Shown here: positions 1 through 64,000 of the stretch, piece after piece
How the letters are laid out: every line of letters starts with the position of its first letter
Position numbering within the stretch: position 1 is the stretch's first letter
Origin: a virus
Lineage: Duplodnaviria; Caudoviricetes
Length of the DNA stretch: 64,000 nucleotides
Strand: one strand, 5' to 3'
IMG/VR virus record: IMGVR_UViG_3300028833_000058
Notes under the pieces: model-generated
The model's input: only the letters and a program-made list of their open reading frames with translations
Told to the model about the DNA's origin: nothing
Databases searched by the model: none
Made by a program: the position numbers and the translations under genes

Positions 1-276
1 CTCTACAATATACGGTGCAGCTATAATAAACGCTAACTGCTTTTGATTAGGAATAAACGTTATAATTAAAGAAAGTATACAACCAAGAATAAAAGATAAT
101 TTAATTGCTCTAAAATCTGACTCTTTATCTTCATCTTCATCTTTTTCTTTAATTAACGTATTTTCATCTTCAGCAGTTGCGATAAAACCAATCACAGCAA
201 ACAGAAATAAAAACGCTATTACAACGCCAAGCAGTGTTTTAATGTTAGGTAGCATAGCAAACAAATAGTATTTCAT
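1..276 (-). CDS. membrane protein, partial (runs off left edge)
   Basis: Hand-translated MKYYLFAMLPNIKTLLGVVIAFLFLFAVIGF...ILGCILSLIITFIPNQKQLAFIIAAPY; AGGAG RBS; hydrophobic segments. Confidence 0.75.
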   Translation of the reverse strand, partial: MKYYLFAMLPNIKTLLGVVIAFLFLFAVIGFIATAEDENTLIKEKDEDEDKESDFRAIKLSFILGCILSLIITFIPNQKQLAFIIAAPYIVE

Positions 277-319
277 TGTTCATCTCCTTAAAAAACGTTC
301 TTGTTAAACCATTTAGATA

Positions 320-366
320 TATTATATACAATCATAAATAAAAGTAAATTCAAAACCTTACAATTA
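320..366 (-). promoter_or_regulatory. sigma70-type early promoter with upstream TAATTGTAA element
   Basis: Minus strand TAATTGTAA..TTTACT-N16-TATAAT. Confidence 0.55.
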
Positions 367-380
367 ATCTCCCTCCTTTA

Positions 381-602
381 TTAACCATTAGGCCAACGTT
401 TTACTTTCTTTTTATCAGTATCATCTGTTATACATTCTACCGATACAACCTTAGAGCTTTCGTCAAGTTCCTCTTCAGTTTCAGGTAAATATCCACCGTC
501 TTCAATTTCACGTTTAGCTTCTGCTTTTGAATTAGCCATTATGGTGTAGGTTAATTCAACTTGTTTTGTAACAACTTCTGTTACTTTATACATTTTAGTC
601 AT
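381..602 (-). CDS. hypothetical protein
   Basis: 73 aa ORF, AAGGAG RBS. Confidence 0.75.
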   Translation of the reverse strand: MTKMYKVTEVVTKQVELTYTIMANSKAEAKREIEDGGYLPETEEELDESSKVVSVECITDDTDKKKVKRWPNG

Positions 603-615
603 TGGTTATCTCCTT

Positions 616-765
616 TCAGTATTTGTAAAATTCATCATAAATTTCTTCCCAAGATTTACCATCTCTTTTGGCCTTAGCGATAGCTTTATCTCTAGATGTG
701 CGAAGACCACTATACACAAACCAATGTGCAAAGACTATCGCAAAAATAATTTTTAGTATTATCAT
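616..765 (-). CDS. small hypothetical membrane protein (49 aa, not in ORF track)
   Basis: MIILKIIFAIVFAHWFVYSGLRTSRDKAIAKAKRDGKSWEEIYDEFYKY*, AGGAGG RBS, fills gap exactly. Confidence 0.7.
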   Translation of the reverse strand: MIILKIIFAIVFAHWFVYSGLRTSRDKAIAKAKRDGKSWEEIYDEFYKY

Positions 766-778
766 TGTCTACCTCCTT

Positions 779-1150
779 TCAAAGTAGATTTTTCATTTTG
801 TATAACACAACTAAATTTTCTAATTCAGATTTAGGAAACAAAACCTCGTTGTAATAACTATCGGATTCTGTAAATCCTAAACTTTTGAAATAACTTAATA
901 ATTTCTTTACTATTTTAAAGCGATTACTACCTTTGGCTTGTGTTACTCCAAATCTGTAAAATTTACAACCATCTGGAGATACTGTATACATCTCAAAACG
1001 AAATCTTGATGTTCTATCAAGAAATCCAAGCTGCATAGAATCTCTAAAAATCGCTTTTAAGATGTCTGTTGGTAAGACAAACTGTTCACCATTCATTTTA
1101 GCTGAAATTTCTTCATCACTCCAAATCTCATCTAGTTTTATCTTCATCAC
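779..1150 (-). CDS. hypothetical protein
   Basis: 123 aa, overlaps upstream stop, AGGAG RBS. Confidence 0.75.
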   Translation of the reverse strand: MMKIKLDEIWSDEEISAKMNGEQFVLPTDILKAIFRDSMQLGFLDRTSRFRFEMYTVSPDGCKFYRFGVTQAKGSNRFKIVKKLLSYFKSLGFTESDSYYNEVLFPKSELENLVVLYKMKNLL

Positions 1151-1920
1151 TCATCTCCTTTCACTGCTATATCATCAGGAAGTTCAATATACAACTTACC
1201 ATAAGTAGTTTTTGTTACCTTTAACCCTAATGCTTCCAACTCTCCTTTCATATCTTCACATCTCTTTTCGTTTTCACTTTTCGGTAACATATATTCTGCA
1301 AAGTCAACTTGATATACACAACTCTCTGAATATATCCAAGGTGTCTTGTTATACTTTTCGCAGACAGCTTTGATTTGATTTCCAAAAAGCTGTTCTAACA
1401 ACTGACCTTTTTTCTTTTCAAGGTCTAATTGTTTCTCTCGTTCAGTTAATTTGGTAATCTCCTGAATGTCATCTAAACGAATAAGTATTTGTTTTAACGC
1501 AATGTTATCTATACTCATATCAGGTAAAGCTGAATTGTAAAAAGATTCTATCAGGTTCCCCATACTTTCATATTTGGTTCCTGTAAGAAGTTGAAGTTCA
1601 TTTACCAAACGGCGCATATTGTAATAGTCACCCGTATCAAGTATATAATCACCATCATTGTTCATTGTGATTTGCCAAAAAGAAGTGTTATCAAACCATT
1701 CAATAACTTTCCGTGTGCAGAACATTCTATAGATATAAGGCAATTTACACACTTTTGATATACCACGCCATCTACTTTGTCTACTTGTATACACAGCTTC
1801 AAGACCACCGTTTGTATTGTAGTAAAGATAAAAAGGCTTTTTATATCTGTATATCCTAACACCTTGTTGATTAAAAACAAGTTCAGGCTTAATCTTCATT
1901 TCATCAATTTGAGCTTTCAT
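1147..1920 (-). CDS. hypothetical protein, paralog family A
   Basis: KIKPELVFNQQGVRIYRYKK N-terminus and ELEALGL C-terminus shared with four other ORFs. Confidence 0.85.
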   Translation of the reverse strand: MKAQIDEMKIKPELVFNQQGVRIYRYKKPFYLYYNTNGGLEAVYTSRQSRWRGISKVCKLPYIYRMFCTRKVIEWFDNTSFWQITMNNDGDYILDTGDYYNMRRLVNELQLLTGTKYESMGNLIESFYNSALPDMSIDNIALKQILIRLDDIQEITKLTEREKQLDLEKKKGQLLEQLFGNQIKAVCEKYNKTPWIYSESCVYQVDFAEYMLPKSENEKRCEDMKGELEALGLKVTKTTYGKLYIELPDDIAVKGDE

Positions 1921-2740
1921 CTCTGTTCTCCTTTACAATGTCTTCTTTAAGTCTAATGTTTCTTACAAGCGTTAAACGACAAATACTCTTTTTAATCTCA
2001 TTTTCGTCAATCTCACCAGTAAACCCTAGTTCGTCTAACTCTTTCATTAAAGTATCTTCAATGAGTTTATGAGCAAAATTATATATAGCAATGTTAATAT
2101 CACCTCTAGTGTAATATCCTGTGCTCAAATATGTTTTACCATTATCAAACTCTGAAGTAACTAATCCGTGTTTATTAGCTATATTATTGATTGCATTATA
2201 AAAATAAGTATTTATAAACTTATCTTTATTTTGTTTAAGTTGTTCCTCCTTTTCTGTATCAGTAAAATCAAAAAGTTCTACGAATTTACTTGTGTCGTAA
2301 AACTCTCTGCCACCTCCATCAGTTTTAACTGTAGCGTTACGATAGTTTATAACATCACCTTGAACGAATACAAATTTACTGAGGTCATAGCCTGTTACTC
2401 TTTGTATAGTATCAAATGCAAACTCTCTTATACTGAGTTTACCTTCATACCAAGTAGAATAAATACCTTTCTCTAGATATTTATTCTTTACTTCGTTTTT
2501 GACTATTTCATTTACTCTATCTATTAAGTCTTTGCTCATAACTAATCTGTAGATATAATCACAGGTGAATACTCTAGGCTCATAATACTTCCTGTCACGT
2601 CTGCTTATAGTAGTATCTTCAATGTGCTTATCTTGATTAGTATAGATATAATGTAACTTCTTATATCTAAAGATTCTTAAACCGTTATTGTTAAACATTA
2701 ATTCAGGTTTAATTTTCTCCTCGTTTAGTATTGCTTTCAT
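1904..2740 (-). CDS. hypothetical protein, paralog family A
   Basis: Start moved to MKAILNEEKIKPELMF (AAGGAG RBS, aligns with paralogs). Confidence 0.85.
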   Translation of the reverse strand: MKAILNEEKIKPELMFNNNGLRIFRYKKLHYIYTNQDKHIEDTTISRRDRKYYEPRVFTCDYIYRLVMSKDLIDRVNEIVKNEVKNKYLEKGIYSTWYEGKLSIREFAFDTIQRVTGYDLSKFVFVQGDVINYRNATVKTDGGGREFYDTSKFVELFDFTDTEKEEQLKQNKDKFINTYFYNAINNIANKHGLVTSEFDNGKTYLSTGYYTRGDINIAIYNFAHKLIEDTLMKELDELGFTGEIDENEIKKSICRLTLVRNIRLKEDIVKENRDESSN

Positions 2741-3455
2741 CGGCTTTCTCCTTTTCAAATAAGTCGTCTCTAGCTTTGATGGAATAAATGGTATCAGTAA
2801 AAGCGGTTTTGATATCAAACATACTAACTTTAGTATCAAAGCCTAAATCATTTAGGTCTTTGACGATTGTATTGTTGATAAGTTTTTCAATCTCTTTGGT
2901 AAAAAAGTTATCACCATAACACCAGCTAACTAAAGCTGAACCCTTTTGAAATCCCTTAAATTCAAAACCATACTTTTCAGCAAGAGCTCTAAAAGTATTG
3001 CCGAATAAACCTTCTAGAAGTTTATCCTTATTAGCAGTTCTTTGCCTCTGAAGTTCAAGGTTAGTCAACCCAGTGTCATCGTGATAATCTGATTCTTTGT
3101 AATAGGCTAAAGAATGTACAACATCTGAAAACTTACCCCAGTCAGTAAACGTTATGTCATCATCACGCCATAAATGTTTCAAATCTCTAACCTTTTGTCC
3201 AGTAACTTTTTCAATGTTATATTCATCTGTGTTATCGTGTAAGTTATCCATACCTTCTTTACTTATACATATTCTGTAGATATAATCAGAACAACCTCTG
3301 CGTGAATATCTAAACAAATCATTTCTTTTAGTTGAAGTTTTTACTAAACCACCCCAAGCGAAATACCCAAAGTGTGGATACTTATATCTATAGAGCCTTA
3401 TACCTTTAATGTCAAATATCAGTTCAGGCTCAATGTTCTGTATCGTTACTTTCAT
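2709..3455 (-). CDS. hypothetical protein, paralog family A
   Basis: IEPELIFDIKGIRLYRYK...DYIYRI...DLNDLGF. Confidence 0.85.
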   Translation of the reverse strand: MKVTIQNIEPELIFDIKGIRLYRYKYPHFGYFAWGGLVKTSTKRNDLFRYSRRGCSDYIYRICISKEGMDNLHDNTDEYNIEKVTGQKVRDLKHLWRDDDITFTDWGKFSDVVHSLAYYKESDYHDDTGLTNLELQRQRTANKDKLLEGLFGNTFRALAEKYGFEFKGFQKGSALVSWCYGDNFFTKEIEKLINNTIVKDLNDLGFDTKVSMFDIKTAFTDTIYSIKARDDLFEKEKADESNTKRGEN

Positions 3456-3633
3456 TAGCTTTCTCCTTCTGCTCTTTAATATATTTCACTAAAGCCAATA
3501 CGCTTTCGTGAAGGTTCTTATTGAGTTCAGCTTGTTCAAGAAGTTGTTTTTTAGTTTCAAGCATATAATCTTCAAACTGTTTTTCAATTTTCTTGATTTT
3601 GTCCAACAATCTCAATTCATTTGTGCTTAACAT
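3430..3633 (-). CDS. small coiled-coil hypothetical protein
   Basis: 67 aa, helical, coupled to neighbours. Confidence 0.7.
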   Translation of the reverse strand: MLSTNELRLLDKIKKIEKQFEDYMLETKKQLLEQAELNKNLHESVLALVKYIKEQKEKANESNDTEH

Positions 3634-4244
3634 CGTAGGTCTCCTAAGAAGTCATAATCTTGTTTAATGTAATCATACACCGTGCCAAAGTCATACTCAT
3701 ATATTTTACAGAGCATACTTATTTCGTCTTTTCTAGGTTTCTGTTCAAGACATACACGCATAGCTCTGAACAACTGAAACATCTTCTTGTTGTCCTTATA
3801 CTTTTTACGTAACTCTTTATCAATACAAGTAGAGTAAGCGTTTTTAATTCGTATTATGTCTTTAGATTTTAGAGCATTAGCAAAGTCATCAACTAATGAT
3901 TCAACATCACCAGTTTCTTTGCCTTCGCTATCTCTCATTTCTACACGGTGATACATAGGCATACAGTTCCAACGATTGAAACACACACCATGACGAAAAA
4001 CTCTAGGTTGTTCATAAGTTCCGTCTTCAAAAGGTAAAGACTTTAAACTAACATCAAACGCTGTATAAACGTGTCTATTAGTTGTAACAGACCAGCCATT
4101 CCAAAGTCTTATGTATTTTCCTTCAGGTGTCATTTTAACTACATCAGTTGAATAGGACTGAAGTATTTTAGTTCCGTCACTATATGTCTTTACCCAAGCT
4201 TCCATATAGTTAACACGTTTTTTAGATACTAATTCAGCAGTCAT
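3627..4244 (-). CDS. hypothetical phage protein
   Basis: 205 aa; LQSYST...WSVTTNRH motif typical of small phage proteins. Confidence 0.8.
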   Translation of the reverse strand: MTAELVSKKRVNYMEAWVKTYSDGTKILQSYSTDVVKMTPEGKYIRLWNGWSVTTNRHVYTAFDVSLKSLPFEDGTYEQPRVFRHGVCFNRWNCMPMYHRVEMRDSEGKETGDVESLVDDFANALKSKDIIRIKNAYSTCIDKELRKKYKDNKKMFQLFRAMRVCLEQKPRKDEISMLCKIYEYDFGTVYDYIKQDYDFLGDLRC

Positions 4245-5004
4245 TGTCGTTCTCCTTCATTAACAAATCATCGCCAAGTTCAATGTTTATCATAGGTATC
4301 TTGATTGTATATTTATGATACCTATTTTCACATGTAGTTGCCTTAAGACCCAAATCTGTAAACTTCTCTATTACATTTTGTATATGTTCATTTATAATCT
4401 CTTGTATATCATCACCATCTAAATAGATACGTTTTTTATCCATCCAATGGGCTACATGCATTTTGCTATCTTTTGTAATAGCTTCTATTTGCTTTCCAAA
4501 GAGTTGTTCTACTATTTTCCGTTTTGAGCTTTCCTGTTGTAGCATTTTCTCCTTTTCACTGATAGTTATTATTTCTTTCATATCACTTTTAAGAAATATA
4601 ACTTTGTTAATGTTAATGTTTTGTTTTGTGTCATTTTCAAATTCAAAGCTACCATAACGCTCTGAAATATAATCAGCTTTAAACGTGGTCAACATCTCAA
4701 GTTGAGAAAGAAGTGTAACCTCATCATTTATACTGACTTTACCGTTAGACCATTTTGTTATGCAATTAGTTTTTTCAAGCTCATTAATAACACAATCGTC
4801 TAAATGTATTCTGTAAAAACAAGACACTTTAAACAATCTATCTGTAGTTTTAGTTCTTGGTACCCTAGTCTTATATGTATAAAACCAGTCGTTGTTATAA
4901 AAATACAGGTATAACGGTTGGTTATACCTGTATACTTCTATACCATTTTGATTAAACACAAGTTCGGATTTAATCTTTTGTTCGTCAATCTTTATAGTGG
5001 ACAT
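4234..5004 (-). CDS. hypothetical protein, paralog family A
   Basis: KIKSELVFNQNGIEVYRY...EQLFGKQI...FTDLGL. Confidence 0.85.
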   Translation of the reverse strand: MSTIKIDEQKIKSELVFNQNGIEVYRYNQPLYLYFYNNDWFYTYKTRVPRTKTTDRLFKVSCFYRIHLDDCVINELEKTNCITKWSNGKVSINDEVTLLSQLEMLTTFKADYISERYGSFEFENDTKQNININKVIFLKSDMKEIITISEKEKMLQQESSKRKIVEQLFGKQIEAITKDSKMHVAHWMDKKRIYLDGDDIQEIINEHIQNVIEKFTDLGLKATTCENRYHKYTIKIPMINIELGDDLLMKENDNDC

Positions 5005-5015
5005 TTGATTCTCCT

Positions 5016-6425
5016 TTAGTCATCATCCTCATAATCAAAGCGGTCAGCCTTGATAAGTTTCGGTGGTATGAAATTCTTGTTGTTCAACACTAACCATACA
5101 CATTTACAATAGTCAAAACGTGTTGTTGTGTCGTTATGCAATCTATCTTCAAAGTCACTGAATACTATAAGCGTATCAGGTCTTTCACTTCCATAATGTT
5201 TCTTTACCCATTCAAAGTTAGATGAAATGTCAGTTCCACCATAACTATTGAGCTTAAAGTCACCAATGATATTTCTACTCCTTTCAGTGTAGGTGACTAA
5301 TGTATCTTCGTGGACTTGAGTTGAGAAACACCAAGCGTCTATCTTGAATTGCTTAAACTGTGAAGCAATAGATAACAAGTGATTCATAAAGCAGTTTAAT
5401 TGTTTATCTGATATAGAGCCAGACGTATCAATAGCAACCGCAACCTTCAATATTTTTCTCTTGTCAGGACTTGGTAATATAAGACCTCTATATACACCAG
5501 ACCTAGCAGGTTTCTTCCAAGTGAAGTCAGCTTTAGCAAAGGACTTGATATACTTTCTTAAAGCCTGTCGCCAATTAAATCTTACAGGTTTCAATACAAA
5601 GTTCTTTAATCTCTCTAAAGCAGTTGAGTTAGATGAATAGCCAGATTCACTTAAAGCAGTTTCTATTTGTGCTTTTAAGTCACTCATTTCCATTTCATTC
5701 AACTCAACTGGCATATGCTTATCAAGTTCAATTTGTCCTTTACCTTTTCCATTACCATCTCCATCTTCAGGCTTACCTTTACCGTTAGCCTTACCTTTAC
5801 CATCACCTCCTTTAGATTTCTCTTTTGAATCGGAGTCAGTTTTGGAATTTTCGCCGTTACTTCCTTTGTCCAACATATCTTTCAAGGACTCTACAAGTTG
5901 TTGCATTTCGTCTATATTATCTTTAGACTGTTCAAGTAACTCTTTGTAGATTTCTTCAGCTGTCTTATTGATATACTTGTCATCATACAATACCCATTCA
6001 GGTTTCCTACCAATAGGACTTGAAGTTCCATTGTTTTTATTGTTATACAGCAGACTATTGATTTCATAGTCAGTTGCTATATTCCAAAGTTCGTTTAGAC
6101 ATTGACCTTTAATAGAAGTATCTTTGAAGTCTATACCAAGTGCTTTACCTCTATCCCAAGTTAAGCCAAGGATATGACTTAACTCGTGGGCAATAATAAA
6201 AGTCATTTGCTTTTTATCAATAGGGGTTTTAGCATATTGTTTGTTCTGCTCTTCAACACCAAACTCATTTATGAAGATACATTTACCATCTGTCCAAGCA
6301 CAATATGGCAAACTTGTATCATTAACCACCTTGTAACCAATTCTAGCTACAAGGTGGGCATATACTGGACAATTAAACATCATATCAATTATGCTATTGT
6401 CCACCAATTCTCGTACATTAGACAT
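5016..6425 (-). CDS. DUF2201-like metallopeptidase domain plus vWA domain protein
   Basis: AWTDG, HELSH (HExxH), WNIATDYEIN, G/K/D-rich linker, MIDAS DTSGS, GGTD, FSD. Confidence 0.85.
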   Translation of the reverse strand: MSNVRELVDNSIIDMMFNCPVYAHLVARIGYKVVNDTSLPYCAWTDGKCIFINEFGVEEQNKQYAKTPIDKKQMTFIIAHELSHILGLTWDRGKALGIDFKDTSIKGQCLNELWNIATDYEINSLLYNNKNNGTSSPIGRKPEWVLYDDKYINKTAEEIYKELLEQSKDNIDEMQQLVESLKDMLDKGSNGENSKTDSDSKEKSKGGDGKGKANGKGKPEDGDGNGKGKGQIELDKHMPVELNEMEMSDLKAQIETALSESGYSSNSTALERLKNFVLKPVRFNWRQALRKYIKSFAKADFTWKKPARSGVYRGLILPSPDKRKILKVAVAIDTSGSISDKQLNCFMNHLLSIASQFKQFKIDAWCFSTQVHEDTLVTYTERSRNIIGDFKLNSYGGTDISSNFEWVKKHYGSERPDTLIVFSDFEDRLHNDTTTRFDYCKCVWLVLNNKNFIPPKLIKADRFDYEDDD

Positions 6426-6438
6426 TGTTTTGTTCTCC

Positions 6439-7590
6439 TTAGCCTAATACAGCAGTTGCTACAAGGCTTAATAAGTCTTTAGCGTCTGCATTTAAGTTGA
6501 ATAAGTCAGGACGTTTGACTAACCTTGGTGAGTTGCACAAACGAGTTATATTCATAGCCTTGTTAGGATTACTACTTAAAGCTCTAGTTGCCTTGATAAA
6601 GTTCAAGACATACTTTCTAACTTTAGTATCATCAGGCTCTTTGTTAATGGCTTGCATACAGTTAAGTTGTACACACCAGAAAGCCATTTCATCCTCATTC
6701 TTAAAGTTCTCACCTTTCTCAAGAATAGATTGCCAAGATTGATATTTCTCACTATCCTTGATGAAGTTAAATAATCTTGAGGATAGAGCTAACCCTAATC
6801 TACCTGTGGCATAGTATTGTTTTTCCAACATTGAGAAGTTAGGTAAGGCTATCAATTTCTCAATGACTTCCCAAGAACGTGGTGTAGGTATAATGTCTGT
6901 AAAAACACCATCTTCATCAACACTACTACCAATTCTGTCCTCAAAGGCTTTGGTATCAAACAATAATGAGCTATCCTGTGTTTTAAGGAAAGCTAATACC
7001 ATAGGATTACCATCGTGAGCCATTCTGTAATTAAACCAACTGTCAAAGTCAGGTTTAACGTTAAAGTGACTAAACCTATTACAAAGAGGTAAGCTCAATT
7101 CTGTAACAGTTGAGTTATAGCAACTAGGATTAGCCGCTGCTACGATTACATACCCATCAGGTACTTTATAATCGCCTAACGCTCTATCTTGAATCAACTG
7201 GAAAGCTGCGTTCAAGATTGAAGGTTGACCTTGATTTATTTCATCAAGTAGTATTGTGCCACCCTCATAAGTGTCATCAGGCCACATAGACGGAACAGCC
7301 CAAACTGTTTTGTCCTTGCCATCAATTCTAACTGGGATAGGAATACCAACCATATCCACAGGCTCTTTCATTGACAACCGAACATCACAAACTTTCGGGT
7401 TCCAGTTCTTATGTTTGGCAACCTGTTCTTGATTCCATTGATAAACACCTTGGGATTTACCAATACCAGGTGCACCGTGAAACATAACTGAATCTTTCAA
7501 AGCTAAAGCCATATCAAGGATTCCTTTCATCCCAGGAATCTTCTCACCATCTTTAGTTTTGTTATCAATCGTAATCTGTTGTACCAACAT
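6439..7590 (-). CDS. MoxR-like AAA+ ATPase
   Basis: Walker A GAPGIGKS, Walker B ILLDE, AAAN, NRFSH, TPRSWE; adjacent to vWA gene. Confidence 0.9.
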   Translation of the reverse strand: MLVQQITIDNKTKDGEKIPGMKGILDMALALKDSVMFHGAPGIGKSQGVYQWNQEQVAKHKNWNPKVCDVRLSMKEPVDMVGIPIPVRIDGKDKTVWAVPSMWPDDTYEGGTILLDEINQGQPSILNAAFQLIQDRALGDYKVPDGYVIVAAANPSCYNSTVTELSLPLCNRFSHFNVKPDFDSWFNYRMAHDGNPMVLAFLKTQDSSLLFDTKAFEDRIGSSVDEDGVFTDIIPTPRSWEVIEKLIALPNFSMLEKQYYATGRLGLALSSRLFNFIKDSEKYQSWQSILEKGENFKNEDEMAFWCVQLNCMQAINKEPDDTKVRKYVLNFIKATRALSSNPNKAMNITRLCNSPRLVKRPDLFNLNADAKDLLSLVATAVLG

Positions 7591-7601
7591 GGTAGTTCTC
7601 C

Positions 7602-8426
7602 TTAATCAGTTGAAGTTGTTGTATCGTCATCTGTTTGTTTGGTGGTCAATTCTTCTTTGAATTTAATACCTTTGATTAAATCCCCATTGATATTAACATC
7701 ACCAGCAAACTTACCTGTCAAACCTAATTCACCTAAATCTTTGAGTATGTTATTTTCTACAAACTCTTTAACAAGGTCAGTTAGGACATTCTTTCCACTT
7801 CGCCAAGATATATTCATAACGATTTCTCCATCTTGACGAGCTTGCCAAAGTTTAACACCATATTTTTCTTCTATGGCTTCAATTTGGGCTTTCATAAGTG
7901 TAGTTATTAAATTGTATGTGTTGTCATTCCTTTCCCTTCTTTTTTCCATAGGTGATAATGTTACCACTTTCTCACCCTCTTCAAGTTTAAATAGCTCACA
8001 ACTTTGAGTTTCATTTTTAAAGTTATAAGTGCCTATCTTATCAGGCTCACCATACACATTAACAAGTCTGGTATTGTATGGTGTAGAAAATTCACTCAAA
8101 TCGTAAGGACTAGCCGCTTGGATTAACCGTTGTATTTTATCTTGGTCATACTCCCAGTTTGTATAATACTTACTCTCATTCTTTACACCAACAGCCTTTT
8201 TGATTCCTATAATGAAATCACTTGTAAAGGTCATATAGTAGTAGTATTTAAACTTCAAGCACTCTGTTTCTCGCCAACCAATAGGTGTGTGTGAACTAGT
8301 AACTCTTGTTATATGGTCAACATCATTACCTCTTTTTCCTATATACACATATTGAGTTTTCTTGACTTTGTATAGTGTCATCTGCTCATTTTGTGCAACG
8401 ATTTCAGGTTTCACTTCTTTAGTCAT
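7602..8426 (-). CDS. hypothetical protein, paralog family A (divergent)
   Basis: Start moved to MTKEVKPEIV (AAGGAG RBS); AQIEAIEEKYG...DLGELGL. Confidence 0.8.
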   Translation of the reverse strand: MTKEVKPEIVAQNEQMTLYKVKKTQYVYIGKRGNDVDHITRVTSSHTPIGWRETECLKFKYYYYMTFTSDFIIGIKKAVGVKNESKYYTNWEYDQDKIQRLIQAASPYDLSEFSTPYNTRLVNVYGEPDKIGTYNFKNETQSCELFKLEEGEKVVTLSPMEKRRERNDNTYNLITTLMKAQIEAIEEKYGVKLWQARQDGEIVMNISWRSGKNVLTDLVKEFVENNILKDLGELGLTGKFAGDVNINGDLIKGIKFKEELTTKQTDDDTTTSTD

Positions 8427-8439
8427 AGCACTTACTCCT

Positions 8440-8946
8440 TTAAAGTTCAGTTTCTTCATAAGTTATGTCAAAGTCATAGTGCTTACCATTATCACCATAG
8501 CACTTATGCCATAAGACGTGTTCCATTATCTCTGATAGCATAAACGCTTTAGAGGTAACTTTTTCAAGACTTACGCTATCTTTAGGCTCTTGAAGTTTAA
8601 GAGTATTCAGTTCATCATCTTTATAATGTTCGTCAACTATATGTATGTCATAACAGTCGCCACCGTCTAATACAAAGCAAGTATATTCATCATCATCAAC
8701 TTCAATACTTCTTTGTGCTAAGATTTTCTTACCGTATTTCTTTTCAAGTTTTATACATAAACCACCCTCAAGAAACATACACATTTCAACTGTGTCAGCA
8801 ATAGGTCTTAAATCATTTAATTCTTTTTCAAGACGTTTTTTACTAGCGTCAGACATTTCGTTAAAGTGTCTTAACATTCTGCTATAAATACCTTGACTTG
8901 GTGCAAGAGTTTTTATAGTGTCTATATACAATTCATAGTTTGTCAT
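8440..8946 (-). CDS. hypothetical protein
   Basis: 168 aa, AGGAG RBS, LAPSQG motif. Confidence 0.75.
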   Translation of the reverse strand: MTNYELYIDTIKTLAPSQGIYSRMLRHFNEMSDASKKRLEKELNDLRPIADTVEMCMFLEGGLCIKLEKKYGKKILAQRSIEVDDDEYTCFVLDGGDCYDIHIVDEHYKDDELNTLKLQEPKDSVSLEKVTSKAFMLSEIMEHVLWHKCYGDNGKHYDFDITYEETEL

Positions 8947-8967
8947 AGTCGTTACTCCTATTAGGTG

Positions 8968-9075
8968 TTACTCATCTTTACCATCGTCAACTACAAGACC
9001 AATTTGTCCTGCTTGACTTCCTCGTAAAATCACAATGATTCCACAAGCAAGTCTTGTTTCTGTTATACTACTCAT
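8968..9075 (-). CDS. 35 aa KOW-motif-like peptide or gene remnant
   Basis: MSSITETRLACGIIVILRGSQAGQIGLVVDDGKDE*, AAGGAG RBS. Confidence 0.5.
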   Translation of the reverse strand: MSSITETRLACGIIVILRGSQAGQIGLVVDDGKDE

Positions 9076-9077
9076 GA

Positions 9078-9545
9078 CTAATCTCCTTTAACTAAATCTA
9101 AATTGTCGTCAAGTTCAAGGTTATAATATGTCATAACCTCTGTGATATAATCGTCAAACCCATACTTATGTCTGTATGAGTTAGCAATAAAGATGATTTT
9201 TTTAACATCAGGTTTCGGTTCGTTGAATCTGATATGTCTTTCAAGCTCTACCGAATAAGGGTGTTCACCATACGTCTTTTGATAGTTCTCAACAAACGCA
9301 AGTATCAAAGCACCATCAGGCACATAAGGTTCTTCAATTTGTTTAGGTTGTTCCACATAGTCCTCAACTGATTCAGGATATGCCGTCATAACACAATCTT
9401 CAAATCTTAAATCAAACGCACCATGATGAGCCAAGTTTAATTGACCTGTAACTTGCTTTTCAACAATTTCAAGAGGATTATACCCTCTCGTGTCTTTAAC
9501 ATCAACTACAACATCAAAGACAAATCTTGCTTTTACTTTTACCAT
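9078..9545 (-). CDS. hypothetical protein
   Basis: Start moved to MVKVKARF (GGAG RBS; upstream ATG lies in terminator). Confidence 0.75.
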   Translation of the reverse strand: MVKVKARFVFDVVVDVKDTRGYNPLEIVEKQVTGQLNLAHHGAFDLRFEDCVMTAYPESVEDYVEQPKQIEEPYVPDGALILAFVENYQKTYGEHPYSVELERHIRFNEPKPDVKKIIFIANSYRHKYGFDDYITEVMTYYNLELDDNLDLVKGD

Positions 9546-9559
9546 TGTCGTTACTCCAT

Positions 9560-9591
9560 AAAAAGAGCCTACCATATTTCAGATAGGCTCT
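9560..9591 (-). terminator. intrinsic terminator after ardC
   Basis: AGAGCCTA/TAGGCTCT stem followed by T-run on minus strand. Confidence 0.7.
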
Positions 9592-9601
9592 GCGTTTGTC
9601 A

Positions 9602-10504
9602 TTAATCTTCGTGGCTTGCTAATTTCAAAAGATAATCAGCCGCTTTTTGTGCCATACTACAAGCTGTTATTATTGATTTTGGTTTGTCTTGTAAAGTCTT
9701 TATCCAACTTTCAATATATTTTAAATTGTTTTGGCTAAACATATAAGTATGACCAAATTCTTGAGCTATAAAACCTGCACCAATATCAGCTACAAGCTCT
9801 TCAAAGGCATAGCTCTCACTTCCAAACCTACCACTTAAATCTCTGTTGAGTCTTGATTTAGCACCAGACCAATGCACCGTTTCGTGGCAAGCTGTCGGTA
9901 TATATTCTTCAAGCATATCCTTGTTATATTGAGATAAGCTAGGAAGTTCAATAACATCTCTGCTCGGTATGTAGCAAGCGTGTCCGTGTCCTTCCGAATA
10001 TACTGCACCTATTCTGTCAAGATAATTGTCTTTAAACAATCCAATCTTGTGCAAGATATTTTCGTCAATAGGCTCTTTGGTTTCTTCTTCAGGTTTATAA
10101 TCCTGTAACTGGCACTCATTAAATACCGTATAATATCTCATAAACGGTATCATTTTTTCAATGTCATCACCATTTTCATCTTTTTCATCAGTCTTAACCT
10201 TAACCTGTTTCCAAAAGATGATGTTTGTGCCTTTTTCACCCTTTTTAACAAACCGTTTAGCTTTCTTCCATTGGTCAAAAGTTCCCCATTTGTTAGAGGT
10301 ATATCCTTTTTCTTCACTAACGAAAGCAAGCAATACCATATTGAATCCTCTGTATAACTTCTTGCTTTCAAAATTAACACTTAAAGTATTAGAAGAAAAG
10401 AACGGTTTTACCCAGTGTCCTTTTCCTTTAACTTCTTCAAGCATAGCGATAAATTTATCAGCTGTGCTCTTAACAATTTGTTCTGTAACGTTTACCATTG
10501 TCAT
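9602..10504 (-). CDS. ardC: ArdC-family antirestriction / ssDNA-binding protein with zincin-like domain
   Basis: W.KPF, YRGFN, WGTFDQW, VKKGEKG, YTVFN, HETVHW, YAFEELVA. Confidence 0.9.
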   Translation of the reverse strand: MTMVNVTEQIVKSTADKFIAMLEEVKGKGHWVKPFFSSNTLSVNFESKKLYRGFNMVLLAFVSEEKGYTSNKWGTFDQWKKAKRFVKKGEKGTNIIFWKQVKVKTDEKDENGDDIEKMIPFMRYYTVFNECQLQDYKPEEETKEPIDENILHKIGLFKDNYLDRIGAVYSEGHGHACYIPSRDVIELPSLSQYNKDMLEEYIPTACHETVHWSGAKSRLNRDLSGRFGSESYAFEELVADIGAGFIAQEFGHTYMFSQNNLKYIESWIKTLQDKPKSIITACSMAQKAADYLLKLASHED

Positions 10505-10536
10505 AGTCCTTTCTTACTAAATTAGAGATAAGGTTT

Positions 10537-10563
10537 GAGCGGTGCTTTTAAACAACACCGCTC
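10537..10563. terminator. intergenic hairpin
   Basis: GAGCGGTG/CACCGCTC inverted repeat. Confidence 0.55.
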
Positions 10564-10577
10564 TTATTTGTTTTAGG

Positions 10578-11021
10578 TTAGTTAGCTTGAGCTTTGTTAA
10601 TCATAGCTCTTACTTTTGCTCTGACTTCTTCTTTCATTGAGTCAATAGCGTCAAGTAAAGCTAATCCTTCTTCAAGCCGTTTCTTAAAATTAACGGCATA
10701 TTCATCATCAGCTTTGATATTGACAGTATGAACGGTGCTAACCTTTGAGCATCTTTCAATTACTTCTTTACCAACAATGCTTTCAAGCATTTTCTTATCA
10801 AGATTAACTCTTTCAGAGTCAATCACTTGGATTTCACCAATACCGTCAACTCTATAAGGCTCGTGAACATTACCTTTGCTGTCTTGACCTACAACTGTCG
10901 TTTCCAGTTCATCGGTCTTAACTTTATCTTTTACAGCTTTCAAATTATCTGCTGTGATTTTTGCCATAAGCTGTGCGTCAACTAATGCACAAACTTCTGC
11001 TCTTGTTAATTTACTTTTCAT
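10578..11021 (-). CDS. hypothetical early protein
   Basis: 147 aa, AAAGGA RBS, directly behind a consensus promoter. Confidence 0.8.
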   Translation of the reverse strand: MKSKLTRAEVCALVDAQLMAKITADNLKAVKDKVKTDELETTVVGQDSKGNVHEPYRVDGIGEIQVIDSERVNLDKKMLESIVGKEVIERCSKVSTVHTVNIKADDEYAVNFKKRLEEGLALLDAIDSMKEEVRAKVRAMINKAQAN

Positions 11022-11068
11022 AGCTCTATCCTTTCATAGTAAATTACAGTTTAACGGAAAGCATAATA

Positions 11069-11115
11069 ATTATACACGTTTATCATCTTTTAGGCAAGTG
11101 AGATTCTTACAATTA
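11069..11115 (-). promoter_or_regulatory. sigma70-type early promoter
   Basis: Minus strand TAATTGTAA..TTGCCT-N17-TATAAT. Confidence 0.7.
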
Positions 11116-11229
11116 ATGTAATACCATTTGTCTAAAAGCTGTGTTCATAGATTAAGAGTGTTGCTCTTAACCCCCACCCCCCTCTAAAAGCGTTGCTCTT
11201 AACAAGGGGTATGGTATCCCCCCTATGCT

Positions 11230-11436
11230 TTACCAGTTTGAGCAAAGCATAGAAGTAATTTCATATTGACTTTTACCATTAAATGAGTTCAGCCATACCT
11301 CGCTGTTCTCTCTCAGTTCTCCCTCGTATCTCTTGTCCAAAATTGGTGTATATGAGATAGGTTTAGTATATTCTTTTTTAGCTAGTTCAATCTTGCGGAT
11401 TCTTTCAGCGTTTGATTTTAAAGTTTGTTTTACCAT
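11230..11436 (-). CDS. hypothetical protein
   Basis: 68 aa, GGAGG RBS. Confidence 0.65.
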   Translation of the reverse strand: MVKQTLKSNAERIRKIELAKKEYTKPISYTPILDKRYEGELRENSEVWLNSFNGKSQYEITSMLCSNW

Positions 11437-11538
11437 AATAGACCTCCAAAGTATTTTATATGTTAAAGTGGTTAATAAAAAGTTAATTGTTTATATTTCG
11501 GTTGATTTCAGTTAGCTTGTCTTATTGTCAATATATCC

Positions 11539-11942
11539 AAAAAAATCGGTAAAGCTAAACTAGACTAACTTTACCGACTAACTGGACTTATGACTTGACT
11601 TAAACCGAAAACATTAAAAGTCCGAAAAATAAATCATATAAACACTAAATACAAGTTAAGACTTAATGCTTATATGATTTATTCGGTTATAAAGATTTTG
11701 AGATGATTTAGCTTTATTCGTTTTTTTTTATCTAGTGAGTCCGTTTGTTTTTTCTTTTTGTGGTATGATTCGGGGATTCGGTTTATTCGGTATTATAAAA
11801 AAAGATTCGGCGGTTTGTATAACATTAAATAAAAAACATTAATGAAAACTTTACCGCCGAATCTACATAAAAACTTATAAGAAAAAAAGCAAGCCAAAAA
11901 ACACACGCCGAATCAAATCGGAGTCCGCTTGCTTGCTTTTTT
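11539..11942 (-). ncRNA. candidate structured leader or small-RNA array (four hairpins)
   Basis: Inverted repeats 11546-11577, 11628-11683, 11803-11864, 11883-11942; U-tracts on the minus-strand 3' side; downstream of a promoter. Confidence 0.45.
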
Positions 11943-11976
11943 AAGGTTAGGTTGTTGTCCGCCTGTTTATGTATTA

Positions 11977-12022
11977 ATAGTATCATAAAAAACGATAAAA
12001 AGCAAATACATTTTTACAATTA
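11977..12022 (-). promoter_or_regulatory. sigma70-type early promoter
   Basis: Minus strand TAATTGTAA..TTGCTT-N17-TACTAT. Confidence 0.65.
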
Positions 12023-12601
12023 ATTTAGGGTATGGGGGGTGCCCTCCCCCCCTTGCCAGCCCTTTACACGCGAGGGAAGAATCGGCACACTCTGACCGAG
12101 TAGGAGCTTTTGCCGTCCCATTTGTTCCGTCATATCCCATTCCCCCTATTTTTTTGTCTATTCTGTTCGGTATCTTTTGGTATTTTGCTCCCGAAGAAAA
12201 CAACACCATGCTCTAATTAAGTCATTGATATTACGCTATTATTATGTTTTTGTCGATTTGTCCGAATATGCTCATAATTTGTCCAAACCCCCTTCATCAT
12301 ACCCATATGTTACCCCCATTGTACCCCTAAGCATCGTATATTCAATGCTGTGTTTCAATTATTCCCTAGCAGTATCTCCCTTATGCTGAAGCATATATAT
12401 CCATCTGCTGTTATCCAATCTCCCCACAGCTTCTCTATACATCCCTAATTCATGCTCTTCTGTTCCCCCATTTTTTCGCTCTACAATGCCCATCTTCTTA
12501 TTCCTGCTACAAATTATGCTCGCTTGCAAGTATTCCTCTGTACGAGCTTCTTTTCGCTTTCTTTCGTATTTTTCTATTTACTCCCTCTGATTATTTTCTG
12601 C

Positions 12602-12630
12602 TTTACTTTTTTCTTTTTTTCGTTTATAGT
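12602..12630 (+). promoter_or_regulatory. sigma70-type promoter
   Basis: TTTACT-N17-TATAGT upstream of plus-strand cluster. Confidence 0.65.
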
Positions 12631-12680
12631 GTGGTTTGTAATATTATGCCCTAATGTATTTGAAAGGACTTATAGTAAAT

Positions 12681-12956
12681 ATGACAGAAAAAGAATTAAC
12701 GCTTGAAGAGCTTGAAGCTAAGTTTAACAGAGCGATGGAACTTCATGATGCAGAAATATATTACAATGGTTCTATTATGGCATTAGAATCATTGAGAAGA
12801 ACTTTTATTGAATCTAAAGATAAAAGTATTACGGTTAAAGAATTAGTAGAAGAACTTATACCTGGTTTTATTAAAGTTGTAATTGAGGAACATGAAGCTT
12901 TAGTAAAAGAAATAGAGGGTAAAAGTTATGTAAAAGATAAAGCTACTCTTAATTAA
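12681..12956 (+). CDS. hypothetical protein, paralog family B
   Basis: Start moved to MTEKEL (AAGGA RBS); YYNGSIMALESLR...ELIP. Confidence 0.8.
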   Translation: MTEKELTLEELEAKFNRAMELHDAEIYYNGSIMALESLRRTFIESKDKSITVKELVEELIPGFIKVVIEEHEALVKEIEGKSYVKDKATLN

Positions 12957-12990
12957 AATTATATTGGAAGAAAGGACTACGGTGAATATT

Positions 12991-13284
12991 ATGACTAAAG
13001 AAGATTTAAATGAAGATACACCTACAGAAAAAGAAGTGAAAGAATTAAAAGAATTAACGACAATTATATTTTATGATGGATATACCAGAGGATTAGAAGA
13101 TTTTGCTAAAGCGTTAAATATGGCAGCAGCAAGAATTGGAAAGAATAATTTACCCGTAGACTTAATTGTTAATGAACTTATACCAGCTCATGTTAAATGT
13201 GTATGTAAGAAACGTGATGAAATATTAAAAGAAGTTGATAATGAAGGACAATGTTTAACAGTAAATAACGTTATTCTTAATTAA
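12991..13284 (+). CDS. hypothetical protein, paralog family B
   Basis: Start moved to MTKEDL; FYDGYTRGLE...NELIP. Confidence 0.75.
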   Translation: MTKEDLNEDTPTEKEVKELKELTTIIFYDGYTRGLEDFAKALNMAAARIGKNNLPVDLIVNELIPAHVKCVCKKRDEILKEVDNEGQCLTVNNVILN

Positions 13285-13312
13285 TTTTGTATTTGGAGAA
13301 AGGGTTTGCGCT

Positions 13313-13558
13313 ATGAGTGATAAATATAACATAGAACTTCATGATACAGAAAAGTATTATGAAGGTTATATTGATGCATTGGAGTACATAAGAAAAGGGT
13401 TTATTTATGACCAAAATGGGATTGGAATAAAAAATTTGAGCGTCAATAAATTAGTTAAAAGGACTATGCCTAGAGAAATTGAATGGGCAAAAAAAGAACG
13501 TGATAAAGCTATTGAAGAAATCAAGAAGAAATATGCTACATATATAATGTGTAATTAA
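13313..13558 (+). CDS. hypothetical protein, paralog family B
   Basis: ELHDTEKYYEGYIDALE. Confidence 0.8.
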   Translation: MSDKYNIELHDTEKYYEGYIDALEYIRKGFIYDQNGIGIKNLSVNKLVKRTMPREIEWAKKERDKAIEEIKKKYATYIMCN

Positions 13559-13581
13559 GTTACGGAAAGGATTTAACTACA

Positions 13582-13890
13582 ATGGAAGAAAAGAAGAAAG
13601 TTACTAAAGAAGATATACTTGAATTAGTTGGTGATTTACAAAAGAATGTCATGAAGAATGATATTGTTAATTACCATAATGGTTCTATTCATGCATTAGA
13701 ATCTTTAAGACATATGTTCATAGAAGGTGATTATGGAAAATATATTGCACGTGAAGAATTAATCAATGAGATTATTCCTAATTGTATCCAAATAGTCATA
13801 GAAGAACGTGATAATTTGTTAGCACGTGTTAATGAAGACGAAAATGTTGAAGATATCGCTAAACCTGAAAAACCAATATTGTACAATTGA
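13582..13890 (+). CDS. hypothetical protein, paralog family B
   Basis: YHNGSIHALESLR...NEIIP. Confidence 0.8.
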   Translation: MEEKKKVTKEDILELVGDLQKNVMKNDIVNYHNGSIHALESLRHMFIEGDYGKYIAREELINEIIPNCIQIVIEERDNLLARVNEDENVEDIAKPEKPILYN

Positions 13891-13915
13891 TTTTATATGT
13901 GAAAGTAGGTATACT

Positions 13916-14194
13916 ATGGATAAAGATGAGATAGTTTTTACTTTAGATTGGTACGGAATATTCTTAACAAGGGCCAATGGGATTCTTATGAAGTATCTTC
14001 CGTGGTTTGCCGATTCATATAGAGTCATCAGCTTGAATCTGTCATCAAGAAGTGATACACAGGTCATCTGTATATGTGAAAAGATAAACTTTGATACAGA
14101 TAGAATGGATACAATATGTGTGGCTATACCATATAAGTATCTTCTTAGTGATAAAATATCTTATGTACGTAAGAAAGATTTAACAGTTTTGTAA
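13916..14194 (+). CDS. hypothetical protein
   Basis: Probable start MDKDEI downstream of previous stop. Confidence 0.55.
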   Translation: MDKDEIVFTLDWYGIFLTRANGILMKYLPWFADSYRVISLNLSSRSDTQVICICEKINFDTDRMDTICVAIPYKYLLSDKISYVRKKDLTVL

Positions 14195-14422
14195 GTCTTC
14201 GATGTTTATCGTGTACATCTCTTCTACATAATCATTGCAAGGGGGTATACAGAAATCTACCTTGACAGTAATTTGACCACCACCAGCGTTAGCAATACTA
14301 CCAATGAACATTGGACAGTTTCTATAGTAACTACTTTTCACTTTTTCTCTTATTACTTTTTCTATGGATTCGTAAATCTTAGTTCTTAACGTAAAATAAG
14401 TGTAAACGTCTTCTTTATTCAT
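14180..14422 (-). CDS. hypothetical protein
   Basis: 80 aa, last gene of minus-strand operon. Confidence 0.65.
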   Translation of the reverse strand: MNKEDVYTYFTLRTKIYESIEKVIREKVKSSYYRNCPMFIGSIANAGGGQITVKVDFCIPPCNDYVEEMYTINIEDLQNC

Positions 14423-14837
14423 GAATTTTCTTTCCCTCTATAGTGAATTCTTGGTTATTATTTAATGTTATCAATACTTCATACGTTTTGTCAATCAAAT
14501 CTTTTGGTATCCGTTTGTCATTCTTTTTACTCTTATAGGCTCCCAATTGTAAAGACAACAGAAAAATTCTATCGTCAGTTATGTTTAGGTGCATAGGCAC
14601 TAAAGTCTCATTTGTTATTCGTGGTAAACTTTCGTGAAATGAAAATGTTGTTAAGCATTGAAACATTTTTGTATATACGAATAGACATATATTCATGCTG
14701 TCGTCATGTATAGAAATGTGAAAATGTTCATTGGCAAAAATTATTTCTAGAGTATATCCATCTTTTGTGGATATACATTCAAAACCAGCTTCGTTTCCGT
14801 GTTCACGAATAGTATCAAATTTAAATGGATTGTTCAT
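14415..14837 (-). CDS. hypothetical protein, paralog family C
   Basis: NITDDRIF..LGAYK..RIP..YEVL..NQEF. Confidence 0.8.
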   Translation of the reverse strand: MNNPFKFDTIREHGNEAGFECISTKDGYTLEIIFANEHFHISIHDDSMNICLFVYTKMFQCLTTFSFHESLPRITNETLVPMHLNITDDRIFLLSLQLGAYKSKKNDKRIPKDLIDKTYEVLITLNNNQEFTIEGKKIHE

Positions 14838-15270
14838 TGAACCTAACTACCGATTCTTCATTTGAGATAACCTCAAATTCTTGATTATTAGACATCATTA
14901 TTAATAACTCATAAGCTTTATTAATCATGCGATTTGGAATACGTTTGTTAGTTATGTTACTTTTATAAGCTCCTAACTTAATACTCTCTGTTAATATTTC
15001 GTCATTTGTGATGTTTGGACAAGACGACTTGAAGTTATTGTATGTATACAAATTGTTTTTGAACTCATAAGAAAAAATTGTGAAATGATTTTCTCTTATA
15101 AAAAGACATTTGTTTATACTTTCATTTTTACTGTTTAGTTTATTATTAAGCGATAGCTTGTAATCACCATCTATATCGTAAAAGAATAAAGACGAGTAGT
15201 TATTTGTGTCATATATCCTACACGATTTGTCAAATGTAATTGTCTTTACCATTGAAATAAACCCAGGCAT
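14821..15270 (-). CDS. hypothetical protein, paralog family C
   Basis: NITNDEI..LGAYK..RIP..YELL..NQEF; start may be 15252. Confidence 0.8.
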   Translation of the reverse strand: MPGFISMVKTITFDKSCRIYDTNNYSSLFFYDIDGDYKLSLNNKLNSKNESINKCLFIRENHFTIFSYEFKNNLYTYNNFKSSCPNITNDEILTESIKLGAYKSNITNKRIPNRMINKAYELLIMMSNNQEFEVISNEESVVRFNEQSI

Positions 15271-15685
15271 TGTTGTTTAAACTTACTTTAAATGGTTGTT
15301 CGTTATAAATACAGTTTAATAATTCATAAGACTGATTTATAATTTTTTCTGGAATAGCTTTACCATCTGTTTTTCTCTTATAAGCTCCAAGATACACAGA
15401 TAATATAAAAATGTCATCGTTGTTTATGTTTTTATCTATAACCTTATTTGTTTTATTTAACTCTGGACTTGTCATTAAATGATTATGTCGTAAACTATAA
15501 TAAAATAAAGTTGAATTCGATGAGTTTATATCTATCATACTTATAGTAAGATTTGTTTCATCATGTTGAGCGTTAAAACATATAGCGTATCCTTCTTCAA
15601 CTGTTGTAAAATAGAACGATACGCTATACTGTCTAACACTTGTTCTACTAATATCATCAAATTCAAAACTTTTATAATCAATCAT
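15230..15685 (-). CDS. hypothetical protein, paralog family C
   Basis: NINNDDIF..LGAYK..AIP..YELL..EQPF. Confidence 0.8.
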   Translation of the reverse strand: MIDYKSFEFDDISRTSVRQYSVSFYFTTVEEGYAICFNAQHDETNLTISMIDINSSNSTLFYYSLRHNHLMTSPELNKTNKVIDKNINNDDIFILSVYLGAYKRKTDGKAIPEKIINQSYELLNCIYNEQPFKVSLNNNAWVYFNGKDNYI

Positions 15686-16370
15686 TGAATTTTATCAACT
15701 CTTTATAAGGTGCTGATATCTTAGATAACTCTTCACGCATCTGGGTTAAATCCTGAAAGTCGTTTCTGTCATCCATTGTGTATCTAACGTAATAAGCGAT
15801 GACTAATTGTCTGGCTGTCAATTTACCATGACCTTGTTTTTTGGCCAATAAAAGAATCTTTTTAATTTTATCTTGAGTAGTTAACTCTTTGTTTAACTTG
15901 ATTAGATTATCCAACATGTAATCATCTTTTTTCAAACAAGCTATAGAAAAATCTCGTTCTTTCTCACTTGCTTCAAATTGACCATTCAACGCTGCTCTTT
16001 GCTCTTCGTCACGTAAGTATTTTTTAACTCTATTTATGATTACCTTAGTGAAATTCTTATTCCATTGCTCACTGTCAGTGTTTCTTAACATATTAAGATT
16101 TGAAAAAGAAGAAGTTACATAATCTTTGACACGTTCTTTTGGGATGTACCAATATTTTTTATTATGAGCACTTGTTCTTTCCATGACTTGTGGAAACTGT
16201 ACTTTCACGCTGTCTTTCATACGTACAGCAGTTCTTTTGGATACAGCGAATCTTTTCATGATGTCCTCTATGGTAACACCTTTTTCAGAATCCTGCATCC
16301 ATAGAACTAAATCGAGTAAAACTCTAGTCTTTTTATAGAAGATATCATTCAATTGTGTATCTGCTTTCAT
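15678..16370 (-). CDS. HTH protein: WYL-regulator (DriD-like) N-terminal wHTH fused to family D domain, no WYL domain
   Basis: LLDLV..GVTIEDIMKRFAVSKRTAVRMKDSV..FPQ..KYWYIP. Confidence 0.7.
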   Translation of the reverse strand: MKADTQLNDIFYKKTRVLLDLVLWMQDSEKGVTIEDIMKRFAVSKRTAVRMKDSVKVQFPQVMERTSAHNKKYWYIPKERVKDYVTSSFSNLNMLRNTDSEQWNKNFTKVIINRVKKYLRDEEQRAALNGQFEASEKERDFSIACLKKDDYMLDNLIKLNKELTTQDKIKKILLLAKKQGHGKLTARQLVIAYYVRYTMDDRNDFQDLTQMREELSKISAPYKELIKFND

Positions 16371-16695
16371 CGAATGGAACTTTCTTTAAAATGTTTTCTC
16401 TGTATTCTGGATGAGTTTTCTTATACTGTTCCTCATCTTTTACCATTTTATTTAACTTTGCTTGAATTTGATTTACAGTTTTTCTATCTTTTCCTCTTTG
16501 GTTATACATTCTATCGTAAGCAACAACAACTTCTTCTAAAGTAAGTGAATGTATACCCCTATCTTTAGCGATATCAAACAAGTGATAAATTCTGTCACCA
16601 AATACATCTTTTCTGATTATTTCAAGTCCAAGTTTACGTTTTACATCTTGGGTTAAATCACTTGAATCAAAGATTGACTCGTCATAATTTTTCAT
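16345..16695 (-). CDS. putative winged-helix protein, paralog family D
   Basis: RIYHLFDIAK..SLTLEEVVVAY..KTVNQI. Confidence 0.7.
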   Translation of the reverse strand: MKNYDESIFDSSDLTQDVKRKLGLEIIRKDVFGDRIYHLFDIAKDRGIHSLTLEEVVVAYDRMYNQRGKDRKTVNQIQAKLNKMVKDEEQYKKTHPEYRENILKKVPFDESRYTIE

Positions 16696-16714
16696 TTTAA
16701 TATCCTTTCAAAAA

Positions 16715-17392
16715 TTAGTATTCTAACAATGTAAATGTACCAACAGCACCTTTTACTCTTACGATACATTTGTTTTTAGCACTTTTTATTTTATTTGTTT
16801 CTAAGTAATATATCTTGTTTGCAATTTGATGTTTCGTCTTTTGGCCATCTCTACCAAAAGAAGTATAAACTTTGTAATAAGCTGCTGTAACTTGGTCTAT
16901 TGTTAAGGATTTCATGTTGAACATCTCAGCAAGGTCAAACAAATTAAAAATCTTGCTTGTAAAATCATCTTCTACTTCTCTTTTCAATCCAGCTCTGATT
17001 TTTATATCAACATCAGAAATGTTTGTCATATCGAATAGATTGTCAGGTGCATCAAAATGTTTATCAAGTTTAATTTCTACTTTCTTGTTTTCTTCAACTA
17101 ATGTATTGAACATTTCTTTTTTAGACTGTACTTTTTTATTAACAATCTCTTTTACTTCACTCTTTGAGATGACATTAGTTTTAGATTTATCATTTATGAC
17201 CTTGTTTTCATCCTTGCGTGGTTCAATGGATTTAACTTTCTTTGGTTCTGGAATAATATCTCTAGCAAGTGCATCTGGAAAAACAGCAATTTCGTCTCTT
17301 TTCCTTCTGAAAAAAGGAAATGAATCAAAACATCCTTCTATCCTGTTTAGCAAACCACTTTCATCTTTCGTTTTCGACATAGTTTTTGGCAT
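16715..17392 (-). CDS. putative winged-helix protein, paralog family D
   Basis: KIFNLFDLAE..SLTIDQVTAAY..KTKHQI..GTFTL. Confidence 0.7.
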   Translation of the reverse strand: MPKTMSKTKDESGLLNRIEGCFDSFPFFRRKRDEIAVFPDALARDIIPEPKKVKSIEPRKDENKVINDKSKTNVISKSEVKEIVNKKVQSKKEMFNTLVEENKKVEIKLDKHFDAPDNLFDMTNISDVDIKIRAGLKREVEDDFTSKIFNLFDLAEMFNMKSLTIDQVTAAYYKVYTSFGRDGQKTKHQIANKIYYLETNKIKSAKNKCIVRVKGAVGTFTLLEY

Positions 17393-17471
17393 TATTGATT
17401 TCCTTTCATATAAAAATTAGAATTTCTGACAAAAACTATAACATTAAAAATGAAAAAGTAAAGTTATTTTT

Positions 17472-17810
17472 TTAATCATCGTTTATGAAAAAGTAAATTT
17501 TATTAACGTCCCATATATTTTTATCTTTTATTTCAGCTAGATACTTTTCATAACTTTGTTTATTTTCACACCACATATAAGCTTCTTCTTTACCACAGTC
17601 GTACAATACACCATAGGTACCTTTTTGTGGTAAACCCTCGACTTTTCTTAATTCAACTGGTTTTAACTCTTCTTCTGATTTAATCAAGTCTGGTTTTATA
17701 AATACAAACAATGGTAACGTTATAACAAATATTGTCAGAATGGCCATGACTAATACAAGAAATGGAACTGATAAACAAGTTATAATTGTATTGTATAATC
17801 GTTTCTTCAT
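17472..17810 (-). CDS. hypothetical membrane protein
   Basis: N-terminal hydrophobic segment. Confidence 0.7.
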   Translation of the reverse strand: MKKRLYNTIITCLSVPFLVLVMAILTIFVITLPLFVFIKPDLIKSEEELKPVELRKVEGLPQKGTYGVLYDCGKEEAYMWCENKQSYEKYLAEIKDKNIWDVNKIYFFINDD

Positions 17811-17812
17811 CT

Positions 17813-18256
17813 TTAGATTCCTTCTCTTTTCAAGTTAGTAAATCTTTCTGTGAGATAATCAACAACTTCTTGCCATTTCTCACCATGAATACCGCCATTA
17901 CAATAACCTTGGTCTGCTGACCACATGTGATACCAGTCTTGTGGTATTCTTTCATCAGTAATTGCAATAAACGGATATTTTTCATCTACTTGGAACATAG
18001 TAATTTCAACTTTATTGTCTAAAAGAAATCTACTTATTGCTTCTCTAAAATTTTCACAATTAAAGTTACATACCATAAATCCTAGTCCCATTCCTTCTTC
18101 AGCCATAGATTCGTTTAAATTTGGAATTTGGTACTCTTTTTTTACACTCATTGAAAAATAGTTACCATATGACAAAGGATAATCTTTACTTAGAATTCCA
18201 ACTAAAGAATATGTAGCAACGTTTGCAGAAACTTTTATTTCACGTATTTTAATCAT
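17813..18256 (-). CDS. hypothetical protein
   Basis: 147 aa in operon. Confidence 0.75.
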   Translation of the reverse strand: MIKIREIKVSANVATYSLVGILSKDYPLSYGNYFSMSVKKEYQIPNLNESMAEEGMGLGFMVCNFNCENFREAISRFLLDNKVEITMFQVDEKYPFIAITDERIPQDWYHMWSADQGYCNGGIHGEKWQEVVDYLTERFTNLKREGI

Positions 18257-18467
18257 TTTCTTTAGATTCCTTCCATTCTACAGGTGTATTACAACGAGAA
18301 CAATCTAAATGGGAATTCCCATTTTCATCAAACCATTGATATAACATATCAACTTCTTTTTTACATTTTGGACAATAAAAATATGTAGAGTTACATCCCT
18401 TATATCCTACGAGTATTTCATCTTCAAGTTCTATCAATTTTACATCTGTTGCTTTATACATACCCAA
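18249..18467 (-). CDS. zinc-ribbon protein
   Basis: CPKC...CSRC. Confidence 0.7.
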   Translation of the reverse strand: MGMYKATDVKLIELEDEILVGYKGCNSTYFYCPKCKKEVDMLYQWFDENGNSHLDCSRCNTPVEWKESKEND

Positions 18468-18498
18468 TTCCTTTCAACTATGTCGTTATTAAACTTAT

Positions 18499-19005
18499 CT
18501 ACTTTTCCAATATCTCAAAGAACAATCTACCATCTGTTAATTGACTGTGAACAAACCAAGATGTATTAAACCAGCAACTTCCTTTACTATTAAAATCACA
18601 TCTTTTATCCAAAGCAATTAGACCAATACCATTTTTAAACAACTTGTGTCTCTTGGTTCCCTCAAGTGCAGTCATAGGAAGTAATAAGGCAAATGGTTTT
18701 TTCAATTCATAACACCTTTTTATAATATCGTCCTTCAAGCTGTAGGGCGGGTTCGTAACAATCATGTCATATCCTTCTGGTTCGCATTTGAAGAAATCTT
18801 TACCTTCGTCTTTATGACTGTAAATAATGTCGTAACCAAAAGAAAGTAGTTCTTGAACAATGTTACTTTCTAATGTATCACAAGGACACCATACAGTTTT
18901 GACGTTATTTGGAATGTAATTTAAAAGTGGTTTGATAGCATAAGCTGGTGTATAGAGCTCATCGAACGCTCCTCTTTTAATGTAATCAAGCATTGCCTTT
19001 TTCAT
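18499..19005 (-). CDS. small phage N6-adenine DNA methyltransferase
   Basis: DELYTP, WCPCD, GKDFF, TNPPYS. Confidence 0.85.
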   Translation of the reverse strand: MKKAMLDYIKRGAFDELYTPAYAIKPLLNYIPNNVKTVWCPCDTLESNIVQELLSFGYDIIYSHKDEGKDFFKCEPEGYDMIVTNPPYSLKDDIIKRCYELKKPFALLLPMTALEGTKRHKLFKNGIGLIALDKRCDFNSKGSCWFNTSWFVHSQLTDGRLFFEILEK

Positions 19006-19732
19006 TTATCCTATCCTCCGCTATATTAAAATAAGTTTCATTAAGTTCAATACCAATAAAATCTCTATTTAATTTTTTACAAGCAACACCAGTAGTTCCG
19101 CTCCCCATTGTGAAATCAAGCACTATGTCTCCTTCATCGGTATAGGTCTTTACCAAATATTCCATTAGTTCCAATGGTTTCTGTGTTGGATGTAAATTAC
19201 TTGTTAGAATATCTCTTTTAAATTGAATAACTTGTAGTGGATAACGTAAACCGTTATCTTTATATTGGTTCGGTTGCTTATTTCCAGAATCCACTAATAA
19301 ACCTAATTTACCATTTTTAATTTTATTGGTTCTCAATGGTCCATCATGTTTAATCATCTGTGGATTATAGGTTGGTTGTTTGTCATAGAACACACAAATG
19401 TTTTCAATGACTTTTGCTGGTCTTTTCTTTAACTGAAATATATTTGTAGCTCTTTCTTTCTGCCAATACCAGTCATATTTATAGGCAGTCAAATTACTTT
19501 CTCTTAGAGCAGATGAAAACGGTTCGTTGCCAAAAAGACATACAACAGCGTCATCTTTTTTAATTCTGTTTATGCAATCCCACATTGGTACAAACGGTAT
19601 AGCTTTATCCCATGAACATCTTGTAATTTCGTAAGGTATATCTGTGATAACGGCATCGACTTTAATCCCATCTCCAATGAGAGTATTCATCACTTCTATA
19701 CAATCACCATTGTAAAGCTGAATATTACTCAT
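18986..19732 (-). CDS. N4/N6 DNA methyltransferase (beta class)
   Basis: GDC, TDIPY, HPTQKP, VLDFTMGSGTTG, FIGIE. Confidence 0.9.
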   Translation of the reverse strand: MSNIQLYNGDCIEVMNTLIGDGIKVDAVITDIPYEITRCSWDKAIPFVPMWDCINRIKKDDAVVCLFGNEPFSSALRESNLTAYKYDWYWQKERATNIFQLKKRPAKVIENICVFYDKQPTYNPQMIKHDGPLRTNKIKNGKLGLLVDSGNKQPNQYKDNGLRYPLQVIQFKRDILTSNLHPTQKPLELMEYLVKTYTDEGDIVLDFTMGSGTTGVACKKLNRDFIGIELNETYFNIAEDRINEKGNA

Positions 19733-20453
19733 TTTCTATCCTTTCTTTTGCGATATCAAAATAAGTTTTATTAGCTTCGATACCTATAAAATTACGATTT
19801 AATCTTTTAGCAGCAACCCCTGTACTACCAGAACCCATACAAAAATCTAACACTGTATCACCTTCGTTTGTAATCATTTCGATACATCTTTCCATAAGAG
19901 CAACTGGTTTTTGAGTTGGGTGATTAACTTTTTCTTTACTGTTATGAGGTAACGCAGGTATATCAGACCATACATCAGACAACGTAATTCCATCTTTTAA
20001 GTAACCTGTTGTATATTCTGGTCTTTTACTATCAACTTTAATCTTAATGTTGTTAAATGTATAATTCTTTTTATCTTTAGTGTAATAACAAATCGGTTCA
20101 TAACCAGATGCCAATGCTTTACCTCTTGTGTTGTTAAAAGCTCTTTTTCTTGACCAGATTATAATTCGTTTTTCGTAAAACGTTTTATCTAGCTCATAAC
20201 AGATTTGACGATTATATTGTCGTCCTGTAAAAATTAACAAAGAACCATCTTCTTTAAGTAAATTATAACAATAGTTAAAACAACTGTTACACCAACCAAG
20301 GTAATCAGATAAATCTCTCCATTGATTATCCCAGTCATTTTTAACAACTTGAAAATAAGGTATGTCTGTGATAACAGCGTCAACTTTTACATGGGTATTC
20401 ATGTCTTTTAAAATTTGATAACAGTCGACATTATAAAGTTTTATATCACTCAC
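19725..20453 (-). CDS. N4/N6 DNA methyltransferase (beta class)
   Basis: TDIPY, SDVW, HPTQKP, VLDFCMGSGSTG. Confidence 0.9.
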   Translation of the reverse strand: MSDIKLYNVDCYQILKDMNTHVKVDAVITDIPYFQVVKNDWDNQWRDLSDYLGWCNSCFNYCYNLLKEDGSLLIFTGRQYNRQICYELDKTFYEKRIIIWSRKRAFNNTRGKALASGYEPICYYTKDKKNYTFNNIKIKVDSKRPEYTTGYLKDGITLSDVWSDIPALPHNSKEKVNHPTQKPVALMERCIEMITNEGDTVLDFCMGSGSTGVAAKRLNRNFIGIEANKTYFDIAKERIENE

Positions 20454-20547
20454 TTTTCAATTTCCATACAATTGTAATCGATTCTAAGATTAGATTAGTA
20501 AATGATAATTGAAAACTAAAGTCAATTTTATCGTTATACCCAAATTT

Positions 20548-21072
20548 CTACGTTAAATTTAAGCAATCTTTAAATGGCCAATGTTCATCTTTCCAACTAA
20601 CTATGAACGGGTAGTTGAGCAACATACCGATTCGCAATATAGGAAACTCTTCCATCAATTTGTCAAATATGAGTTTATTCTTTTTATGACAAAAACATAA
20701 ATAATTCCACCAATCATCAGGTAACCACATTGTAGCATTTGGCATATTCAATCTAAGGTCATCTTCGTATAAACAATGGTCTCTATCAAAATAAAGTCCA
20801 TATTTATCATAATCAACATCACCATTAGCGGATTTGTAAGGTAACTCCACACGAAGTTCTGGTCTAATATTTGAATATTCCTTTAAAGTTACTTTATGAC
20901 CTTTTACACCAAGATTGTCTAAAAAACGTTCTATTTTCTCAACAAGCAGATGACAAGCCATTCTACGAGCATCTATGACATGATGTTCTTTCCAATCCCA
21001 CTCTTCTTGTTTACCTGCATATTTTAGTGCATATTTGTATATTTCTTTAGCAACTTCTTCGTTGTATGGCAT
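20548..21072 (-). CDS. hypothetical protein
   Basis: 174 aa ORF. Confidence 0.75.
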   Translation of the reverse strand: MPYNEEVAKEIYKYALKYAGKQEEWDWKEHHVIDARRMACHLLVEKIERFLDNLGVKGHKVTLKEYSNIRPELRVELPYKSANGDVDYDKYGLYFDRDHCLYEDDLRLNMPNATMWLPDDWWNYLCFCHKKNKLIFDKLMEEFPILRIGMLLNYPFIVSWKDEHWPFKDCLNLT

Positions 21073-21080
21073 GGATTGTC

Positions 21081-21461
21081 CTACTTTTTCATTTCTTTTG
21101 CAACAGGGTCAGGTGTTGTGTTTGAATAAGTTATAATAGGTTGTCTAATTTCTCTCCATGGGTCTACTGGATTAACAGGGTCTCTTGGTGACACAGGAAC
21201 AATTACTGGTGGAACAGGCATATTGTTTTTGGTGGTAACTTCTGCTTCTGTAACGTTTAAAATATCTAAAATCTTATCAATAAGTTCATTTGTTGGTAAA
21301 CTTGTAACTTTTTTGTTTATCGGAATTACAACTTCATAACCATTGTTTGTTATCTTCAAGTCATAATTTGTTCCAGATACTTTGTTGTTATCATCTACAA
21401 CAGGTGTACAAATGATTTCAACTGTAGTAATAGGTTTGTAATTTTTGTCTTTTTTAGTCAT
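21081..21461 (-). CDS. hypothetical protein, Pro-rich C-terminus
   Basis: 126 aa, GGAG RBS. Confidence 0.7.
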   Translation of the reverse strand: MTKKDKNYKPITTVEIICTPVVDDNNKVSGTNYDLKITNNGYEVVIPINKKVTSLPTNELIDKILDILNVTEAEVTTKNNMPVPPVIVPVSPRDPVNPVDPWREIRQPIITYSNTTPDPVAKEMKK

Positions 21462-21477
21462 TGCTTATCTCCATGAT

Positions 21478-22200
21478 TTATTTTTCATCATATTCTTCAA
21501 CTTCTAAATCTTCGTCATCATAAAGAAGATAACTGTCAATCTGATTTAAAAGAACATCTCTATCGTTTTCACTTATATTACCAAGCTCAAACGCATTTTC
21601 TATATTAAATTTCATATATTCTCTACGTTCTTCAATTGTTTTACCTTTATCGTCATATAAAATCTCATCACTATCATCTGTTTTTATCATATGCTTACGG
21701 ATATTACCTTTTCTATCAAAGTAGTAATAAGCAACTGTTTTTCCATAATCGTAATAATGACAAATACCTATCGTTGTGACTAAACTTTTTATGTGTGGTC
21801 CAACTAATTTAAAAAACTCATCAAGTGTTTCTGGTCTTCTTGGTAATGAAAGAATAGATACACCTATGTCTGGTAAAAGGTCATCTTCGTCAATCTTATT
21901 ACCATCTTCATCTTCAAACCAACCGCGTTTTTCAAATAATTCGTTAGTATCAAGGTCATAAACATCCCATGTACTTAGTTGACAATGTTGAAAATCTACA
22001 TTGTGATAAGCATCATTACGTTCAAGGTCATAAATAGCAGGATATTTTTCACCTAATTCTCTAATATCGTCATCTTTAATTTTATTTGGATAATATTTTG
22101 TGTAATAATCAGTGAAACATGCAAGAATTAATTTCTTCATGTCTTTAGGCATTTCTGGTTTAATCTTGAAAGTTATTTGTACTAACGATGGGTCACTCAT
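21478..22200 (-). CDS. hypothetical acidic protein
   Basis: Probable start MSDPSL (AAAGGA RBS). Confidence 0.75.
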   Translation of the reverse strand: MSDPSLVQITFKIKPEMPKDMKKLILACFTDYYTKYYPNKIKDDDIRELGEKYPAIYDLERNDAYHNVDFQHCQLSTWDVYDLDTNELFEKRGWFEDEDGNKIDEDDLLPDIGVSILSLPRRPETLDEFFKLVGPHIKSLVTTIGICHYYDYGKTVAYYYFDRKGNIRKHMIKTDDSDEILYDDKGKTIEERREYMKFNIENAFELGNISENDRDVLLNQIDSYLLYDDEDLEVEEYDEK

Positions 22201-22423
22201 TTTCAATCCTTTCTTCAATGAATTTGTCACATTGTAGTTTCATTTTAAATTGGCATAAATTTGAATCTGCTACATATACTATTTCATTATATCGTGTAAC
22301 AATCATCAAAGTCTTTTCATTACCAGTTTTAATATGATTCGTTGGAATAGCATAATATATACAATATCCTTTTCTTTCTGTCAACAATTTAAAAGTTATA
22401 GTATCGATACTCATTTTAATCAC
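22193..22423 (-). CDS. hypothetical protein
   Basis: 76 aa, coupled to neighbours. Confidence 0.6.
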   Translation of the reverse strand: MIKMSIDTITFKLLTERKGYCIYYAIPTNHIKTGNEKTLMIVTRYNEIVYVADSNLCQFKMKLQCDKFIEERIENE

Positions 22424-22899
22424 TATTTATAATCAATGTCTAACACACATGTTCTGTTAAATCCACCTGTTGTAAAATCACCATAGTCTATACAGTAAAT
22501 TTTGCCGTGTTCATCTTTTTTAAAATTTTCTGGCTTTATATCGTTTATAACAAGATACGCTGTCTTTTCCCACCATCTTTTTTCAATGTCTTCAATGAAT
22601 TCACCTAAATCTTTTTGTAAAACCTCTTTCGGTAAATGTTTAACAACATTGACTAATCCAAGAAAACTAAAATAACATGGACATAAAATAGGTGTTTGGT
22701 AAGTGTACTCCCAAGTATGACCCCATTGACACATTTTTTTACGTTGAACATAATATTTATAACGTTTTCTTTCTAGTACATTCATTATTATGCCACAAAG
22801 AAATCCCAAGAAAGGGTTACCGTTAAGTTTATCATATTTTGGAAACTTAAATCCGTAATTTCCTATATGGAAATAACATCTGTAAGCACCTTTTTTCAT
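22423..22899 (-). CDS. minimal protein-kinase-like fold protein
   Basis: GAYR, FKFP, catalytic loop DIKPENF, IDYG. Confidence 0.7.
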   Translation of the reverse strand: MKKGAYRCYFHIGNYGFKFPKYDKLNGNPFLGFLCGIIMNVLERKRYKYYVQRKKMCQWGHTWEYTYQTPILCPCYFSFLGLVNVVKHLPKEVLQKDLGEFIEDIEKRWWEKTAYLVINDIKPENFKKDEHGKIYCIDYGDFTTGGFNRTCVLDIDYK

Positions 22900-22923
22900 T
22901 TGTTTGACCCTCCCTTTTGCTAA

Positions 22924-24216
22924 CTAGTTGTTATTTAGACACCATTTTAAAAAGTGTTCAACCCTCTTGTCTATTATGATATCTTTTTCTTTCAGCTCTT
23001 TGGATATAAGCATGTCCACAGCCTTTCTTGTTCTGCTTAAAGCGACATATAATTGACCAGGAGCAAATATACCTCTATCTATATCCAATATAACTTTGTC
23101 TAATGTTTTAGATTGTGATTTATGTATTGTTGTAGCATACCCAAGTTGCAATGGATATTGTTTAAATGTACCAACAGTTTCTTCAGTTATTTTCTTCGTT
23201 GCTTTATCGTAATTGTATTTAACAAGTTCCCAAGAGTCTTTAAGAACAAAGACTTCTTCACCACTTGTTGTGAGTTCAACTAGTATATAATAATCATTAC
23301 ATTCTGTTACTATTCCTGTATTACCATTTATCCATCTTTTATCTTTATCATTTCTAGTAAATATGACGAGTGCACCTTCTTTTAGTTTCAGTTGTTCTGG
23401 TGCAGGTGTGTCTTTTTGATTTTTAAAAGTTCCTTCTATTTCGGCTTCATAAATATGTTCTTCACCAGTTAATTTATTTAACCTTAATTCATTTATCTTA
23501 TCTGCTTTCTCTCTATATGGAGTAATCACTGTTGCATTTTCAAACCCTTTGCCGTGTGGTATATTATTAAAAAAATCTAAAGTAGATTTTAAATTTTCGC
23601 CATTTCTTATATTTCTTAAATTTTCAAGTAACTTAGAATCATCTTGACGATGTACTATTTTCAATTCACGAGTTTCGAAACCACCTTCTTTGTAAGCTTT
23701 AGAATCAAAGAAATACGGAGATTTAGAACCATAAAAATCGTAGAAAATTTCTTTTACATCAGAGGTCACAATTGGTGGTAATTGAAGTAAATCACCAACA
23801 AGAACGACTTGTATCCCACCAAATGGCTTTTTCGATTTTTTAACTTCTTTTAGTACTACATCTATGCAGTCTAATAAATCTGGTCTAACCATTGATATTT
23901 CGTCAATAATTAGAATTTGTATATGTTTTAAAACAATATCGTTACTCTTTTCTCTTTTGTTGAGTATAGTGTTTGGGTCCAAAAAATTTTTTGGTTTAAA
24001 TCTAAACAACGAATGTAAAGTACAACCTCCTACGTTCATTGCGGCAATTGCTGTCGGACAAGCTACAACAACGTTTTTCTCACTATCGTGTCTAACCCAG
24101 TTTATTAGGGTTGATTTACCAGTTCCAGCTTGACCTTGTATAAATAAATTTTTCTTTTGCTTTGTTATAGCATTAAAAATTTCAATTTGTTCTTCTGATT
24201 TAATTTCGTTTGACAC
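22924..24216 (-). CDS. Pif1/RecD-like SF1B helicase
   Basis: GQAGTGKS, PTAIAA, IIDEISM, GDLLQLPP, HRQ, TIHKSQ, GQLYVALSR. Confidence 0.92.
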   Translation of the reverse strand: MSNEIKSEEQIEIFNAITKQKKNLFIQGQAGTGKSTLINWVRHDSEKNVVVACPTAIAAMNVGGCTLHSLFRFKPKNFLDPNTILNKREKSNDIVLKHIQILIIDEISMVRPDLLDCIDVVLKEVKKSKKPFGGIQVVLVGDLLQLPPIVTSDVKEIFYDFYGSKSPYFFDSKAYKEGGFETRELKIVHRQDDSKLLENLRNIRNGENLKSTLDFFNNIPHGKGFENATVITPYREKADKINELRLNKLTGEEHIYEAEIEGTFKNQKDTPAPEQLKLKEGALVIFTRNDKDKRWINGNTGIVTECNDYYILVELTTSGEEVFVLKDSWELVKYNYDKATKKITEETVGTFKQYPLQLGYATTIHKSQSKTLDKVILDIDRGIFAPGQLYVALSRTRKAVDMLISKELKEKDIIIDKRVEHFLKWCLNNN

Positions 24217-24320
24217 TTGACTTATCCTTTCATAACTATTATTAATAAAACAAACATTTCAAAAAGTAAAGATATTTTTTTAATTCTAATAGACATAAAA
24301 ATAAAACCGAGGTTAGATTT

Positions 24321-25037
24321 ATGCTTAAAAATAACAACATACCAATAAACAGAACATGGAAATTATTAAAAGAAGAAAGAAAGATAGCCCATAAACTTTT
24401 GGTTAAGCAAAGTAAGAAAATTGACATAAATCCAATAGTCAACATGACATTATCTCAGTATTATAGTGTGATAAAAGAAGGTATGTTAGCATTATGTGAA
24501 GAAAATGGTGACTTTATAGATATTTACGATACTGGAAGACCTTTGTTCAACATCTACACAAGTCCAGAAGATTATGTGTTAAGAAGAATTATGGATGGTC
24601 GTTCTTTATTTCATTCTGACTATGGTGACCCGTATGGTGTTTTAAATGACATAGACCATAATGACCCTATTGCTTTTAAGGATTGGGTTTGTAATGCACA
24701 TTGGGGTGGGCATCCGTTTGAAACTAGATTTGGTGACTTTGTGCCTTATTGTATTTACAACGATGGCTACAATTTTAGTTCAAGAAGAAAAAAAGGCATG
24801 ATTGAAAGGTTGGCCACAGATATTGAATACTCAGACAATTGGTTATTATTGTTTTCAACAGCACATAGAAACGATGAGTATGCGATGAGATGCTTTATTC
24901 GTTTGAAAAAATTAGGTTACCCTGTAATATGGGCTGTTGACAACGAAAGAGATAGAAAAATGTTGACCAAGCAATATATGGTAGAAAAAGAAAAACAACC
25001 AGATTGGTGGGACATTACAGTAAGTGAAATTATATAA
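24321..25037 (+). CDS. hypothetical protein
   Basis: 238 aa, GAGG RBS, WGGHPFE motif; lone plus-strand gene. Confidence 0.75.
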   Translation: MLKNNNIPINRTWKLLKEERKIAHKLLVKQSKKIDINPIVNMTLSQYYSVIKEGMLALCEENGDFIDIYDTGRPLFNIYTSPEDYVLRRIMDGRSLFHSDYGDPYGVLNDIDHNDPIAFKDWVCNAHWGGHPFETRFGDFVPYCIYNDGYNFSSRRKKGMIERLATDIEYSDNWLLLFSTAHRNDEYAMRCFIRLKKLGYPVIWAVDNERDRKMLTKQYMVEKEKQPDWWDITVSEII

Positions 25038-25045
25038 ACGAAGGA

Positions 25046-25105
25046 AGAAGTGGGCCATTCATAACAACAAAGAAACAAAGGAAAAGATTTGAACAACCCA
25101 CTTCT
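25046..25105 (-). terminator. long hairpin between convergent genes (terminator or small RNA)
   Basis: 16-bp stem with three G-U pairs on minus strand, 28-nt pyrimidine-rich loop. Confidence 0.55.
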
Positions 25106-25110
25106 ATGGA

Positions 25111-26064
25111 CTACAATCTAACTTTTGGAGTAACAACCATCGCTCTAAGTAAGGTTCTCATTATAGCTGCTAAAAGTATAGCTACTGGTAAGAGGAAGAA
25201 CCTTATGATATTTTTAAATATCCAGTAGATGACATAAAGTATGTCAAAGCATAATTTAGTTACAAACATGAATGTAAGGAATATTGTCCAAAAAACAGTA
25301 CCTATCAGGCTGTTTTTATATAACAAATAATGAAGACGTGTAAACCAATGCCATCCAAATTGTTTAGGACGACTTGGTTTTAAGAAGAATAGGATTTGAT
25401 TTATTGTCACAAAAGGTATTGCTAAAACGTGTACAAACAATGCACCTAACATAGCCAATATGTTTCTACGCCATATTCCACCGAAAGCATTTTCAAACCT
25501 ATAATCACACCAATGGTTTAGTATAGTAAAAATCGATTCTTTATGTGGATTTTTATAATACATGTCTGTCTCAAAAGAGCAGTTATCACGTGTATTATTA
25601 TTTACAGGACGACCACTTTGAAGCCTAATTATATCAGACATGCATTGGTTGATTTGCATTTGTGTCATGGTGTTAGCTATAGTGTTCAGTTTACCGACAA
25701 TTTCTTCTGTTTCTAATTTTCTAATTTCGTTACAAATGAGAGTATTTAATTTCTCTATGTTATCAATAGATTTATCATAGCTACTTTGTGTTCCATAAGA
25801 AGAAACATTTGCTCCCTCATAAACAGTTAACTCATTTCTTCTTTCTTCAGCTTCTGCTTGACTAATCATTGCGTCATATTCTTTTCTTTTCTTAGAATTG
25901 GAGAGAACATTGTACGCTTCTAAAATCTCTTTGAATATCTCTGTGTTATTTGGATTTATATCTGGATGATACTGTTTTGCTAAAATTCGATACTGTTTCT
26001 TTATCTCCCTATCAGAAGCATTTCTAGAAACGTTTAACGTATCATAATAAGTTGTTATTGTCAT
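25111..26064 (-). CDS. J-domain (DnaJ class C) protein with C-terminal membrane segments
   Basis: [34 protein letters not shown]; hydrophobic C-terminus. Confidence 0.88.
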
Positions 26065-26093
26065 AACTTTACCCTTTCCTTTGTTGTAGCTTC

Positions 26094-26139
26094 ATTATAC
26101 CACAAAATCAGGAGAAAGTAAAGTTGAATTTTACAATTA
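26094..26139 (-). promoter_or_regulatory. sigma70-type promoter
   Basis: Minus strand TAATTGTAA..TTTACT-N17-TATAAT with extended TG. Confidence 0.7.
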
Positions 26140-26742
26140 ATTCATAAAGTGTCTCAATAGTTTTTTGTAGAATTTTAAGTTTGAATTACGCCATTTTTCA
26201 CACTGCTTACGTCTTTTTTGGTTATATTTACGAATTTCTTTATTTTCTTTATCTTTTTCTACATATTCTGGCTTTGGTTCAAGTCTATAGGCTTCTATAT
26301 TTAACAAATCACTTCTAACTTTGTTGTATTTAATTTTGTTATATTCTTTGATTTTCCACTTTGCCTTCCATTCTTTAGTGTCTTCCTCAACGATGTCTTT
26401 TAATGCCGATAAAACATTTAACAGATTACGACACACTTTGTCTTTTGTAGATTTTATAATTTCATCATACATTTTAGTTCTGATGCCGTTTCTATCACAT
26501 TGATTTATATATAAACTTTTGAAAAATGGTAACTCAAACCGTGAGATTTTTTCAACAAGATGGCCATTCATAATGACTAACTCTACAATCGGTATAACTT
26601 CTAAAGCGAACTCTTTATCAATTGTTACATCAAAATATTTAGAAAGTTGCTTCATTTCTTCTTCAATCGAGTTCACGTCCTTTGGCTTGTTTGAGCAATT
26701 TCTTGTTTCTTTTTTCTTTGATAAGTTCTTTTTCATAATCAA
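26137..26742 (-). CDS. hypothetical basic protein
   Basis: 201 aa ORF. Confidence 0.7.
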   Translation of the reverse strand: MIMKKNLSKKKETRNCSNKPKDVNSIEEEMKQLSKYFDVTIDKEFALEVIPIVELVIMNGHLVEKISRFELPFFKSLYINQCDRNGIRTKMYDEIIKSTKDKVCRNLLNVLSALKDIVEEDTKEWKAKWKIKEYNKIKYNKVRSDLLNIEAYRLEPKPEYVEKDKENKEIRKYNQKRRKQCEKWRNSNLKFYKKLLRHFMN

Positions 26743-27142
26743 CCCTCACTTTCTTTGAAATTTTGTCAGCTCTCTTGTTAAAATGAGATAAAACTGTTCC
26801 GTCTTGACAATGACCCTTAATATGGAACAACGTATAGCTACTGTATTCCATAAAATTTTGTATTTTCTTAACCAAAGCTTCTTCACCTGGTCTATATCTA
26901 TTTTCTCTTATAGCACCTATTGCATAGGTAGAATCTGTAAAGATGAATACTCTTTCATTTTCTTGGAGTAACTCTTGTGTGTCATCTATAGCATATATTA
27001 TCGCTAACAATTCTGCTGTATTGTTATCTATTTGGTCTATAACTATTCCATTTTTTTGAATTTCACCGTGTCGTTTATTCGTTGCTACATACCCTAATCC
27101 AGATATTCCACCTCGTGTACTGGCATCCGTATATATTCTCAT
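26663..27142 (-). CDS. rnhA: ribonuclease HI
   Basis: IYTDAS, NNTAEL, FTDS, HIKGH, NKRAD; GGAGG RBS before ATG at 27142. Confidence 0.9.
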   Translation of the reverse strand: MRIYTDASTRGGISGLGYVATNKRHGEIQKNGIVIDQIDNNTAELLAIIYAIDDTQELLQENERVFIFTDSTYAIGAIRENRYRPGEEALVKKIQNFMEYSSYTLFHIKGHCQDGTVLSHFNKRADKISKKVRVDYEKELIKEKRNKKLLKQAKGRELD

Positions 27143-27349
27143 AAACAACCTCCAAAAAAAGTAAATACAACTAGCTCAACTGATAGAACTTTTAGATTTA
27201 ATTCATAATTTACACAAAAAGATTTTAAAAAAGGTGTTCTTATAAATAGAGGTTAAGTCTTCTACCTGCAGTTACAAAATACACGGGATTTAATGAAACA
27301 AAAGAAGAAGTGATACAGTACTCAAAATCCACCTGCTTAAAAGACTACT

Positions 27350-27373
27350 GAGGTAATTCATATGAGTTACCTC
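27350..27373. terminator. hairpin immediately after replicative helicase gene
   Basis: GAGGTAATTCA/TGAGTTACCTC. Confidence 0.6.
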
Positions 27374-27375
27374 TT

Positions 27376-28821
27376 TTATTTTGATGCTGTGTCTTTTACA
27401 GTTTGTGGTACTGTATCCTTTATAGATTCTTGTGTCCAAGGCTCTCTTGATTCGAAATGGTTTTTATACAAATTATGTTCCATGTAGATAATTGTTCCTG
27501 TTTTACCACTACGAGCTTTACCTACGTAGAATCTTGATAACCCTAATGCTTTTTCGTTTGGATTTTGGTTAAAGCTGATAAAGTTATGACATAAGTGAAT
27601 TTTTGCAGCAGACTCCGCAACACTTGCAATGCTTACAACTTCATTACCAGTTATATTCCAAGCACTTCTACCGACTTGTGAACCAGTAACAACAGGACAT
27701 TCAAAAGTTATGGCAAGATTTTTACAATCGGAAGCAACATTGGCACCTGTCTCATAGATATTTGCGTTCTTAATTTTATCAACAGGCAACATTTTATCCA
27801 TATAGTCTAAGATGATGATATCTGGCTTCCAATCTGTTATACCCTTATTCTTTTTAACATTGATTACTTTTTTAATAAAGTTATGTACTGTGTCTGCTGT
27901 TATGGCGTTTGGTTTATAAAACTTTACAATAACATTATCACTATTTTGATTTCTAAACTTTCTAAGAGATTCATTGAAACCTACTCTGTTTTCTTCTTTC
28001 ATCAATTCACCTAAAGAATAACCAGTTACAGAAGTTAAAATGTTTTGCATTGTCTCTTCTTCTGTTAACTCAAGGCTTATGTAAATAACTCTTTTGTTTT
28101 GTTCTAAACATTTTTTAGTTAAGAAAGATAAAAACTTAGATTTACCACCGCCAGATGTAGCAGCAAAAAGTGTTAACGAATTTTTAACCAAACCACCACC
28201 TAATGCATCATCTAGCAATGGTATACCTGTTTTAATCATTTTTGTTGGGTCATAACTGTCTTTAATGGCATCTAAAATTCTATTTCCATCTACTTCTTCA
28301 CTTAAGTCGATACCTAAATTGGTTTCAGAACCTATTGACAATACTCTTTTAAAAGCTTCTATGGCTTCAGTGTAATTTCCTTGTCTAAAGCAACTGCCAC
28401 CTCTCTCTAAAGCATTTTTCCATTCTATTTCACGAACGAAATTTACTGCTTGTTCTTTGAAATACTCCATGTCAGTAGATTCTTCAAGGTAACATATTTT
28501 TTCTATCTTATCAAGAATCGCATAATAGTCTTTTGAAGGTAGATTATACTTATTTACATAATCTTTAGCTTCATTCTCTAAAACTTCTTTAGTTGGAGTT
28601 TCTTTATATTTTTCGTAATAACGATGTATCCATGTACATATGGCTCTTAAAGTCTTGTTTTGAAAGTATTCTGCTTTTAGAATTTCGAGTCCGTCAAGTT
28701 TAGCCCATTCTGGTTCAAAAATCAAAAGACTTAAAATTTTTTCTTGTACCTGTAATTTAAATTCATTTTCGAAGCCGTATGAACCTTCTTCAGACATCCC
28801 ACTCATATCTCCCACATTCAT
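27376..28821 (-). CDS. DnaB/T4 gp41-like replicative helicase
   Basis: TGIPLLDDALGGG, ATSGGGKS, YISLE, IILDYMD, VVTGSQ, KARSG. Confidence 0.9.
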   Translation of the reverse strand: MNVGDMSGMSEEGSYGFENEFKLQVQEKILSLLIFEPEWAKLDGLEILKAEYFQNKTLRAICTWIHRYYEKYKETPTKEVLENEAKDYVNKYNLPSKDYYAILDKIEKICYLEESTDMEYFKEQAVNFVREIEWKNALERGGSCFRQGNYTEAIEAFKRVLSIGSETNLGIDLSEEVDGNRILDAIKDSYDPTKMIKTGIPLLDDALGGGLVKNSLTLFAATSGGGKSKFLSFLTKKCLEQNKRVIYISLELTEEETMQNILTSVTGYSLGELMKEENRVGFNESLRKFRNQNSDNVIVKFYKPNAITADTVHNFIKKVINVKKNKGITDWKPDIIILDYMDKMLPVDKIKNANIYETGANVASDCKNLAITFECPVVTGSQVGRSAWNITGNEVVSIASVAESAAKIHLCHNFISFNQNPNEKALGLSRFYVGKARSGKTGTIIYMEHNLYKNHFESREPWTQESIKDTVPQTVKDTASK

Positions 28822-28878
28822 TCTGTTATATAGAATATGTAAATTTACAAAATTGTAAAATCAATTATCAAATTTTTC

Positions 28879-30447
28879 TTACAATTTTTTTAACTCGTTG
28901 TTTTTGTGACCAATTTCTTTTATCATTTCCATGAATTTGTATACATCGTCTATATTTTTAATACCAGAATCTTCTAATAATTCTTTTCTTTTCTCATATT
29001 GCTTTTGGAATATATGATGTCCACCTACGTCTTTAAAATCTATTATAAATGAAATGTTGTTAACAGCTTTTTTTCTGGAAGCACGACCAGACACTTGTAA
29101 TATTTTAATCGGTGATTTTCCAGCACTGAATAAAATCGCTGCTTGGAATATTTCTATATCAACACCTTCGTCAAACACTTGTGATGCTAAAATAACATTA
29201 TAACCGTTTAATAAAGCTTTTTTTACATCCTCTACATTACCTTTTCTTTCTTCTAATTTAAGTGTACCTCTAGTATTTTTCTTATATTCATATATCGTTT
29301 CGTTACCACAAATAAATAATGCTTTTACACCTTCTTCTGTTAATTGTTTTAGTAATTTTTGACCAGGTTTAATATTATTAAAGGATACTAATGTTTTAAT
29401 GTTATATTCATTTAAAAATTTTATCATCGCAAATCCAGCTGTGTTTCGATTCTTATTATTAAGAATGTTCGAACGGTATTGCATAAAGTAGTTGTCAGCA
29501 AGCCACGCTGGTATCTTACTTGGAATATTTTTATACCTTATAAAATAGCTATAAGGTTGAGCTATATTTTTGTCTGCTATCGTGTCTTTCATGTCATACT
29601 TAAAAGCAGGCTCACCTAATAAAGCTATGAGTGTATAATCTAATGGGTCTGAATAAGGCGATTTATATTCACGGAAAGGGGTTGCTGTATACCCTACTAC
29701 ATGCTCTAACACATTTGGGTCCATGTAAAATAAGGGTTCAAAATTAGTAATAGACTGGAAATGCGAACACTCGTCTATACACCATAACTGAACCGTCTTT
29801 AAAAAATCTATATAATCTTGGTCTTGTCTATTCAATCTAACGTCTGAACTACTTGTATTTATTATAATTATTCTTTTTGTATAATCTGGGTCTGCTGATT
29901 TGTTCCAACTTATGTCTGTTTCACCAAAAGAAATGAGTCTATCGTAAATTTGTTGAAGAATAAAATTATTTCCATTTGTTATGAGCACCCTTTTATTTTC
30001 TAATAATTCAACTAAAAGACACATAATCGAAGTTTTGCCACTTCCAGTTGAACTTTGTATTAAACTATTGAATCTAAACAAAGAACTGTAAACAGCGTCA
30101 ATCTGATAGTTTCTAACTTCATATTTCTCGTTTATTTTTGCTATCTCATTTGCTTTTTTATAAATATCTTCTTTAGTTATTTTATCAAACTCTCTAGGTT
30201 TATCAATAACCTCTACCATTAAAAACAATGATAGATACCGTGTTAAACCAGATGGGAATCTTATTGTTGTATATCTTTCTAAATCAATTTCAATTTCACT
30301 TACAACTTGATAATACGTACCAACAGTTACTTTGCCAGTTTGGTAATCTTTATCTTCACGAGTCAAAAGTTTTTTTGCCATATCAATGACAGATTCCGAT
30401 TCGTTTATGATATAATTCCAAAACGTGTTAGTATTTATTATCGGCAT
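28879..30447 (-). CDS. UvsW-like SF2 DNA helicase
   Basis: RNYQ, STGSGKT, DECSH, TATP, FDEGVDI, QVSGRASR, IIDF. Confidence 0.88.
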   Translation of the reverse strand: MPIINTNTFWNYIINESESVIDMAKKLLTREDKDYQTGKVTVGTYYQVVSEIEIDLERYTTIRFPSGLTRYLSLFLMVEVIDKPREFDKITKEDIYKKANEIAKINEKYEVRNYQIDAVYSSLFRFNSLIQSSTGSGKTSIMCLLVELLENKRVLITNGNNFILQQIYDRLISFGETDISWNKSADPDYTKRIIIINTSSSDVRLNRQDQDYIDFLKTVQLWCIDECSHFQSITNFEPLFYMDPNVLEHVVGYTATPFREYKSPYSDPLDYTLIALLGEPAFKYDMKDTIADKNIAQPYSYFIRYKNIPSKIPAWLADNYFMQYRSNILNNKNRNTAGFAMIKFLNEYNIKTLVSFNNIKPGQKLLKQLTEEGVKALFICGNETIYEYKKNTRGTLKLEERKGNVEDVKKALLNGYNVILASQVFDEGVDIEIFQAAILFSAGKSPIKILQVSGRASRKKAVNNISFIIDFKDVGGHHIFQKQYEKRKELLEDSGIKNIDDVYKFMEMIKEIGHKNNELKKL

Positions 30448-30491
30448 ACTAAATCTTTCTTAAAAAATTTTTTATTTTTCCTTCATTTAGT

Positions 30492-30498
30492 AGTTCTA
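30492..30498 (+). promoter_or_regulatory. phage late-promoter motif AGTTCTA
   Basis: Recurrent intergenic motif oriented with downstream gene. Confidence 0.7.
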
Positions 30499-30526
30499 AT
30501 AACTAAACTAAAAAAAGGAGTTATAT

Positions 30527-30799
30527 ATGTTCAAGGGTCTTTTCTCTAAAAAGAAAACAAAATCTGTCGAAGTAGATTCGGAATTTGTCATCAATTTTCA
30601 AGATTTAACCTCTCAAGACATTATTGTTAAAACAAAACAAAGTGGAAATAAAGTCATTTTTTCACTTTCTAACAAGAAAACTAAATTTGAGATGTTATTG
30701 GACGAAGAACAAGCAGTAATTTTGTCTATAATTTTACAAGATTTTGCTAAAAACAAGAATTTGAATAATATTTACAAAACTTTAAACGAAGAAGGGTAA
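30527..30799 (+). CDS. hypothetical protein
   Basis: AAGGAG RBS. Confidence 0.75.
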   Translation: MFKGLFSKKKTKSVEVDSEFVINFQDLTSQDIIVKTKQSGNKVIFSLSNKKTKFEMLLDEEQAVILSIILQDFAKNKNLNNIYKTLNEEG

Positions 30800-30803
30800 T
30801 GAC

Positions 30804-31184
30804 ATGGAAAAAGAAAACATTAATAATAAAGCGTATGAACTTTCTGAAAAGATTGTAGCTGATGTCAACACATTCAACTCAGATTTTGTTACGGACACTG
30901 GTAAAATCGTTCCGTCTCAAGATATGGTTATGGCACTAAATACGATTATAGAAGAAGGCTTTGTACTTCATAAATATGTTGTAGAAAATAAAATTTATGA
31001 AGGTAAGCCAGAGATAACTGTTGATGTTATTGAACTTGGAAAACAAATGCAGAATTTAGAAATGTCCGAAGAAAATTCTAAAAGACTCGACTTACAAAGT
31101 GCAATGAATACATGGGAAGCTTGTGAAGTCATTATTGCCAAACTGGCCTGTGATTTGTTAGATTTTAGGGATGGGTTGAACTAA
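30804..31184 (+). CDS. hypothetical protein
   Basis: 126 aa in operon. Confidence 0.75.
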   Translation: MEKENINNKAYELSEKIVADVNTFNSDFVTDTGKIVPSQDMVMALNTIIEEGFVLHKYVVENKIYEGKPEITVDVIELGKQMQNLEMSEENSKRLDLQSAMNTWEACEVIIAKLACDLLDFRDGLN

Positions 31185-31672
31185 TGGTATACAAAAGAGA
31201 ATCTAATCTAAGAAAAAATAACTTCGGTACTGTAAAGACTCGTGTAAAAGCAGCAAAGAAGAAAGAAACTGGTGGTATAGCAAGAGACCAAACTTTAACT
31301 GAAGCTGAATTACAAAAAGAGATTGTTAAAAGACTTCGTTGCTACCAAGATTTATTCATAATTTACAATGACCCTGTGTCACCAGCGTTAAAATTCATAT
31401 CTGATAATCAAAAAAGGATGGGGTTTATTCAATATAGTAAGTCAAGGGGCTGGGAAAAGGGTAGTACAGACTTATTGATAATTTGGCATGGTAAACCAAC
31501 TTTTCTTGAGCTTAAGCATGATAATAAAACAAAAGGTAAATTACGTCCAGAACAAGTTAGTTACAAAGAACGTGTTTTGAAAGCTGGATATGAATGGCAA
31601 TCTTGGAGAACGATTGACGAATGTGTAAATTGGATAAATCTCCAATTAGAGCTATACAAAATGGATAAATAA
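31184..31672 (+). CDS. VRR-NUC / PD-(D/E)xK nuclease (possible Holliday junction resolvase)
   Basis: TEAELQ, GSTDL, FLELK, LRPEQ. Confidence 0.82.
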   Translation: MVYKRESNLRKNNFGTVKTRVKAAKKKETGGIARDQTLTEAELQKEIVKRLRCYQDLFIIYNDPVSPALKFISDNQKRMGFIQYSKSRGWEKGSTDLLIIWHGKPTFLELKHDNKTKGKLRPEQVSYKERVLKAGYEWQSWRTIDECVNWINLQLELYKMDK

Positions 31673-31676
31673 GACA

Positions 31677-32201
31677 ATGGTAAAGTATGCTGATTTAATT
31701 CGTGGTATGGAAAGAGTTACACCTGGAACAACGAGTAACCCTAATTTAAGTACACCACAATTTAGAGTATCACAGCCAGATAAACCAGTATATTATGCAG
31801 GAACTAAAATAATTCGTTTTATTGCTCGTGTGCACTCTGATAGAATTGATAATAAAAAAGGTCCGAATTCAACCTATAGAAGACCGACTTGGTACAATGT
31901 TGAAATAGATTTCAAAGATGTTACACCAGACACTGGCCTAAGTCCAGCTGAAATCCAACAAAAATATCTTCCAAGACCATCTTTGAGTAAAAATGATATA
32001 ATGGTTAGATGTAATTGTATCACTTATAGGTTTCGTATGGACTTTGCAAACAGAAGAAACAGAGCTGCAGTAGGTTCTAGACCACCAGCATACCACAAGT
32101 TGACAAACAGACCTTATATAAACAATGATACACCAGCTATATGTAAACACGCTGTGGCGTATGTAAAATGGTTGTTGAAAAATGGTTTCATAACAGAATA
32201 G
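31677..32201 (+). CDS. SWIM zinc-finger protein
   Basis: VRCNC...ICKH. Confidence 0.7.
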   Translation: MVKYADLIRGMERVTPGTTSNPNLSTPQFRVSQPDKPVYYAGTKIIRFIARVHSDRIDNKKGPNSTYRRPTWYNVEIDFKDVTPDTGLSPAEIQQKYLPRPSLSKNDIMVRCNCITYRFRMDFANRRNRAAVGSRPPAYHKLTNRPYINNDTPAICKHAVAYVKWLLKNGFITE

Positions 32202-32208
32202 GTGACAA

Positions 32209-32967
32209 ATGTTACTAGGTATAATAAGATACGCTGTTCCAAACGCTTTCATGAACACAAATAAGTCAAGAAATGTTGTTCAATTATACGAAGAACCATA
32301 TTTTTCAGATAGGTTTAACATTTTTAAGAACATAACGTTAAAGAGTTTTGAAAATCAGACTAACAAAGATTTTATATTGTTGGTATATCACACTAATTTA
32401 ATTCCTGCTGACAAAAAGAGATTATTTGATGAATTAGAAGAAAAATACGGCTTTATGAGGAATGTGTATATCAATGATACTAATTTAATAATCCCAGAAG
32501 ATTTAAAAACAAACCCTTTATTTACATTTAGAATTGACAATGACGATGGAATTGCTTCAGATTTTATAAATAAGCTCAAATCTGTTGAAAATCTTGATAT
32601 GTCAGACGTTGCAATTACAATCCAACACATGCACAGAATCTGTAGAATAGGTGAAAACGAATATAAGATTATTTCTTTAGATTATGTTTCAAACTCAATT
32701 GGGTTAGCGTATTTATCAAACGAAAGTAAGACAGTTATAGAATTAGGAGACCATTCTAGGGTAGCAAAAACCTTTAATACAATCCGTTTAGACGGAAACG
32801 GTGGGCTACAAACAATAAATAATTATAACGTTGCTAATAAATTTAAACGCAATGCGGATAGAAATAGGTCAGAAGAATATATTTTTAATCAAGAGGAAGC
32901 AAAACAATTTTTAATTAAAGAAAATTATGGTGAGTTAGACATAACCTGTCTTCCTATCATGAAATGA
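32209..32967 (+). CDS. GT-A glycosyltransferase (putative rhamnosyltransferase-like)
   Basis: RFNIF..TLKSFENQTNKDF, FRIDNDD. Confidence 0.75.
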   Translation: MLLGIIRYAVPNAFMNTNKSRNVVQLYEEPYFSDRFNIFKNITLKSFENQTNKDFILLVYHTNLIPADKKRLFDELEEKYGFMRNVYINDTNLIIPEDLKTNPLFTFRIDNDDGIASDFINKLKSVENLDMSDVAITIQHMHRICRIGENEYKIISLDYVSNSIGLAYLSNESKTVIELGDHSRVAKTFNTIRLDGNGGLQTINNYNVANKFKRNADRNRSEEYIFNQEEAKQFLIKENYGELDITCLPIMK

Positions 32968-32974
32968 GGTAAAC

Positions 32975-34606
32975 ATGAATCCCTTAGTTTCAGTTATTGT
33001 TCCAGTCTATAACAGTGAAAAATATTTAAAACAATGTTTAGACAGTATTGTAAACCAAACTCTAAAGAATATTGAGATTATTTGTGTAGATGATGGCTCA
33101 ACAGATAATTCTTTGGCCATTTTATATGATTATGCACAAAGAGATAGTAGGTTTTCAGTATTAAAGCAAAACAATTTACACGCTGGGGTAGCTAGAAATA
33201 CTGGATTGCTAAACGCAAAAAGCGATTATGTAATATTTTTAGATTCTGATGATTTTTTTGGGCTAACCATGCTAGAAGAGATGTATAACAAGATAGTGGA
33301 AGATGATTCAGATGTTGCCGTTTGTGGATTTTATAAATACATAAATGAAAGTAAGATAATAAAAAATAGACCTATCAATAAATGTTTTGCAGAAAAATCA
33401 CCTTTTAGTCCGTTAGATTTAGGTGTTGATGCATTTAATTTTACGAATCCAGCACCGTGGACAAAATTGTTTAGAAAAAGTGTGTTTTTAAACAACAACA
33501 TAAGATTTGAAGATTATATTAGTTGTAATGATTTAACTTGTATAATTCTTGCCTTAGCTTGTTGTACTAAAATAAGTATTGTTGATAAAATGTTTGTCTA
33601 CTATCGTGCGAATCAAAAAACAAATATTACGGCTAACAGAAATAAACATGTAGAATACGTTTTCTATTCTTTAGATAAGGCTCAAAAAGAGTTTAAGAGA
33701 TTAGGTATATACGCTCAATTTGAAAAAGCTTTCTTACAACGAGCTAAGAATTCAATGAGGTACGAACTTTCTTTATGTTCTGAGGATGATAAAAACAAAT
33801 ATCTTATGATTGGAAAAGAAATATTAAATGACGAGCTTTATGAGATATTGCATTTTCTTATATGTCACCCGAAAGTGTCTATAATAATTCCTGTCTATAA
33901 CAACAAAAAGTATCTTAGACAATGTTTAAATTCTGTAAGAAACCAGACATTAAGAGAGATAGAAGTTATATGTGTAAACGATTGCTCTACTGATGGTTCA
34001 CTTAAGTTATTAAAGCAGTATGAAAATTTAGATAACAGAATCCATGTTATAAATTTAGAGAAAAATAGTGGTGTAAGTTACGCAAGAAACATTGCACTAG
34101 AAAAAATATCTGGGGACTATGTTTGTTTCTTAGACAGTGATGATTTTTTAGAATTAGATTTTTGTAAACTATTGGTATCTGACATAGAGAATAAAAAATC
34201 TGATTTGTCTTGCGGTGGTCATTGCAAATATAACAAATTCAATCAAAAAATTTCAACTTGGCTACCAAAAAAGATAGTTTCTGCTAATCTTATGAACGAT
34301 ATAAATTTACTTACAAAACATAGAAATGTGACACAAAAGTTGTTCAAGACAAACATTATCAAAGAAAACAAACTTAAATTTGATACAACTTTACATTACA
34401 TGGAAGACGCTTTGTTTTTAATTCAATATCTAACTCATTGTAAAACCATTTCTGGTGTAGATAAATCTTTATATGTAGTTAGGATAAACGAACATAGTTT
34501 GTGCAGAAGTACAGAGTTCGTAGAAAGACGTAAACAAGAAAGTGAAAAAGCTAAGGCATATATTAACGACATTATATCTAAATATGAGCAAAATCGTCAT
34601 TTATAA
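32975..34606 (+). CDS. tandem double GT2 glycosyltransferase
   Basis: Two copies of VS(V/I)I(V/I)PVYN..CV(D/N)D.STD..ARN..FLDSDD..(ND/ED). Confidence 0.92.
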   Translation: MNPLVSVIVPVYNSEKYLKQCLDSIVNQTLKNIEIICVDDGSTDNSLAILYDYAQRDSRFSVLKQNNLHAGVARNTGLLNAKSDYVIFLDSDDFFGLTMLEEMYNKIVEDDSDVAVCGFYKYINESKIIKNRPINKCFAEKSPFSPLDLGVDAFNFTNPAPWTKLFRKSVFLNNNIRFEDYISCNDLTCIILALACCTKISIVDKMFVYYRANQKTNITANRNKHVEYVFYSLDKAQKEFKRLGIYAQFEKAFLQRAKNSMRYELSLCSEDDKNKYLMIGKEILNDELYEILHFLICHPKVSIIIPVYNNKKYLRQCLNSVRNQTLREIEVICVNDCSTDGSLKLLKQYENLDNRIHVINLEKNSGVSYARNIALEKISGDYVCFLDSDDFLELDFCKLLVSDIENKKSDLSCGGHCKYNKFNQKISTWLPKKIVSANLMNDINLLTKHRNVTQKLFKTNIIKENKLKFDTTLHYMEDALFLIQYLTHCKTISGVDKSLYVVRINEHSLCRSTEFVERRKQESEKAKAYINDIISKYEQNRHL

Positions 34607-34613
34607 AGTTCTA
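34607..34613 (+). promoter_or_regulatory. late-promoter motif AGTTCTA
   Basis: Directly upstream of structural operon. Confidence 0.7.
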
Positions 34614-34642
34614 TTATCTATATAGTGTTTAAAGGACGTAAT

Positions 34643-35617
34643 ATGCCAAATATAAACTTAAATATACCCTCTAATTCAAGGTTCCATAGTAGCTTAAATG
34701 AGATAGATTTAGCTATGAAGCAGATATTGTTATCTGTTATGCGTATAGCTGACCCAAGAGATTTTACAAGAGAGCAATACAGCACAACAGATAAAGAGGA
34801 AGATTACCTTTGGAATGATTCGAGAGTTTTTCAAGTAGATGAATTAGAAACAACAGAAATATTTAATACTTATCTTTTACGTAAGAAAATAAACAACTCT
34901 AAAGGTGTAGATGTAACATATCCTTTACTCGGTTTTGTACAAAAAGATATTGACACAGTATTCTGGGGAACTGGTAATCGTTATCACCAGTGGTATTTTG
35001 ATATCCCAGTTAATAACACGAACGTAGAAAAAGGTGATAATGTCATAATAGCTGAACATGGCAAATATTTTGGTATAAAAGGTAAAATTGGTGATTCAAA
35101 GATAATTAACAACACAGTAAGTTATTCTGTTTTAGTTAACGAAAAACCACTTACAGAAGAAAATAAATTTACACATAAACAAGAGATTAAATATTTTTCT
35201 ACTGATGATTTACGCTTTATTGACCCAGATAAAATGCCACAGAGATATAAAGCAAAAGCTATAACTGGTACATACATGGCCGTTGTTTTATGTGACACTA
35301 AAGATGAAGCTCAATATTTAAGAGATAAATTCATATTAAGATGTGCTGATGCAAAGATTTGGTGGAAGTATAAATCACCAACAATTGATAATAATGAAAA
35401 TCAAGTTTTCACGGTATTCGGTATTCCTAACCTAGACCGTTATCCAAGTTCAGATGATAAACTTCAAAACACTGGTTATATTTATGGTATAGCTTTTGAA
35501 ATAAACTATTGGGGATGTTTAACAGACGAACCATTGCCTGCTGGCTACATTGAAGCTATCAGAATGAATATGCATGTTGAAAACGTTGATGGTATAAACA
35601 GAATTGTAGTTAATTAG
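34643..35617 (+). CDS. putative virion protein (tail completion/neck-like) with SH3/KOW-like insert
   Basis: AAAGGA RBS before ATG; heads fibre operon; KGDNVII..GKYFGIKGKI insert; function from context only. Confidence 0.5.
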   Translation: MPNINLNIPSNSRFHSSLNEIDLAMKQILLSVMRIADPRDFTREQYSTTDKEEDYLWNDSRVFQVDELETTEIFNTYLLRKKINNSKGVDVTYPLLGFVQKDIDTVFWGTGNRYHQWYFDIPVNNTNVEKGDNVIIAEHGKYFGIKGKIGDSKIINNTVSYSVLVNEKPLTEENKFTHKQEIKYFSTDDLRFIDPDKMPQRYKAKAITGTYMAVVLCDTKDEAQYLRDKFILRCADAKIWWKYKSPTIDNNENQVFTVFGIPNLDRYPSSDDKLQNTGYIYGIAFEINYWGCLTDEPLPAGYIEAIRMNMHVENVDGINRIVVN

Positions 35618-35625
35618 AGAAAGTC

Positions 35626-38148
35626 ATGGCTCAAGTAGAATATAGCACAATTGTAAGAGATGTAACTTTTAATAGTAAAAGCACTTTAACAAGTGTTGAT
35701 ATAAATAGCAGACCAATACAATATGGTCTGTTTACGACTGGTTTTAGAGATTGCACAAAGTTAAAAATTGTAAAAAATTTCCCAAGCTCAATAAAAAACA
35801 TGGGTTATACTTTTTTAAATTGTATATCGTTGGAAACTATCCCTGCTATCCCTTCTGATTGTGAAAGCATGTACGGTACATTTGTAAATTGTTCAAAATT
35901 TAACTCTAAAGTCATAATACCAAACAGTGTTACAAATGTAGATGATTGTTTTAGAGGATGTGTAAGTCTAACTAAGCAACCTGGTTTAAGTAATAATATA
36001 ACAAGTCTATTTAGAACTTTTGAAAATACTGCTCTAACAAGTTTCTCAAATATACCAGACGGTGTTACTAATATGGAATGGTGCTTCAAAGAGTGTACAA
36101 AATTGGCTTCTGTATCAAATTTACCATCATCTTTAGTTAATCTGAAAGAATGTTTTAAAAATTGTACAAGTTTAACAACTATCCCAGCTATACCAGATTC
36201 TGTTACAGATTTATACAATTGTTTTTATAACTGTCCAAAATTAGCTGGTGACATTACAATTAGAAGTCCAAATGTTACACAAGTAGGTAGTTGCTTTTAT
36301 TTATCTGAATCAAGTACGATAGATAGAAATGTATTCATTAATTTAGATAGTACAACATATCAAAGTTTTATTTCATCTGGATATTCTACTACGAAAAGAA
36401 AGCATGGTGTATTACTTTTACCTTTAGATTACGAATACGTAACGTTTACAATTTTAGGTTTAGGTATAATTGATGTATCTAATGCCGTTGTCAAAGTAAC
36501 ATACGATGGAGTTGAACATACTTGTTTGAACACATTAAGTACCCATGATAATGGAGTATGCCCAAGTGGTGCATGTATGAATAATAAATTCTATTTACCT
36601 ATTCCAGCGAATAAATCCTTTACATACAGTGTTAGCTTAACTGATTATAACACAGAAACAGGAAGTGGCACAACTGGTAGTGGTAATAGGAGTCAAGATA
36701 TTCAAATAGCTTTGACACACGCTACAAAAACTTTTACTGTAAATGTAACTCCATCTGGGTCACATGTCGAGTTATATGTAGGTAGCACAAAAGTAGCTGA
36801 AGGTGATGACACAGCTTCTTACAGTTATAGCACTGGTCATATATTAGCAATGAAAATCATTTGTACAAACGCAAACTATCCTACAATACAACAATCAGTC
36901 AACTGGGATAGCAGTAATGATTATGTGAAGAATATAGATATGGTACCTGTTTCTGGTGAAGTGCTGTATGAAAGTAACACTGGTGGTCAAGTTAGTACAT
37001 TACAATTAGGTGCAAATCGTCTATATGAGATAATCTGCATAGGCGGTGGTGGTGGAAGTGGTAATAATGCTGGTACTGGTGGTGCTGGTGCTTTTTGGAA
37101 AGGAAATATAAACACAAGTAAAAGTGTTACACTTACAATGACTACTGGTTCAGGTGGACAAGCTGGTGAATCAAGAGTAGATGGTAAACCTGGTACTGCT
37201 TCTACAATTGATACTAATAGTGAAACTTCTGAGATAAAAATAACAGCAGAAGGTGGAATGGGTGGTTACACAGCGTATAACAGTCCATCAATATGGACTG
37301 GTGATAAAAAAGACCCTAGGTACCCTAATGGTTATTCAATTGGCCCAAAAGTATCTATACTTCAACATAAAAATACACTTACTGGCTTTAGTAAAACTGA
37401 ACGAAGACAAGTTAGTTGGGTAAGTGGTACTACATATGGAATGGGTGCTAATGTTAGTTTTCAGAATGGAAAACCAGGTTATATAAAAATTACATACTTA
37501 GGTGAATTAACACCAACATCAGGCGGTGCAACAGAAGTATTCAGAAGAACAACTGCTGGTAATGGTACTGTACAATTAGAAGCTGGAACATATACACTAA
37601 TTTGTGTAGGTGGCGGTGGTGGAGCTCTTTGCTACTATGACACTGGCAGTGTAGAAGAATCAACTACATCTAAATCATATAAAGCAACTGGTGGTTCTGG
37701 GTCTTACTTAAACGTTACAGTACAACTAGAAGCTGGAACATATAACTGGTCAGTTGGTGCACTAGGAACAACAAATTATTATCCAAACACAGCTACTGAT
37801 GGTGGAAATACGACATTTGGTGATTTTATCGCCTACGGTGGTCAAGCTGCTATTTTTCTTGCATCTCCTTACAATTTCGGAAACACAGGTGTAAGTGGAA
37901 CATTTGCTGAAGGTTATGGTGGTAATGTTCCAATGCTTGCCAACTCTTGTATCGGAACAACACAACTCTTTCAAGGAAACGATGGACAAGTAGATGAAGA
38001 ACTCACAACGAATCACACTTTAGCTGGTGGTGCTAGTCCATACTTTTCATATGGTAAAGGTTCTGGATTTGCAAACAATGGATTTTTTGCTGGTCCAAAT
38101 CCAAACCCAGGTACAAATGGATGTTTGATAATAATTAAATTAGATTAA
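35626..38148 (+). CDS. adhesin/tail-fibre-associated protein: BspA-like LRRs, Ig-like domains, two glycine-rich domains
   Basis: F..C..L..IP.IP repeats; IC(I/V)GGGGG twice. Confidence 0.75.
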   Translation: MAQVEYSTIVRDVTFNSKSTLTSVDINSRPIQYGLFTTGFRDCTKLKIVKNFPSSIKNMGYTFLNCISLETIPAIPSDCESMYGTFVNCSKFNSKVIIPNSVTNVDDCFRGCVSLTKQPGLSNNITSLFRTFENTALTSFSNIPDGVTNMEWCFKECTKLASVSNLPSSLVNLKECFKNCTSLTTIPAIPDSVTDLYNCFYNCPKLAGDITIRSPNVTQVGSCFYLSESSTIDRNVFINLDSTTYQSFISSGYSTTKRKHGVLLLPLDYEYVTFTILGLGIIDVSNAVVKVTYDGVEHTCLNTLSTHDNGVCPSGACMNNKFYLPIPANKSFTYSVSLTDYNTETGSGTTGSGNRSQDIQIALTHATKTFTVNVTPSGSHVELYVGSTKVAEGDDTASYSYSTGHILAMKIICTNANYPTIQQSVNWDSSNDYVKNIDMVPVSGEVLYESNTGGQVSTLQLGANRLYEIICIGGGGGSGNNAGTGGAGAFWKGNINTSKSVTLTMTTGSGGQAGESRVDGKPGTASTIDTNSETSEIKITAEGGMGGYTAYNSPSIWTGDKKDPRYPNGYSIGPKVSILQHKNTLTGFSKTERRQVSWVSGTTYGMGANVSFQNGKPGYIKITYLGELTPTSGGATEVFRRTTAGNGTVQLEAGTYTLICVGGGGGALCYYDTGSVEESTTSKSYKATGGSGSYLNVTVQLEAGTYNWSVGALGTTNYYPNTATDGGNTTFGDFIAYGGQAAIFLASPYNFGNTGVSGTFAEGYGGNVPMLANSCIGTTQLFQGNDGQVDEELTTNHTLAGGASPYFSYGKGSGFANNGFFAGPNPNPGTNGCLIIIKLD

Positions 38149-38165
38149 CTATTAGGAATAATGTA

Positions 38166-41100
38166 ATGGCAACAGGAAATACAAGTGCAAGAAGTAGAAA
38201 AGTAATTTTAGCAGACGTTGAGTTTACTGAAAATGGTTTGTATATTCCAAGTGAAGAAGTGACTGGCTTCGGTAGAGTTACTGTTGCTGTACCACCTGAC
38301 GCTAGAAGAAAACCTATTTATATAACACCTACTGCTACTAATATTGTAAGTCAACCTACTTGGGATGAATATACTGGTCCTTATGTTGACGAATACGTAA
38401 AAACAATCGGGTACAAAAAAGAAAATAGAACCGTTTATGATTTTAATAATAATTACTTAGGCACTTGTTCAATTGAAGGTGTTATAACTGATGATTCTGG
38501 TAATGTTATCGGTAAAGTTTCAAATTATCGTGTAATACGTGACGAAGATAATATAATCATAGGTTACGCAGATGACAAAAACTTTGCGTTTAATCTAGAA
38601 GATAACCAGATAGGTAAAGTATTAGGTGACAATTCAGTAATCAATGACGAAGGGGATGTCATAGGAGAAGCATCTTTTACTGAATATCTTGCTTACAATA
38701 ATAACGAGAACGAGTTTGTTGGCGTAAGAGACATAAAAGTAAGAAAGATTGGTGCATGGATAGATTCTAACATTTCTGCAGATAACATTCGTCAAGGGCA
38801 TAGTATTTTAGGTGTTGCAGGTAATGTGGTAGAGCTACTTGGAGAAGAAAGAACTGTAAATTCAAGTACTTCTACACAAACTATTACTCCTTCTAGTGGA
38901 AAAAACGCTATTACAAAAGTTACTGTAAATCCTTACACACTAGGAACAAGAACGGTTGACCCAGAGTTCGAAAGAAAAACATATTATACACCTAGTGGAT
39001 ACAATGGAATGTCTTCCTTTACAGTAAATCCAATTGATGTTCAAACTATCGTAGAAGAAGAACCGCAGTTAAAAGCAGAAAACATTAAGAAAAACGTTAG
39101 ATTGTTTGATGGTCAAATTGTAGGTACATATGATAATTATGTAGCTCCAGTCGTTCAACCTGTATCAATTTCACCAACAACCTCTCAACAGATTGTAAAT
39201 GCACCAAGTGGTGTTGATGGTTTCAATAGGGTTACTGTTGATGCTGTTACTTCCACCATTGACCCAAACATTCAAGCAAGTAACATCAAAAAAGATGTAA
39301 CAATATTGGGCGTTACAGGTACATATCGTACTGAAAATTTACAAGATAAAACTGTAGACCCACAACAATTTCTCCAAGTTGTAAGCTACGATTCAACACA
39401 ATACGATGGATTAAATTCTGTTACAGTAAACGCAGTTACGAACACTATTGATGCTAACATACAAGCTGGTAACATTAAGAAAAATGTACAAATTTTAGGT
39501 GTAACAGGTGATTATGACCCACAACCAAATATTCAAGCACCTGTTACGGTTACTCCTAGTACATTACAACAATCTGTAACTCCAGACCAAGGTTATGATG
39601 GTTTAGGTAGAGTTGATATAAATGCTGTTACATCTTCAATAGACCCAAACATCTTGGCTGAGAATATTAAGAAAAACATTGAAATTTTAGGGGTTACTGG
39701 TAGTTATGACCCTCAACCTAATTATCAAGCTTCTAAAACAGTCCAACCAGTTAGTTCTGGTGATGTTGAAGTTACAGCAGACCCAACTTATGACGCATTG
39801 CTAAAGGTTATAGTTAAAGCAGTTACAGCTTCTATTGACCCTAACATCATGCCTAAAAACATAAGAAAGAATGTGAGTATTTTAGGTGTTTTAGGTACAA
39901 TGGAGGAAGGTGGAGAACAGAAGTGGTTTGACTTTTCTGGAATTCAAAACTTTGTTGAATTGAATCAAGACGCTTTTAGTGAAGGTGGAACAGAATCTAT
40001 ATCAATCGTTATCGATAAAAATAATTATGAACTTAAAAAACTTATAGATGACACATTTCCAGCTATTAGTAACATAAATGCAGTTATGTTCAGTGAAGTT
40101 TATGGATATAACGATGAAGAAATGACTAACCCAATAACAAAACAATGCTACATTGATTTTGTTGATGGTTATATGTATCAAGATTATAGTACAACAACAT
40201 ATATACCAAATCAAATTCGCTATTTTTATTCATTTGATAACAATTATGGTGTAAATGGTTTAACAATTGGATTGGCCAATGACGATGGGTCAGCAAGGAC
40301 AATGAAACTTTATGTAATTGCTGACAGCACTAAAAATAATAAACCTATTCCTGTTCTTGTAAATGGTAATATGACTGTTAGTGATTTACCAGAAGATTAT
40401 GATGACTTTAGATATGTAAAAGACATTGAGGTTCCAGCACATGATGTATATATACCAAAATTTATAGAAAAAGATAACGTTCAATGGGTATTACGTGATG
40501 AAGATGGTATAAGAACAAAAGTAATTGAGTCAGTTGAAATTGAACCAAACAATGTTGAGGTAAGTGCTTACGATAGAGACTACGGCACACAGGATGTAGA
40601 AACAGATAGTGTGATAGGATATAGATTGAGACATTTCAACAATTTAGTTCTCAACGAAGATACATTAGTCGCTAGTCAAATAGATACAAGTAAAAATGGT
40701 ACAATTCTTATTTTAAATGATTTTGTTAAACAAGACCAAAGTTATTACTACTTTGCATTTAAGCCAAGTGCATACAATGGAAGTAATACATACCATACAG
40801 TTGCTAAATGTGAAGGTTTATTCCAAGTAGGTTTTTACAGAAATAGTAGTGATTCTTATTACAGACCAGCTTGGGTTTCATCTTGGTCATCTGCTAGTGC
40901 TGGAACTTGGAGCAACAACAGTACGTCTAGTTACAGAATGTACAATGGAACGACATATTATTACAGAATTTATGTAAACGGTACAACTACGATTATAGAT
41001 TGGTCTAACAATGGAACAACCTGGGTAACAATGGGAACTGTTACGAGTGAGTATATTGACCCATTGAACACAAATCAAGTTGAAATATATGCCAAAAGTG

Positions 41101-42668
41101 GACCAAATACAAAACTTTGTACGGATGGTATTTATGTAGCAGATAATTCAAATAATATTTTATACTCTGTATTAGATGATAAAATAGCAAAGAAAACAAG
41201 TCATAACATAGTTCCGTTAGACGATAATAATCTTTTTGTGCAACGTGCAGATGATAGAGTAAGTCCTCGCTACATTGGAACAGAAGATATAAGATTTGTA
41301 AGTTATAATAAAACAACTAAACTTTTAACTACTGGACAAGGTGGTTACATAGAATTACAAGATGAATGGAAGCCAGGAAATAAACCTTGGCAAGTCAATG
41401 TACACTTGAAATATTATTCTCGTACAGAATATACGACACACATTGTAAGTTGGAATGGTGGTACAAATGCAAGAAATGTATTCTGGTTTTACAACAATCA
41501 ACTACAAGGACGAATATTTAAATCAGCAAGTTCAACTATTTTTGATGGAAGACTTAGTAGCTACAATTTTGTAAATGGCCAAGATTATTATATACAAATG
41601 GGTTGGAATACCACTACATATTATGTTCAAGTTGCTACAGACCCAAATTTTGCAAATTTACTTATAGATTATCAACACCATAGTTCAGATGCGACATATT
41701 GTTCAGATACAAAATTAGAAATATGCAACCATGGCAAAAGAGATTATGGCTCACCAGATTATCTTTATTTAGATGAATACACAAATGTCATGATAGATGA
41801 TGAAGTTATATGGAAGCCAGCTAACGAAGAATTATGTGGGAATCTTGTTAATTACGATGACACTGATGGATTAGCAGATACTTTAGATGCTTATTTAGTT
41901 AGTAAACAAGGAAACAAAGTTATTTCAAATACCAAAGTGATTGGTGATATTAAAATAGATAATGATTTTGTTGCCAGCAGATTTACGCATGGTAGTTTCA
42001 TGAAAGTGGATACTTTTTATCCAGCTTCTGGTGACACTTGGGAAATTTGTATTAAAACCACAACAAGTGTAAATGTAACTAGAAATCAATATTTCTTTGG
42101 CAATTACATTGATAATTATAGCACACCACAGTTGTGTATAGATGGTTCAAAGTTACACTTATACTTAAGTTCAAATGGGTCCTCTTGGAATATTGCTAAT
42201 AACGCAGCTTCAACGTTAACAGTAGAACCAAATACAGAATATGTTATAAAGTTATATTTTAATGGTACAGCTTATAAAGTTGATGTTAATGATACAAATT
42301 ATATAACAGTAACATCTAGTACATCTATATATTCTGTAGGTAAACCTTGGGCAATAGGTGTAGATTGGGTTAACGGAGCTTATCCTGGTTACATAGATTT
42401 AAATGACAGCTATATCAAAGTTAACAATAATTTTGTATGGAAGCCAGAATATAAAATTATAGACACTTACGATTGGATATTTACAAAAGATTCAACTTGG
42501 TCTTATCAAGGGTTAACAAATTTAGGTAAAAAAGGCACAGTTGTGATAGGTGACCATACTTATTTTGATTGGGATTACAACCAATGTAAGTGGATTGGAA
42601 GTAAAAAAGTTATCTTAAATGTAAACGACCCTGATGGTATATTATATACAGAAGTAATAGAAGGTTAA
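38166..42668 (+). CDS. long tail fibre protein with about 62-aa repeats and lectin-like (LamG/ConA-type) modules
   Basis: Repeats of ID(P/S/A)NI...NIKK.V.ILGV.G; LSSNGSSW and G.IDL..YIK.N..W motifs. Confidence 0.8.
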   Translation: MATGNTSARSRKVILADVEFTENGLYIPSEEVTGFGRVTVAVPPDARRKPIYITPTATNIVSQPTWDEYTGPYVDEYVKTIGYKKENRTVYDFNNNYLGTCSIEGVITDDSGNVIGKVSNYRVIRDEDNIIIGYADDKNFAFNLEDNQIGKVLGDNSVINDEGDVIGEASFTEYLAYNNNENEFVGVRDIKVRKIGAWIDSNISADNIRQGHSILGVAGNVVELLGEERTVNSSTSTQTITPSSGKNAITKVTVNPYTLGTRTVDPEFERKTYYTPSGYNGMSSFTVNPIDVQTIVEEEPQLKAENIKKNVRLFDGQIVGTYDNYVAPVVQPVSISPTTSQQIVNAPSGVDGFNRVTVDAVTSTIDPNIQASNIKKDVTILGVTGTYRTENLQDKTVDPQQFLQVVSYDSTQYDGLNSVTVNAVTNTIDANIQAGNIKKNVQILGVTGDYDPQPNIQAPVTVTPSTLQQSVTPDQGYDGLGRVDINAVTSSIDPNILAENIKKNIEILGVTGSYDPQPNYQASKTVQPVSSGDVEVTADPTYDALLKVIVKAVTASIDPNIMPKNIRKNVSILGVLGTMEEGGEQKWFDFSGIQNFVELNQDAFSEGGTESISIVIDKNNYELKKLIDDTFPAISNINAVMFSEVYGYNDEEMTNPITKQCYIDFVDGYMYQDYSTTTYIPNQIRYFYSFDNNYGVNGLTIGLANDDGSARTMKLYVIADSTKNNKPIPVLVNGNMTVSDLPEDYDDFRYVKDIEVPAHDVYIPKFIEKDNVQWVLRDEDGIRTKVIESVEIEPNNVEVSAYDRDYGTQDVETDSVIGYRLRHFNNLVLNEDTLVASQIDTSKNGTILILNDFVKQDQSYYYFAFKPSAYNGSNTYHTVAKCEGLFQVGFYRNSSDSYYRPAWVSSWSSASAGTWSNNSTSSYRMYNGTTYYYRIYVNGTTTIIDWSNNGTTWVTMGTVTSEYIDPLNTNQVEIYAKSGPNTKLCTDGIYVADNSNNILYSVLDDKIAKKTSHNIVPLDDNNLFVQRADDRVSPRYIGTEDIRFVSYNKTTKLLTTGQGGYIELQDEWKPGNKPWQVNVHLKYYSRTEYTTHIVSWNGGTNARNVFWFYNNQLQGRIFKSASSTIFDGRLSSYNFVNGQDYYIQMGWNTTTYYVQVATDPNFANLLIDYQHHSSDATYCSDTKLEICNHGKRDYGSPDYLYLDEYTNVMIDDEVIWKPANEELCGNLVNYDDTDGLADTLDAYLVSKQGNKVISNTKVIGDIKIDNDFVASRFTHGSFMKVDTFYPASGDTWEICIKTTTSVNVTRNQYFFGNYIDNYSTPQLCIDGSKLHLYLSSNGSSWNIANNAASTLTVEPNTEYVIKLYFNGTAYKVDVNDTNYITVTSSTSIYSVGKPWAIGVDWVNGAYPGYIDLNDSYIKVNNNFVWKPEYKIIDTYDWIFTKDSTWSYQGLTNLGKKGTVVIGDHTYFDWDYNQCKWIGSKKVILNVNDPDGILYTEVIEG

Positions 42669-42683
42669 TATTGGAGAAATTAA

Positions 42684-44969
42684 ATGGTATCTAAAACAGT
42701 ACAAGCCAACGTTGGAGATAGCGTAAACTATAAAGTTATAAAAGACGGATACAAAACAGTTACTTCTAGTATTCCTATTACAAGTAGTATGCCTAATGTA
42801 ACAACATTTGATTTAGAGACATCATCTGTTATACACAATCCACAACTAAACTATTCTATTGATACCAGTAAAAATTGTGCTCCGATTATAACTTTCAACG
42901 ATAATGTTGTAACACCAGATGACACAGAAATAACAACGAATAAATATGTATTAGCACCTTATGGTAAAGATTATTTAGTCATAGATAATCAACAAAACGA
43001 TAATTTTATAAGGTCTGGTAATGTTAGAATAGACGAAAATGGTTTTACGAATATGTCAAGTTCTGCTTGTATAATTTTAGAGGATAGACTTGAGAATTTC
43101 AACACGTTTGAAATTAAAATGAAGATAAAAACTGATTCTGATATTACTACAAACCAGATATATTTTTGTGACAAAGAACATCTTAGTACATGTTCAGTTG
43201 CGTTAAATATTTATCAATCTAAGTTTAGAATATATTTAAGTTCAAACGGGTCTTCTTGGGATATAACAAATGGGCTTAATGGTACTTATACAGCATTGGC
43301 TAACACTTGGTATTACGTCAAATTAGTATACAATGGTACAAATTATGTTTTTAGTTATTCTTTAGATGATGAAACTTATGTACCAGATATAACTGTAAAT
43401 AACAATAATAAAGTCGTAGGTTTTATTCCATGTTTAGGTTCATGGTATACTTCTGGTGGTTATTTTAAGGGGAATATAGACTTAAACCAAGTATACATTA
43501 AAAAAGATAATGATATATTCTGGAGACCTACTTGGAATAAACTTTACAACAATTATAACGTTCATGGTACTTTACTTATAAAGAATGGCATAACTCAAGA
43601 AGCTTGTACTAGTAGTAATTATCTAGAAACGATTCCAAGAGATTTTTCAGCATCTATTTCTTCTTCTGACACATGGGAATGGGTATTTAAACTTGAAGAA
43701 TATATCCCTAATTCTGAAACCATACAAGTTATATATACAGCTGCTAGGTCATACGAAACTAAGATTTGTATCAAAAACCATTACGTTGAATTTTCATTAG
43801 GTAACAACGGTAGTAGTTATCCAGTACTTTTGTCTGGTCAAACTCAATTACAACAAGGTAATAGTTACTGGATAAAAGTAGAATTTACTGGTTCAAGATA
43901 CAGTGTTTATTTAAGTACAGATGGTATCAATTATACATTAGATTCTTACGCTGATAGTACTACACCTATGACATACAATTCTTCTGACAATTGGACCATT
44001 GGTTACAATAGGGTGAATAATTATTATTACCTAATGACCAGTAAGTTAAATCTAAACGAATGTTATATAAAAATAAACGGAAAAACATGGTGGAATGGTA
44101 TGGCCACTGATTACATTAATCCAAAAATAGCTTTAAACGGGGCAATATCAATTAATACTGATTACTATACGAAAGGTTTTTCAAGTGTAAATTATTGTTC
44201 ATCTAACATAGATTTGACTGGATATGATACATTCGAAATATACATGAGAATACACACTTTGGGTACAGCCCCAGACAATGGTGTTTTCTTTAGTAACAAT
44301 AACACTACTAACGCATCACCTTTTAGATTAGAATCTGATTGGGGACTACGCTCTTGGTGTAATGCCACTGGTTCTATAGGTAATACAAAACTAAGTGGCA
44401 ATCAAGATTATTGGATAAAAGGATATTCAAATGGTACGACTTGGTATTTGTATAGTAAATTATACGAAAACGAATCTTTAGATGAGATAATCGATGTACA
44501 AGATTGGACATTGTCTACATCTACAACAGCTAGTTATATGATTACAAGTGGAATAAATAACTTTATTTTCGGAAGAAACACCGATACTTGGGCTGGGCAA
44601 TGTTTCAATGGTGGTTTTTACTTAAACGACCTGTTGATTAGGAAAAATGACACAGTTTTACTACAAGGTGTTAAACAAATTGGTGAATATCTGCCAGGTA
44701 TTTTAAACCCAGAATATATTGACACTGGCGACCAGGTTACATTAAATCTATATGATGTTGAAACAAATGACAGATATCTTGTCATAAATGATACAAGAAA
44801 TGTTAATGTAGAAGGTAAGAAATTTGTTGAATACGATGGACAAATAACAATACCATCACATATGTTATCAATTTATGATGAAACCACAAAAATATGGGAA
44901 AAATATAAAAATGTAACGTTAGTTGTAAATAACAACGATACAACAATATACACAGAAGGTAATAGTTAA
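42684..44969 (+). CDS. tail fibre/receptor-binding protein with three lectin-like modules
   Basis: Same module motifs as neighbours; GGAG RBS. Confidence 0.75.
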   Translation: MVSKTVQANVGDSVNYKVIKDGYKTVTSSIPITSSMPNVTTFDLETSSVIHNPQLNYSIDTSKNCAPIITFNDNVVTPDDTEITTNKYVLAPYGKDYLVIDNQQNDNFIRSGNVRIDENGFTNMSSSACIILEDRLENFNTFEIKMKIKTDSDITTNQIYFCDKEHLSTCSVALNIYQSKFRIYLSSNGSSWDITNGLNGTYTALANTWYYVKLVYNGTNYVFSYSLDDETYVPDITVNNNNKVVGFIPCLGSWYTSGGYFKGNIDLNQVYIKKDNDIFWRPTWNKLYNNYNVHGTLLIKNGITQEACTSSNYLETIPRDFSASISSSDTWEWVFKLEEYIPNSETIQVIYTAARSYETKICIKNHYVEFSLGNNGSSYPVLLSGQTQLQQGNSYWIKVEFTGSRYSVYLSTDGINYTLDSYADSTTPMTYNSSDNWTIGYNRVNNYYYLMTSKLNLNECYIKINGKTWWNGMATDYINPKIALNGAISINTDYYTKGFSSVNYCSSNIDLTGYDTFEIYMRIHTLGTAPDNGVFFSNNNTTNASPFRLESDWGLRSWCNATGSIGNTKLSGNQDYWIKGYSNGTTWYLYSKLYENESLDEIIDVQDWTLSTSTTASYMITSGINNFIFGRNTDTWAGQCFNGGFYLNDLLIRKNDTVLLQGVKQIGEYLPGILNPEYIDTGDQVTLNLYDVETNDRYLVINDTRNVNVEGKKFVEYDGQITIPSHMLSIYDETTKIWEKYKNVTLVVNNNDTTIYTEGNS

Positions 44970-44986
44970 TTTAGGAAGTAAACACA

Positions 44987-47900
44987 ATGACACAAAAGAC
45001 TATAAAAGCTATTTATCAAAAACCTGTTACTTACAAACTTATACGTGATGGGTATAAGACAGTAACAGATAGTTTTACACCAGATGATAATACACCATCT
45101 ATAATGAATTTAGCTACACCTTCTGAAGTGTATAGTTCAAATTTACAATATACAGTGGACACAAGTTTAGATGGTGAACCAATTTTAAATTTTGATTCGT
45201 TTATTTCTCCTGACAACGAAACAGTAGAAAGTGCTCAATATTGTTACGCTCCCAAAGGAAGAGACTATAATTACACAATATGGAATCCAGAAGCAACTAT
45301 TTATGATAATTTTAACGCTACTGGTAATCCATCTATATCTGATGACGGTATATTCACAAATTTAAATCATTCAAATTGTTTGATTACAAAAACAAATTTT
45401 GCTCCAGGTAATTATAGTTGGGAGGTTCAAACAAAAGTTAAAATCGGAAATGATGTTACAAGTGAACTTGCTATCTTTGATAATCCTGTTGACCAAAGAA
45501 GTTTTAGAATAGGTCTTGCTGGTACAGTTAGAGATAGATGGCAACTGTTAGTTTCAAACGGTAGTAGTTGGATAACGACTTCACAGCATTATGGAAGCTA
45601 TGCTGTAATTGCAAACACTGTTTATTGGATTAAAGCTGGCTTCGATGGAATAAATACTTATTACCTTGATTATTCTTTAGATGGTGAACATTACACAAGA
45701 GATGTTCAATACACTTCAACAGTAAAAATACAACAAGATTTACCAGTTTACATGAAAGGCACAGCTGCGACTTATGTGGACTTATCATGTACTTGTATAA
45801 AAATAGATAATGTGAATTGGTGGACTCCATATAGAATTGATGGTAGGTGGGAAGATGCTCAAATACCTGGAATGTTAGATGAATCTGTTACAACAGATAA
45901 CTGGAATCAAAGTCAAAATTATAAACTTTATCAATTAAAACAACAAGATAACTCAAGTAATTTACAATTAACATCAAATAGTATTACAAATGAAGGTCAA
46001 AAATATAACCAGTATATAGACCAGATAACTATTCCAGCTAGAGATTACAAATGGTATTATCATAATGTATCCACAAAATTATACGATAATTATGACATAA
46101 TTGGTTCACCAAATGTTAATCCAAATACAGGTGTTATATCTGGGTTCAGTACAACTGATTATATAACTATAACTAAAGGTTTTTCAACAGCTTTACCATA
46201 TAAAATTATAGTAAAATTTACAATAAGTTCGTCATTTCCACAATATTGTCGTATAATCGCTGGTGCTGGTGGAGATTATTCGATTATTCCTTTTTATTTT
46301 AATTATGCTAATCTTGGAGCTTATGGAAGCTCTAATGGTTCTTCTTGGAATATGTTCTCTCATCACCACATAGCTGACCTTTCTACTAACACGACATATA
46401 CAATGATGTTTGAATTTACTGGTTCAGCATATATATGGTATCAAAAAGTTAACGGAACATGGATTGAATTAACAAGAATAACGTCAAATGAAGTAACTGT
46501 ATCTCCAAGTGGTTTTGATATCGGTAGATGTGATGGTAGTAGTTCTTGGTCTGGTTCAATTGATTTGTCAGAATACACAATTGAAGTTAACGGAAATATA
46601 TTTTGGTCACCAATATCCAATGAAGACAAATGGATAGCAAATAAATCAATTTACGATTATTCTGTTACTGGTTTATATGCAGATACATTAGATTTTACAA
46701 AATCATACATCGGTGTAAATAATTCAGAATACCATAAATATTTAAACCCAGATGTTTGTTTAATGCCTATTAATGGTGGAGAAACAATAGAGGGTAAAAA
46801 TCAGTATTTGATTCCAAAAGTTGTAAAAACGTTAAACGGAAATAGTTTTGGTGACATAGTTTTTGATGATGATACAGGTATCGTAAGTGGTTTTTCTAGC
46901 ACAACAGGTATAACTTTACCAGAAGCATTTCCGTCAACAGTATCTAATTTTGATATGATATTTAAAGGAAGTATTAGTAATTTCGATGATGATAATGTTT
47001 TACTTGGTTACGCTAACACAGATGAGGGTTATATCGGTGTAACTAGTAGAGATACACATTCTTTTTCATATTGGTTTGGTTCTTGGACACAAGGACAAAC
47101 TACAATTAACTTCAATACATATTATTGGTTTAGAGTTATTTACAATGGTTCAAGTACCAAAGGATATATACTTTTAGACAATGGGTACAATTTAGACAAT
47201 TTACCATCTTTATCCCAATGGTCAGAAGAATGGACTCTTGATAATAATAAATTTAATGGAAGATTACTTAATTTAGGTTATAATTTTGCAACAACAAGTG
47301 AGCATTGGACAGGTAACATTGATTTAGATAATTCTGTAATTAGAATAAACGGTTCAAATTGGTGGACAGGTATCAAGTACAATTCAGATGTAATTAAAGT
47401 TGGTAATGCAAACTTTAATGGTGCTACGTCAAATTTTAGGTCAATTTCTGGTTGTTTATACAACTACAGAGATGATGGTCAGCAACATAATTTTGACGTT
47501 TATTACGATTCTAATTATACTCAACCTATCTTAGTAGGGTCTGGAGAAATTTATTCACAAGGAACGAAAGTAGATACTATTACTATACCTGAACATAAAC
47601 TCTGGACTTATGAAAACGGTGGTGTATGGACAGAACGTGGGTATGAACCAGAATCTAGTGGTGAATCTCAATTTGTTGAAGAATCTTATACACCAACACC
47701 TACTCCAGCTGTAGTTATTCCAGAAATAACTTTGGGTTATAACGTAATTGTCAATTTAACTGGAACAACAAGTTGTTTTGAAGAATTTACAATTGATGGT
47801 GACACATATACGTTAAGCGATTTTGTAAATAACACATTAAGAATAACGTTAGCTGCAAATCAAACTTATGCATGGAGTGCAACAGCACAACCTACTTATA

Positions 47901-48010
47901 CAGTTTCTCCTTCTAATGGTAGTTTTTTATTGGATGATGATGTCACAATCAATATTCAATGCCAACCACAACAATATTTCATTACCCCAGGTGATGAGCC
48001 AACAGAATAA
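44987..48010 (+). CDS. tail fibre/receptor-binding protein with three lectin-like modules and C-terminal Ig-like domain
   Basis: N-terminus homologous to that of 42684 gene; SNGSSW modules. Confidence 0.75.
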   Translation: MTQKTIKAIYQKPVTYKLIRDGYKTVTDSFTPDDNTPSIMNLATPSEVYSSNLQYTVDTSLDGEPILNFDSFISPDNETVESAQYCYAPKGRDYNYTIWNPEATIYDNFNATGNPSISDDGIFTNLNHSNCLITKTNFAPGNYSWEVQTKVKIGNDVTSELAIFDNPVDQRSFRIGLAGTVRDRWQLLVSNGSSWITTSQHYGSYAVIANTVYWIKAGFDGINTYYLDYSLDGEHYTRDVQYTSTVKIQQDLPVYMKGTAATYVDLSCTCIKIDNVNWWTPYRIDGRWEDAQIPGMLDESVTTDNWNQSQNYKLYQLKQQDNSSNLQLTSNSITNEGQKYNQYIDQITIPARDYKWYYHNVSTKLYDNYDIIGSPNVNPNTGVISGFSTTDYITITKGFSTALPYKIIVKFTISSSFPQYCRIIAGAGGDYSIIPFYFNYANLGAYGSSNGSSWNMFSHHHIADLSTNTTYTMMFEFTGSAYIWYQKVNGTWIELTRITSNEVTVSPSGFDIGRCDGSSSWSGSIDLSEYTIEVNGNIFWSPISNEDKWIANKSIYDYSVTGLYADTLDFTKSYIGVNNSEYHKYLNPDVCLMPINGGETIEGKNQYLIPKVVKTLNGNSFGDIVFDDDTGIVSGFSSTTGITLPEAFPSTVSNFDMIFKGSISNFDDDNVLLGYANTDEGYIGVTSRDTHSFSYWFGSWTQGQTTINFNTYYWFRVIYNGSSTKGYILLDNGYNLDNLPSLSQWSEEWTLDNNKFNGRLLNLGYNFATTSEHWTGNIDLDNSVIRINGSNWWTGIKYNSDVIKVGNANFNGATSNFRSISGCLYNYRDDGQQHNFDVYYDSNYTQPILVGSGEIYSQGTKVDTITIPEHKLWTYENGGVWTERGYEPESSGESQFVEESYTPTPTPAVVIPEITLGYNVIVNLTGTTSCFEEFTIDGDTYTLSDFVNNTLRITLAANQTYAWSATAQPTYTVSPSNGSFLLDDDVTINIQCQPQQYFITPGDEPTE

Positions 48011-48108
48011 CAAATAGTGGCTTAAAACTTAAAAAAAGGGGCTTTTGTACGAAAAAATTAAGTTCAAATAGATATATTAAAAAGTTTATACAATTGGAGA
48101 ATTTTTAA

Positions 48109-50427
48109 ATGTCAACTTTACAATATAACGGAAATGAATATAACATTTTATACATTGACGGTAACATAGGTGCTAGTGCTGGAGATGGTTCTACGCCAGC
48201 TGGAGCTTTAGCCACAATACCAAGTCCTTTAGTAGATAAAACTTGTTATATCATAAGACGACATGGAACAGATGAAACAGTTAATGTAGACATGCCACAG
48301 TCTTGGTATGAAGATTTGAAATACATAATGTTCCTTGGATTCCCTAAAGCTGATGACCCAATGTATAATCTTATGGAACCAAGTGCTAAAGCTGCTTGGA
48401 GTTCTGATACTGGTACTTATGCTAGAATAAGATGTAACATGGCAAGTTATACGACAAATAACACAAGTGTTACAGCGATGAATGATACAAACAATAAAAC
48501 AGTCTTCAAGACAAGTTCTATTCGTAATTTTTATTCTGCTAACTGTTATTTTTATAGAGATGGTGAAGGTGGAAACGTAGGAGGTGACGGAAGAGGAACT
48601 GATTATATTTTTGGCTTTGACTATAGTTCAAGATTTGCTGACATTACTTTTAACAATTGTAAATTTGGTTATGCCCAATATAACCTTGAAAATGATGATT
48701 ATATTAACAACAACTCTGATATTGCTACAGATACCAGTAAATATCCTCAACACAAATGTTGTGCTTATGTTGGTATAAACAATTGTAATACAATATGTTT
48801 TAACAACTGTGTTATAAACCATGTATATCTAAACGCTAATACTTATTATAGAAGTAATTGGAGCTCTGGTGCTGGAAAGGTCATATACATAAGTAACGCA
48901 AACAAAACAATTTTTTCAAATATACAGTATAACATATTGTACAGAAACAATTATGATAACACAAACGCTGATTATCAATATTACGCAACACGTATATATG
49001 TAACTGGTGACAGAAGTAGAGTGAATTTTACAAACATTAAGTTGAACAAAATTTATACTAGTACAAACTCAGTTGTTAGCACAGGAGCTATATATGTTTT
49101 TGGGTACGATGTGAAATTCGATGATGTAAAAGTTAATCAAAAAATCATGGGTGGTGGAACTTTAAGTTCTTGGACAAGTATAATGGCTAACGACAAATAT
49201 TTTCACATCGATGGAAGAAACTCTTTAGAAGCAACAAACTTTTATTGTAATCTTTCTCAAAGTAATTTGAAAATGGCACCAGTCCTTGGACTTTGGACTC
49301 AAATGGCTAACACTGGTAATCCAAATAATAAAGTTCAAAACATTTACATACATTTAGACGATGCTGGTTCATTGACCCAAACCTATGCTGCATTTCATTT
49401 TGAAATATATAGAGGAAAATGGAATACAAGTGGTATAGAAAATGTTGATGGTAACAGTAGTTGGGATACTGGTTATGAAGGTAATCAACAAACTAATGCT
49501 AAAGCTTTCATAGCCACAAATGTCGCTGTTTATACTAAAAATAGTACAGATTATGGTATTTATTTAGTAAGAACTGGAGCAAAGGTAAATAGATTAGAGG
49601 GAAGAGCATATCTTGGTTCTGCTACAATGGATGTAAAGAAACATTATGTACATATTTCTACTAGTAGAGGTCTTAATGTTTATGGTGATAGTTATTATAA
49701 ATGTGATGATTTTGAAGCCAATTTAAACTATCCTAATTATAATGGTACGGTCCTCGTAACATGGCAACCACAAAGTAAAACATCTATATACATAAATAAG
49801 TCAAATTGTCTTTTGACAGATGAAAACTTTATAACACCAATTTATAATGCCAGTTCAAATAACTCTTTTGTTTGTCCGAACTATATTAAAACTGGTCAAT
49901 TTTTCCAAAGAAATGAGGTATGTTTTGCTAAATCTTGGAATACTGTAAGAACTGGTTCAAACTCTCAAGGTTCTTTAAGGTTTAACAACAATTCAGCTGA
50001 TATTAATAATAATTCTTATCCTTTGATTGTAGGACAAGACCCTTATTCTGGTATTCAAATTGTACCTGCTTCTACTGGTAAAAAGATATTAACAGCTTAT
50101 ATTGCCACAAAGAACATGGATGCTACTGAATTTGGATACACAGGAAGAATTGGTATACACGTAAACTGTCCAGAAAAATATACAGATTATTTTGACGTAG
50201 AAAAACAGAATATAAAAATTCATGAATTTACATCAGAAGCTAACGGTTGGCAATCTGATAACTCAACTTGGTCTGGTGACACTAACTTAAATACCTTCAA
50301 ATGTGAAATACCAATCGAAGTATTTACATTAGAAGAACCAATTGACGTTAAAATTTGGTTTAACTGGTATTCTGTTTCTGGTTACGTATATGTTGACCCA
50401 GATTTTAAAGTTGTTGATGTAACATAA
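48109..50427 (+). CDS. putative tailspike/beta-helix-like virion protein
   Basis: 772 aa, N/Y/T-rich, FNNC repeats, variant motif AGTTCAA at 48061. Confidence 0.55.
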   Translation: MSTLQYNGNEYNILYIDGNIGASAGDGSTPAGALATIPSPLVDKTCYIIRRHGTDETVNVDMPQSWYEDLKYIMFLGFPKADDPMYNLMEPSAKAAWSSDTGTYARIRCNMASYTTNNTSVTAMNDTNNKTVFKTSSIRNFYSANCYFYRDGEGGNVGGDGRGTDYIFGFDYSSRFADITFNNCKFGYAQYNLENDDYINNNSDIATDTSKYPQHKCCAYVGINNCNTICFNNCVINHVYLNANTYYRSNWSSGAGKVIYISNANKTIFSNIQYNILYRNNYDNTNADYQYYATRIYVTGDRSRVNFTNIKLNKIYTSTNSVVSTGAIYVFGYDVKFDDVKVNQKIMGGGTLSSWTSIMANDKYFHIDGRNSLEATNFYCNLSQSNLKMAPVLGLWTQMANTGNPNNKVQNIYIHLDDAGSLTQTYAAFHFEIYRGKWNTSGIENVDGNSSWDTGYEGNQQTNAKAFIATNVAVYTKNSTDYGIYLVRTGAKVNRLEGRAYLGSATMDVKKHYVHISTSRGLNVYGDSYYKCDDFEANLNYPNYNGTVLVTWQPQSKTSIYINKSNCLLTDENFITPIYNASSNNSFVCPNYIKTGQFFQRNEVCFAKSWNTVRTGSNSQGSLRFNNNSADINNNSYPLIVGQDPYSGIQIVPASTGKKILTAYIATKNMDATEFGYTGRIGIHVNCPEKYTDYFDVEKQNIKIHEFTSEANGWQSDNSTWSGDTNLNTFKCEIPIEVFTLEEPIDVKIWFNWYSVSGYVYVDPDFKVVDVT

Positions 50428-50458
50428 TTACATTACAAATCATTTTAATAAAATTATA

Positions 50459-50465
50459 AGTTCTA
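50459..50465 (+). promoter_or_regulatory. late-promoter motif AGTTCTA (lysis cassette)
   Basis: Upstream of holin leader. Confidence 0.7.
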
Positions 50466-50589
50466 ATTGATATACAACCACTAACAGTTGTATATAGTTT
50501 GTAAATTCTTATCCTAAAAAGGATAATTAAGTTATAGATTATAAGTAATTGGTTTTAAACATATTTATTCCTTCTGAGGATATGAGTTT

Positions 50590-50901
50590 ATGATAAACGA
50601 TTTGAAAATAATAATATTTATGATGGTAATGGCCGTTGTGTCTTCACTTGTCCGCATGAAAAATTATACTACTTACAAACTAAAGAACTTTTTTACCGAC
50701 AGTATACTTGGTTTTGTCATGGGCTATTCTTGCTATCTATTGTTAAGTCAGTGGATTACGGATGGCGCAACTAGAGCGGGTTTTACAGGAATGGTTGTTC
50801 TTTGGAGTAGACCTATTTACGATTGGGTTGAACAATTTATTACAAAAGAATTAACTAAAGTTATTACTAAAAAAATAGTTGATAAAAAATCAGACGAATA
50901 A
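50590..50901 (+). CDS. holin
   Basis: 103 aa, three hydrophobic segments, charged C-terminus, next to spanins. Confidence 0.75.
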   Translation: MINDLKIIIFMMVMAVVSSLVRMKNYTTYKLKNFFTDSILGFVMGYSCYLLLSQWITDGATRAGFTGMVVLWSRPIYDWVEQFITKELTKVITKKIVDKKSDE

Positions 50902-50922
50902 GTTTGTAGAAGGAGAGGGTAG

Positions 50923-51237
50923 ATGACAAAGAAAATAACAGCAATATTTATTTTAATCATTGTTGTTACCTGTATTTTATTCTTTTTCCTATGGAGATAT
51001 ACGGCAAATTCTTTAAAAAATACTAAAATACAATTAGAAAACGCTCAAGCTACAATAATCAGTTTAAACGCAGATAATGAAAAATTAATCGAATTTATTA
51101 CTAAAAAAGACAATACTATAAAAGAATTAGAAAAGAAATACACAGAAGCCTTAGATAACATACCAACTGACCAATGTGGTGACGCTAAACCGTCTAAAGA
51201 ATTGTTAACTTATTTTAAAAAGGCTTACAATCAATGA
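50923..51237 (+). CDS. inner-membrane spanin (Rz-like)
   Basis: Basic N-terminus, one TM helix, coiled coil, C-terminal Cys. Confidence 0.8.
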   Translation: MTKKITAIFILIIVVTCILFFFLWRYTANSLKNTKIQLENAQATIISLNADNEKLIEFITKKDNTIKELEKKYTEALDNIPTDQCGDAKPSKELLTYFKKAYNQ

Positions 51238-51479
51238 GTAAAAACGTTTATATACTTATATTCTGGATTATAATTATACTTTTAGCACTTAATGGTTGCA
51301 CGCATGCGAAACCAACAGTTATTCAAACAAATAAGTTTATACAAACAGATTATGATTACGGTTGTTTAAAAGGTGATAAAACATTCTCTGAGATAATAAT
51401 TTGCTATCAGACACAAGATAAGGCAGAAAAAGCCCAAAATTCTATCACCAATGCGCTAATTAACAAAGAAACGAAATAG
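51234..51479 (+). CDS. outer-membrane spanin lipoprotein (Rz1-like)
   Basis: Signal peptide with lipobox LNGC; overlaps i-spanin by 4 nt. Confidence 0.8.
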   Translation: MSKNVYILIFWIIIILLALNGCTHAKPTVIQTNKFIQTDYDYGCLKGDKTFSEIIICYQTQDKAEKAQNSITNALINKETK

Positions 51480-51498
51480 TATTCATTTTTTAAGATTC

Positions 51499-51532
51499 AA
51501 CCACTGTATGACAAAAATACAGTGGTTTTTTT
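51499..51532 (+). terminator. intrinsic terminator of lysis operon
   Basis: AACCACTGTAT/ATACAGTGGTT plus T-run. Confidence 0.85.
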
Positions 51533-51537
51533 ATGTA

Positions 51538-51573
51538 TAAAAGAATACCTCCTCTTTTTATCGAGGAGGTATT
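51538..51573 (-). terminator. intrinsic terminator of sheath gene
   Basis: AATACCTCCTC/GAGGAGGTATT perfect 11-bp stem. Confidence 0.8.
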
Positions 51574-51603
51574 GGTAGGATTTATAAAATGTCAAGTCAA
51601 TAC

Positions 51604-53592
51604 TTATTGTTGGCTAGAAGTTGTAACACTAACTGTTGTACCAGTAGCCATTACGTAAGTATTAAGATGAATAACTTCTGCAGTATAGCTTGGCCAAATG
51701 TAAATATCAATTACCATTTGGTTACTATTGATTATTGTAGGAGTGTTATTCGTTTCATCACATACAACCTTATATTGTTGAATACCTTCGGCAGCAAGAA
51801 TTTGTTGCAAGAATGTACCGAACTGCATTTCAACTTGAAGTCTCTCGTAAGCTGTATTATTTTCAAACAAGTGAAATCTTGCAGCGTCACGAAGAACTGT
51901 TTCAATGTAAATAATTGTACGAGCTACATTGATACGGTCTAAAGCAGATGGCTTTCTTTGTAAAGTCCTTTGACCCCAGTTAATATAACCAGTACCATTT
52001 TCTCTAATAATACAGTTAATTTGATTATCTGCATAGAGGATACCACCAGTTGTGATATCATAATATTCTGTCAATCCAGTAGGAGATACAACAGATGATG
52101 TTAATATACCACGGTTTAAACCAGCAGGAGCAACCCATGGGTCAGAAGCACCCATAATTTTAGCTACATAAGCTGATGGACACATGATAAAGTTTGCACG
52201 ACCTTGAACAGCATCAAATGTTCTTACCCATGGAGAGAATAAAGCTGCACGATAAGAATTAGATGTTTGCATTGTAGGTCTGAAATCATCTTTCAAATCT
52301 TCAAAATCTGTCATTGTCATCGGAACATCTAACAAGCAGAAGCAGTCACGGCGATGCTCAGCGATAGCAATCATTTTATCTTGATAACTTGTATTACCAG
52401 CTGTAACATAACCACTGTTCATAAGCAATGAAACAGTAATTTGTGAGCGGTCCATGAAAGCATCCCAAGCAGCAACTAAATCTTTATATTTAGCTTCTTC
52501 TGATTCCCAAGTACCACTTTGACCACCAACCAAAGGTAACATACTAACATTCTCTGGAATAGCAACTTCATCAGGGAAAGCATCGTCATACATTTTATCA
52601 TTAACGAAAACTTGAATGAAGTTTGAAGTACCATTGATTACATCTTCAACGTACATTGAGTTACCATAGTTATCAATAGATGGATACAATGTACAATATT
52701 CAAAGAATTCTAGCAAGTTGTTTGAATTACTTTCGTATACAGATACACTAAATGTTGTTTCATTGTCATCTGGATAACGACCAATTCTTTGCTTATTAAC
52801 AGATTCTGTGAAATCATATTCACCATCTATGTAATATGTAATGACTGTATATCCAGTATTTTCTTCAACATCAACTGAATAAGCTTTGAAGATACCGTTT
52901 AAAGCATGGTTAGAACAATTTTTAATAACGATAGGGTCAGATGCTTTAATTTCAAGTGCAGCACTTTCTGCAACTACCATTTTAACAACTGATTGAGCTA
53001 AACCACTTGTACTTTCTTCGTTAGTATTGACAGGTTTAACTTCTATACTATTTAATAATGGATATGCTCTATAAGTATTAATTGTACTATCTGCCACAGA
53101 TACATAAAATTGACGATAGTTCGGGTCTGTAGCAGCTACAACAAATGCATTGTCATAATCATCATCTAAGAATAATCCTGTCGGAGAGCCAACATCACGT
53201 AATACTTCAGCACCGTGTATAATGTTATAGGAATATCCTTTTTCTAATCTTTCAGCTTCAGAACCTTTAACTCTTACACTATTTGATGCCCATTTAGCAT
53301 CTGTGTCTGATGGATTAGAAGGGTCTCCAATAGGAACAACACGAACGAAGTAGTTTTCATTGATTGTTTCTGAAGCTACTGCTAATGAATAACCAGCGTA
53401 ACCATATTTTGAAGACAATCTACCGAATTTTTGTGTATAGTCTTGAGCAGAAGTAACCAACGTAGGTTTTAAGATAGGACCGAATTCAGCTTCACCAACG
53501 AATGCGCAAGCAGTAGTAGCGTTGGTAGATACAATTTCGGAACGGTCTATTACATTTGCGTAGACTCCTGGAAATTTATAATTTGTTGCCAT
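51604..53592 (-). CDS. contractile tail sheath protein
   Basis: FPGVY..D.S, GEAEFGP, PWVAPAGLNRG, NWGQRTL, RINVAR, FENN, VVCDETNNT. Confidence 0.95.
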   Translation of the reverse strand: MATNYKFPGVYANVIDRSEIVSTNATTACAFVGEAEFGPILKPTLVTSAQDYTQKFGRLSSKYGYAGYSLAVASETINENYFVRVVPIGDPSNPSDTDAKWASNSVRVKGSEAERLEKGYSYNIIHGAEVLRDVGSPTGLFLDDDYDNAFVVAATDPNYRQFYVSVADSTINTYRAYPLLNSIEVKPVNTNEESTSGLAQSVVKMVVAESAALEIKASDPIVIKNCSNHALNGIFKAYSVDVEENTGYTVITYYIDGEYDFTESVNKQRIGRYPDDNETTFSVSVYESNSNNLLEFFEYCTLYPSIDNYGNSMYVEDVINGTSNFIQVFVNDKMYDDAFPDEVAIPENVSMLPLVGGQSGTWESEEAKYKDLVAAWDAFMDRSQITVSLLMNSGYVTAGNTSYQDKMIAIAEHRRDCFCLLDVPMTMTDFEDLKDDFRPTMQTSNSYRAALFSPWVRTFDAVQGRANFIMCPSAYVAKIMGASDPWVAPAGLNRGILTSSVVSPTGLTEYYDITTGGILYADNQINCIIRENGTGYINWGQRTLQRKPSALDRINVARTIIYIETVLRDAARFHLFENNTAYERLQVEMQFGTFLQQILAAEGIQQYKVVCDETNNTPTIINSNQMVIDIYIWPSYTAEVIHLNTYVMATGTTVSVTTSSQQ

Positions 53593-53628
53593 TTTAAAAT
53601 CCTTTAATTTTCTTTTTATCTATGAAAT

Positions 53629-53705
53629 TAGAACTTTAAAAACTAACGAATAAAACAGTCACATCACTTATCCAATAGTAAATTGTTCTAATAAATTATA
53701 GAACT
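53629..53705 (-). promoter_or_regulatory. two late-promoter motifs (AGTTCTA) upstream of sheath
   Basis: TAGAACT at 53629 and 53699. Confidence 0.7.
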
Positions 53706-53754
53706 TATTAGATTAAAAAGTATTTTTAGGATTAAACTTGTTAGTAATTACAAA

Positions 53755-54642
53755 TTAGGCTTCATATTTAGATTTGTCTGGAAACATTCTATACAAAAAT
53801 GCGTTTAGCTTAGGATATCTTATATCATCATCTACAACATTGTCAAACACAGATATAAAACTCTCATGTAAAAACATATTCAATAAATCATAATTTAATC
53901 TAAGTTTTGTATCAGAAAATTGTTTTGGAGCAGGTAAATCTATATCTGGATAAAGATTCTTGTAAATACTTCTTTTGTGAAAACACTTCGTTGTATTTAC
54001 AATTTCTGTTATCTCTGGTATCTCAAGCATCTCTAAGAATTTTTTCTTATTTATAACCATTGGCCCGTGAAATTCATAATTGTAACGATTTTTACAATTT
54101 AATTTGTCTAACAATTCTTTAGCGTACAGAAATCCATATTGCCATTTTGAAGGTTGTGCTTTGTTTACATATTTAGAAGCTTCTTGGTCTATTGTATTTA
54201 AACAAAGGTTAAATGACTTTCTCCAATCAACTATGTTCTTAATCATGAAAAAATCATCGTTCATTAGAACAAAGTCTTCTGATATATCTGGACAATTGCA
54301 AGCAGCAATTATATTAGTCATGGAGTTGTTCCATTTATTTCCATTTTGAATAGTAGGTATATATTCTACATTCTTCACCCAATTAGGCTTATATCCAACT
54401 ATCCAGATATTTCTATAGTTACAAAATCTTTCAACAGAACGTAAAGAAAATTTTAAATCAGGATTTAAATCACTTTGTTTTACTATATAAACCAAATCAT
54501 ATTTACAATCTGGTTCATAAGTTTCTTTCATAACCTTTTTGTTATTTAAATAATTCACAGCTAACCTAGGTAAAGCTATTTGGTTATACCTTTTCATTTT
54601 TGATGGGCTTACCCCAGTCAGTTGAGTATTATTTCCCTCCAT
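53755..54642 (-). CDS. Stealth-like glycosyl(phospho)transferase
   Basis: DLVY, LKFSLRSV, IWIVG.KP.W, FVLMNDDFF, YEFHGP, FPDKSKYE. Confidence 0.7.
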   Translation of the reverse strand: MEGNNTQLTGVSPSKMKRYNQIALPRLAVNYLNNKKVMKETYEPDCKYDLVYIVKQSDLNPDLKFSLRSVERFCNYRNIWIVGYKPNWVKNVEYIPTIQNGNKWNNSMTNIIAACNCPDISEDFVLMNDDFFMIKNIVDWRKSFNLCLNTIDQEASKYVNKAQPSKWQYGFLYAKELLDKLNCKNRYNYEFHGPMVINKKKFLEMLEIPEITEIVNTTKCFHKRSIYKNLYPDIDLPAPKQFSDTKLRLNYDLLNMFLHESFISVFDNVVDDDIRYPKLNAFLYRMFPDKSKYEA

Positions 54643-54652
54643 GACAAAATCC

Positions 54653-55183
54653 TTAATCTTTCTCTAGACCAGTGTAATTACTATGTTTATGTTTATGTAT
54701 AAATTCACTCAACTCTTGTTTCATTTTAGATGAAGACAATTTTTCATTTAAGACATCTTCAAGTGTTCTCAAGTCATCTTCATAATCAAACTTTCTTTCA
54801 GCAGCTGGATTGTTTTGGGATTTATTTATGGCATCTTCTATTGCCTTAACTTCTTCTGGCAACAATTTAAAATATTTAGCAAGTTTTTCAATTGCAGAAT
54901 CTACTTCATCTGATTGTATCTCTAATCCAGAAGAATTTATCCAACTGAATTCTTCTTCGATATCATCAAACTTTATGATTTTAGACTCTAAATCTGTTTC
55001 TGTATCTAAATCATCTACTACTTTGTAACCATGATTTTCTAATACTTTAGCTACTATTTGGGCAACGTCAGCGTAGTCATAACTTCTATCTTTTGATACA
55101 GCTTCTGTTAAAACTTCTTGAGGTAATTCTTCTTTAACTTCCTCAACACTTTCTTTGACAACTTGCTTTTTTATAAATCTCAT
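54653..55183 (-). CDS. acidic putative internal head protein
   Basis: VKES, LTEA, LNE motifs; AGTTCTA at 55216. Confidence 0.6.
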   Translation of the reverse strand: MRFIKKQVVKESVEEVKEELPQEVLTEAVSKDRSYDYADVAQIVAKVLENHGYKVVDDLDTETDLESKIIKFDDIEEEFSWINSSGLEIQSDEVDSAIEKLAKYFKLLPEEVKAIEDAINKSQNNPAAERKFDYEDDLRTLEDVLNEKLSSSKMKQELSEFIHKHKHSNYTGLEKD

Positions 55184-55234
55184 TTCATTACATCCTCATG
55201 TTGATATATAAACAATAGAACTTCTTATTTTCAT

Positions 55235-55271
55235 AAAAAAATCCCCAAAGTTGTTAAAACTAATGGGGATT
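55235..55271 (-). terminator. intrinsic terminator
   Basis: ATCCCCA/TGGGGAT stem plus minus-strand T-run. Confidence 0.7.
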
Positions 55272-55294
55272 AAAACAAAGATGTATATATTTTG

Positions 55295-56032
55295 TTATTT
55301 CATGGCAGGAAAATCTTTTTTCATACCATCTACTTTGTAGGTATTACCATCTTTTTTCAATGTAACATTGATAACTTCGAGTTTTTCTGGTAACTTCTTT
55401 TCATCTATTTGACTAACAACCCAAACTTTTTCGTCTTTTTCGTTTTGATTTTGGTCAACATGGATACCTTCTGAACCCTCACCAATTTCTTTCTTCAATG
55501 CGTTTAAAACAGCTGAAGCGTTTAGACGTGAATCAGGTACGAAATCTTGAGGACCAGCGTAATCATCACCATTTGATTCTTTTAACATACCCTCGAAAGC
55601 TTTTTTTAGACTACCTTCTACAGATTCATGTGCTATAGTCATTAGTCTTTTTTCGTCTTCATCTTCCTCTTCATCGTCATCATTAAGTTCAAGTTCATCA
55701 TCTTTAACAGAAATATCAACAATGTCAGAAGCTAAGTCATTCATTGTATCATCAATTTTACTTGCTACAGCACAAACAGCGTCACATTTTTCACCATCAC
55801 AACAAGCATCTGCTTTACCACTAAATTCTGTATCATTAGCCATCGAACCAGTATTTTCGAGGTTAGAGTGGTCTGTAATCTCTTCTTGAGCAAATTCACC
55901 AGGAGCTGTATGAGACATCCCCATTTCATCAAAACTTGTACTGTTAGAAGCAATCATGTCTTTTGAGTTTTCATGGCCCTCTTTCAACTGTTTCACAAAA
56001 ACTTCCGTTAAACGTTCTTTTAATGTTGTCAT
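55295..56032 (-). CDS. acidic putative internal head protein
   Basis: LKE, LTE, HES, LKES motifs; AGTTCTA at 56089. Confidence 0.6.
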   Translation of the reverse strand: MTTLKERLTEVFVKQLKEGHENSKDMIASNSTSFDEMGMSHTAPGEFAQEEITDHSNLENTGSMANDTEFSGKADACCDGEKCDAVCAVASKIDDTMNDLASDIVDISVKDDELELNDDDEEEDEDEKRLMTIAHESVEGSLKKAFEGMLKESNGDDYAGPQDFVPDSRLNASAVLNALKKEIGEGSEGIHVDQNQNEKDEKVWVVSQIDEKKLPEKLEVINVTLKKDGNTYKVDGMKKDFPAMK

Positions 56033-56116
56033 TTATCAAATATCCTTATCTTTGTTTTAAACATTGTTGATATTTCTATCATTTTTATTAGAACTTGTGA
56101 TTTGTGTTAAAAACCA

Positions 56117-56404
56117 CTACTTCTTATTATTAGGAACAACAAACCCAGCACATAGAGTTACTATTTTTCCATCTTTCGATTTGGCGTACAATGCACTTTT
56201 AGGTTTACCCATACGTATCCAATGTTTACATAAATTAATATGAAAATGGGAGTATGGATTGTGGGATTCCGCAAAATATCTGCAAGAACAGGTTTTCATT
56301 TTTGCGTCAATATAATGACTTTCGATGATGTTTCCAGCAATTTTTTCGGTCACAATGTAACCGATTAAATCACCATCTACTATGTTCTCAGTAACCAAAT
56401 ACAT
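56117..56404 (-). CDS. small SWIM-like zinc-binding protein
   Basis: TCSC..F...HFH; AGTTCTA at 56490. Confidence 0.55.
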   Translation of the reverse strand: MYLVTENIVDGDLIGYIVTEKIAGNIIESHYIDAKMKTCSCRYFAESHNPYSHFHINLCKHWIRMGKPKSALYAKSKDGKIVTLCAGFVVPNNKK

Positions 56405-56498
56405 TCAATACTCTTTCTAAATATTTTTCTAGAAATATATACAAATTTTTCTACAAATAAAGTTAAAAATGTTGTTTTTCCTATAAAATTAGAACTAT

Positions 56499-56527
56499 AA
56501 AAAAGGGGCTGTTTTTACACAACCCCT
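56499..56527 (-). terminator. intrinsic terminator
   Basis: Minus strand GGGTTGT/ACAGCCC stem plus T-run. Confidence 0.7.
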
Positions 56528-56549
56528 AATTTCTTTCATTTAGAAGATA

Positions 56550-57674
56550 TTAGTTGAAAAATCTCTTTGTGAAACGACCTTCAGCTTTAGCTTCTTCAAT
56601 GAAGTTATTGCAATCAACAGATTCTTTGAAAGCAGCAACATACTTACCATATTTTGTATCGTAAGCACGTACACAACCTTCCATTAAAGAATTATTGAAA
56701 GAAGAAACAACTTCACCAATGTGGCTTTCAGTCAATTTCATTTTCTCAAGACTTTCTGCTAATTTCATATAATCAGCACCAGATTTGTTTGATTCTTCGT
56801 AAGTTTTCAAAGCAGATTCCAAAGATTCACCAAAAGTAGCATCTTCTTCTGCAGAATCTTCAAAAGGTTCGCCTTCGCTATAATCTAAATCAGAATCCAT
56901 CAATCCAGCAGGTTCACTATTGAAATTGTCCATAGCTTCTACATTTTCAAATGAATTTTCAGGATATAAGTAACCTTCGTTAGATTCTGTATTATAAGAA
57001 CCCATAACTTCACCAGCTTCAGTCAAAGCAATTTCACGAACACCAGGTTGGATAGAACCTTTAAGTTCAGAAACACGATTTGCAAAATTAGCATAGTTGT
57101 CGAAACTTTCTTTCATAACACCAGGAACTTTGATAGCGAACATGTTTAAAGAACCATCTGCTTCTTCGTCAACTAAGATTGATTCACAAGTGTAACATTT
57201 TTCTGGGTTCATACGATTCTTACTGAATTTAGCAAACTTATCTTCTACAGATTCATTTTCAGCTTTAACCATCGGAACTTCAACTGAATCAGCTTCTTCA
57301 CCATCTTCAGCAGGTTCAGCATCAGCCAAGTCATCAACAACTTGGTCCATATCTTCACCATCTCCAAGAGCGTCTAATGCAGAACGGTCTACGAATTCAA
57401 CATCACTCAATTCGTCAGCGTTTACAACGACATCAGCAATCTTCTTTGCCAAATCAGCATCAGAAATAATAACAACAGCAGCGTTACCTTTTAAAGCCAT
57501 ATCGCCTTCATCTGTTGCACCAATTTCCATAGAATCACCAGCTTCGAACTCTGCATCACCTTCTTCTGTTTCCAGAATAAGTTTACGAGTAACAATCCAG
57601 TTTTTACCTTCTTTTGCAGCTTCGGTCAATTTTTCTCTAGCCAAGCGTGCTTTTAAACGATTTGTGTATTTCAT
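56550..57674 (-). CDS. acidic putative prohead core/scaffold-like protein
   Basis: Many (L/M/F)xE(S/A/G) motifs; own promoter (57761) and terminator. Confidence 0.6.
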   Translation of the reverse strand: MKYTNRLKARLAREKLTEAAKEGKNWIVTRKLILETEEGDAEFEAGDSMEIGATDEGDMALKGNAAVVIISDADLAKKIADVVVNADELSDVEFVDRSALDALGDGEDMDQVVDDLADAEPAEDGEEADSVEVPMVKAENESVEDKFAKFSKNRMNPEKCYTCESILVDEEADGSLNMFAIKVPGVMKESFDNYANFANRVSELKGSIQPGVREIALTEAGEVMGSYNTESNEGYLYPENSFENVEAMDNFNSEPAGLMDSDLDYSEGEPFEDSAEEDATFGESLESALKTYEESNKSGADYMKLAESLEKMKLTESHIGEVVSSFNNSLMEGCVRAYDTKYGKYVAAFKESVDCNNFIEEAKAEGRFTKRFFN

Positions 57675-57787
57675 TTAAATCATCCTTTATTTATTAAAAT
57701 TATTTTTGTTTATATATAAAAACTAGATTGTGTTAAAAATTAAAACTTGAATATAACATATAGAACTGTTTATTTTTACAGTTTATC

Positions 57788-58462
57788 TTACAATGCCATA
57801 GAACTACCAGAATTTATTTGATGCAGTTGCGCTTCTATATCTGCAGCAACAACAGCTCCAGCAGTAACAACAACTGTTCCTAAACCAGTATAGCCACTAT
57901 CAAATGTATAAGTTCCATCTACGGTAGCATTTTTATCCTGATTGTTGATAGTTACTCCTTCATAACTACCAGTTACTCCCAAAATAGTTACATCTTTTAC
58001 AATGTTTTCTGCAGTAATATTAGAATCGATACTAGAAGTAACTGCTGAAACTCTAACTTCTGTAATACCGTTGTGTTGACCACTTGGCGATATAGTTTGA
58101 GATGATGTACTAGGTATTACATCTATTGTTTCACTATTTAATTCGACTACGTTACCTGCTACACCAAGAATTGTTACACCAGATTTAATATTTTCTGGTA
58201 ATACATTATCAACAGCGTTTATTGTGACTGTACCAAGTCCTGTATACCCTTGGTCAGCTGTAATCTGTTGCTGAGACGTTGAAGCATCAACAGTTTTATC
58301 TTGGTTGTTTATTTGACTACCGCCAGAGACATTTACTGTAACAGTTCCTAAACCTGTGTACCCCTCACTTGCTTCATATATACCATTTTCTGTAACTGTA
58401 ATGTCTTCGTTTTCAATTTTGATATAAGAAGACACTGTACTACTATTTGATTGACCAAGCAT
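57788..58462 (-). CDS. short fibre/decoration protein built from the same repeats as 38166..42668
   Basis: GYTGLGTVT, NIKSGVTILGVAGNVVEL, SSIDSNITAENI; AGTTCTA at 58495. Confidence 0.75.
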   Translation of the reverse strand: MLGQSNSSTVSSYIKIENEDITVTENGIYEASEGYTGLGTVTVNVSGGSQINNQDKTVDASTSQQQITADQGYTGLGTVTINAVDNVLPENIKSGVTILGVAGNVVELNSETIDVIPSTSSQTISPSGQHNGITEVRVSAVTSSIDSNITAENIVKDVTILGVTGSYEGVTINNQDKNATVDGTYTFDSGYTGLGTVVVTAGAVVAADIEAQLHQINSGSSMAL

Positions 58463-58504
58463 TGTTTATTATTCCTAAAACTCTATATATACTTTAGAAC
58501 TTGA

Positions 58505-59065
58505 TTATTGTAGGGTTATAACTGGTATTACAATTTCGTTTTCTGGTATTTGACTGGCATATATACACACGTATCCATCAAAACTTTCACAAACAGGAGA
58601 GAAAATAGCACTTAAAGAATCTTCTTCGTTAAATACCACCTCTGGTACCATTGTGTTTTCTATTCTTTCATCGTAAATATGACATTCATACGGATAATCT
58701 TCAGAAGCTGTGCCTAAAATCCAATCTGTAGTATTCACAGGTATATCGAATAATCTAACTTTGTATAGCTCAACTTCTTCCCATTTCTTATTTTCACGTG
58801 CATATTGTTTGTTATCAGCAGGAGCATCTCTAGCGTCTAAGATTTGTATAACCTTATCTTCTATGTTTATAACTTGATTGATATCTACCATTATCTGGTG
58901 ACCATTTTCATCTACTGCATAAAAAGTATTTGGTGTACTTTTTTTATCAAGTTTTTTATCATATAAAGCTTTTAAGTATTCACTTGTTTTTAACCCAGGT
59001 TTCTTTTGCATCATGTTATCACCAGCTGGGTATATTCCTGGAAAACTATAGTCTTTTGTTGCCAT
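58505..59065 (-). CDS. virion protein with sheath-like N-terminal arm and foldon-like motif
   Basis: MATKDYSFPGIY; DAPADNKQYARENKKW; C-terminal domain shared with next gene. Confidence 0.7.
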   Translation of the reverse strand: MATKDYSFPGIYPAGDNMMQKKPGLKTSEYLKALYDKKLDKKSTPNTFYAVDENGHQIMVDINQVINIEDKVIQILDARDAPADNKQYARENKKWEEVELYKVRLFDIPVNTTDWILGTASEDYPYECHIYDERIENTMVPEVVFNEEDSLSAIFSPVCESFDGYVCIYASQIPENEIVIPVITLQ

Positions 59066-59076
59066 TTGTAATCCCT

Positions 59077-59961
59077 CTATTCATAAGTTATAACAGGAAT
59101 TGTTATCGCAGATTCTGGTAATGCTTTTGACCACATTGAAACGTATCCATCTCCAGATTCTACAAAAGTTGAATAATTTGCTGAAATAGAATCTGTTATA
59201 CTAAGCATAACATAAGGGACATGGTTTGCGGTTATACCAGCAACAGGGATATCAACACGATATAAATATCCCTCATAAGTGTCGTCTGAAACGAAACTAG
59301 ATACTTGAACTACTGTATTTAAAACTTTATGTAGCATAGTAGAAGTAGTTGAGATAACATTGTTTGTTATCTCAATATTTGTTCCAGCAGTAAGAACATC
59401 TTGTTTTGTACTTTGTAAAACAGTTTCAGCTTCTAATGCTCTTGCTTCTTCGTCTGAGATACGTCCTTGTAAAACTTCATCACCAGCTTCACGAGCTGCT
59501 GTTTCGTTCGATATGTTTTGACTAAGTGTTTCGTCTGCAGAAGTTCTTATTAAAATTTCTTCACATAAAGTTTCATCTAATAAGTTATCAAATCTTTCTC
59601 TTTCACTAGCTTCTTGGTCGATGTTAGATTGTAAAACTTTATCAGCTTGTCTTCTAGCTTCAGCTTCTTCCTCTATACCATTTTTTATATCATGTAAATT
59701 TGATTCTGTGAATACTGGATATTCTTTATGTGATTCACCATTTCCTAAACCATCACGTATTTCTGTATAGGTATGTTCTCCATCACCTATGACATAAAAC
59801 AATTTATTTCCATCTTTATTAGGATAGATTGCGTAAGCTTGTGTATCTAAAGGAATAATTTGGGCATAAAATTCGCCACCTGATTCATAGTCAGATATGT
59901 TTCTTATAAATCTATGAATTACTCTGTTATCTTGGTTTATTGCCATTGGTTTCTTATCCAT
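59077..59961 (-). CDS. coiled-coil fibre/whisker-like protein
   Basis: 18-aa E..R..D..L...I..E repeats, KQDVLTAGTNIEI; AGTTCTA at 59990. Confidence 0.7.
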   Translation of the reverse strand: MDKKPMAINQDNRVIHRFIRNISDYESGGEFYAQIIPLDTQAYAIYPNKDGNKLFYVIGDGEHTYTEIRDGLGNGESHKEYPVFTESNLHDIKNGIEEEAEARRQADKVLQSNIDQEASERERFDNLLDETLCEEILIRTSADETLSQNISNETAAREAGDEVLQGRISDEEARALEAETVLQSTKQDVLTAGTNIEITNNVISTTSTMLHKVLNTVVQVSSFVSDDTYEGYLYRVDIPVAGITANHVPYVMLSITDSISANYSTFVESGDGYVSMWSKALPESAITIPVITYE

Positions 59962-60037
59962 AAAACTTTAAAGTTTACTATTATGATAATAGAACTAATG
60001 AAACCATTTGTGATAAAATAATAAAGAATTAAACCCA

Positions 60038-60108
60038 TGAAAAGAACGGAGCAACTAAGTGAAGGAGGGAAAACTCAATTGCTCCGTGTCGAAACGAAAT
60101 TATCGACA
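60038..60108 (-). ncRNA. two-hairpin element (terminator or small RNA) with anti-SD loop
   Basis: 15-bp stem 60046-60087, minus-strand loop UUUCCCUCCUUC; second stem GTCGA/TCGAC. Confidence 0.5.
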
Positions 60109-60112
60109 AATT

Positions 60113-60679
60113 TTAGAACTTGTCAAAATTGTTTTTTTCATACACCTCAAACTTTATAGATAGCGTATCACCAGAATCGGTCTGTTCTTCAATTCTTTTT
60201 AAGAAATATCTATTCCAATCTTCTACATATTGAGAAATGCTTAAATATACTAATTGTTTCTTTTTGTCTTTTTCTACTGTTTGTTCTAATTGTGGAGACG
60301 AAACAGTTGTTAAATAGATTCTATTAACAAAATTATACTTCAGCGCATATTCGTATATAGATTTACCACCACAAATGAAAATTTCATCATAATTCTCACT
60401 AAATAACAAAGCAGATTCAAAACTATTACAGGTAATCCAACCACGATTGTCTGCAATAATTTCTTCTTTTTGAGTATTATCAAGAACAATGTTTAATCTA
60501 TTCTTTAACGGATATTTTGGAAGTCCATAAAATGTTGTTGAACCAAAAACACAAGGATGATTATCAGTTTTAATTCTAAAGTAATTCAAGTCTTCCTTTG
60601 ATTTCCACAAAAGTTTGTCTTTATACCCAATAACTCCTTTAGGGCCAACAGCCACAATTAGTGAAACAGTTTTACTCAT
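60113..60679 (-). CDS. folA: dihydrofolate reductase
   Basis: LIVAV..GVIG, W..EDL..F, GSTTF, PLKNRLNIV, ICGG..IY. Confidence 0.92.
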   Translation of the reverse strand: MSKTVSLIVAVGPKGVIGYKDKLLWKSKEDLNYFRIKTDNHPCVFGSTTFYGLPKYPLKNRLNIVLDNTQKEEIIADNRGWITCNSFESALLFSENYDEIFICGGKSIYEYALKYNFVNRIYLTTVSSPQLEQTVEKDKKKQLVYLSISQYVEDWNRYFLKRIEEQTDSGDTLSIKFEVYEKNNFDKF

Positions 60680-61738
60680 CTACAATTCTCCTTCTTGTCT
60701 TCCGTCTTTCAATGTACCTCTTTTGTGTATAATGTAATCTATATAAGTCTTTTTCTTTTCTGGTTTTTTAGGTTTACTGACTTCTTTTTGTACTTTAAGT
60801 TTTTTCAACTGTGTATTTAATTTAGATACACTTATGTTATATTTAATTTTATTTGTATTTGATAAAGATTTAATAAACGATACAGTTTTTGGGCTTACTA
60901 ATCCAGCTTTATACAAGAAGATTTTACCAAGCATGACAACTTTTGATTTAAAATTAGATGGGTCTTGTTTTCTATAAAAATCTTCAATCTCATCATAATG
61001 TTCTAAACCGTCTACATAATGTGTACACAACTCTAAAGCTCTTTTGAAAATAGTTTGTATATTAGATAAATTAAGAATGTAATTCTCATCTTTTTCATCT
61101 GGAACTACATCTGCCAATGTTTTATCACCATCAGAGTTTGGGTCCACCTTATTGTCCAATGAAATTTTGAATATAGAAGCGTTTACATCTTGCGTAGCTA
61201 AAAATGCTTTATGTTTTCTGTCACCAGAAACAGACCTACGTGTGATATATAAAAATTCTTTAAACAAAATCTTGTTGTAGACAACACTAGATTTTTTCTT
61301 CAATTGTTCTGGATAAAACCAACGAGTACGATAAAAATTACAAATTTTACAATACTTTAACCAAAATTCTGAACTCCAGTCTTTGTTATCACCATCACCG
61401 TTAGACATTAAAAATCCATTGTAAGTAATGTAACCTTTTATGTAACTAGCTAAACATTTAACACATTTTTCAAAACGTTTTACATTTTCATTCATAAACG
61501 GTTGATTTTCAATTAAATATTGTATCTGTTCTTGTATTGTCGGTAAAGTTTTTATTTTTTCAATATACTCATTTAACTCATTTGGCTCTAAACAAGTGTA
61601 AATTAATAAGTCTTCATCGTTTTTACAACCAGCTAAAAACAAATCTATGTTCTCATAACCAGAATCTATGAATTTCTTTAGATTTTGTTTACGATTCGTC
61701 TTTTTCATAATTCTTTTCTTTTCTATCTTTGCGACCAT
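60680..61738 (-). CDS. putative divergent RNA polymerase sigma factor
   Basis: SLDNKVDPNSDGDKTLADVVPD resembles sigma70 region 3.2; plausible region-2 helices (DWSSEFW, FKEFLY). Confidence 0.55.
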   Translation of the reverse strand: MVAKIEKKRIMKKTNRKQNLKKFIDSGYENIDLFLAGCKNDEDLLIYTCLEPNELNEYIEKIKTLPTIQEQIQYLIENQPFMNENVKRFEKCVKCLASYIKGYITYNGFLMSNGDGDNKDWSSEFWLKYCKICNFYRTRWFYPEQLKKKSSVVYNKILFKEFLYITRRSVSGDRKHKAFLATQDVNASIFKISLDNKVDPNSDGDKTLADVVPDEKDENYILNLSNIQTIFKRALELCTHYVDGLEHYDEIEDFYRKQDPSNFKSKVVMLGKIFLYKAGLVSPKTVSFIKSLSNTNKIKYNISVSKLNTQLKKLKVQKEVSKPKKPEKKKTYIDYIIHKRGTLKDGRQEGEL

Positions 61739-61757
61739 ATATAACTCTCCCCCAATG

Positions 61758-62219
61758 TTAAAATGACCCTAAATTTTTACTTGTCTGGCCACATATGAAA
61801 TACAAGTCATTCATAAAAGTAGACCAAGATGAAACAAGATTATAAAGTTTTTCTAATCCAACTACTGCACTGTCCTCTTCCATGTAGCATGAAACCATAT
61901 TTTCTGTTACTTTTTCACCGATTAGCTTTATCTTTTTAATAGAAGCTTTAACTTGGTCATTCTTTCTTTTATCTAAAACACTCTTAATTTTCTTTTCGTA
62001 CAGCTGTATTTGTGACCTAAAATAAGCTAAATCAACCTGCACACTGTGTCTTTTGTCATTAGATAAATTAACAAACTTTTGAATGTTTTTGATGAAATTG
62101 ATAAAAGCCGTGATATCCTGCTCACTTTTGAATATTTGAACAAGTTGAACAGAAAGTTTATCAAAATCTAGACTTTCTACCTTATCAATGGCTATTTGTT
62201 CTTCAATTGTTTGTTCCAT
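61758..62219 (-). CDS. UvsY-like recombination mediator (putative)
   Basis: Helical 153 aa, KVTEN.V motif, near SSB gene. Confidence 0.5.
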   Translation of the reverse strand: MEQTIEEQIAIDKVESLDFDKLSVQLVQIFKSEQDITAFINFIKNIQKFVNLSNDKRHSVQVDLAYFRSQIQLYEKKIKSVLDKRKNDQVKASIKKIKLIGEKVTENMVSCYMEEDSAVVGLEKLYNLVSSWSTFMNDLYFICGQTSKNLGSF

Positions 62220-62712
62220 TCGTCTCTCCTTCTTCAGAATCTTTTAGGCAATTTAAATTTTGAATATATTCACGTGCATTATCAATGGCTATTTTTAAAT
62301 TTTTATATTCTTCATCTTTCTTTTCAGCAATTTTTAATAATGACTCTAAACAAATTCCTCTCTTCTCTGCAATACGTCTATTCACTCTTTCTAAACCATC
62401 TTCACTACTATGGTCATGATGTTTATCACATAGGGATACAAGATTGTTCATTTCATATAACAAATCTTTTCTTTTACTTCTCAAATGTATATGATGAACT
62501 TGTGTTGCAGGTTTTCCACATACAACACATTTGTAATTATCACGCTTTAACACTTGAGCACGAATTTCTTCCCACTTTGCTTTAGCTTTTTCGTTTTGCT
62601 TTTTTAACTCAGTTTTCATCAAAGAAGAAGACGTTTTCAAACCCTTAGAAAAAGCTTTCAAAGGAATCTTTTTTAGCTTAGAGCTACCTTTTTTTAATGG
62701 TGTCTTCTTCAT
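62203..62712 (-). CDS. HNH endonuclease
   Basis: VLKRDNYKCVVCG, VHHI, NNLVSLCDKHH. Confidence 0.88.
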   Translation of the reverse strand: MKKTPLKKGSSKLKKIPLKAFSKGLKTSSSLMKTELKKQNEKAKAKWEEIRAQVLKRDNYKCVVCGKPATQVHHIHLRSKRKDLLYEMNNLVSLCDKHHDHSSEDGLERVNRRIAEKRGICLESLLKIAEKKDEEYKNLKIAIDNAREYIQNLNCLKDSEEGETNGTNN

Positions 62713-62778
62713 AACTCTCCCTCTTGGTTTACAATAACAAATGTAATGTTGTCACATAAAATTGTAAAGTTAAAATTA

Positions 62779-62811
62779 AAAAAACCCTCAACTTTTACAT
62801 CAAGGGTTTTT
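62779..62811 (-). terminator. intrinsic terminator
   Basis: AAAAACCCT/AGGGTTTTT stem. Confidence 0.7.
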
Positions 62812-62830
62812 GTTCAACAACTAGTTATGC

Positions 62831-63652
62831 TTAAAATGGCACATCATCAGCTATAACTTCATTAACTGTGCTTACACCTGTTATGATGGAACCTCTTGCA
62901 TCTCTGTATTCATCACAAATTTTATTTACCACTTCAGATATCTTTAAGAAATCTTCATCAGATGGCATTTTCCATAAATCAAACATCGTTAAGTCTTCGT
63001 TTTCTTTTCTCAAAGAACTTAAAACATCTGGTGATGGTTCAAAAACTTTAAAGCCTAAACTACGTTCCCATTTACCATTGTCAGATTGGCGAGTAAATGA
63101 AAAAAGATTACTTCTATCCCAAGCTAAAAAGTTTGGATTATCTTCATTTTTATACTGACGTATCATCCACTTAGTCAAAAAGTCATTATTTTGTTGCAAG
63201 ATAGAAATATGAGCTTTATCCCATTCATTTGTATCTGAGCTAATTACAACAACTTTCAAATTTGAAGTAATTTTAGGGTCAAATACAGGGATAGGACCAT
63301 ATTTACCTTGTGTACACAAATCTTCTTCCTTAAAGCCCTCTGCTAACAATTTTCTTTTTGCTTCACAAATTGGACAAGTGATACCTTCACTCTTCAGATG
63401 CTGCGTTTCTTCTGGACATACAAAACGAATGGAGTTACCATTAGAATCTGTTAACCAGTGTGTACCAACAATATGACAGAAAATCTTATTTTCTTTACTA
63501 TTAGCTCCAACAGCTTTAAATGTCAACTCTCTTTTGAATCCGTTATTATTTCTAACAAATTCAACAGATTTAGTCGATTCGTTACTTGTTTGCATTTCAT
63601 TGTTACCTTTTAAAATTTCATTTACCCAATCTTCATTAATTTCTTTTGCCAT
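62831..63652 (-). CDS. T4 gp32-like single-stranded DNA-binding protein
   Basis: HW..FVCP..CPICE zinc site, acidic tail ending DDVPF. Confidence 0.8.
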   Translation of the reverse strand: MAKEINEDWVNEILKGNNEMQTSNESTKSVEFVRNNNGFKRELTFKAVGANSKENKIFCHIVGTHWLTDSNGNSIRFVCPEETQHLKSEGITCPICEAKRKLLAEGFKEEDLCTQGKYGPIPVFDPKITSNLKVVVISSDTNEWDKAHISILQQNNDFLTKWMIRQYKNEDNPNFLAWDRSNLFSFTRQSDNGKWERSLGFKVFEPSPDVLSSLRKENEDLTMFDLWKMPSDEDFLKISEVVNKICDEYRDARGSIITGVSTVNEVIADDVPF

Positions 63653-63774
63653 ATCAGTCTTCCTTTATAAAATATATTAAGTTTATACAGTTTTTATCCT
63701 GTCGTAAAAATTAGTGAATATCTCTTTCACTATGTTGAACATAATAATTTTAAACCAAACATTAAAGTAAAATT

Positions 63775-64000
63775 TTAATGTTTTGCACGGTTAATTAAAT
63801 TTATACCTTTTTCAATCAACCTTTGTTTTCTTTCACTGTCATTGTCAGACTTATTCACAAATTGTTGAATTATATCGATTTCGTCTTCACTTGTGACTTC
63901 ACTGTCATTATTGTCTTTATGGTTCGCTGTTATTCTTGAAACATCAATGTGTAAATCACTGTCTTTCATCTGTTCAACCTTTTCTTTTATTTCGTCTGTG
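63775..64000 (-). CDS. C-terminal part of a gene running off the right edge
   Basis: Frame stays open upstream of 63969 (TDEIKEKVEQM...). Confidence 0.65.
   Translation of the reverse strand, partial: TDEIKEKVEQMKDSDLHIDVSRITANHKDNNDSEVTSEDEIDIIQQFVNKSDNDSERKQRLIEKGINLINRAKH

Follow-up and report, generated by a model that had tools for sequence, protein, structure and literature searches.

A phage protein joins a DriD-type DNA-binding head, without its WYL sensor, to a phage-specific domain and may compete for host operator boxes

The closest described system for the protein considered here is DriD of Caulobacter crescentus (PDB 8TP8, 8TPK, 9PFQ), a homodimeric activator, triggered by ssDNA, with the architecture wHTH-linker-3HB-WYL-WCX, that is, a winged helix-turn-helix (wHTH) followed by a linker, a three-helix bundle, and WYL and WCX domains. 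In the structure of DriD on DNA, each half-site has its two conserved guanines read by Arg37 and Arg41; contacts to phosphates come from Arg36, Thr38, Arg43, and Thr61/Lys62, and Leu10, Phe50, and the linker residue Phe74 join the two heads (PMC10853764). In apo DriD, the head is subject to autoinhibition by the three-helix bundle, whose alpha6 helix (R121, R122, P125, E128) makes activating contacts to the alphaCTD and beta of RNA polymerase; the box to which DriD binds overlaps the -35 element (PMC13004042, PMC12041258). On its own, the DriD head (residues 1-70) is monomeric, and DNA did not copurify with it (PMC12041258). It does bind DriD(78-327) in trans, with a Kd of ~15 uM; ssDNA weakens this binding, and the surface of the bundle to which the isolated head binds is the one that contacts RNA polymerase (PMC12041258, PMC13004042).

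BrxR and CapW, which are wHTH-WYL-WCX proteins that repress BREX, CBASS, and further defense systems, and PafBC likewise tie the sensing of ssDNA or phage to gene control (PMC11662680, PMC9122601, 10.1101/2025.11.13.688357). They belong to the same broad superfamily as the phage head described below and are not its closest family. Given the tie made by regulators of this type, a competitor without a sensor would be useful to a phage. Phage-borne counterparts of other host regulators offer a precedent: WhiB of mycobacteriophage TM4 inhibits host WhiB2, and VqmA of vibriophage VP882 is a phage-encoded copy of a host transcription factor. In both cases, a phage turns its copy of a host regulator against the host regulon or puts it to work on phage genes, and the logic here is the same. 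However, those two proteins are full length, whereas the protein considered here has kept just the DNA-binding head and has a phage domain in the place of the sensor. Our searches of the literature turned up neither a DriD-type head that lacks WYL and is encoded by a phage nor a phage factor aimed at WYL regulators.

The DNA analyzed, referred to here as the window, is a 64,000-nucleotide stretch of a 148-kb IMG/VR virus contig with an estimated completeness of 62%. The GC content of the phage is ~31%, and the genes in the window include those for a tail sheath, several helicases, and DNA methyltransferases. Sequences from the same 90%-identity clusters as relatives of the protein lie on contigs of 236 to 250 kb, so the phage belongs to a jumbo myovirus lineage. 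The gene, which we call wHTH-D for the two domains of its product, is the third in a tightly packed leftward operon of seven (Table 1). A first-pass annotation had described an open reading frame at these coordinates, with a translation containing LLDL..GVTIEDI..F.VSKRTAVRMKDSV..FPQ..KYWYIP, and this description is correct. The gene is real. It shares 26 nt with the upstream gene at its start and 8 nt with the downstream gene at its end; a homologue of the protein (P0001) is 93% identical, and the 90%-identity cluster of that homologue reaches contigs up to 246 kb. From its upstream end, the operon encodes proteins of 225, 116, and 230 aa, three paralogues of 151, 149, and 140 aa, and then a protein of 80 aa. 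The three paralogues have the motif (L/Y)(G/Q)AYK...IP...Y(E)L...F in common, matched no database family, and probably belong to the same operon as wHTH-D. In the one diverged relative contig examined, L082, the order is the same: X-D, D, wHTH-D, and then the downstream paralogues.

Table 1. Positions of the features discussed in the text (window coordinates, except for the two L082 rows)
Feature	Coordinates	Strand	Basis or remark
Promoter-like site, TTTACT-16-TATAGT, TG ahead of -10	17435..17462	(-)	Consensus match only
Module gene 1, 225 aa: Lys-rich (long basic) N-terminal region, then D domain	16715..17392	(-)	
Module gene 2, 116 aa: stand-alone D-domain paralogue	16345..16695	(-)	
wHTH-D gene, 230 aa	15678..16370	(-)	ORF; stop codon 15678-15680
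DriD-type winged helix-turn-helix, residues 11-77	16140..16340	(-)	phmmer, Foldseek, profile HMM
DriD-like linker and first two bundle helices, residues 78-119	16014..16139	(-)	HMM alignment
Helical spacer, residues 120-160	15891..16013	(-)	Low model confidence; absent from 160-164-aa homologues
Domain D, residues ~161-230	15681..15890	(-)	Alignments; lineage-specific, putatively winged-helix-like
Strong hairpin/inverted repeat	15569..15640	(-)	Just 3' of wHTH-D stop, inside next gene
Downstream paralogues, 151 + 149 + 140 aa, tightly packed	14415..15685	(-)	
L082 orthologue of 225-aa gene	495-1052		
L082 orthologue of 116-aa D gene	1056-1418		

The proposal that roughly the first 77 aa resemble a DriD-type wHTH, and one of alphaproteobacterial flavor, was borne out by sequence, profile, fold, and tree. 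When all PDB chains were searched with phmmer, DriD came first (8tp8_A and 9pfq_Q; E ~1e-4; query residues 12-77). In the AF2 model, residues 11-80 have a pLDDT above 90, and DriD 8tp8 was also first when the model was searched with Foldseek, the two wHTHs superposing with an rmsd of 1.1 Å over 61 residues at 34% identity. The PADLOC WYL model matches residues 17-95 (E 4.5e-5), and Pfam HTH_11 (PF08279) matches residues 19-50 with 18.5 bits (E 0.0019), a score under its 25-bit gathering threshold. At the top for the N-terminal part, then, are WYL-type regulators, represented by DriD, and not unrelated HTH proteins. When 1.84 billion representatives were searched exhaustively with phmmer, 186 matched at E<=1e-3, nearly always over residues 12-100; Pfam WYL was found in 29 of the 58 longer matches and WCX in 22 of the 58. 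A profile made from the bacterial matches scores DriD at 316 bits and PafBC at 62 bits, so these bacterial relatives are of the DriD type rather than of the BrxR, CapW, or PafBC type. BrxR and CapW structures were absent at E<=1e-5 from the search with this profile.

The resemblance extends beyond the wHTH. An HMM built from 24 full-length DriD-type proteins scores the phage protein at 101 bits and aligns its residues 11-119 to profile positions 4-118, a span that runs from the wHTH through the linker to the second helix of the three-helix bundle; AF2 confidence is low for residues 78-119 (pLDDT 42-59). The first-pass annotation had held that WYL and WCX are gone and that everything after the wHTH is a phage domain, family D. 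The first part stands, and the second only partly so, as residues ~78-119 are still DriD linker and two bundle helices.

For several parts of DriD, no counterpart was detected. Pfam finds neither WYL nor WCX (PF25583) in the protein, and PF13280 (WYL) has no match either in the protein or in the 148-kb contig. We considered a split gene and rejected it, there being no WYL or WCX downstream or anywhere else in the contig. The third bundle helix, which in DriD contacts RNA polymerase and also takes part in autoinhibition of the head, is not detectable: the HMM alignment stops at profile position 118 (DriD ~116), and AF2 confidence is low across residues 81-160. The loop that contacts alphaCTD differs as well, with D27, E29, and K30 in the phage protein at the places of DriD G18, A20, and E21. 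With high confidence, the protein is a DriD-family head that lacks the sensor and is fused to a phage domain; it also differs from DriD in being carried by a lytic-type jumbo phage.

The head has counterparts for most of the residues with which DriD grips DNA. Its recognition helix is VSKRTAVRMKDSV and its wing is K71-K72. In the alignment, the base-reading residues Arg37 and Arg41 of DriD become R46 and R50, the phosphate-contacting Arg36, Thr38, and Arg43 become K45, T47, and K52, and the wing lysine Lys62 becomes K72; the residues of the head dimer, Leu10, Phe50, and Phe74, become L19, F59, and Y84. DriD Glu40, which contacts C1, is replaced by V49. A hydrophobic residue occupies this place in the nearest bacterial relatives as well, which fits the replacement of C by T at box position 1 in those relatives. 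For P0012, the nearest bacterial regulator, the DNA-contact residues are identical to those of the phage protein except for an I in place of V49.

At least five further clusters (P0002, P0003, P0011, P0211, and P0212) consist of wHTH-D homologues that share its two-domain architecture at ~36 to 45% identity. Shorter phage homologues keep just the wHTH and the linker, without the bundle. Six of the eight phage clusters keep the base-reading arginines, and two have them altered, P0002 (R,S) and P0011 (H,K). No relative of the protein was found among INPHARED phages by tblastn or megablast, or in IMG/VR when searched with the phage protein itself, P0002, and P0003, and the one metagenome scan for relatives gave back only a single 2.6-kb contig. 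DriD-like regulators are present on ten IMG/VR viral contigs, with 8 of the 10 at full length.

The full-length proteins that come closest to the head, P0012 among them, are 45 to 49% identical over ~90 aa and are encoded in MAGs of uncultured gut and rumen Alphaproteobacteria with 28 to 41% GC. In a tree of 171 heads, which is unrooted and based on a short alignment, the nine phage rows make up one clade (SH-aLRT 87). This clade adjoins a rumen alphaproteobacterial clade (L003-L018 plus L035), and when P0012 and L002 are included, the joint clade has a support of 80. Support of this kind is moderate, and the topology fits either a single capture from the regulators of the probable host lineage or shared ancestry with them. 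The P0012-type regulators (L002-L018 and L035), then, are the nearest relatives of the head and its neighbors in the tree, and their GC content is similar to that of the phage. They differ in being full length, at 315 to 323 aa, with both WYL and WCX, which the phage protein lacks, and in having a box upstream of their own genes, where the phage gene has none.

That box could be defined in some detail. The pattern YGWC-N7-GWCR occurs within 200 nt of the start at 37 of 78 bacterial regulator loci, and TGYCA-N5-TGACA, with at most one mismatch, stands at -70 to -75 in front of 15 of the 17 regulator genes of the closest clade. TGYCA-N5-TGACA is a low-GC version of the DriD box. The divergent neighbors of the gut and rumen regulators vary and include HEPN-SNF2, SNF2, PD-(D/E)XK, and AAA_5 proteins, which look like the cargo of defense islands. 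In three host-type genomes (~1.6 Mb), the exact box was not enriched over a reversed control, so the regulon in the probable host is either small or undefined; of the extra box sites examined in these genomes, two of three are intragenic.

Domain D is real, as the first-pass annotation had claimed: it is common to the two proteins encoded upstream, residues ~161-230 of wHTH-D aligning to the entire 116-aa protein and to the C terminus of the 225-aa protein. Its motif is LT..Q..IAYY..YT, in which the T of LT, AY, and Y are invariant. The 148-kb contig holds exactly three copies. Among 5.8 billion proteins, searches with D profiles at near and at longer lengths returned only 9 and 4 clusters, all from this module; they are orthologues of the three module genes and a few stand-alone D proteins. 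No match to D was found in Pfam, PHROGs, NCBIfam, or PADLOC, and an Atlas feature search was empty. The AF2 model of D alone has a pLDDT of 85. Compared with winged-helix domains (Topo VI-A, Fur, ORC/Cdc6, MCM), it reaches a VIA Z of 5 to 7.1 over 60 to 70 residues, and its structural neighbors in the ESM Atlas are the Cdc6 WHD and ScpB, with a TM of 0.5 to 0.63; Foldseek with the D model gave nothing at E<=1e-3. The modeled fold is consistent with D being winged-helix-like. The occurrence of D in three translationally coupled genes suggests that the D proteins assemble through D or bind a shared target. For the whole of wHTH-D, AF2 gives no confident arrangement of domains (pTM 0.41).

What might such a protein do? 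The first-pass annotation had offered two functions, a decoy at host WYL operators that is blind to the signal, or a captured HTH put to use in phage regulation; indirect evidence leans toward the host operators. We prefer, at a probability of roughly 0.4, the reading that it is a signal-blind competitor at host DriD-type boxes over the reading that it regulates the phage's own genes. In this reading, wHTH-D, once expressed, would oligomerize through D, either with itself or with its two D paralogues, and the oligomer would bind the TGYCA-N5-TGACA boxes of the DriD-like regulators of the host, which is probably a low-GC alphaproteobacterium of the gut or rumen. Binding would be constitutive, as there is no sensor and no detectable autoinhibitory helix, and the box would be occupied without activation, as there is no detectable surface for contact with RNA polymerase. 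The ssDNA-triggered response of the host would thereby be blunted, and this response may include the nuclease and ATPase cargo that lies beside some of the regulators. It is tentative, and somewhat less likely still, that a host head has been turned into a sensor-less, activation-dead competitor that keeps a DriD-type damage or defense regulon silent during infection.

We prefer competition at host boxes for four reasons. The residues that read DNA match those of host-type regulators; these regulators have a defined box, which is missing from the 148 kb of phage DNA examined; the apparent loss of the autoinhibitory surface predicts constitutive binding; and the apparent loss of the activating surface predicts occupancy without activation. 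Since the isolated DriD head is monomeric, the model requires that D or the linker bring about dimerization in the right geometry. Other observations weaken it. One or both base-reading arginines are gone from P0002 and P0011, which is odd if reading of the box is the conserved function. The contig covers ~62% of the genome, so that boxes in the phage may lie in the other 38%. Finally, the exact box is not enriched in the three genomes of probable hosts.

The main rival is that a captured bacterial WYL-regulator HTH, joined to a phage domain for oligomerization or DNA binding, represses or activates phage promoters, as in a switch from early to middle genes or in autoregulation, and does not act at host operators; we regard this as rather unlikely. 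HTH regulators of phage promoters are common, and the wHTH-D gene belongs to an operon of seven genes behind a promoter-like site, which sits in the 79-nt gap upstream of the module. The CTTTACTTTT(T) motif of this site recurs at 12601 (+), at 24261 (-), and upstream of the L082 module, where the upstream CTTTACTTTT promoter motif has thus been kept. Regulation of phage genes could also involve a 13-nt inverted repeat, with half-sites TGTCA/TGGCA 35 nt apart, that covers the -10 and the start codon of module gene 1. This repeat, however, is not kept in L082, nor is the TGTCA half-site after the -10; as operators, we treat both as chance. A better conserved candidate is the strong hairpin just 3' of the wHTH-D gene (-31.3 kcal/mol, z -7.25), as L082 has, at the equivalent position, an inverted repeat with the same AGCGTA...TACGCT core, the sole inverted repeat in that contig. 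Yet the G2/C4 pattern, which is what the retained arginines read, is absent from this dyad. The loss of arginines in P0002 and P0011 would fit phage-specific specificities that drift, and the 38% of the genome outside the contig leaves room for phage operators.

Against a role confined to phage promoters, the DNA-contact residues are still nearly identical to those of the bacterial regulators, and the 148-kb contig contains neither the host-type box nor an enriched TGWCA dyad at any spacing. TGYCA-N5-TGACA does not occur there above chance, pairs of TGWCA at spacings of 0 to 40 are not enriched, and the best phage match to a PWM made from 27 host sites (13.3) falls below the simulated maxima (14.6 +/- 2.4). 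As for the Caulobacter-type pattern CGNC-N7-GNCG, the window has one match, against 0.38 expected, and it is intragenic; we rejected it as an operator. The relaxed pattern YGWC-N7-GWCR has 2 matches in the 148-kb contig, against 12.6 +/- 3.4 in shuffles. Controls of other spacing and orientation are equally low elsewhere, with codon periodicity, and we do not claim depletion or avoidance of the box by the phage.

It is improbable, in our view, that the three D proteins form a complex associated with DNA, with roles such as organizing, protecting, or marking phage or host DNA, in which the DriD-derived head is merely an extra DNA anchor and not a specific reader of operators. Such a complex would agree with the three adjacent D genes that overlap or nearly do so, in an order kept in the diverged relative, with the winged-helix-like fold predicted for D, with the long basic N-terminal region of the 225-aa protein, and with the confinement of the D family to this module. 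The base-specificity residues kept in six of eight clusters argue instead for sequence-specific reading, and DNA binding by D is itself putative, its fold matches reaching only Z 5 to 7 with nothing from Foldseek. Least probable of all is direct inhibition of the host DriD-type protein, by binding of its three-helix bundle in trans, in mimicry of the autoinhibitory contact, or by mixed head dimers, so as to block its DNA binding or its contact with RNA polymerase with no need for an operator. The trans binding of the isolated DriD head at ~15 uM (PMC12041258, PMC13004042) and the retention of the dimer residues L19, F59, and Y84 speak for it, and it would explain the tolerated arginine loss in P0002 and P0011, but the DriD interaction is weak, and weaker still with ssDNA (PMC12041258), domain D is left without a role, and in most of the family every residue that contacts DNA is kept.

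If wHTH-D does compete at host boxes without responding to the signal, it would be the first counter-defense directed against transcriptional control by the WYL family, reached by theft of a domain and then a swap of the sensor. ssDNA is a hallmark of both DNA damage and phage replication, and WYL regulators (DriD, PafBC, BrxR, CapW) tie it to damage or anti-phage responses; a sensor-less head that keeps the residues for reading operators would be a simple and general means to blind this alarm. Such a head would also offer a natural experiment on DNA binding by DriD-type heads without the WYL-WCX core. Even if the protein regulates only phage genes, it would be a clear example of the capture, by a phage, of a single module from a host-lineage regulator. 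The comparison makes uncultured low-GC gut Alphaproteobacteria the likely host of this uncultured jumbo phage, and for a large, unstudied group of gut alphaproteobacterial DriD-like regulators it now defines a conserved box, TGYCA-N5-TGACA.

Upstream of the bacterial genes for DriD-like regulators (loci L002-L081, from metagenome-assembled genomes of gut and rumen Alphaproteobacteria), a low-GC box of the DriD type is conserved. In one clade, it takes the form TGYCA-N5-TGACA at -70 to -75, present at 15 of 17 loci, while another group carries ATGWCA-N5-TGTCRTA at about -41 to -56. The divergent neighbors of these genes differ and include HEPN-SNF2, SNF2, PD-(D/E)XK, and AAA_5 proteins. In several promoters of host-type regulators (L007, L008, L012, and L013), the box is closely followed by CTTTACTTTT(T), a motif that also recurs in the window and in L082, a diverged relative contig with the same gene order (see the table). 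CTTTACTTTT(T) may be a -35-type element of the host group.

The arginine pair expected to read bases (R46 and R50 in the wHTH-D protein) is substituted in two of eight phage wHTH clusters, being R,S in the homologue P0002 and H,K in P0011; both nevertheless retain the fold and domain D. Two further proteins join a DriD-type head to other domains, each on a short metagenomic contig: in P0006 (258 aa), the partner is a T1RH-like_C domain, the C terminus of a type I restriction R subunit, and in P0010 (231 aa) a Fic/DOC fragment. These fusions are either additional natural domain swaps or assembly chimeras.

Features of the window and of the related contig L082 (window positions unless marked)
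Feature	Position (nt)	Strand	Remarks
Second paralogue family, members	12964-13284, 13313-13558, 13582-13890, plus one copy upstream	plus	direct repeats
Three tandem paralogues (151, 149, 140 aa)	14415-15685	minus	common C-terminal motif
Strong hairpin/inverted repeat	15569-15640	minus	-31.3 kcal/mol, z -7.25
EcoRI-methylase-like fragment (third methylase gene)	18499-19005	minus	
Two tandem N6_N4 DNA methyltransferase paralogues	18986-19732, 19725-20453	minus	136-nt stretch, 73% identical
CTTTACTTTT(T) motif	12601-12611, 17453-17463, 24261-24271; L082, ~412-422	plus, minus, minus	promoter-like positions

The two methyltransferase genes and the EcoRI-methylase-like fragment gene together span 18499-20453 on the minus strand. 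Elsewhere, direct repeats D2-D4 and D7 exposed a second family of small paralogues (12735-13890, plus strand), transcribed toward the wHTH-D operon.

The three tandem paralogues, which probably belong to that operon, share the C-terminal motif (L/Y)(G/Q)AYK...IP...Y(E)L...F and matched no family in Pfam or PHROG; in L082, their orthologues likewise lie 3′ of the wHTH-D gene. The hairpin falls within the 5′ portion of the gene next after wHTH-D, and its L082 counterpart (2016-2061), the sole inverted repeat of that contig, has the same location. Common to both is the core AGCGTA...TACGCT, in which the Ser and Tyr codons used end in C, and the pair flanking this core is altered on both sides between the window and L082. 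The hairpin may act as a control element in the RNA or as a dyad bound by a protein.

Follow-up and report, generated by a model that had tools for sequence, protein, structure and literature searches.

Putative split PEGA-type beta-sandwiches at the joints between consecutive tail-fibre proteins of an uncultured T4-like gut phage

Described systems and the fibre gene row

Donor-strand pili (the chaperone-usher, type V and archaeal Tafi systems) are ordered, non-covalent linear polymers, in which an incomplete beta-sandwich is completed by strands of the neighbouring subunit; there, the final strand is missing from the acceptor and is supplied by an N-terminal extension of the neighbour. In the long tail fibre of T4 (gp34-gp35-gp36-gp37), consecutive genes encode the consecutive segments of one jointed fibre, and we know of no description of split-sandwich joint chemistry for it. 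Beyond a few model phages, the end-to-end joining of multi-protein tail fibres and the exchange of their segments with assembly left intact are poorly understood. Within phage tails, the split nozzle of the Pseudomonas podophage A1002 is a solved case, in which a separately encoded neighbouring protein donates the missing strands of a tail protein (PMC13730344). That nozzle differs from the locus described here in having a beta-propeller/platform fold, in belonging to another virion part and in forming a single pair, without a repeated connector at successive fibre joints.

The window, a stretch of 64,000 nucleotides, comes from an uncultured 245-kb T4-like gut phage, and contains consecutive tail-fibre genes. 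The tail sheath of the phage is distantly gp18-like (24% identity). Fibre gene 1, P0002 (1500 aa; 38166..42668, + strand), lacks a head and has ~58-aa repeats in its middle; its C-terminal half consists of lectin-like (LamG-type) modules and it ends with tail 1. Fibre gene 2, P0003 (761 aa; 42684..44969, + strand), runs from a head through lectin-like modules and a pre-tail module to tail 2. Fibre gene 3, P0004 (1007 aa; 44987..48010, + strand), has a head and lectin-like modules, lacks a tail and is the final link of the chain. From the lectin-like domains and the gene context alone, a role of these proteins in receptor binding may be proposed.

We suggest, with a probability of roughly 0.6, that the three genes encode one fibre, joined by split PEGA/PF25641-type sandwiches. 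The arrangement of consecutive genes is like that of the T4 long tail fibre, with fibre bodies that are here strings of lectin-like modules; similarity to gp34-gp37 was found neither by PHROGs and Pfam nor by tblastn of P0003 against 50,697 GenBank phage records, which returned no match. Megablast and tblastn searches of GenBank phages yielded no fibre-gene relative, and the IMG/VR search with the fibre genes yielded one locus. The likeness to donor-strand pili would be an analogy of mechanism only: unlike in pili, the acceptor here would lack its first two strands and the donor would be a C-terminal hairpin, a reversed polarity, and the links are large, differing proteins encoded in order. 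No pilus chaperone or usher families appeared in scans of seven of the ten genes of the row (five by Pfam and PHROGs, two by PHROGs only). Domains completed in trans are already known in kind from donor-strand pili and the split phage nozzle, and the fibre joint would be a variant of them; our literature searches brought up no account of phage fibres joined by a split PEGA.

Conserved tails and heads across the junctions

A tail of ~20 residues is conserved at the ends of the 1500-aa and 761-aa proteins, and a head of ~45 residues at the starts of the 761-aa and 1007-aa proteins. Tail 1, the last 22 residues of P0002 (SKKVILNVNDPDGILYTEVIEG; 42600..42665, + strand), is the proposed donor hairpin with strands 1-2, and tail 2 comprises the last 22 residues of P0003 (KYKNVTLVVNNNDTTIYTEGNS; 44901..44966, + strand). 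Head 1, residues 1-46 of P0003 (starting MVSKTVQANVGDSVNYKVIKDGYKTVT; 42684..42821, + strand), is a truncated PEGA/PF25641-like unit with putative strands 3-7, and head 2, residues 1-46 of P0004 (starting MTQKTIKAIYQKPVTYKLIRDGYKTVT; 44987..45124, + strand), is another truncated unit of this kind. The sequence-only reading had picked out these four segments. Both tails are present, with P0002 continuing four residues past the YTE quoted there and the P0003 tail reaching three residues further than quoted; both heads were confirmed, and heads and tails recur in >100 database relatives and at 18 out of 18 junctions in ten genomes. Overall identity between P0003 and P0004 is 24%, whereas 15 of 27 residues are identical within the head, which together with the wide recurrence argues that the resemblance of heads and tails is not due to chance.

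Both junctions have the anatomy described earlier, with a genuine stop codon followed by a ribosome-binding site and ATG. Junction 1 (42666..42683, + strand) consists of a TAA (42666-42668), a GGAGA ribosome-binding site and a second in-frame TAA (42681-42683), with the ATG following in frame at 42684. Junction 2 (44967..44986, + strand) consists of a TAA (44967-44969) and an AGGAAG ribosome-binding site; its ATG at 44987 lies 20 nt downstream from where the stop begins and is therefore out of frame. Synonymous codons vary at invariant residues of the conserved segments, and no DNA repeat is common to junctions 1 and 2, indicating that the conservation reflects selection at the protein level; a DNA-level recombination box as its cause was rejected on the same grounds.

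Tails and heads co-occur strictly in ten related genomes. A tail-bearing gene end is directly followed by a head-bearing gene in 18 out of 18 cases, and where a fibre gene has no tail, the next gene has no head (nine out of nine). In all ten genomes the row opens with a headless fibre gene and closes with a tailless one, the chains having two, three or four links, and divergent tails pair with divergent heads. One distant relative, P0151 (L010), has a head-like start and is preceded by a gene that ends without a tail.

Heads and tails as parts of a PEGA/PF25641-type unit

A head profile searched against 1.84 billion proteins matched about 55 clusters at E < 1e-12, with the head at residue 1 in all of them; weaker matches were to proteins that contain internal tandem arrays of 3-14 PF25641/PEGA units, each of 64-68 aa. 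Against an HMM built from 71 intact units, the heads cover positions 28-61 of 72 (20-38 bits), which means that about 25 N-terminal positions are missing. In Pfam, head residues 3-29 match positions 22-48 of the 61 positions of PF25641 (Head_fiber_dimeric, a name presumably taken from gp29, the dimeric head-fibre protein of crassvirus PhicrAss001). The heads of the window reach at most 15.6 bits against this profile, below the Pfam gathering score (cut-off 30), have no PEGA match in Pfam and do not form a complete ~60-70-residue unit within one polypeptide. By profile comparison, the head is homologous to intact members of the PEGA/PF25641 family, and in particular to the C-terminal two thirds of their ~60-70-aa sandwich units. 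Searches of PDB sequences with the head profile and with intact PEGA gave no matches.

The assignment of the tail comes from unsplit orthologues. In P0050, P0039, P0077 and P0078, all with a P0003-type body, the tail position continues into an intact Pfam PEGA (30 bits, cut-off 20.8, a threshold passed by P0050 itself). The first ~20 residues of this intact PEGA correspond, column by column, to the tails of 15 split orthologues, and its second half aligns with the head. When the families were compared in sliding windows with the intact hairpin profile, the tail was the best of 113 windows for the P0003 family (z 3.6) and the best of 79 for the P0002 family (z 3.5). The alignments thus place the tail as the positional homologue of the first hairpin of the intact PEGA. 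An AF2 model of P0050 has strands at both the tail-equivalent and the head-equivalent positions; Foldseek of this model against the PDB returned nothing at E <=0.001, only weak matches of ~75 residues to transthyretin-like carboxypeptidase domains. The proposal of a domain split over two genes therefore has good homology support, from the truncated head, the tail that corresponds to the first hairpin of the intact PEGA and the tail/head pairing.

In the PEGA (PF08308) and PF25641 families, the unit is complete in one chain and often in tandem; here it is divided over two polypeptides, with neither half at the Pfam threshold, and the same place in unsplit orthologues carries a Pfam-significant PEGA. 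Pfam called no PEGA in the junction 1 read-through or in a typed fusion of tail and head across junction 2, and reported only a sub-threshold PF25641 on the head part. Adding the tail to the head raised the intact-unit HMM score by 0-5 bits, mostly inside the range of shuffled tails (the controls were the head alone and reversed, shuffled and foreign tails). The sequence-only reading had also placed apparently intact copies in the proteins of 840 and 1007 aa, in the latter at its end. Both gave sub-threshold matches, and the clear intact copies are instead those of the four unsplit orthologues. In P0001 (840 aa), two possible PEGA-like domains lie between LRR_5 and glycine-rich parts (36424..36945, + strand), and at the C-terminus of P0004 a possible complete sandwich domain, with weak sequence support, follows a pre-tail-like ITIPEH..W motif (47723..47977, + strand). 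As to fused homologues, which it had recommended looking for, the unsplit orthologues with intact PEGA were found, and a canonical fused tail-plus-head form was absent from searches of proteins of up to 3805 aa. Internal PEGA-like units, scoring 14-18 bits without Pfam support, lie between the lectin-like bodies of P0244 (2280 aa).

The proposed joint and competing readings

In the proposed fibre, the three consecutive genes would specify, segment by segment, a single long tail fibre of a T4-like jumbo myophage, and each joint would be a naturally split PEGA/PF25641-type beta-sandwich. The end of the upstream protein would provide the first hairpin of the domain (about 20 residues, strands 1-2) and the start of the downstream protein the other about 45 residues (strands 3-7), with the break in the loop that links strand 2 to strand 3. 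After separate translation of the two proteins, the tail hairpin would enter the unfinished sandwich at the head of the following subunit and complete its core, and the subunits would be joined non-covalently in gene order (P0002 to P0003 to P0004). The differing tail/head subtypes at joints 1 and 2 would probably set this order and block self-polymerisation of P0003. We infer physical complementation, together with the order code and the stoichiometry of the chain.

Complex prediction, a check proposed in the sequence-only reading, gave a score of 0.58 for P0003 residues 632-761 with P0004 residues 1-120 (runs of 0.58, 0.62 and 0.42) against 0.00 for the best of three controls, which is weak support; the score lies inside a band where passes are often wrong. 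The mark for the complex score was reached by 58 out of 80 solved complexes and 2 out of 110 mismatched pairs, and scores <=0.60 were given by only seven of those 80 solved complexes and by both passing mismatches. At least 58% of the contacts agree between the runs, with a partner pLDDT of at least 78. The AF2 single-chain model of the junction 1 read-through (block alignment) had a mean pLDDT of 49.7, with 25-43 in the tail, and did not dock the tail; at this low confidence the model is uninformative. Of the beta-strand complementation claimed earlier, the split domain thus stands by homology, and its physical completion finds weak computational support.

The same gene ends could instead be the fossil of a gene fission, in which the chain or complex is held by other surfaces, e.g. 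the pre-tail (..ITIP.H..W) and post-head modules, the tail folds back against the protein that bears it and a five-stranded head sheet is stable by itself. Conservation of the pre-tail and post-head modules is about as high as that of tail and head, terminal proteins stop right after the pre-tail module without harm, and both the small gain in domain-HMM score from the tail and its undocked state in the AF2 single chain fit such a fossil. A vestigial tail, however, would not have kept its length and its hairpin pattern among paralogues and across genomes with only ~30-40% identity between fibre bodies, and it would not be missing exactly where the next gene has no head, nor would divergent tails match divergent heads; we consider this reading unlikely, though it deserves some weight.

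A smaller chance still falls to the head as a common docking domain, by which separate fibres sit side by side on one hub or baseplate site in a branched arrangement, the tail being an unrelated C-terminal cap or chaperone signal. Branched receptor-binding complexes with common N-terminal docking domains are known from other phages, e.g. CBA120 and G7C, and the head-like start of P0151, with no tail upstream, agrees with docking. This does not account for a head that lacks precisely the hairpin found on the preceding gene, or for the headless first and tailless last fibre genes, and the complex prediction, weak as it is, prefers the tail-side/head-side pair over the controls. Recoding by read-through, frameshifting or bypass would give one long fused polypeptide and leave the domain not truly split, and junction 1 as well as some junctions of relatives are indeed in frame. 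Yet the 18 spacers between tail and head measure -1 to 26 nt and fall in all three frames, the stops before them are TAA, TAG or TGA and often doubled, and each downstream gene comes with its own ATG and ribosome-binding site. A conserved slippery or bypass motif is absent from the junctions, and residue 1 is where the head begins throughout the protein clusters matched by its profile. Given this diversity of the junctions, recoding was discarded as highly improbable.

If the split-sandwich joint is real, a conserved 20-plus-45-residue split domain would act as a universal joint. It would account in simple structural terms for fibre joining across a whole clade of uncultured gut jumbo phages, and also for their variable chain length, and would offer small natural peptide/domain pairs, possibly of several orthogonal types, for protein joining or chimeric laboratory fibres. 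As one connector would serve all joints, links could be gained, lost and swapped. A tentative extension, which we hold to be possible rather than probable, is that the clade has mutually specific split-sandwich connectors of at least three subtypes, as an assembly code that orders two to four subunits per fibre and lets whole links be inserted, deleted or swapped; such a code would amount to a natural and orthogonal means of joining proteins non-covalently. The tail/head subtypes observed are YT.VIEN tails with M(T/V)SK heads, IYTEGNI tails with MTQKTIK heads, and ITMKEIEE or LLVEED tails with ARGYYDF or KAGKYDLY heads. The modularity envisaged in the sequence-only reading is supported by the chains of two to four links, by P0050, which is a natural hybrid, and by a 187-aa adaptor with hardly anything in it beyond a head and a tail.

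Fibre gene row of an uncultured jumbo myophage

The window is AT-rich (G+C ~31%), contains phage replication genes and encodes, on the minus strand (51604-53592), a tail sheath with ~24% identity to T4-type gp18. Its fibre proteins have their closest relatives on 240-250 kb contigs from metagenomes, for the most part of gut samples; based on the sheath identity and these contigs, the source is a jumbo myophage that is uncultured and distantly T4-like. Megablast and tblastn against GenBank phages found these fibre genes in no cultured phage. Five large plus-strand genes stand in a row (35626-50427): P0001 (840 aa, LRR_5 and a glycine-rich domain), the fibre genes P0002 (1500 aa), P0003 (761 aa) and P0004 (1007 aa), and finally P0005 (772 aa). 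P0003 and P0004 are whole-length homologues (24% identity), and P0002 is related to the two through its C-terminal half. Laminin_G_3 matches in relatives show that the fibre bodies are strings of lectin-like modules.

P0002 also has a tandem series of five to six ~58-aa repeats (..GYDGLGRVDINAVTSSIDPNILAENIKKNIEILGVTGSY..; 38850-39900), apparent both in the translated protein and, in the DNA, as repeat families D2, D3, D6 and D7. A double GT2 glycosyltransferase gene (32975-34606) belongs to the late operon, stands shortly before the fibre genes and could possibly serve glycosylation of the fibre or virion; this arrangement is kept in the related loci L001, L004 and L008. In a related jumbo phage, L003, the opposite strand carries an IS605 OrfB/TnpB-like gene (Cas12f1-like_TNB; 4875-6044) immediately upstream of the fibre genes.

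A putative PEGA-type domain divided between neighbouring proteins

The sequence-only reading had seen a PEGA/Ig-like domain apparently split across two consecutive gene boundaries, and re-reading the ends, starts and junctions bore out its sequence observation at both, apart from small details. P0002 and P0003 end in conserved ~20-residue tails (SKKVILNVNDPDGILYTEVIEG and KYKNVTLVVNNNDTTIYTEGNS), while P0003 and P0004 begin with conserved ~45-residue heads (MVSKTVQANVGDSVNYKVIKDGYKTVT and MTQKTIKAIYQKPVTYKLIRDGYKTVT). The P0002/P0003 junction runs TAA, GGAGA, a second in-frame TAA and ATG; the P0003/P0004 junction runs TAA, AGGAAG and, 20 nt on and out of frame, ATG.

A profile of 46 heads (alignment A1) was compared with 1.84 billion representative proteins, giving ~55 clusters at E < 1e-12, in every one of which the match begins at residue 1. 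In the weaker matches the segment recurs internally 3 to 14 times: these proteins string Pfam PF25641 (Head_fiber_dimeric) and PF08308 (PEGA) units in tandem, one every 64-68 residues, and the head corresponds only to the last ~45 residues of each unit. With an HMM of 71 intact units (72 positions), heads from the window and from four relatives matched positions 28-61 only (20-38 bits), and PF25641 placed head residues 3-29 on model positions 22-48 of 61, below threshold. By these partial matches, the head is a PEGA/PF25641-type domain lacking ~20-25 N-terminal residues. Two database proteins, P0178 (2423 aa) and P0222 (1924 aa), contain 8-10 tandem ~167-aa units, each containing a head-like PEGA segment and matching no Pfam family, and may represent an undescribed repeat architecture.

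Four database proteins (P0050, P0039, P0077 and P0078) share the P0003-type body and the conserved module preceding the tail, and have a complete PEGA domain where P0003 has its tail (in P0050, residues 745-801, 30 bits with the cut-off at 20.8). Tails from 15 split orthologues align column for column with the first ~20 residues of this complete domain (LPVTINYNIPEGATITINENTVTS; alignment A7), and the stretch that follows (SPYITDEIGELVYKVNKEGYEEYTGQI) aligns with the head; by position, the tail is thus the missing piece. In an AF2 model of P0050:640-830 (mean pLDDT 65), tail-equivalent strands were at 739-744, 750-753 and 756-758 and head-equivalent strands at 763-766, 771-776, 783-787 and 795-799, which places the predicted break in the loop that follows strand two. 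In sliding profile comparisons with the intact-unit hairpin, the tail ranked first among 113 windows for the P0003 family (z 3.6) and among 79 for the P0002 family (z 3.5). In a stricter test, adding tail to head gained only 0-5 bits with the intact-unit HMM, mostly inside the shuffled-tail range.

An AF2 single-chain fold of the in-frame P0002/P0003 read-through was poor (mean pLDDT 49.7, tail 25-43). Complex prediction for P0003:632-761 with P0004:1-120, with a separate alignment for each, scored 0.58 (runs 0.58, 0.62 and 0.42; best of three controls 0.00), with contact agreement between runs of at least 58% and partner pLDDT of at least 78. Among solved complexes, 58 of 80 reached the mark applied, as did 2 of 110 mismatched pairs, and scores of 0.60 or less include only 7 of those 80 and both passing mismatches; the prediction thus offers weak support for pairing. 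Taking homology, co-occurrence and this one weak prediction together, we infer that tail and head would physically complement each other.

Tail and head pairing across related genomes

In the window and nine further genomes (L001-L009), a tail-bearing gene end was followed by a head-bearing gene in 18 of 18 cases, at a spacing of -1 to 26 nt, with TAA, TAG or TGA stops, all three relative frames, and a ribosome-binding site and ATG at each junction. No first fibre gene has a head, and in the nine genomes read to that point (9/9) the last fibre gene has no tail and is followed by a gene without a head. Chain length is two links in L006, L007 and L009, three in the window and L001-L005, and four in L008. 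Divergent tails (..ITMKEIEE and ..LLVEED) occur at two junctions, and it is these junctions that have divergent heads (..ARGYYDF.. and ..KAGKYDLY..). First-joint and second-joint pairs form distinct, separately conserved subtypes, a pattern that is confounded by orthology and fits an order code. The exception is the distant L010, where P0151 (2406 aa) has a head-like start and the upstream gene ends in a helical-looking stretch without a tail. P0151 also overlaps a downstream gene whose N-terminus resembles a complete PEGA-like unit (L010:1853-11249), and this lineage may have a differently organised joint. Between two of its fibre genes, L008 encodes a 187-aa protein (10275-10838) with hardly anything besides a divergent head and a canonical tail (..TITLSVDNDDTTIYTEVE), apparently an adaptor link in minimal form.

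Recoding that joins the proteins into one polypeptide, to which we give almost no credence, is excluded by the diversity of stops, frames and spacers and by heads that always begin at residue 1. The split could be a gene-fission fossil, with the joint made elsewhere; this is unlikely, and in its favour the modules before the tail and after the head are about as conserved as tail and head themselves. A branched arrangement, with heads docked on a common hub, is still less probable, as it would explain neither the complementary truncation nor the strict first-to-last pattern. Head-to-tail complementation, the reading we prefer, would resemble the donor-strand complementation of pili, except that its polarity would be reversed and its donor would contribute two strands. 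Phage A1002 has a split nozzle, recently solved, in which missing strands come from the neighbouring protein (PMC13730344), much as proposed here. Gene order parallels that of the T4 long tail fibre, with no sequence similarity detected. A literature search found no description of a split PEGA-type joint in phage fibres, and PDB sequence searches with the head profile and intact PEGA found no solved relative.

Conservation and recombination at the modules

The invariant head residues Y, K, G, Y, K and T use different synonymous codons between genomes, and no DNA repeat common to both window junctions was found; conservation is therefore at the protein level, and a DNA recombination box is ruled out as its cause. 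The conserved modules do nevertheless recombine. Set beside L002:10001-15118, P0050 (941 aa) proves to be a natural hybrid: its first ~640 residues are like the second fibre protein, P0047, and its C-terminal ~280 are nearly identical to the third, P0039, leaving the chain one link shorter. One joint was apparently lost here through deletion between homologous pre-tail modules.

Many P0004-type last links (P0073, P0076, P0082, P0087-P0089, P0094, P0101, P0104, P0113, P0115 and P0119-P0121) end in ...NTDGNLVLTEYTGNAQDITLPNPEL, a motif similar to the strand commonly found ahead of BspA-type leucine-rich repeats. In L004 (12275-16896) a 438-aa LRR_5 gene comes 14 nt after this end, and by this likeness the pair may constitute a second kind of split joint.
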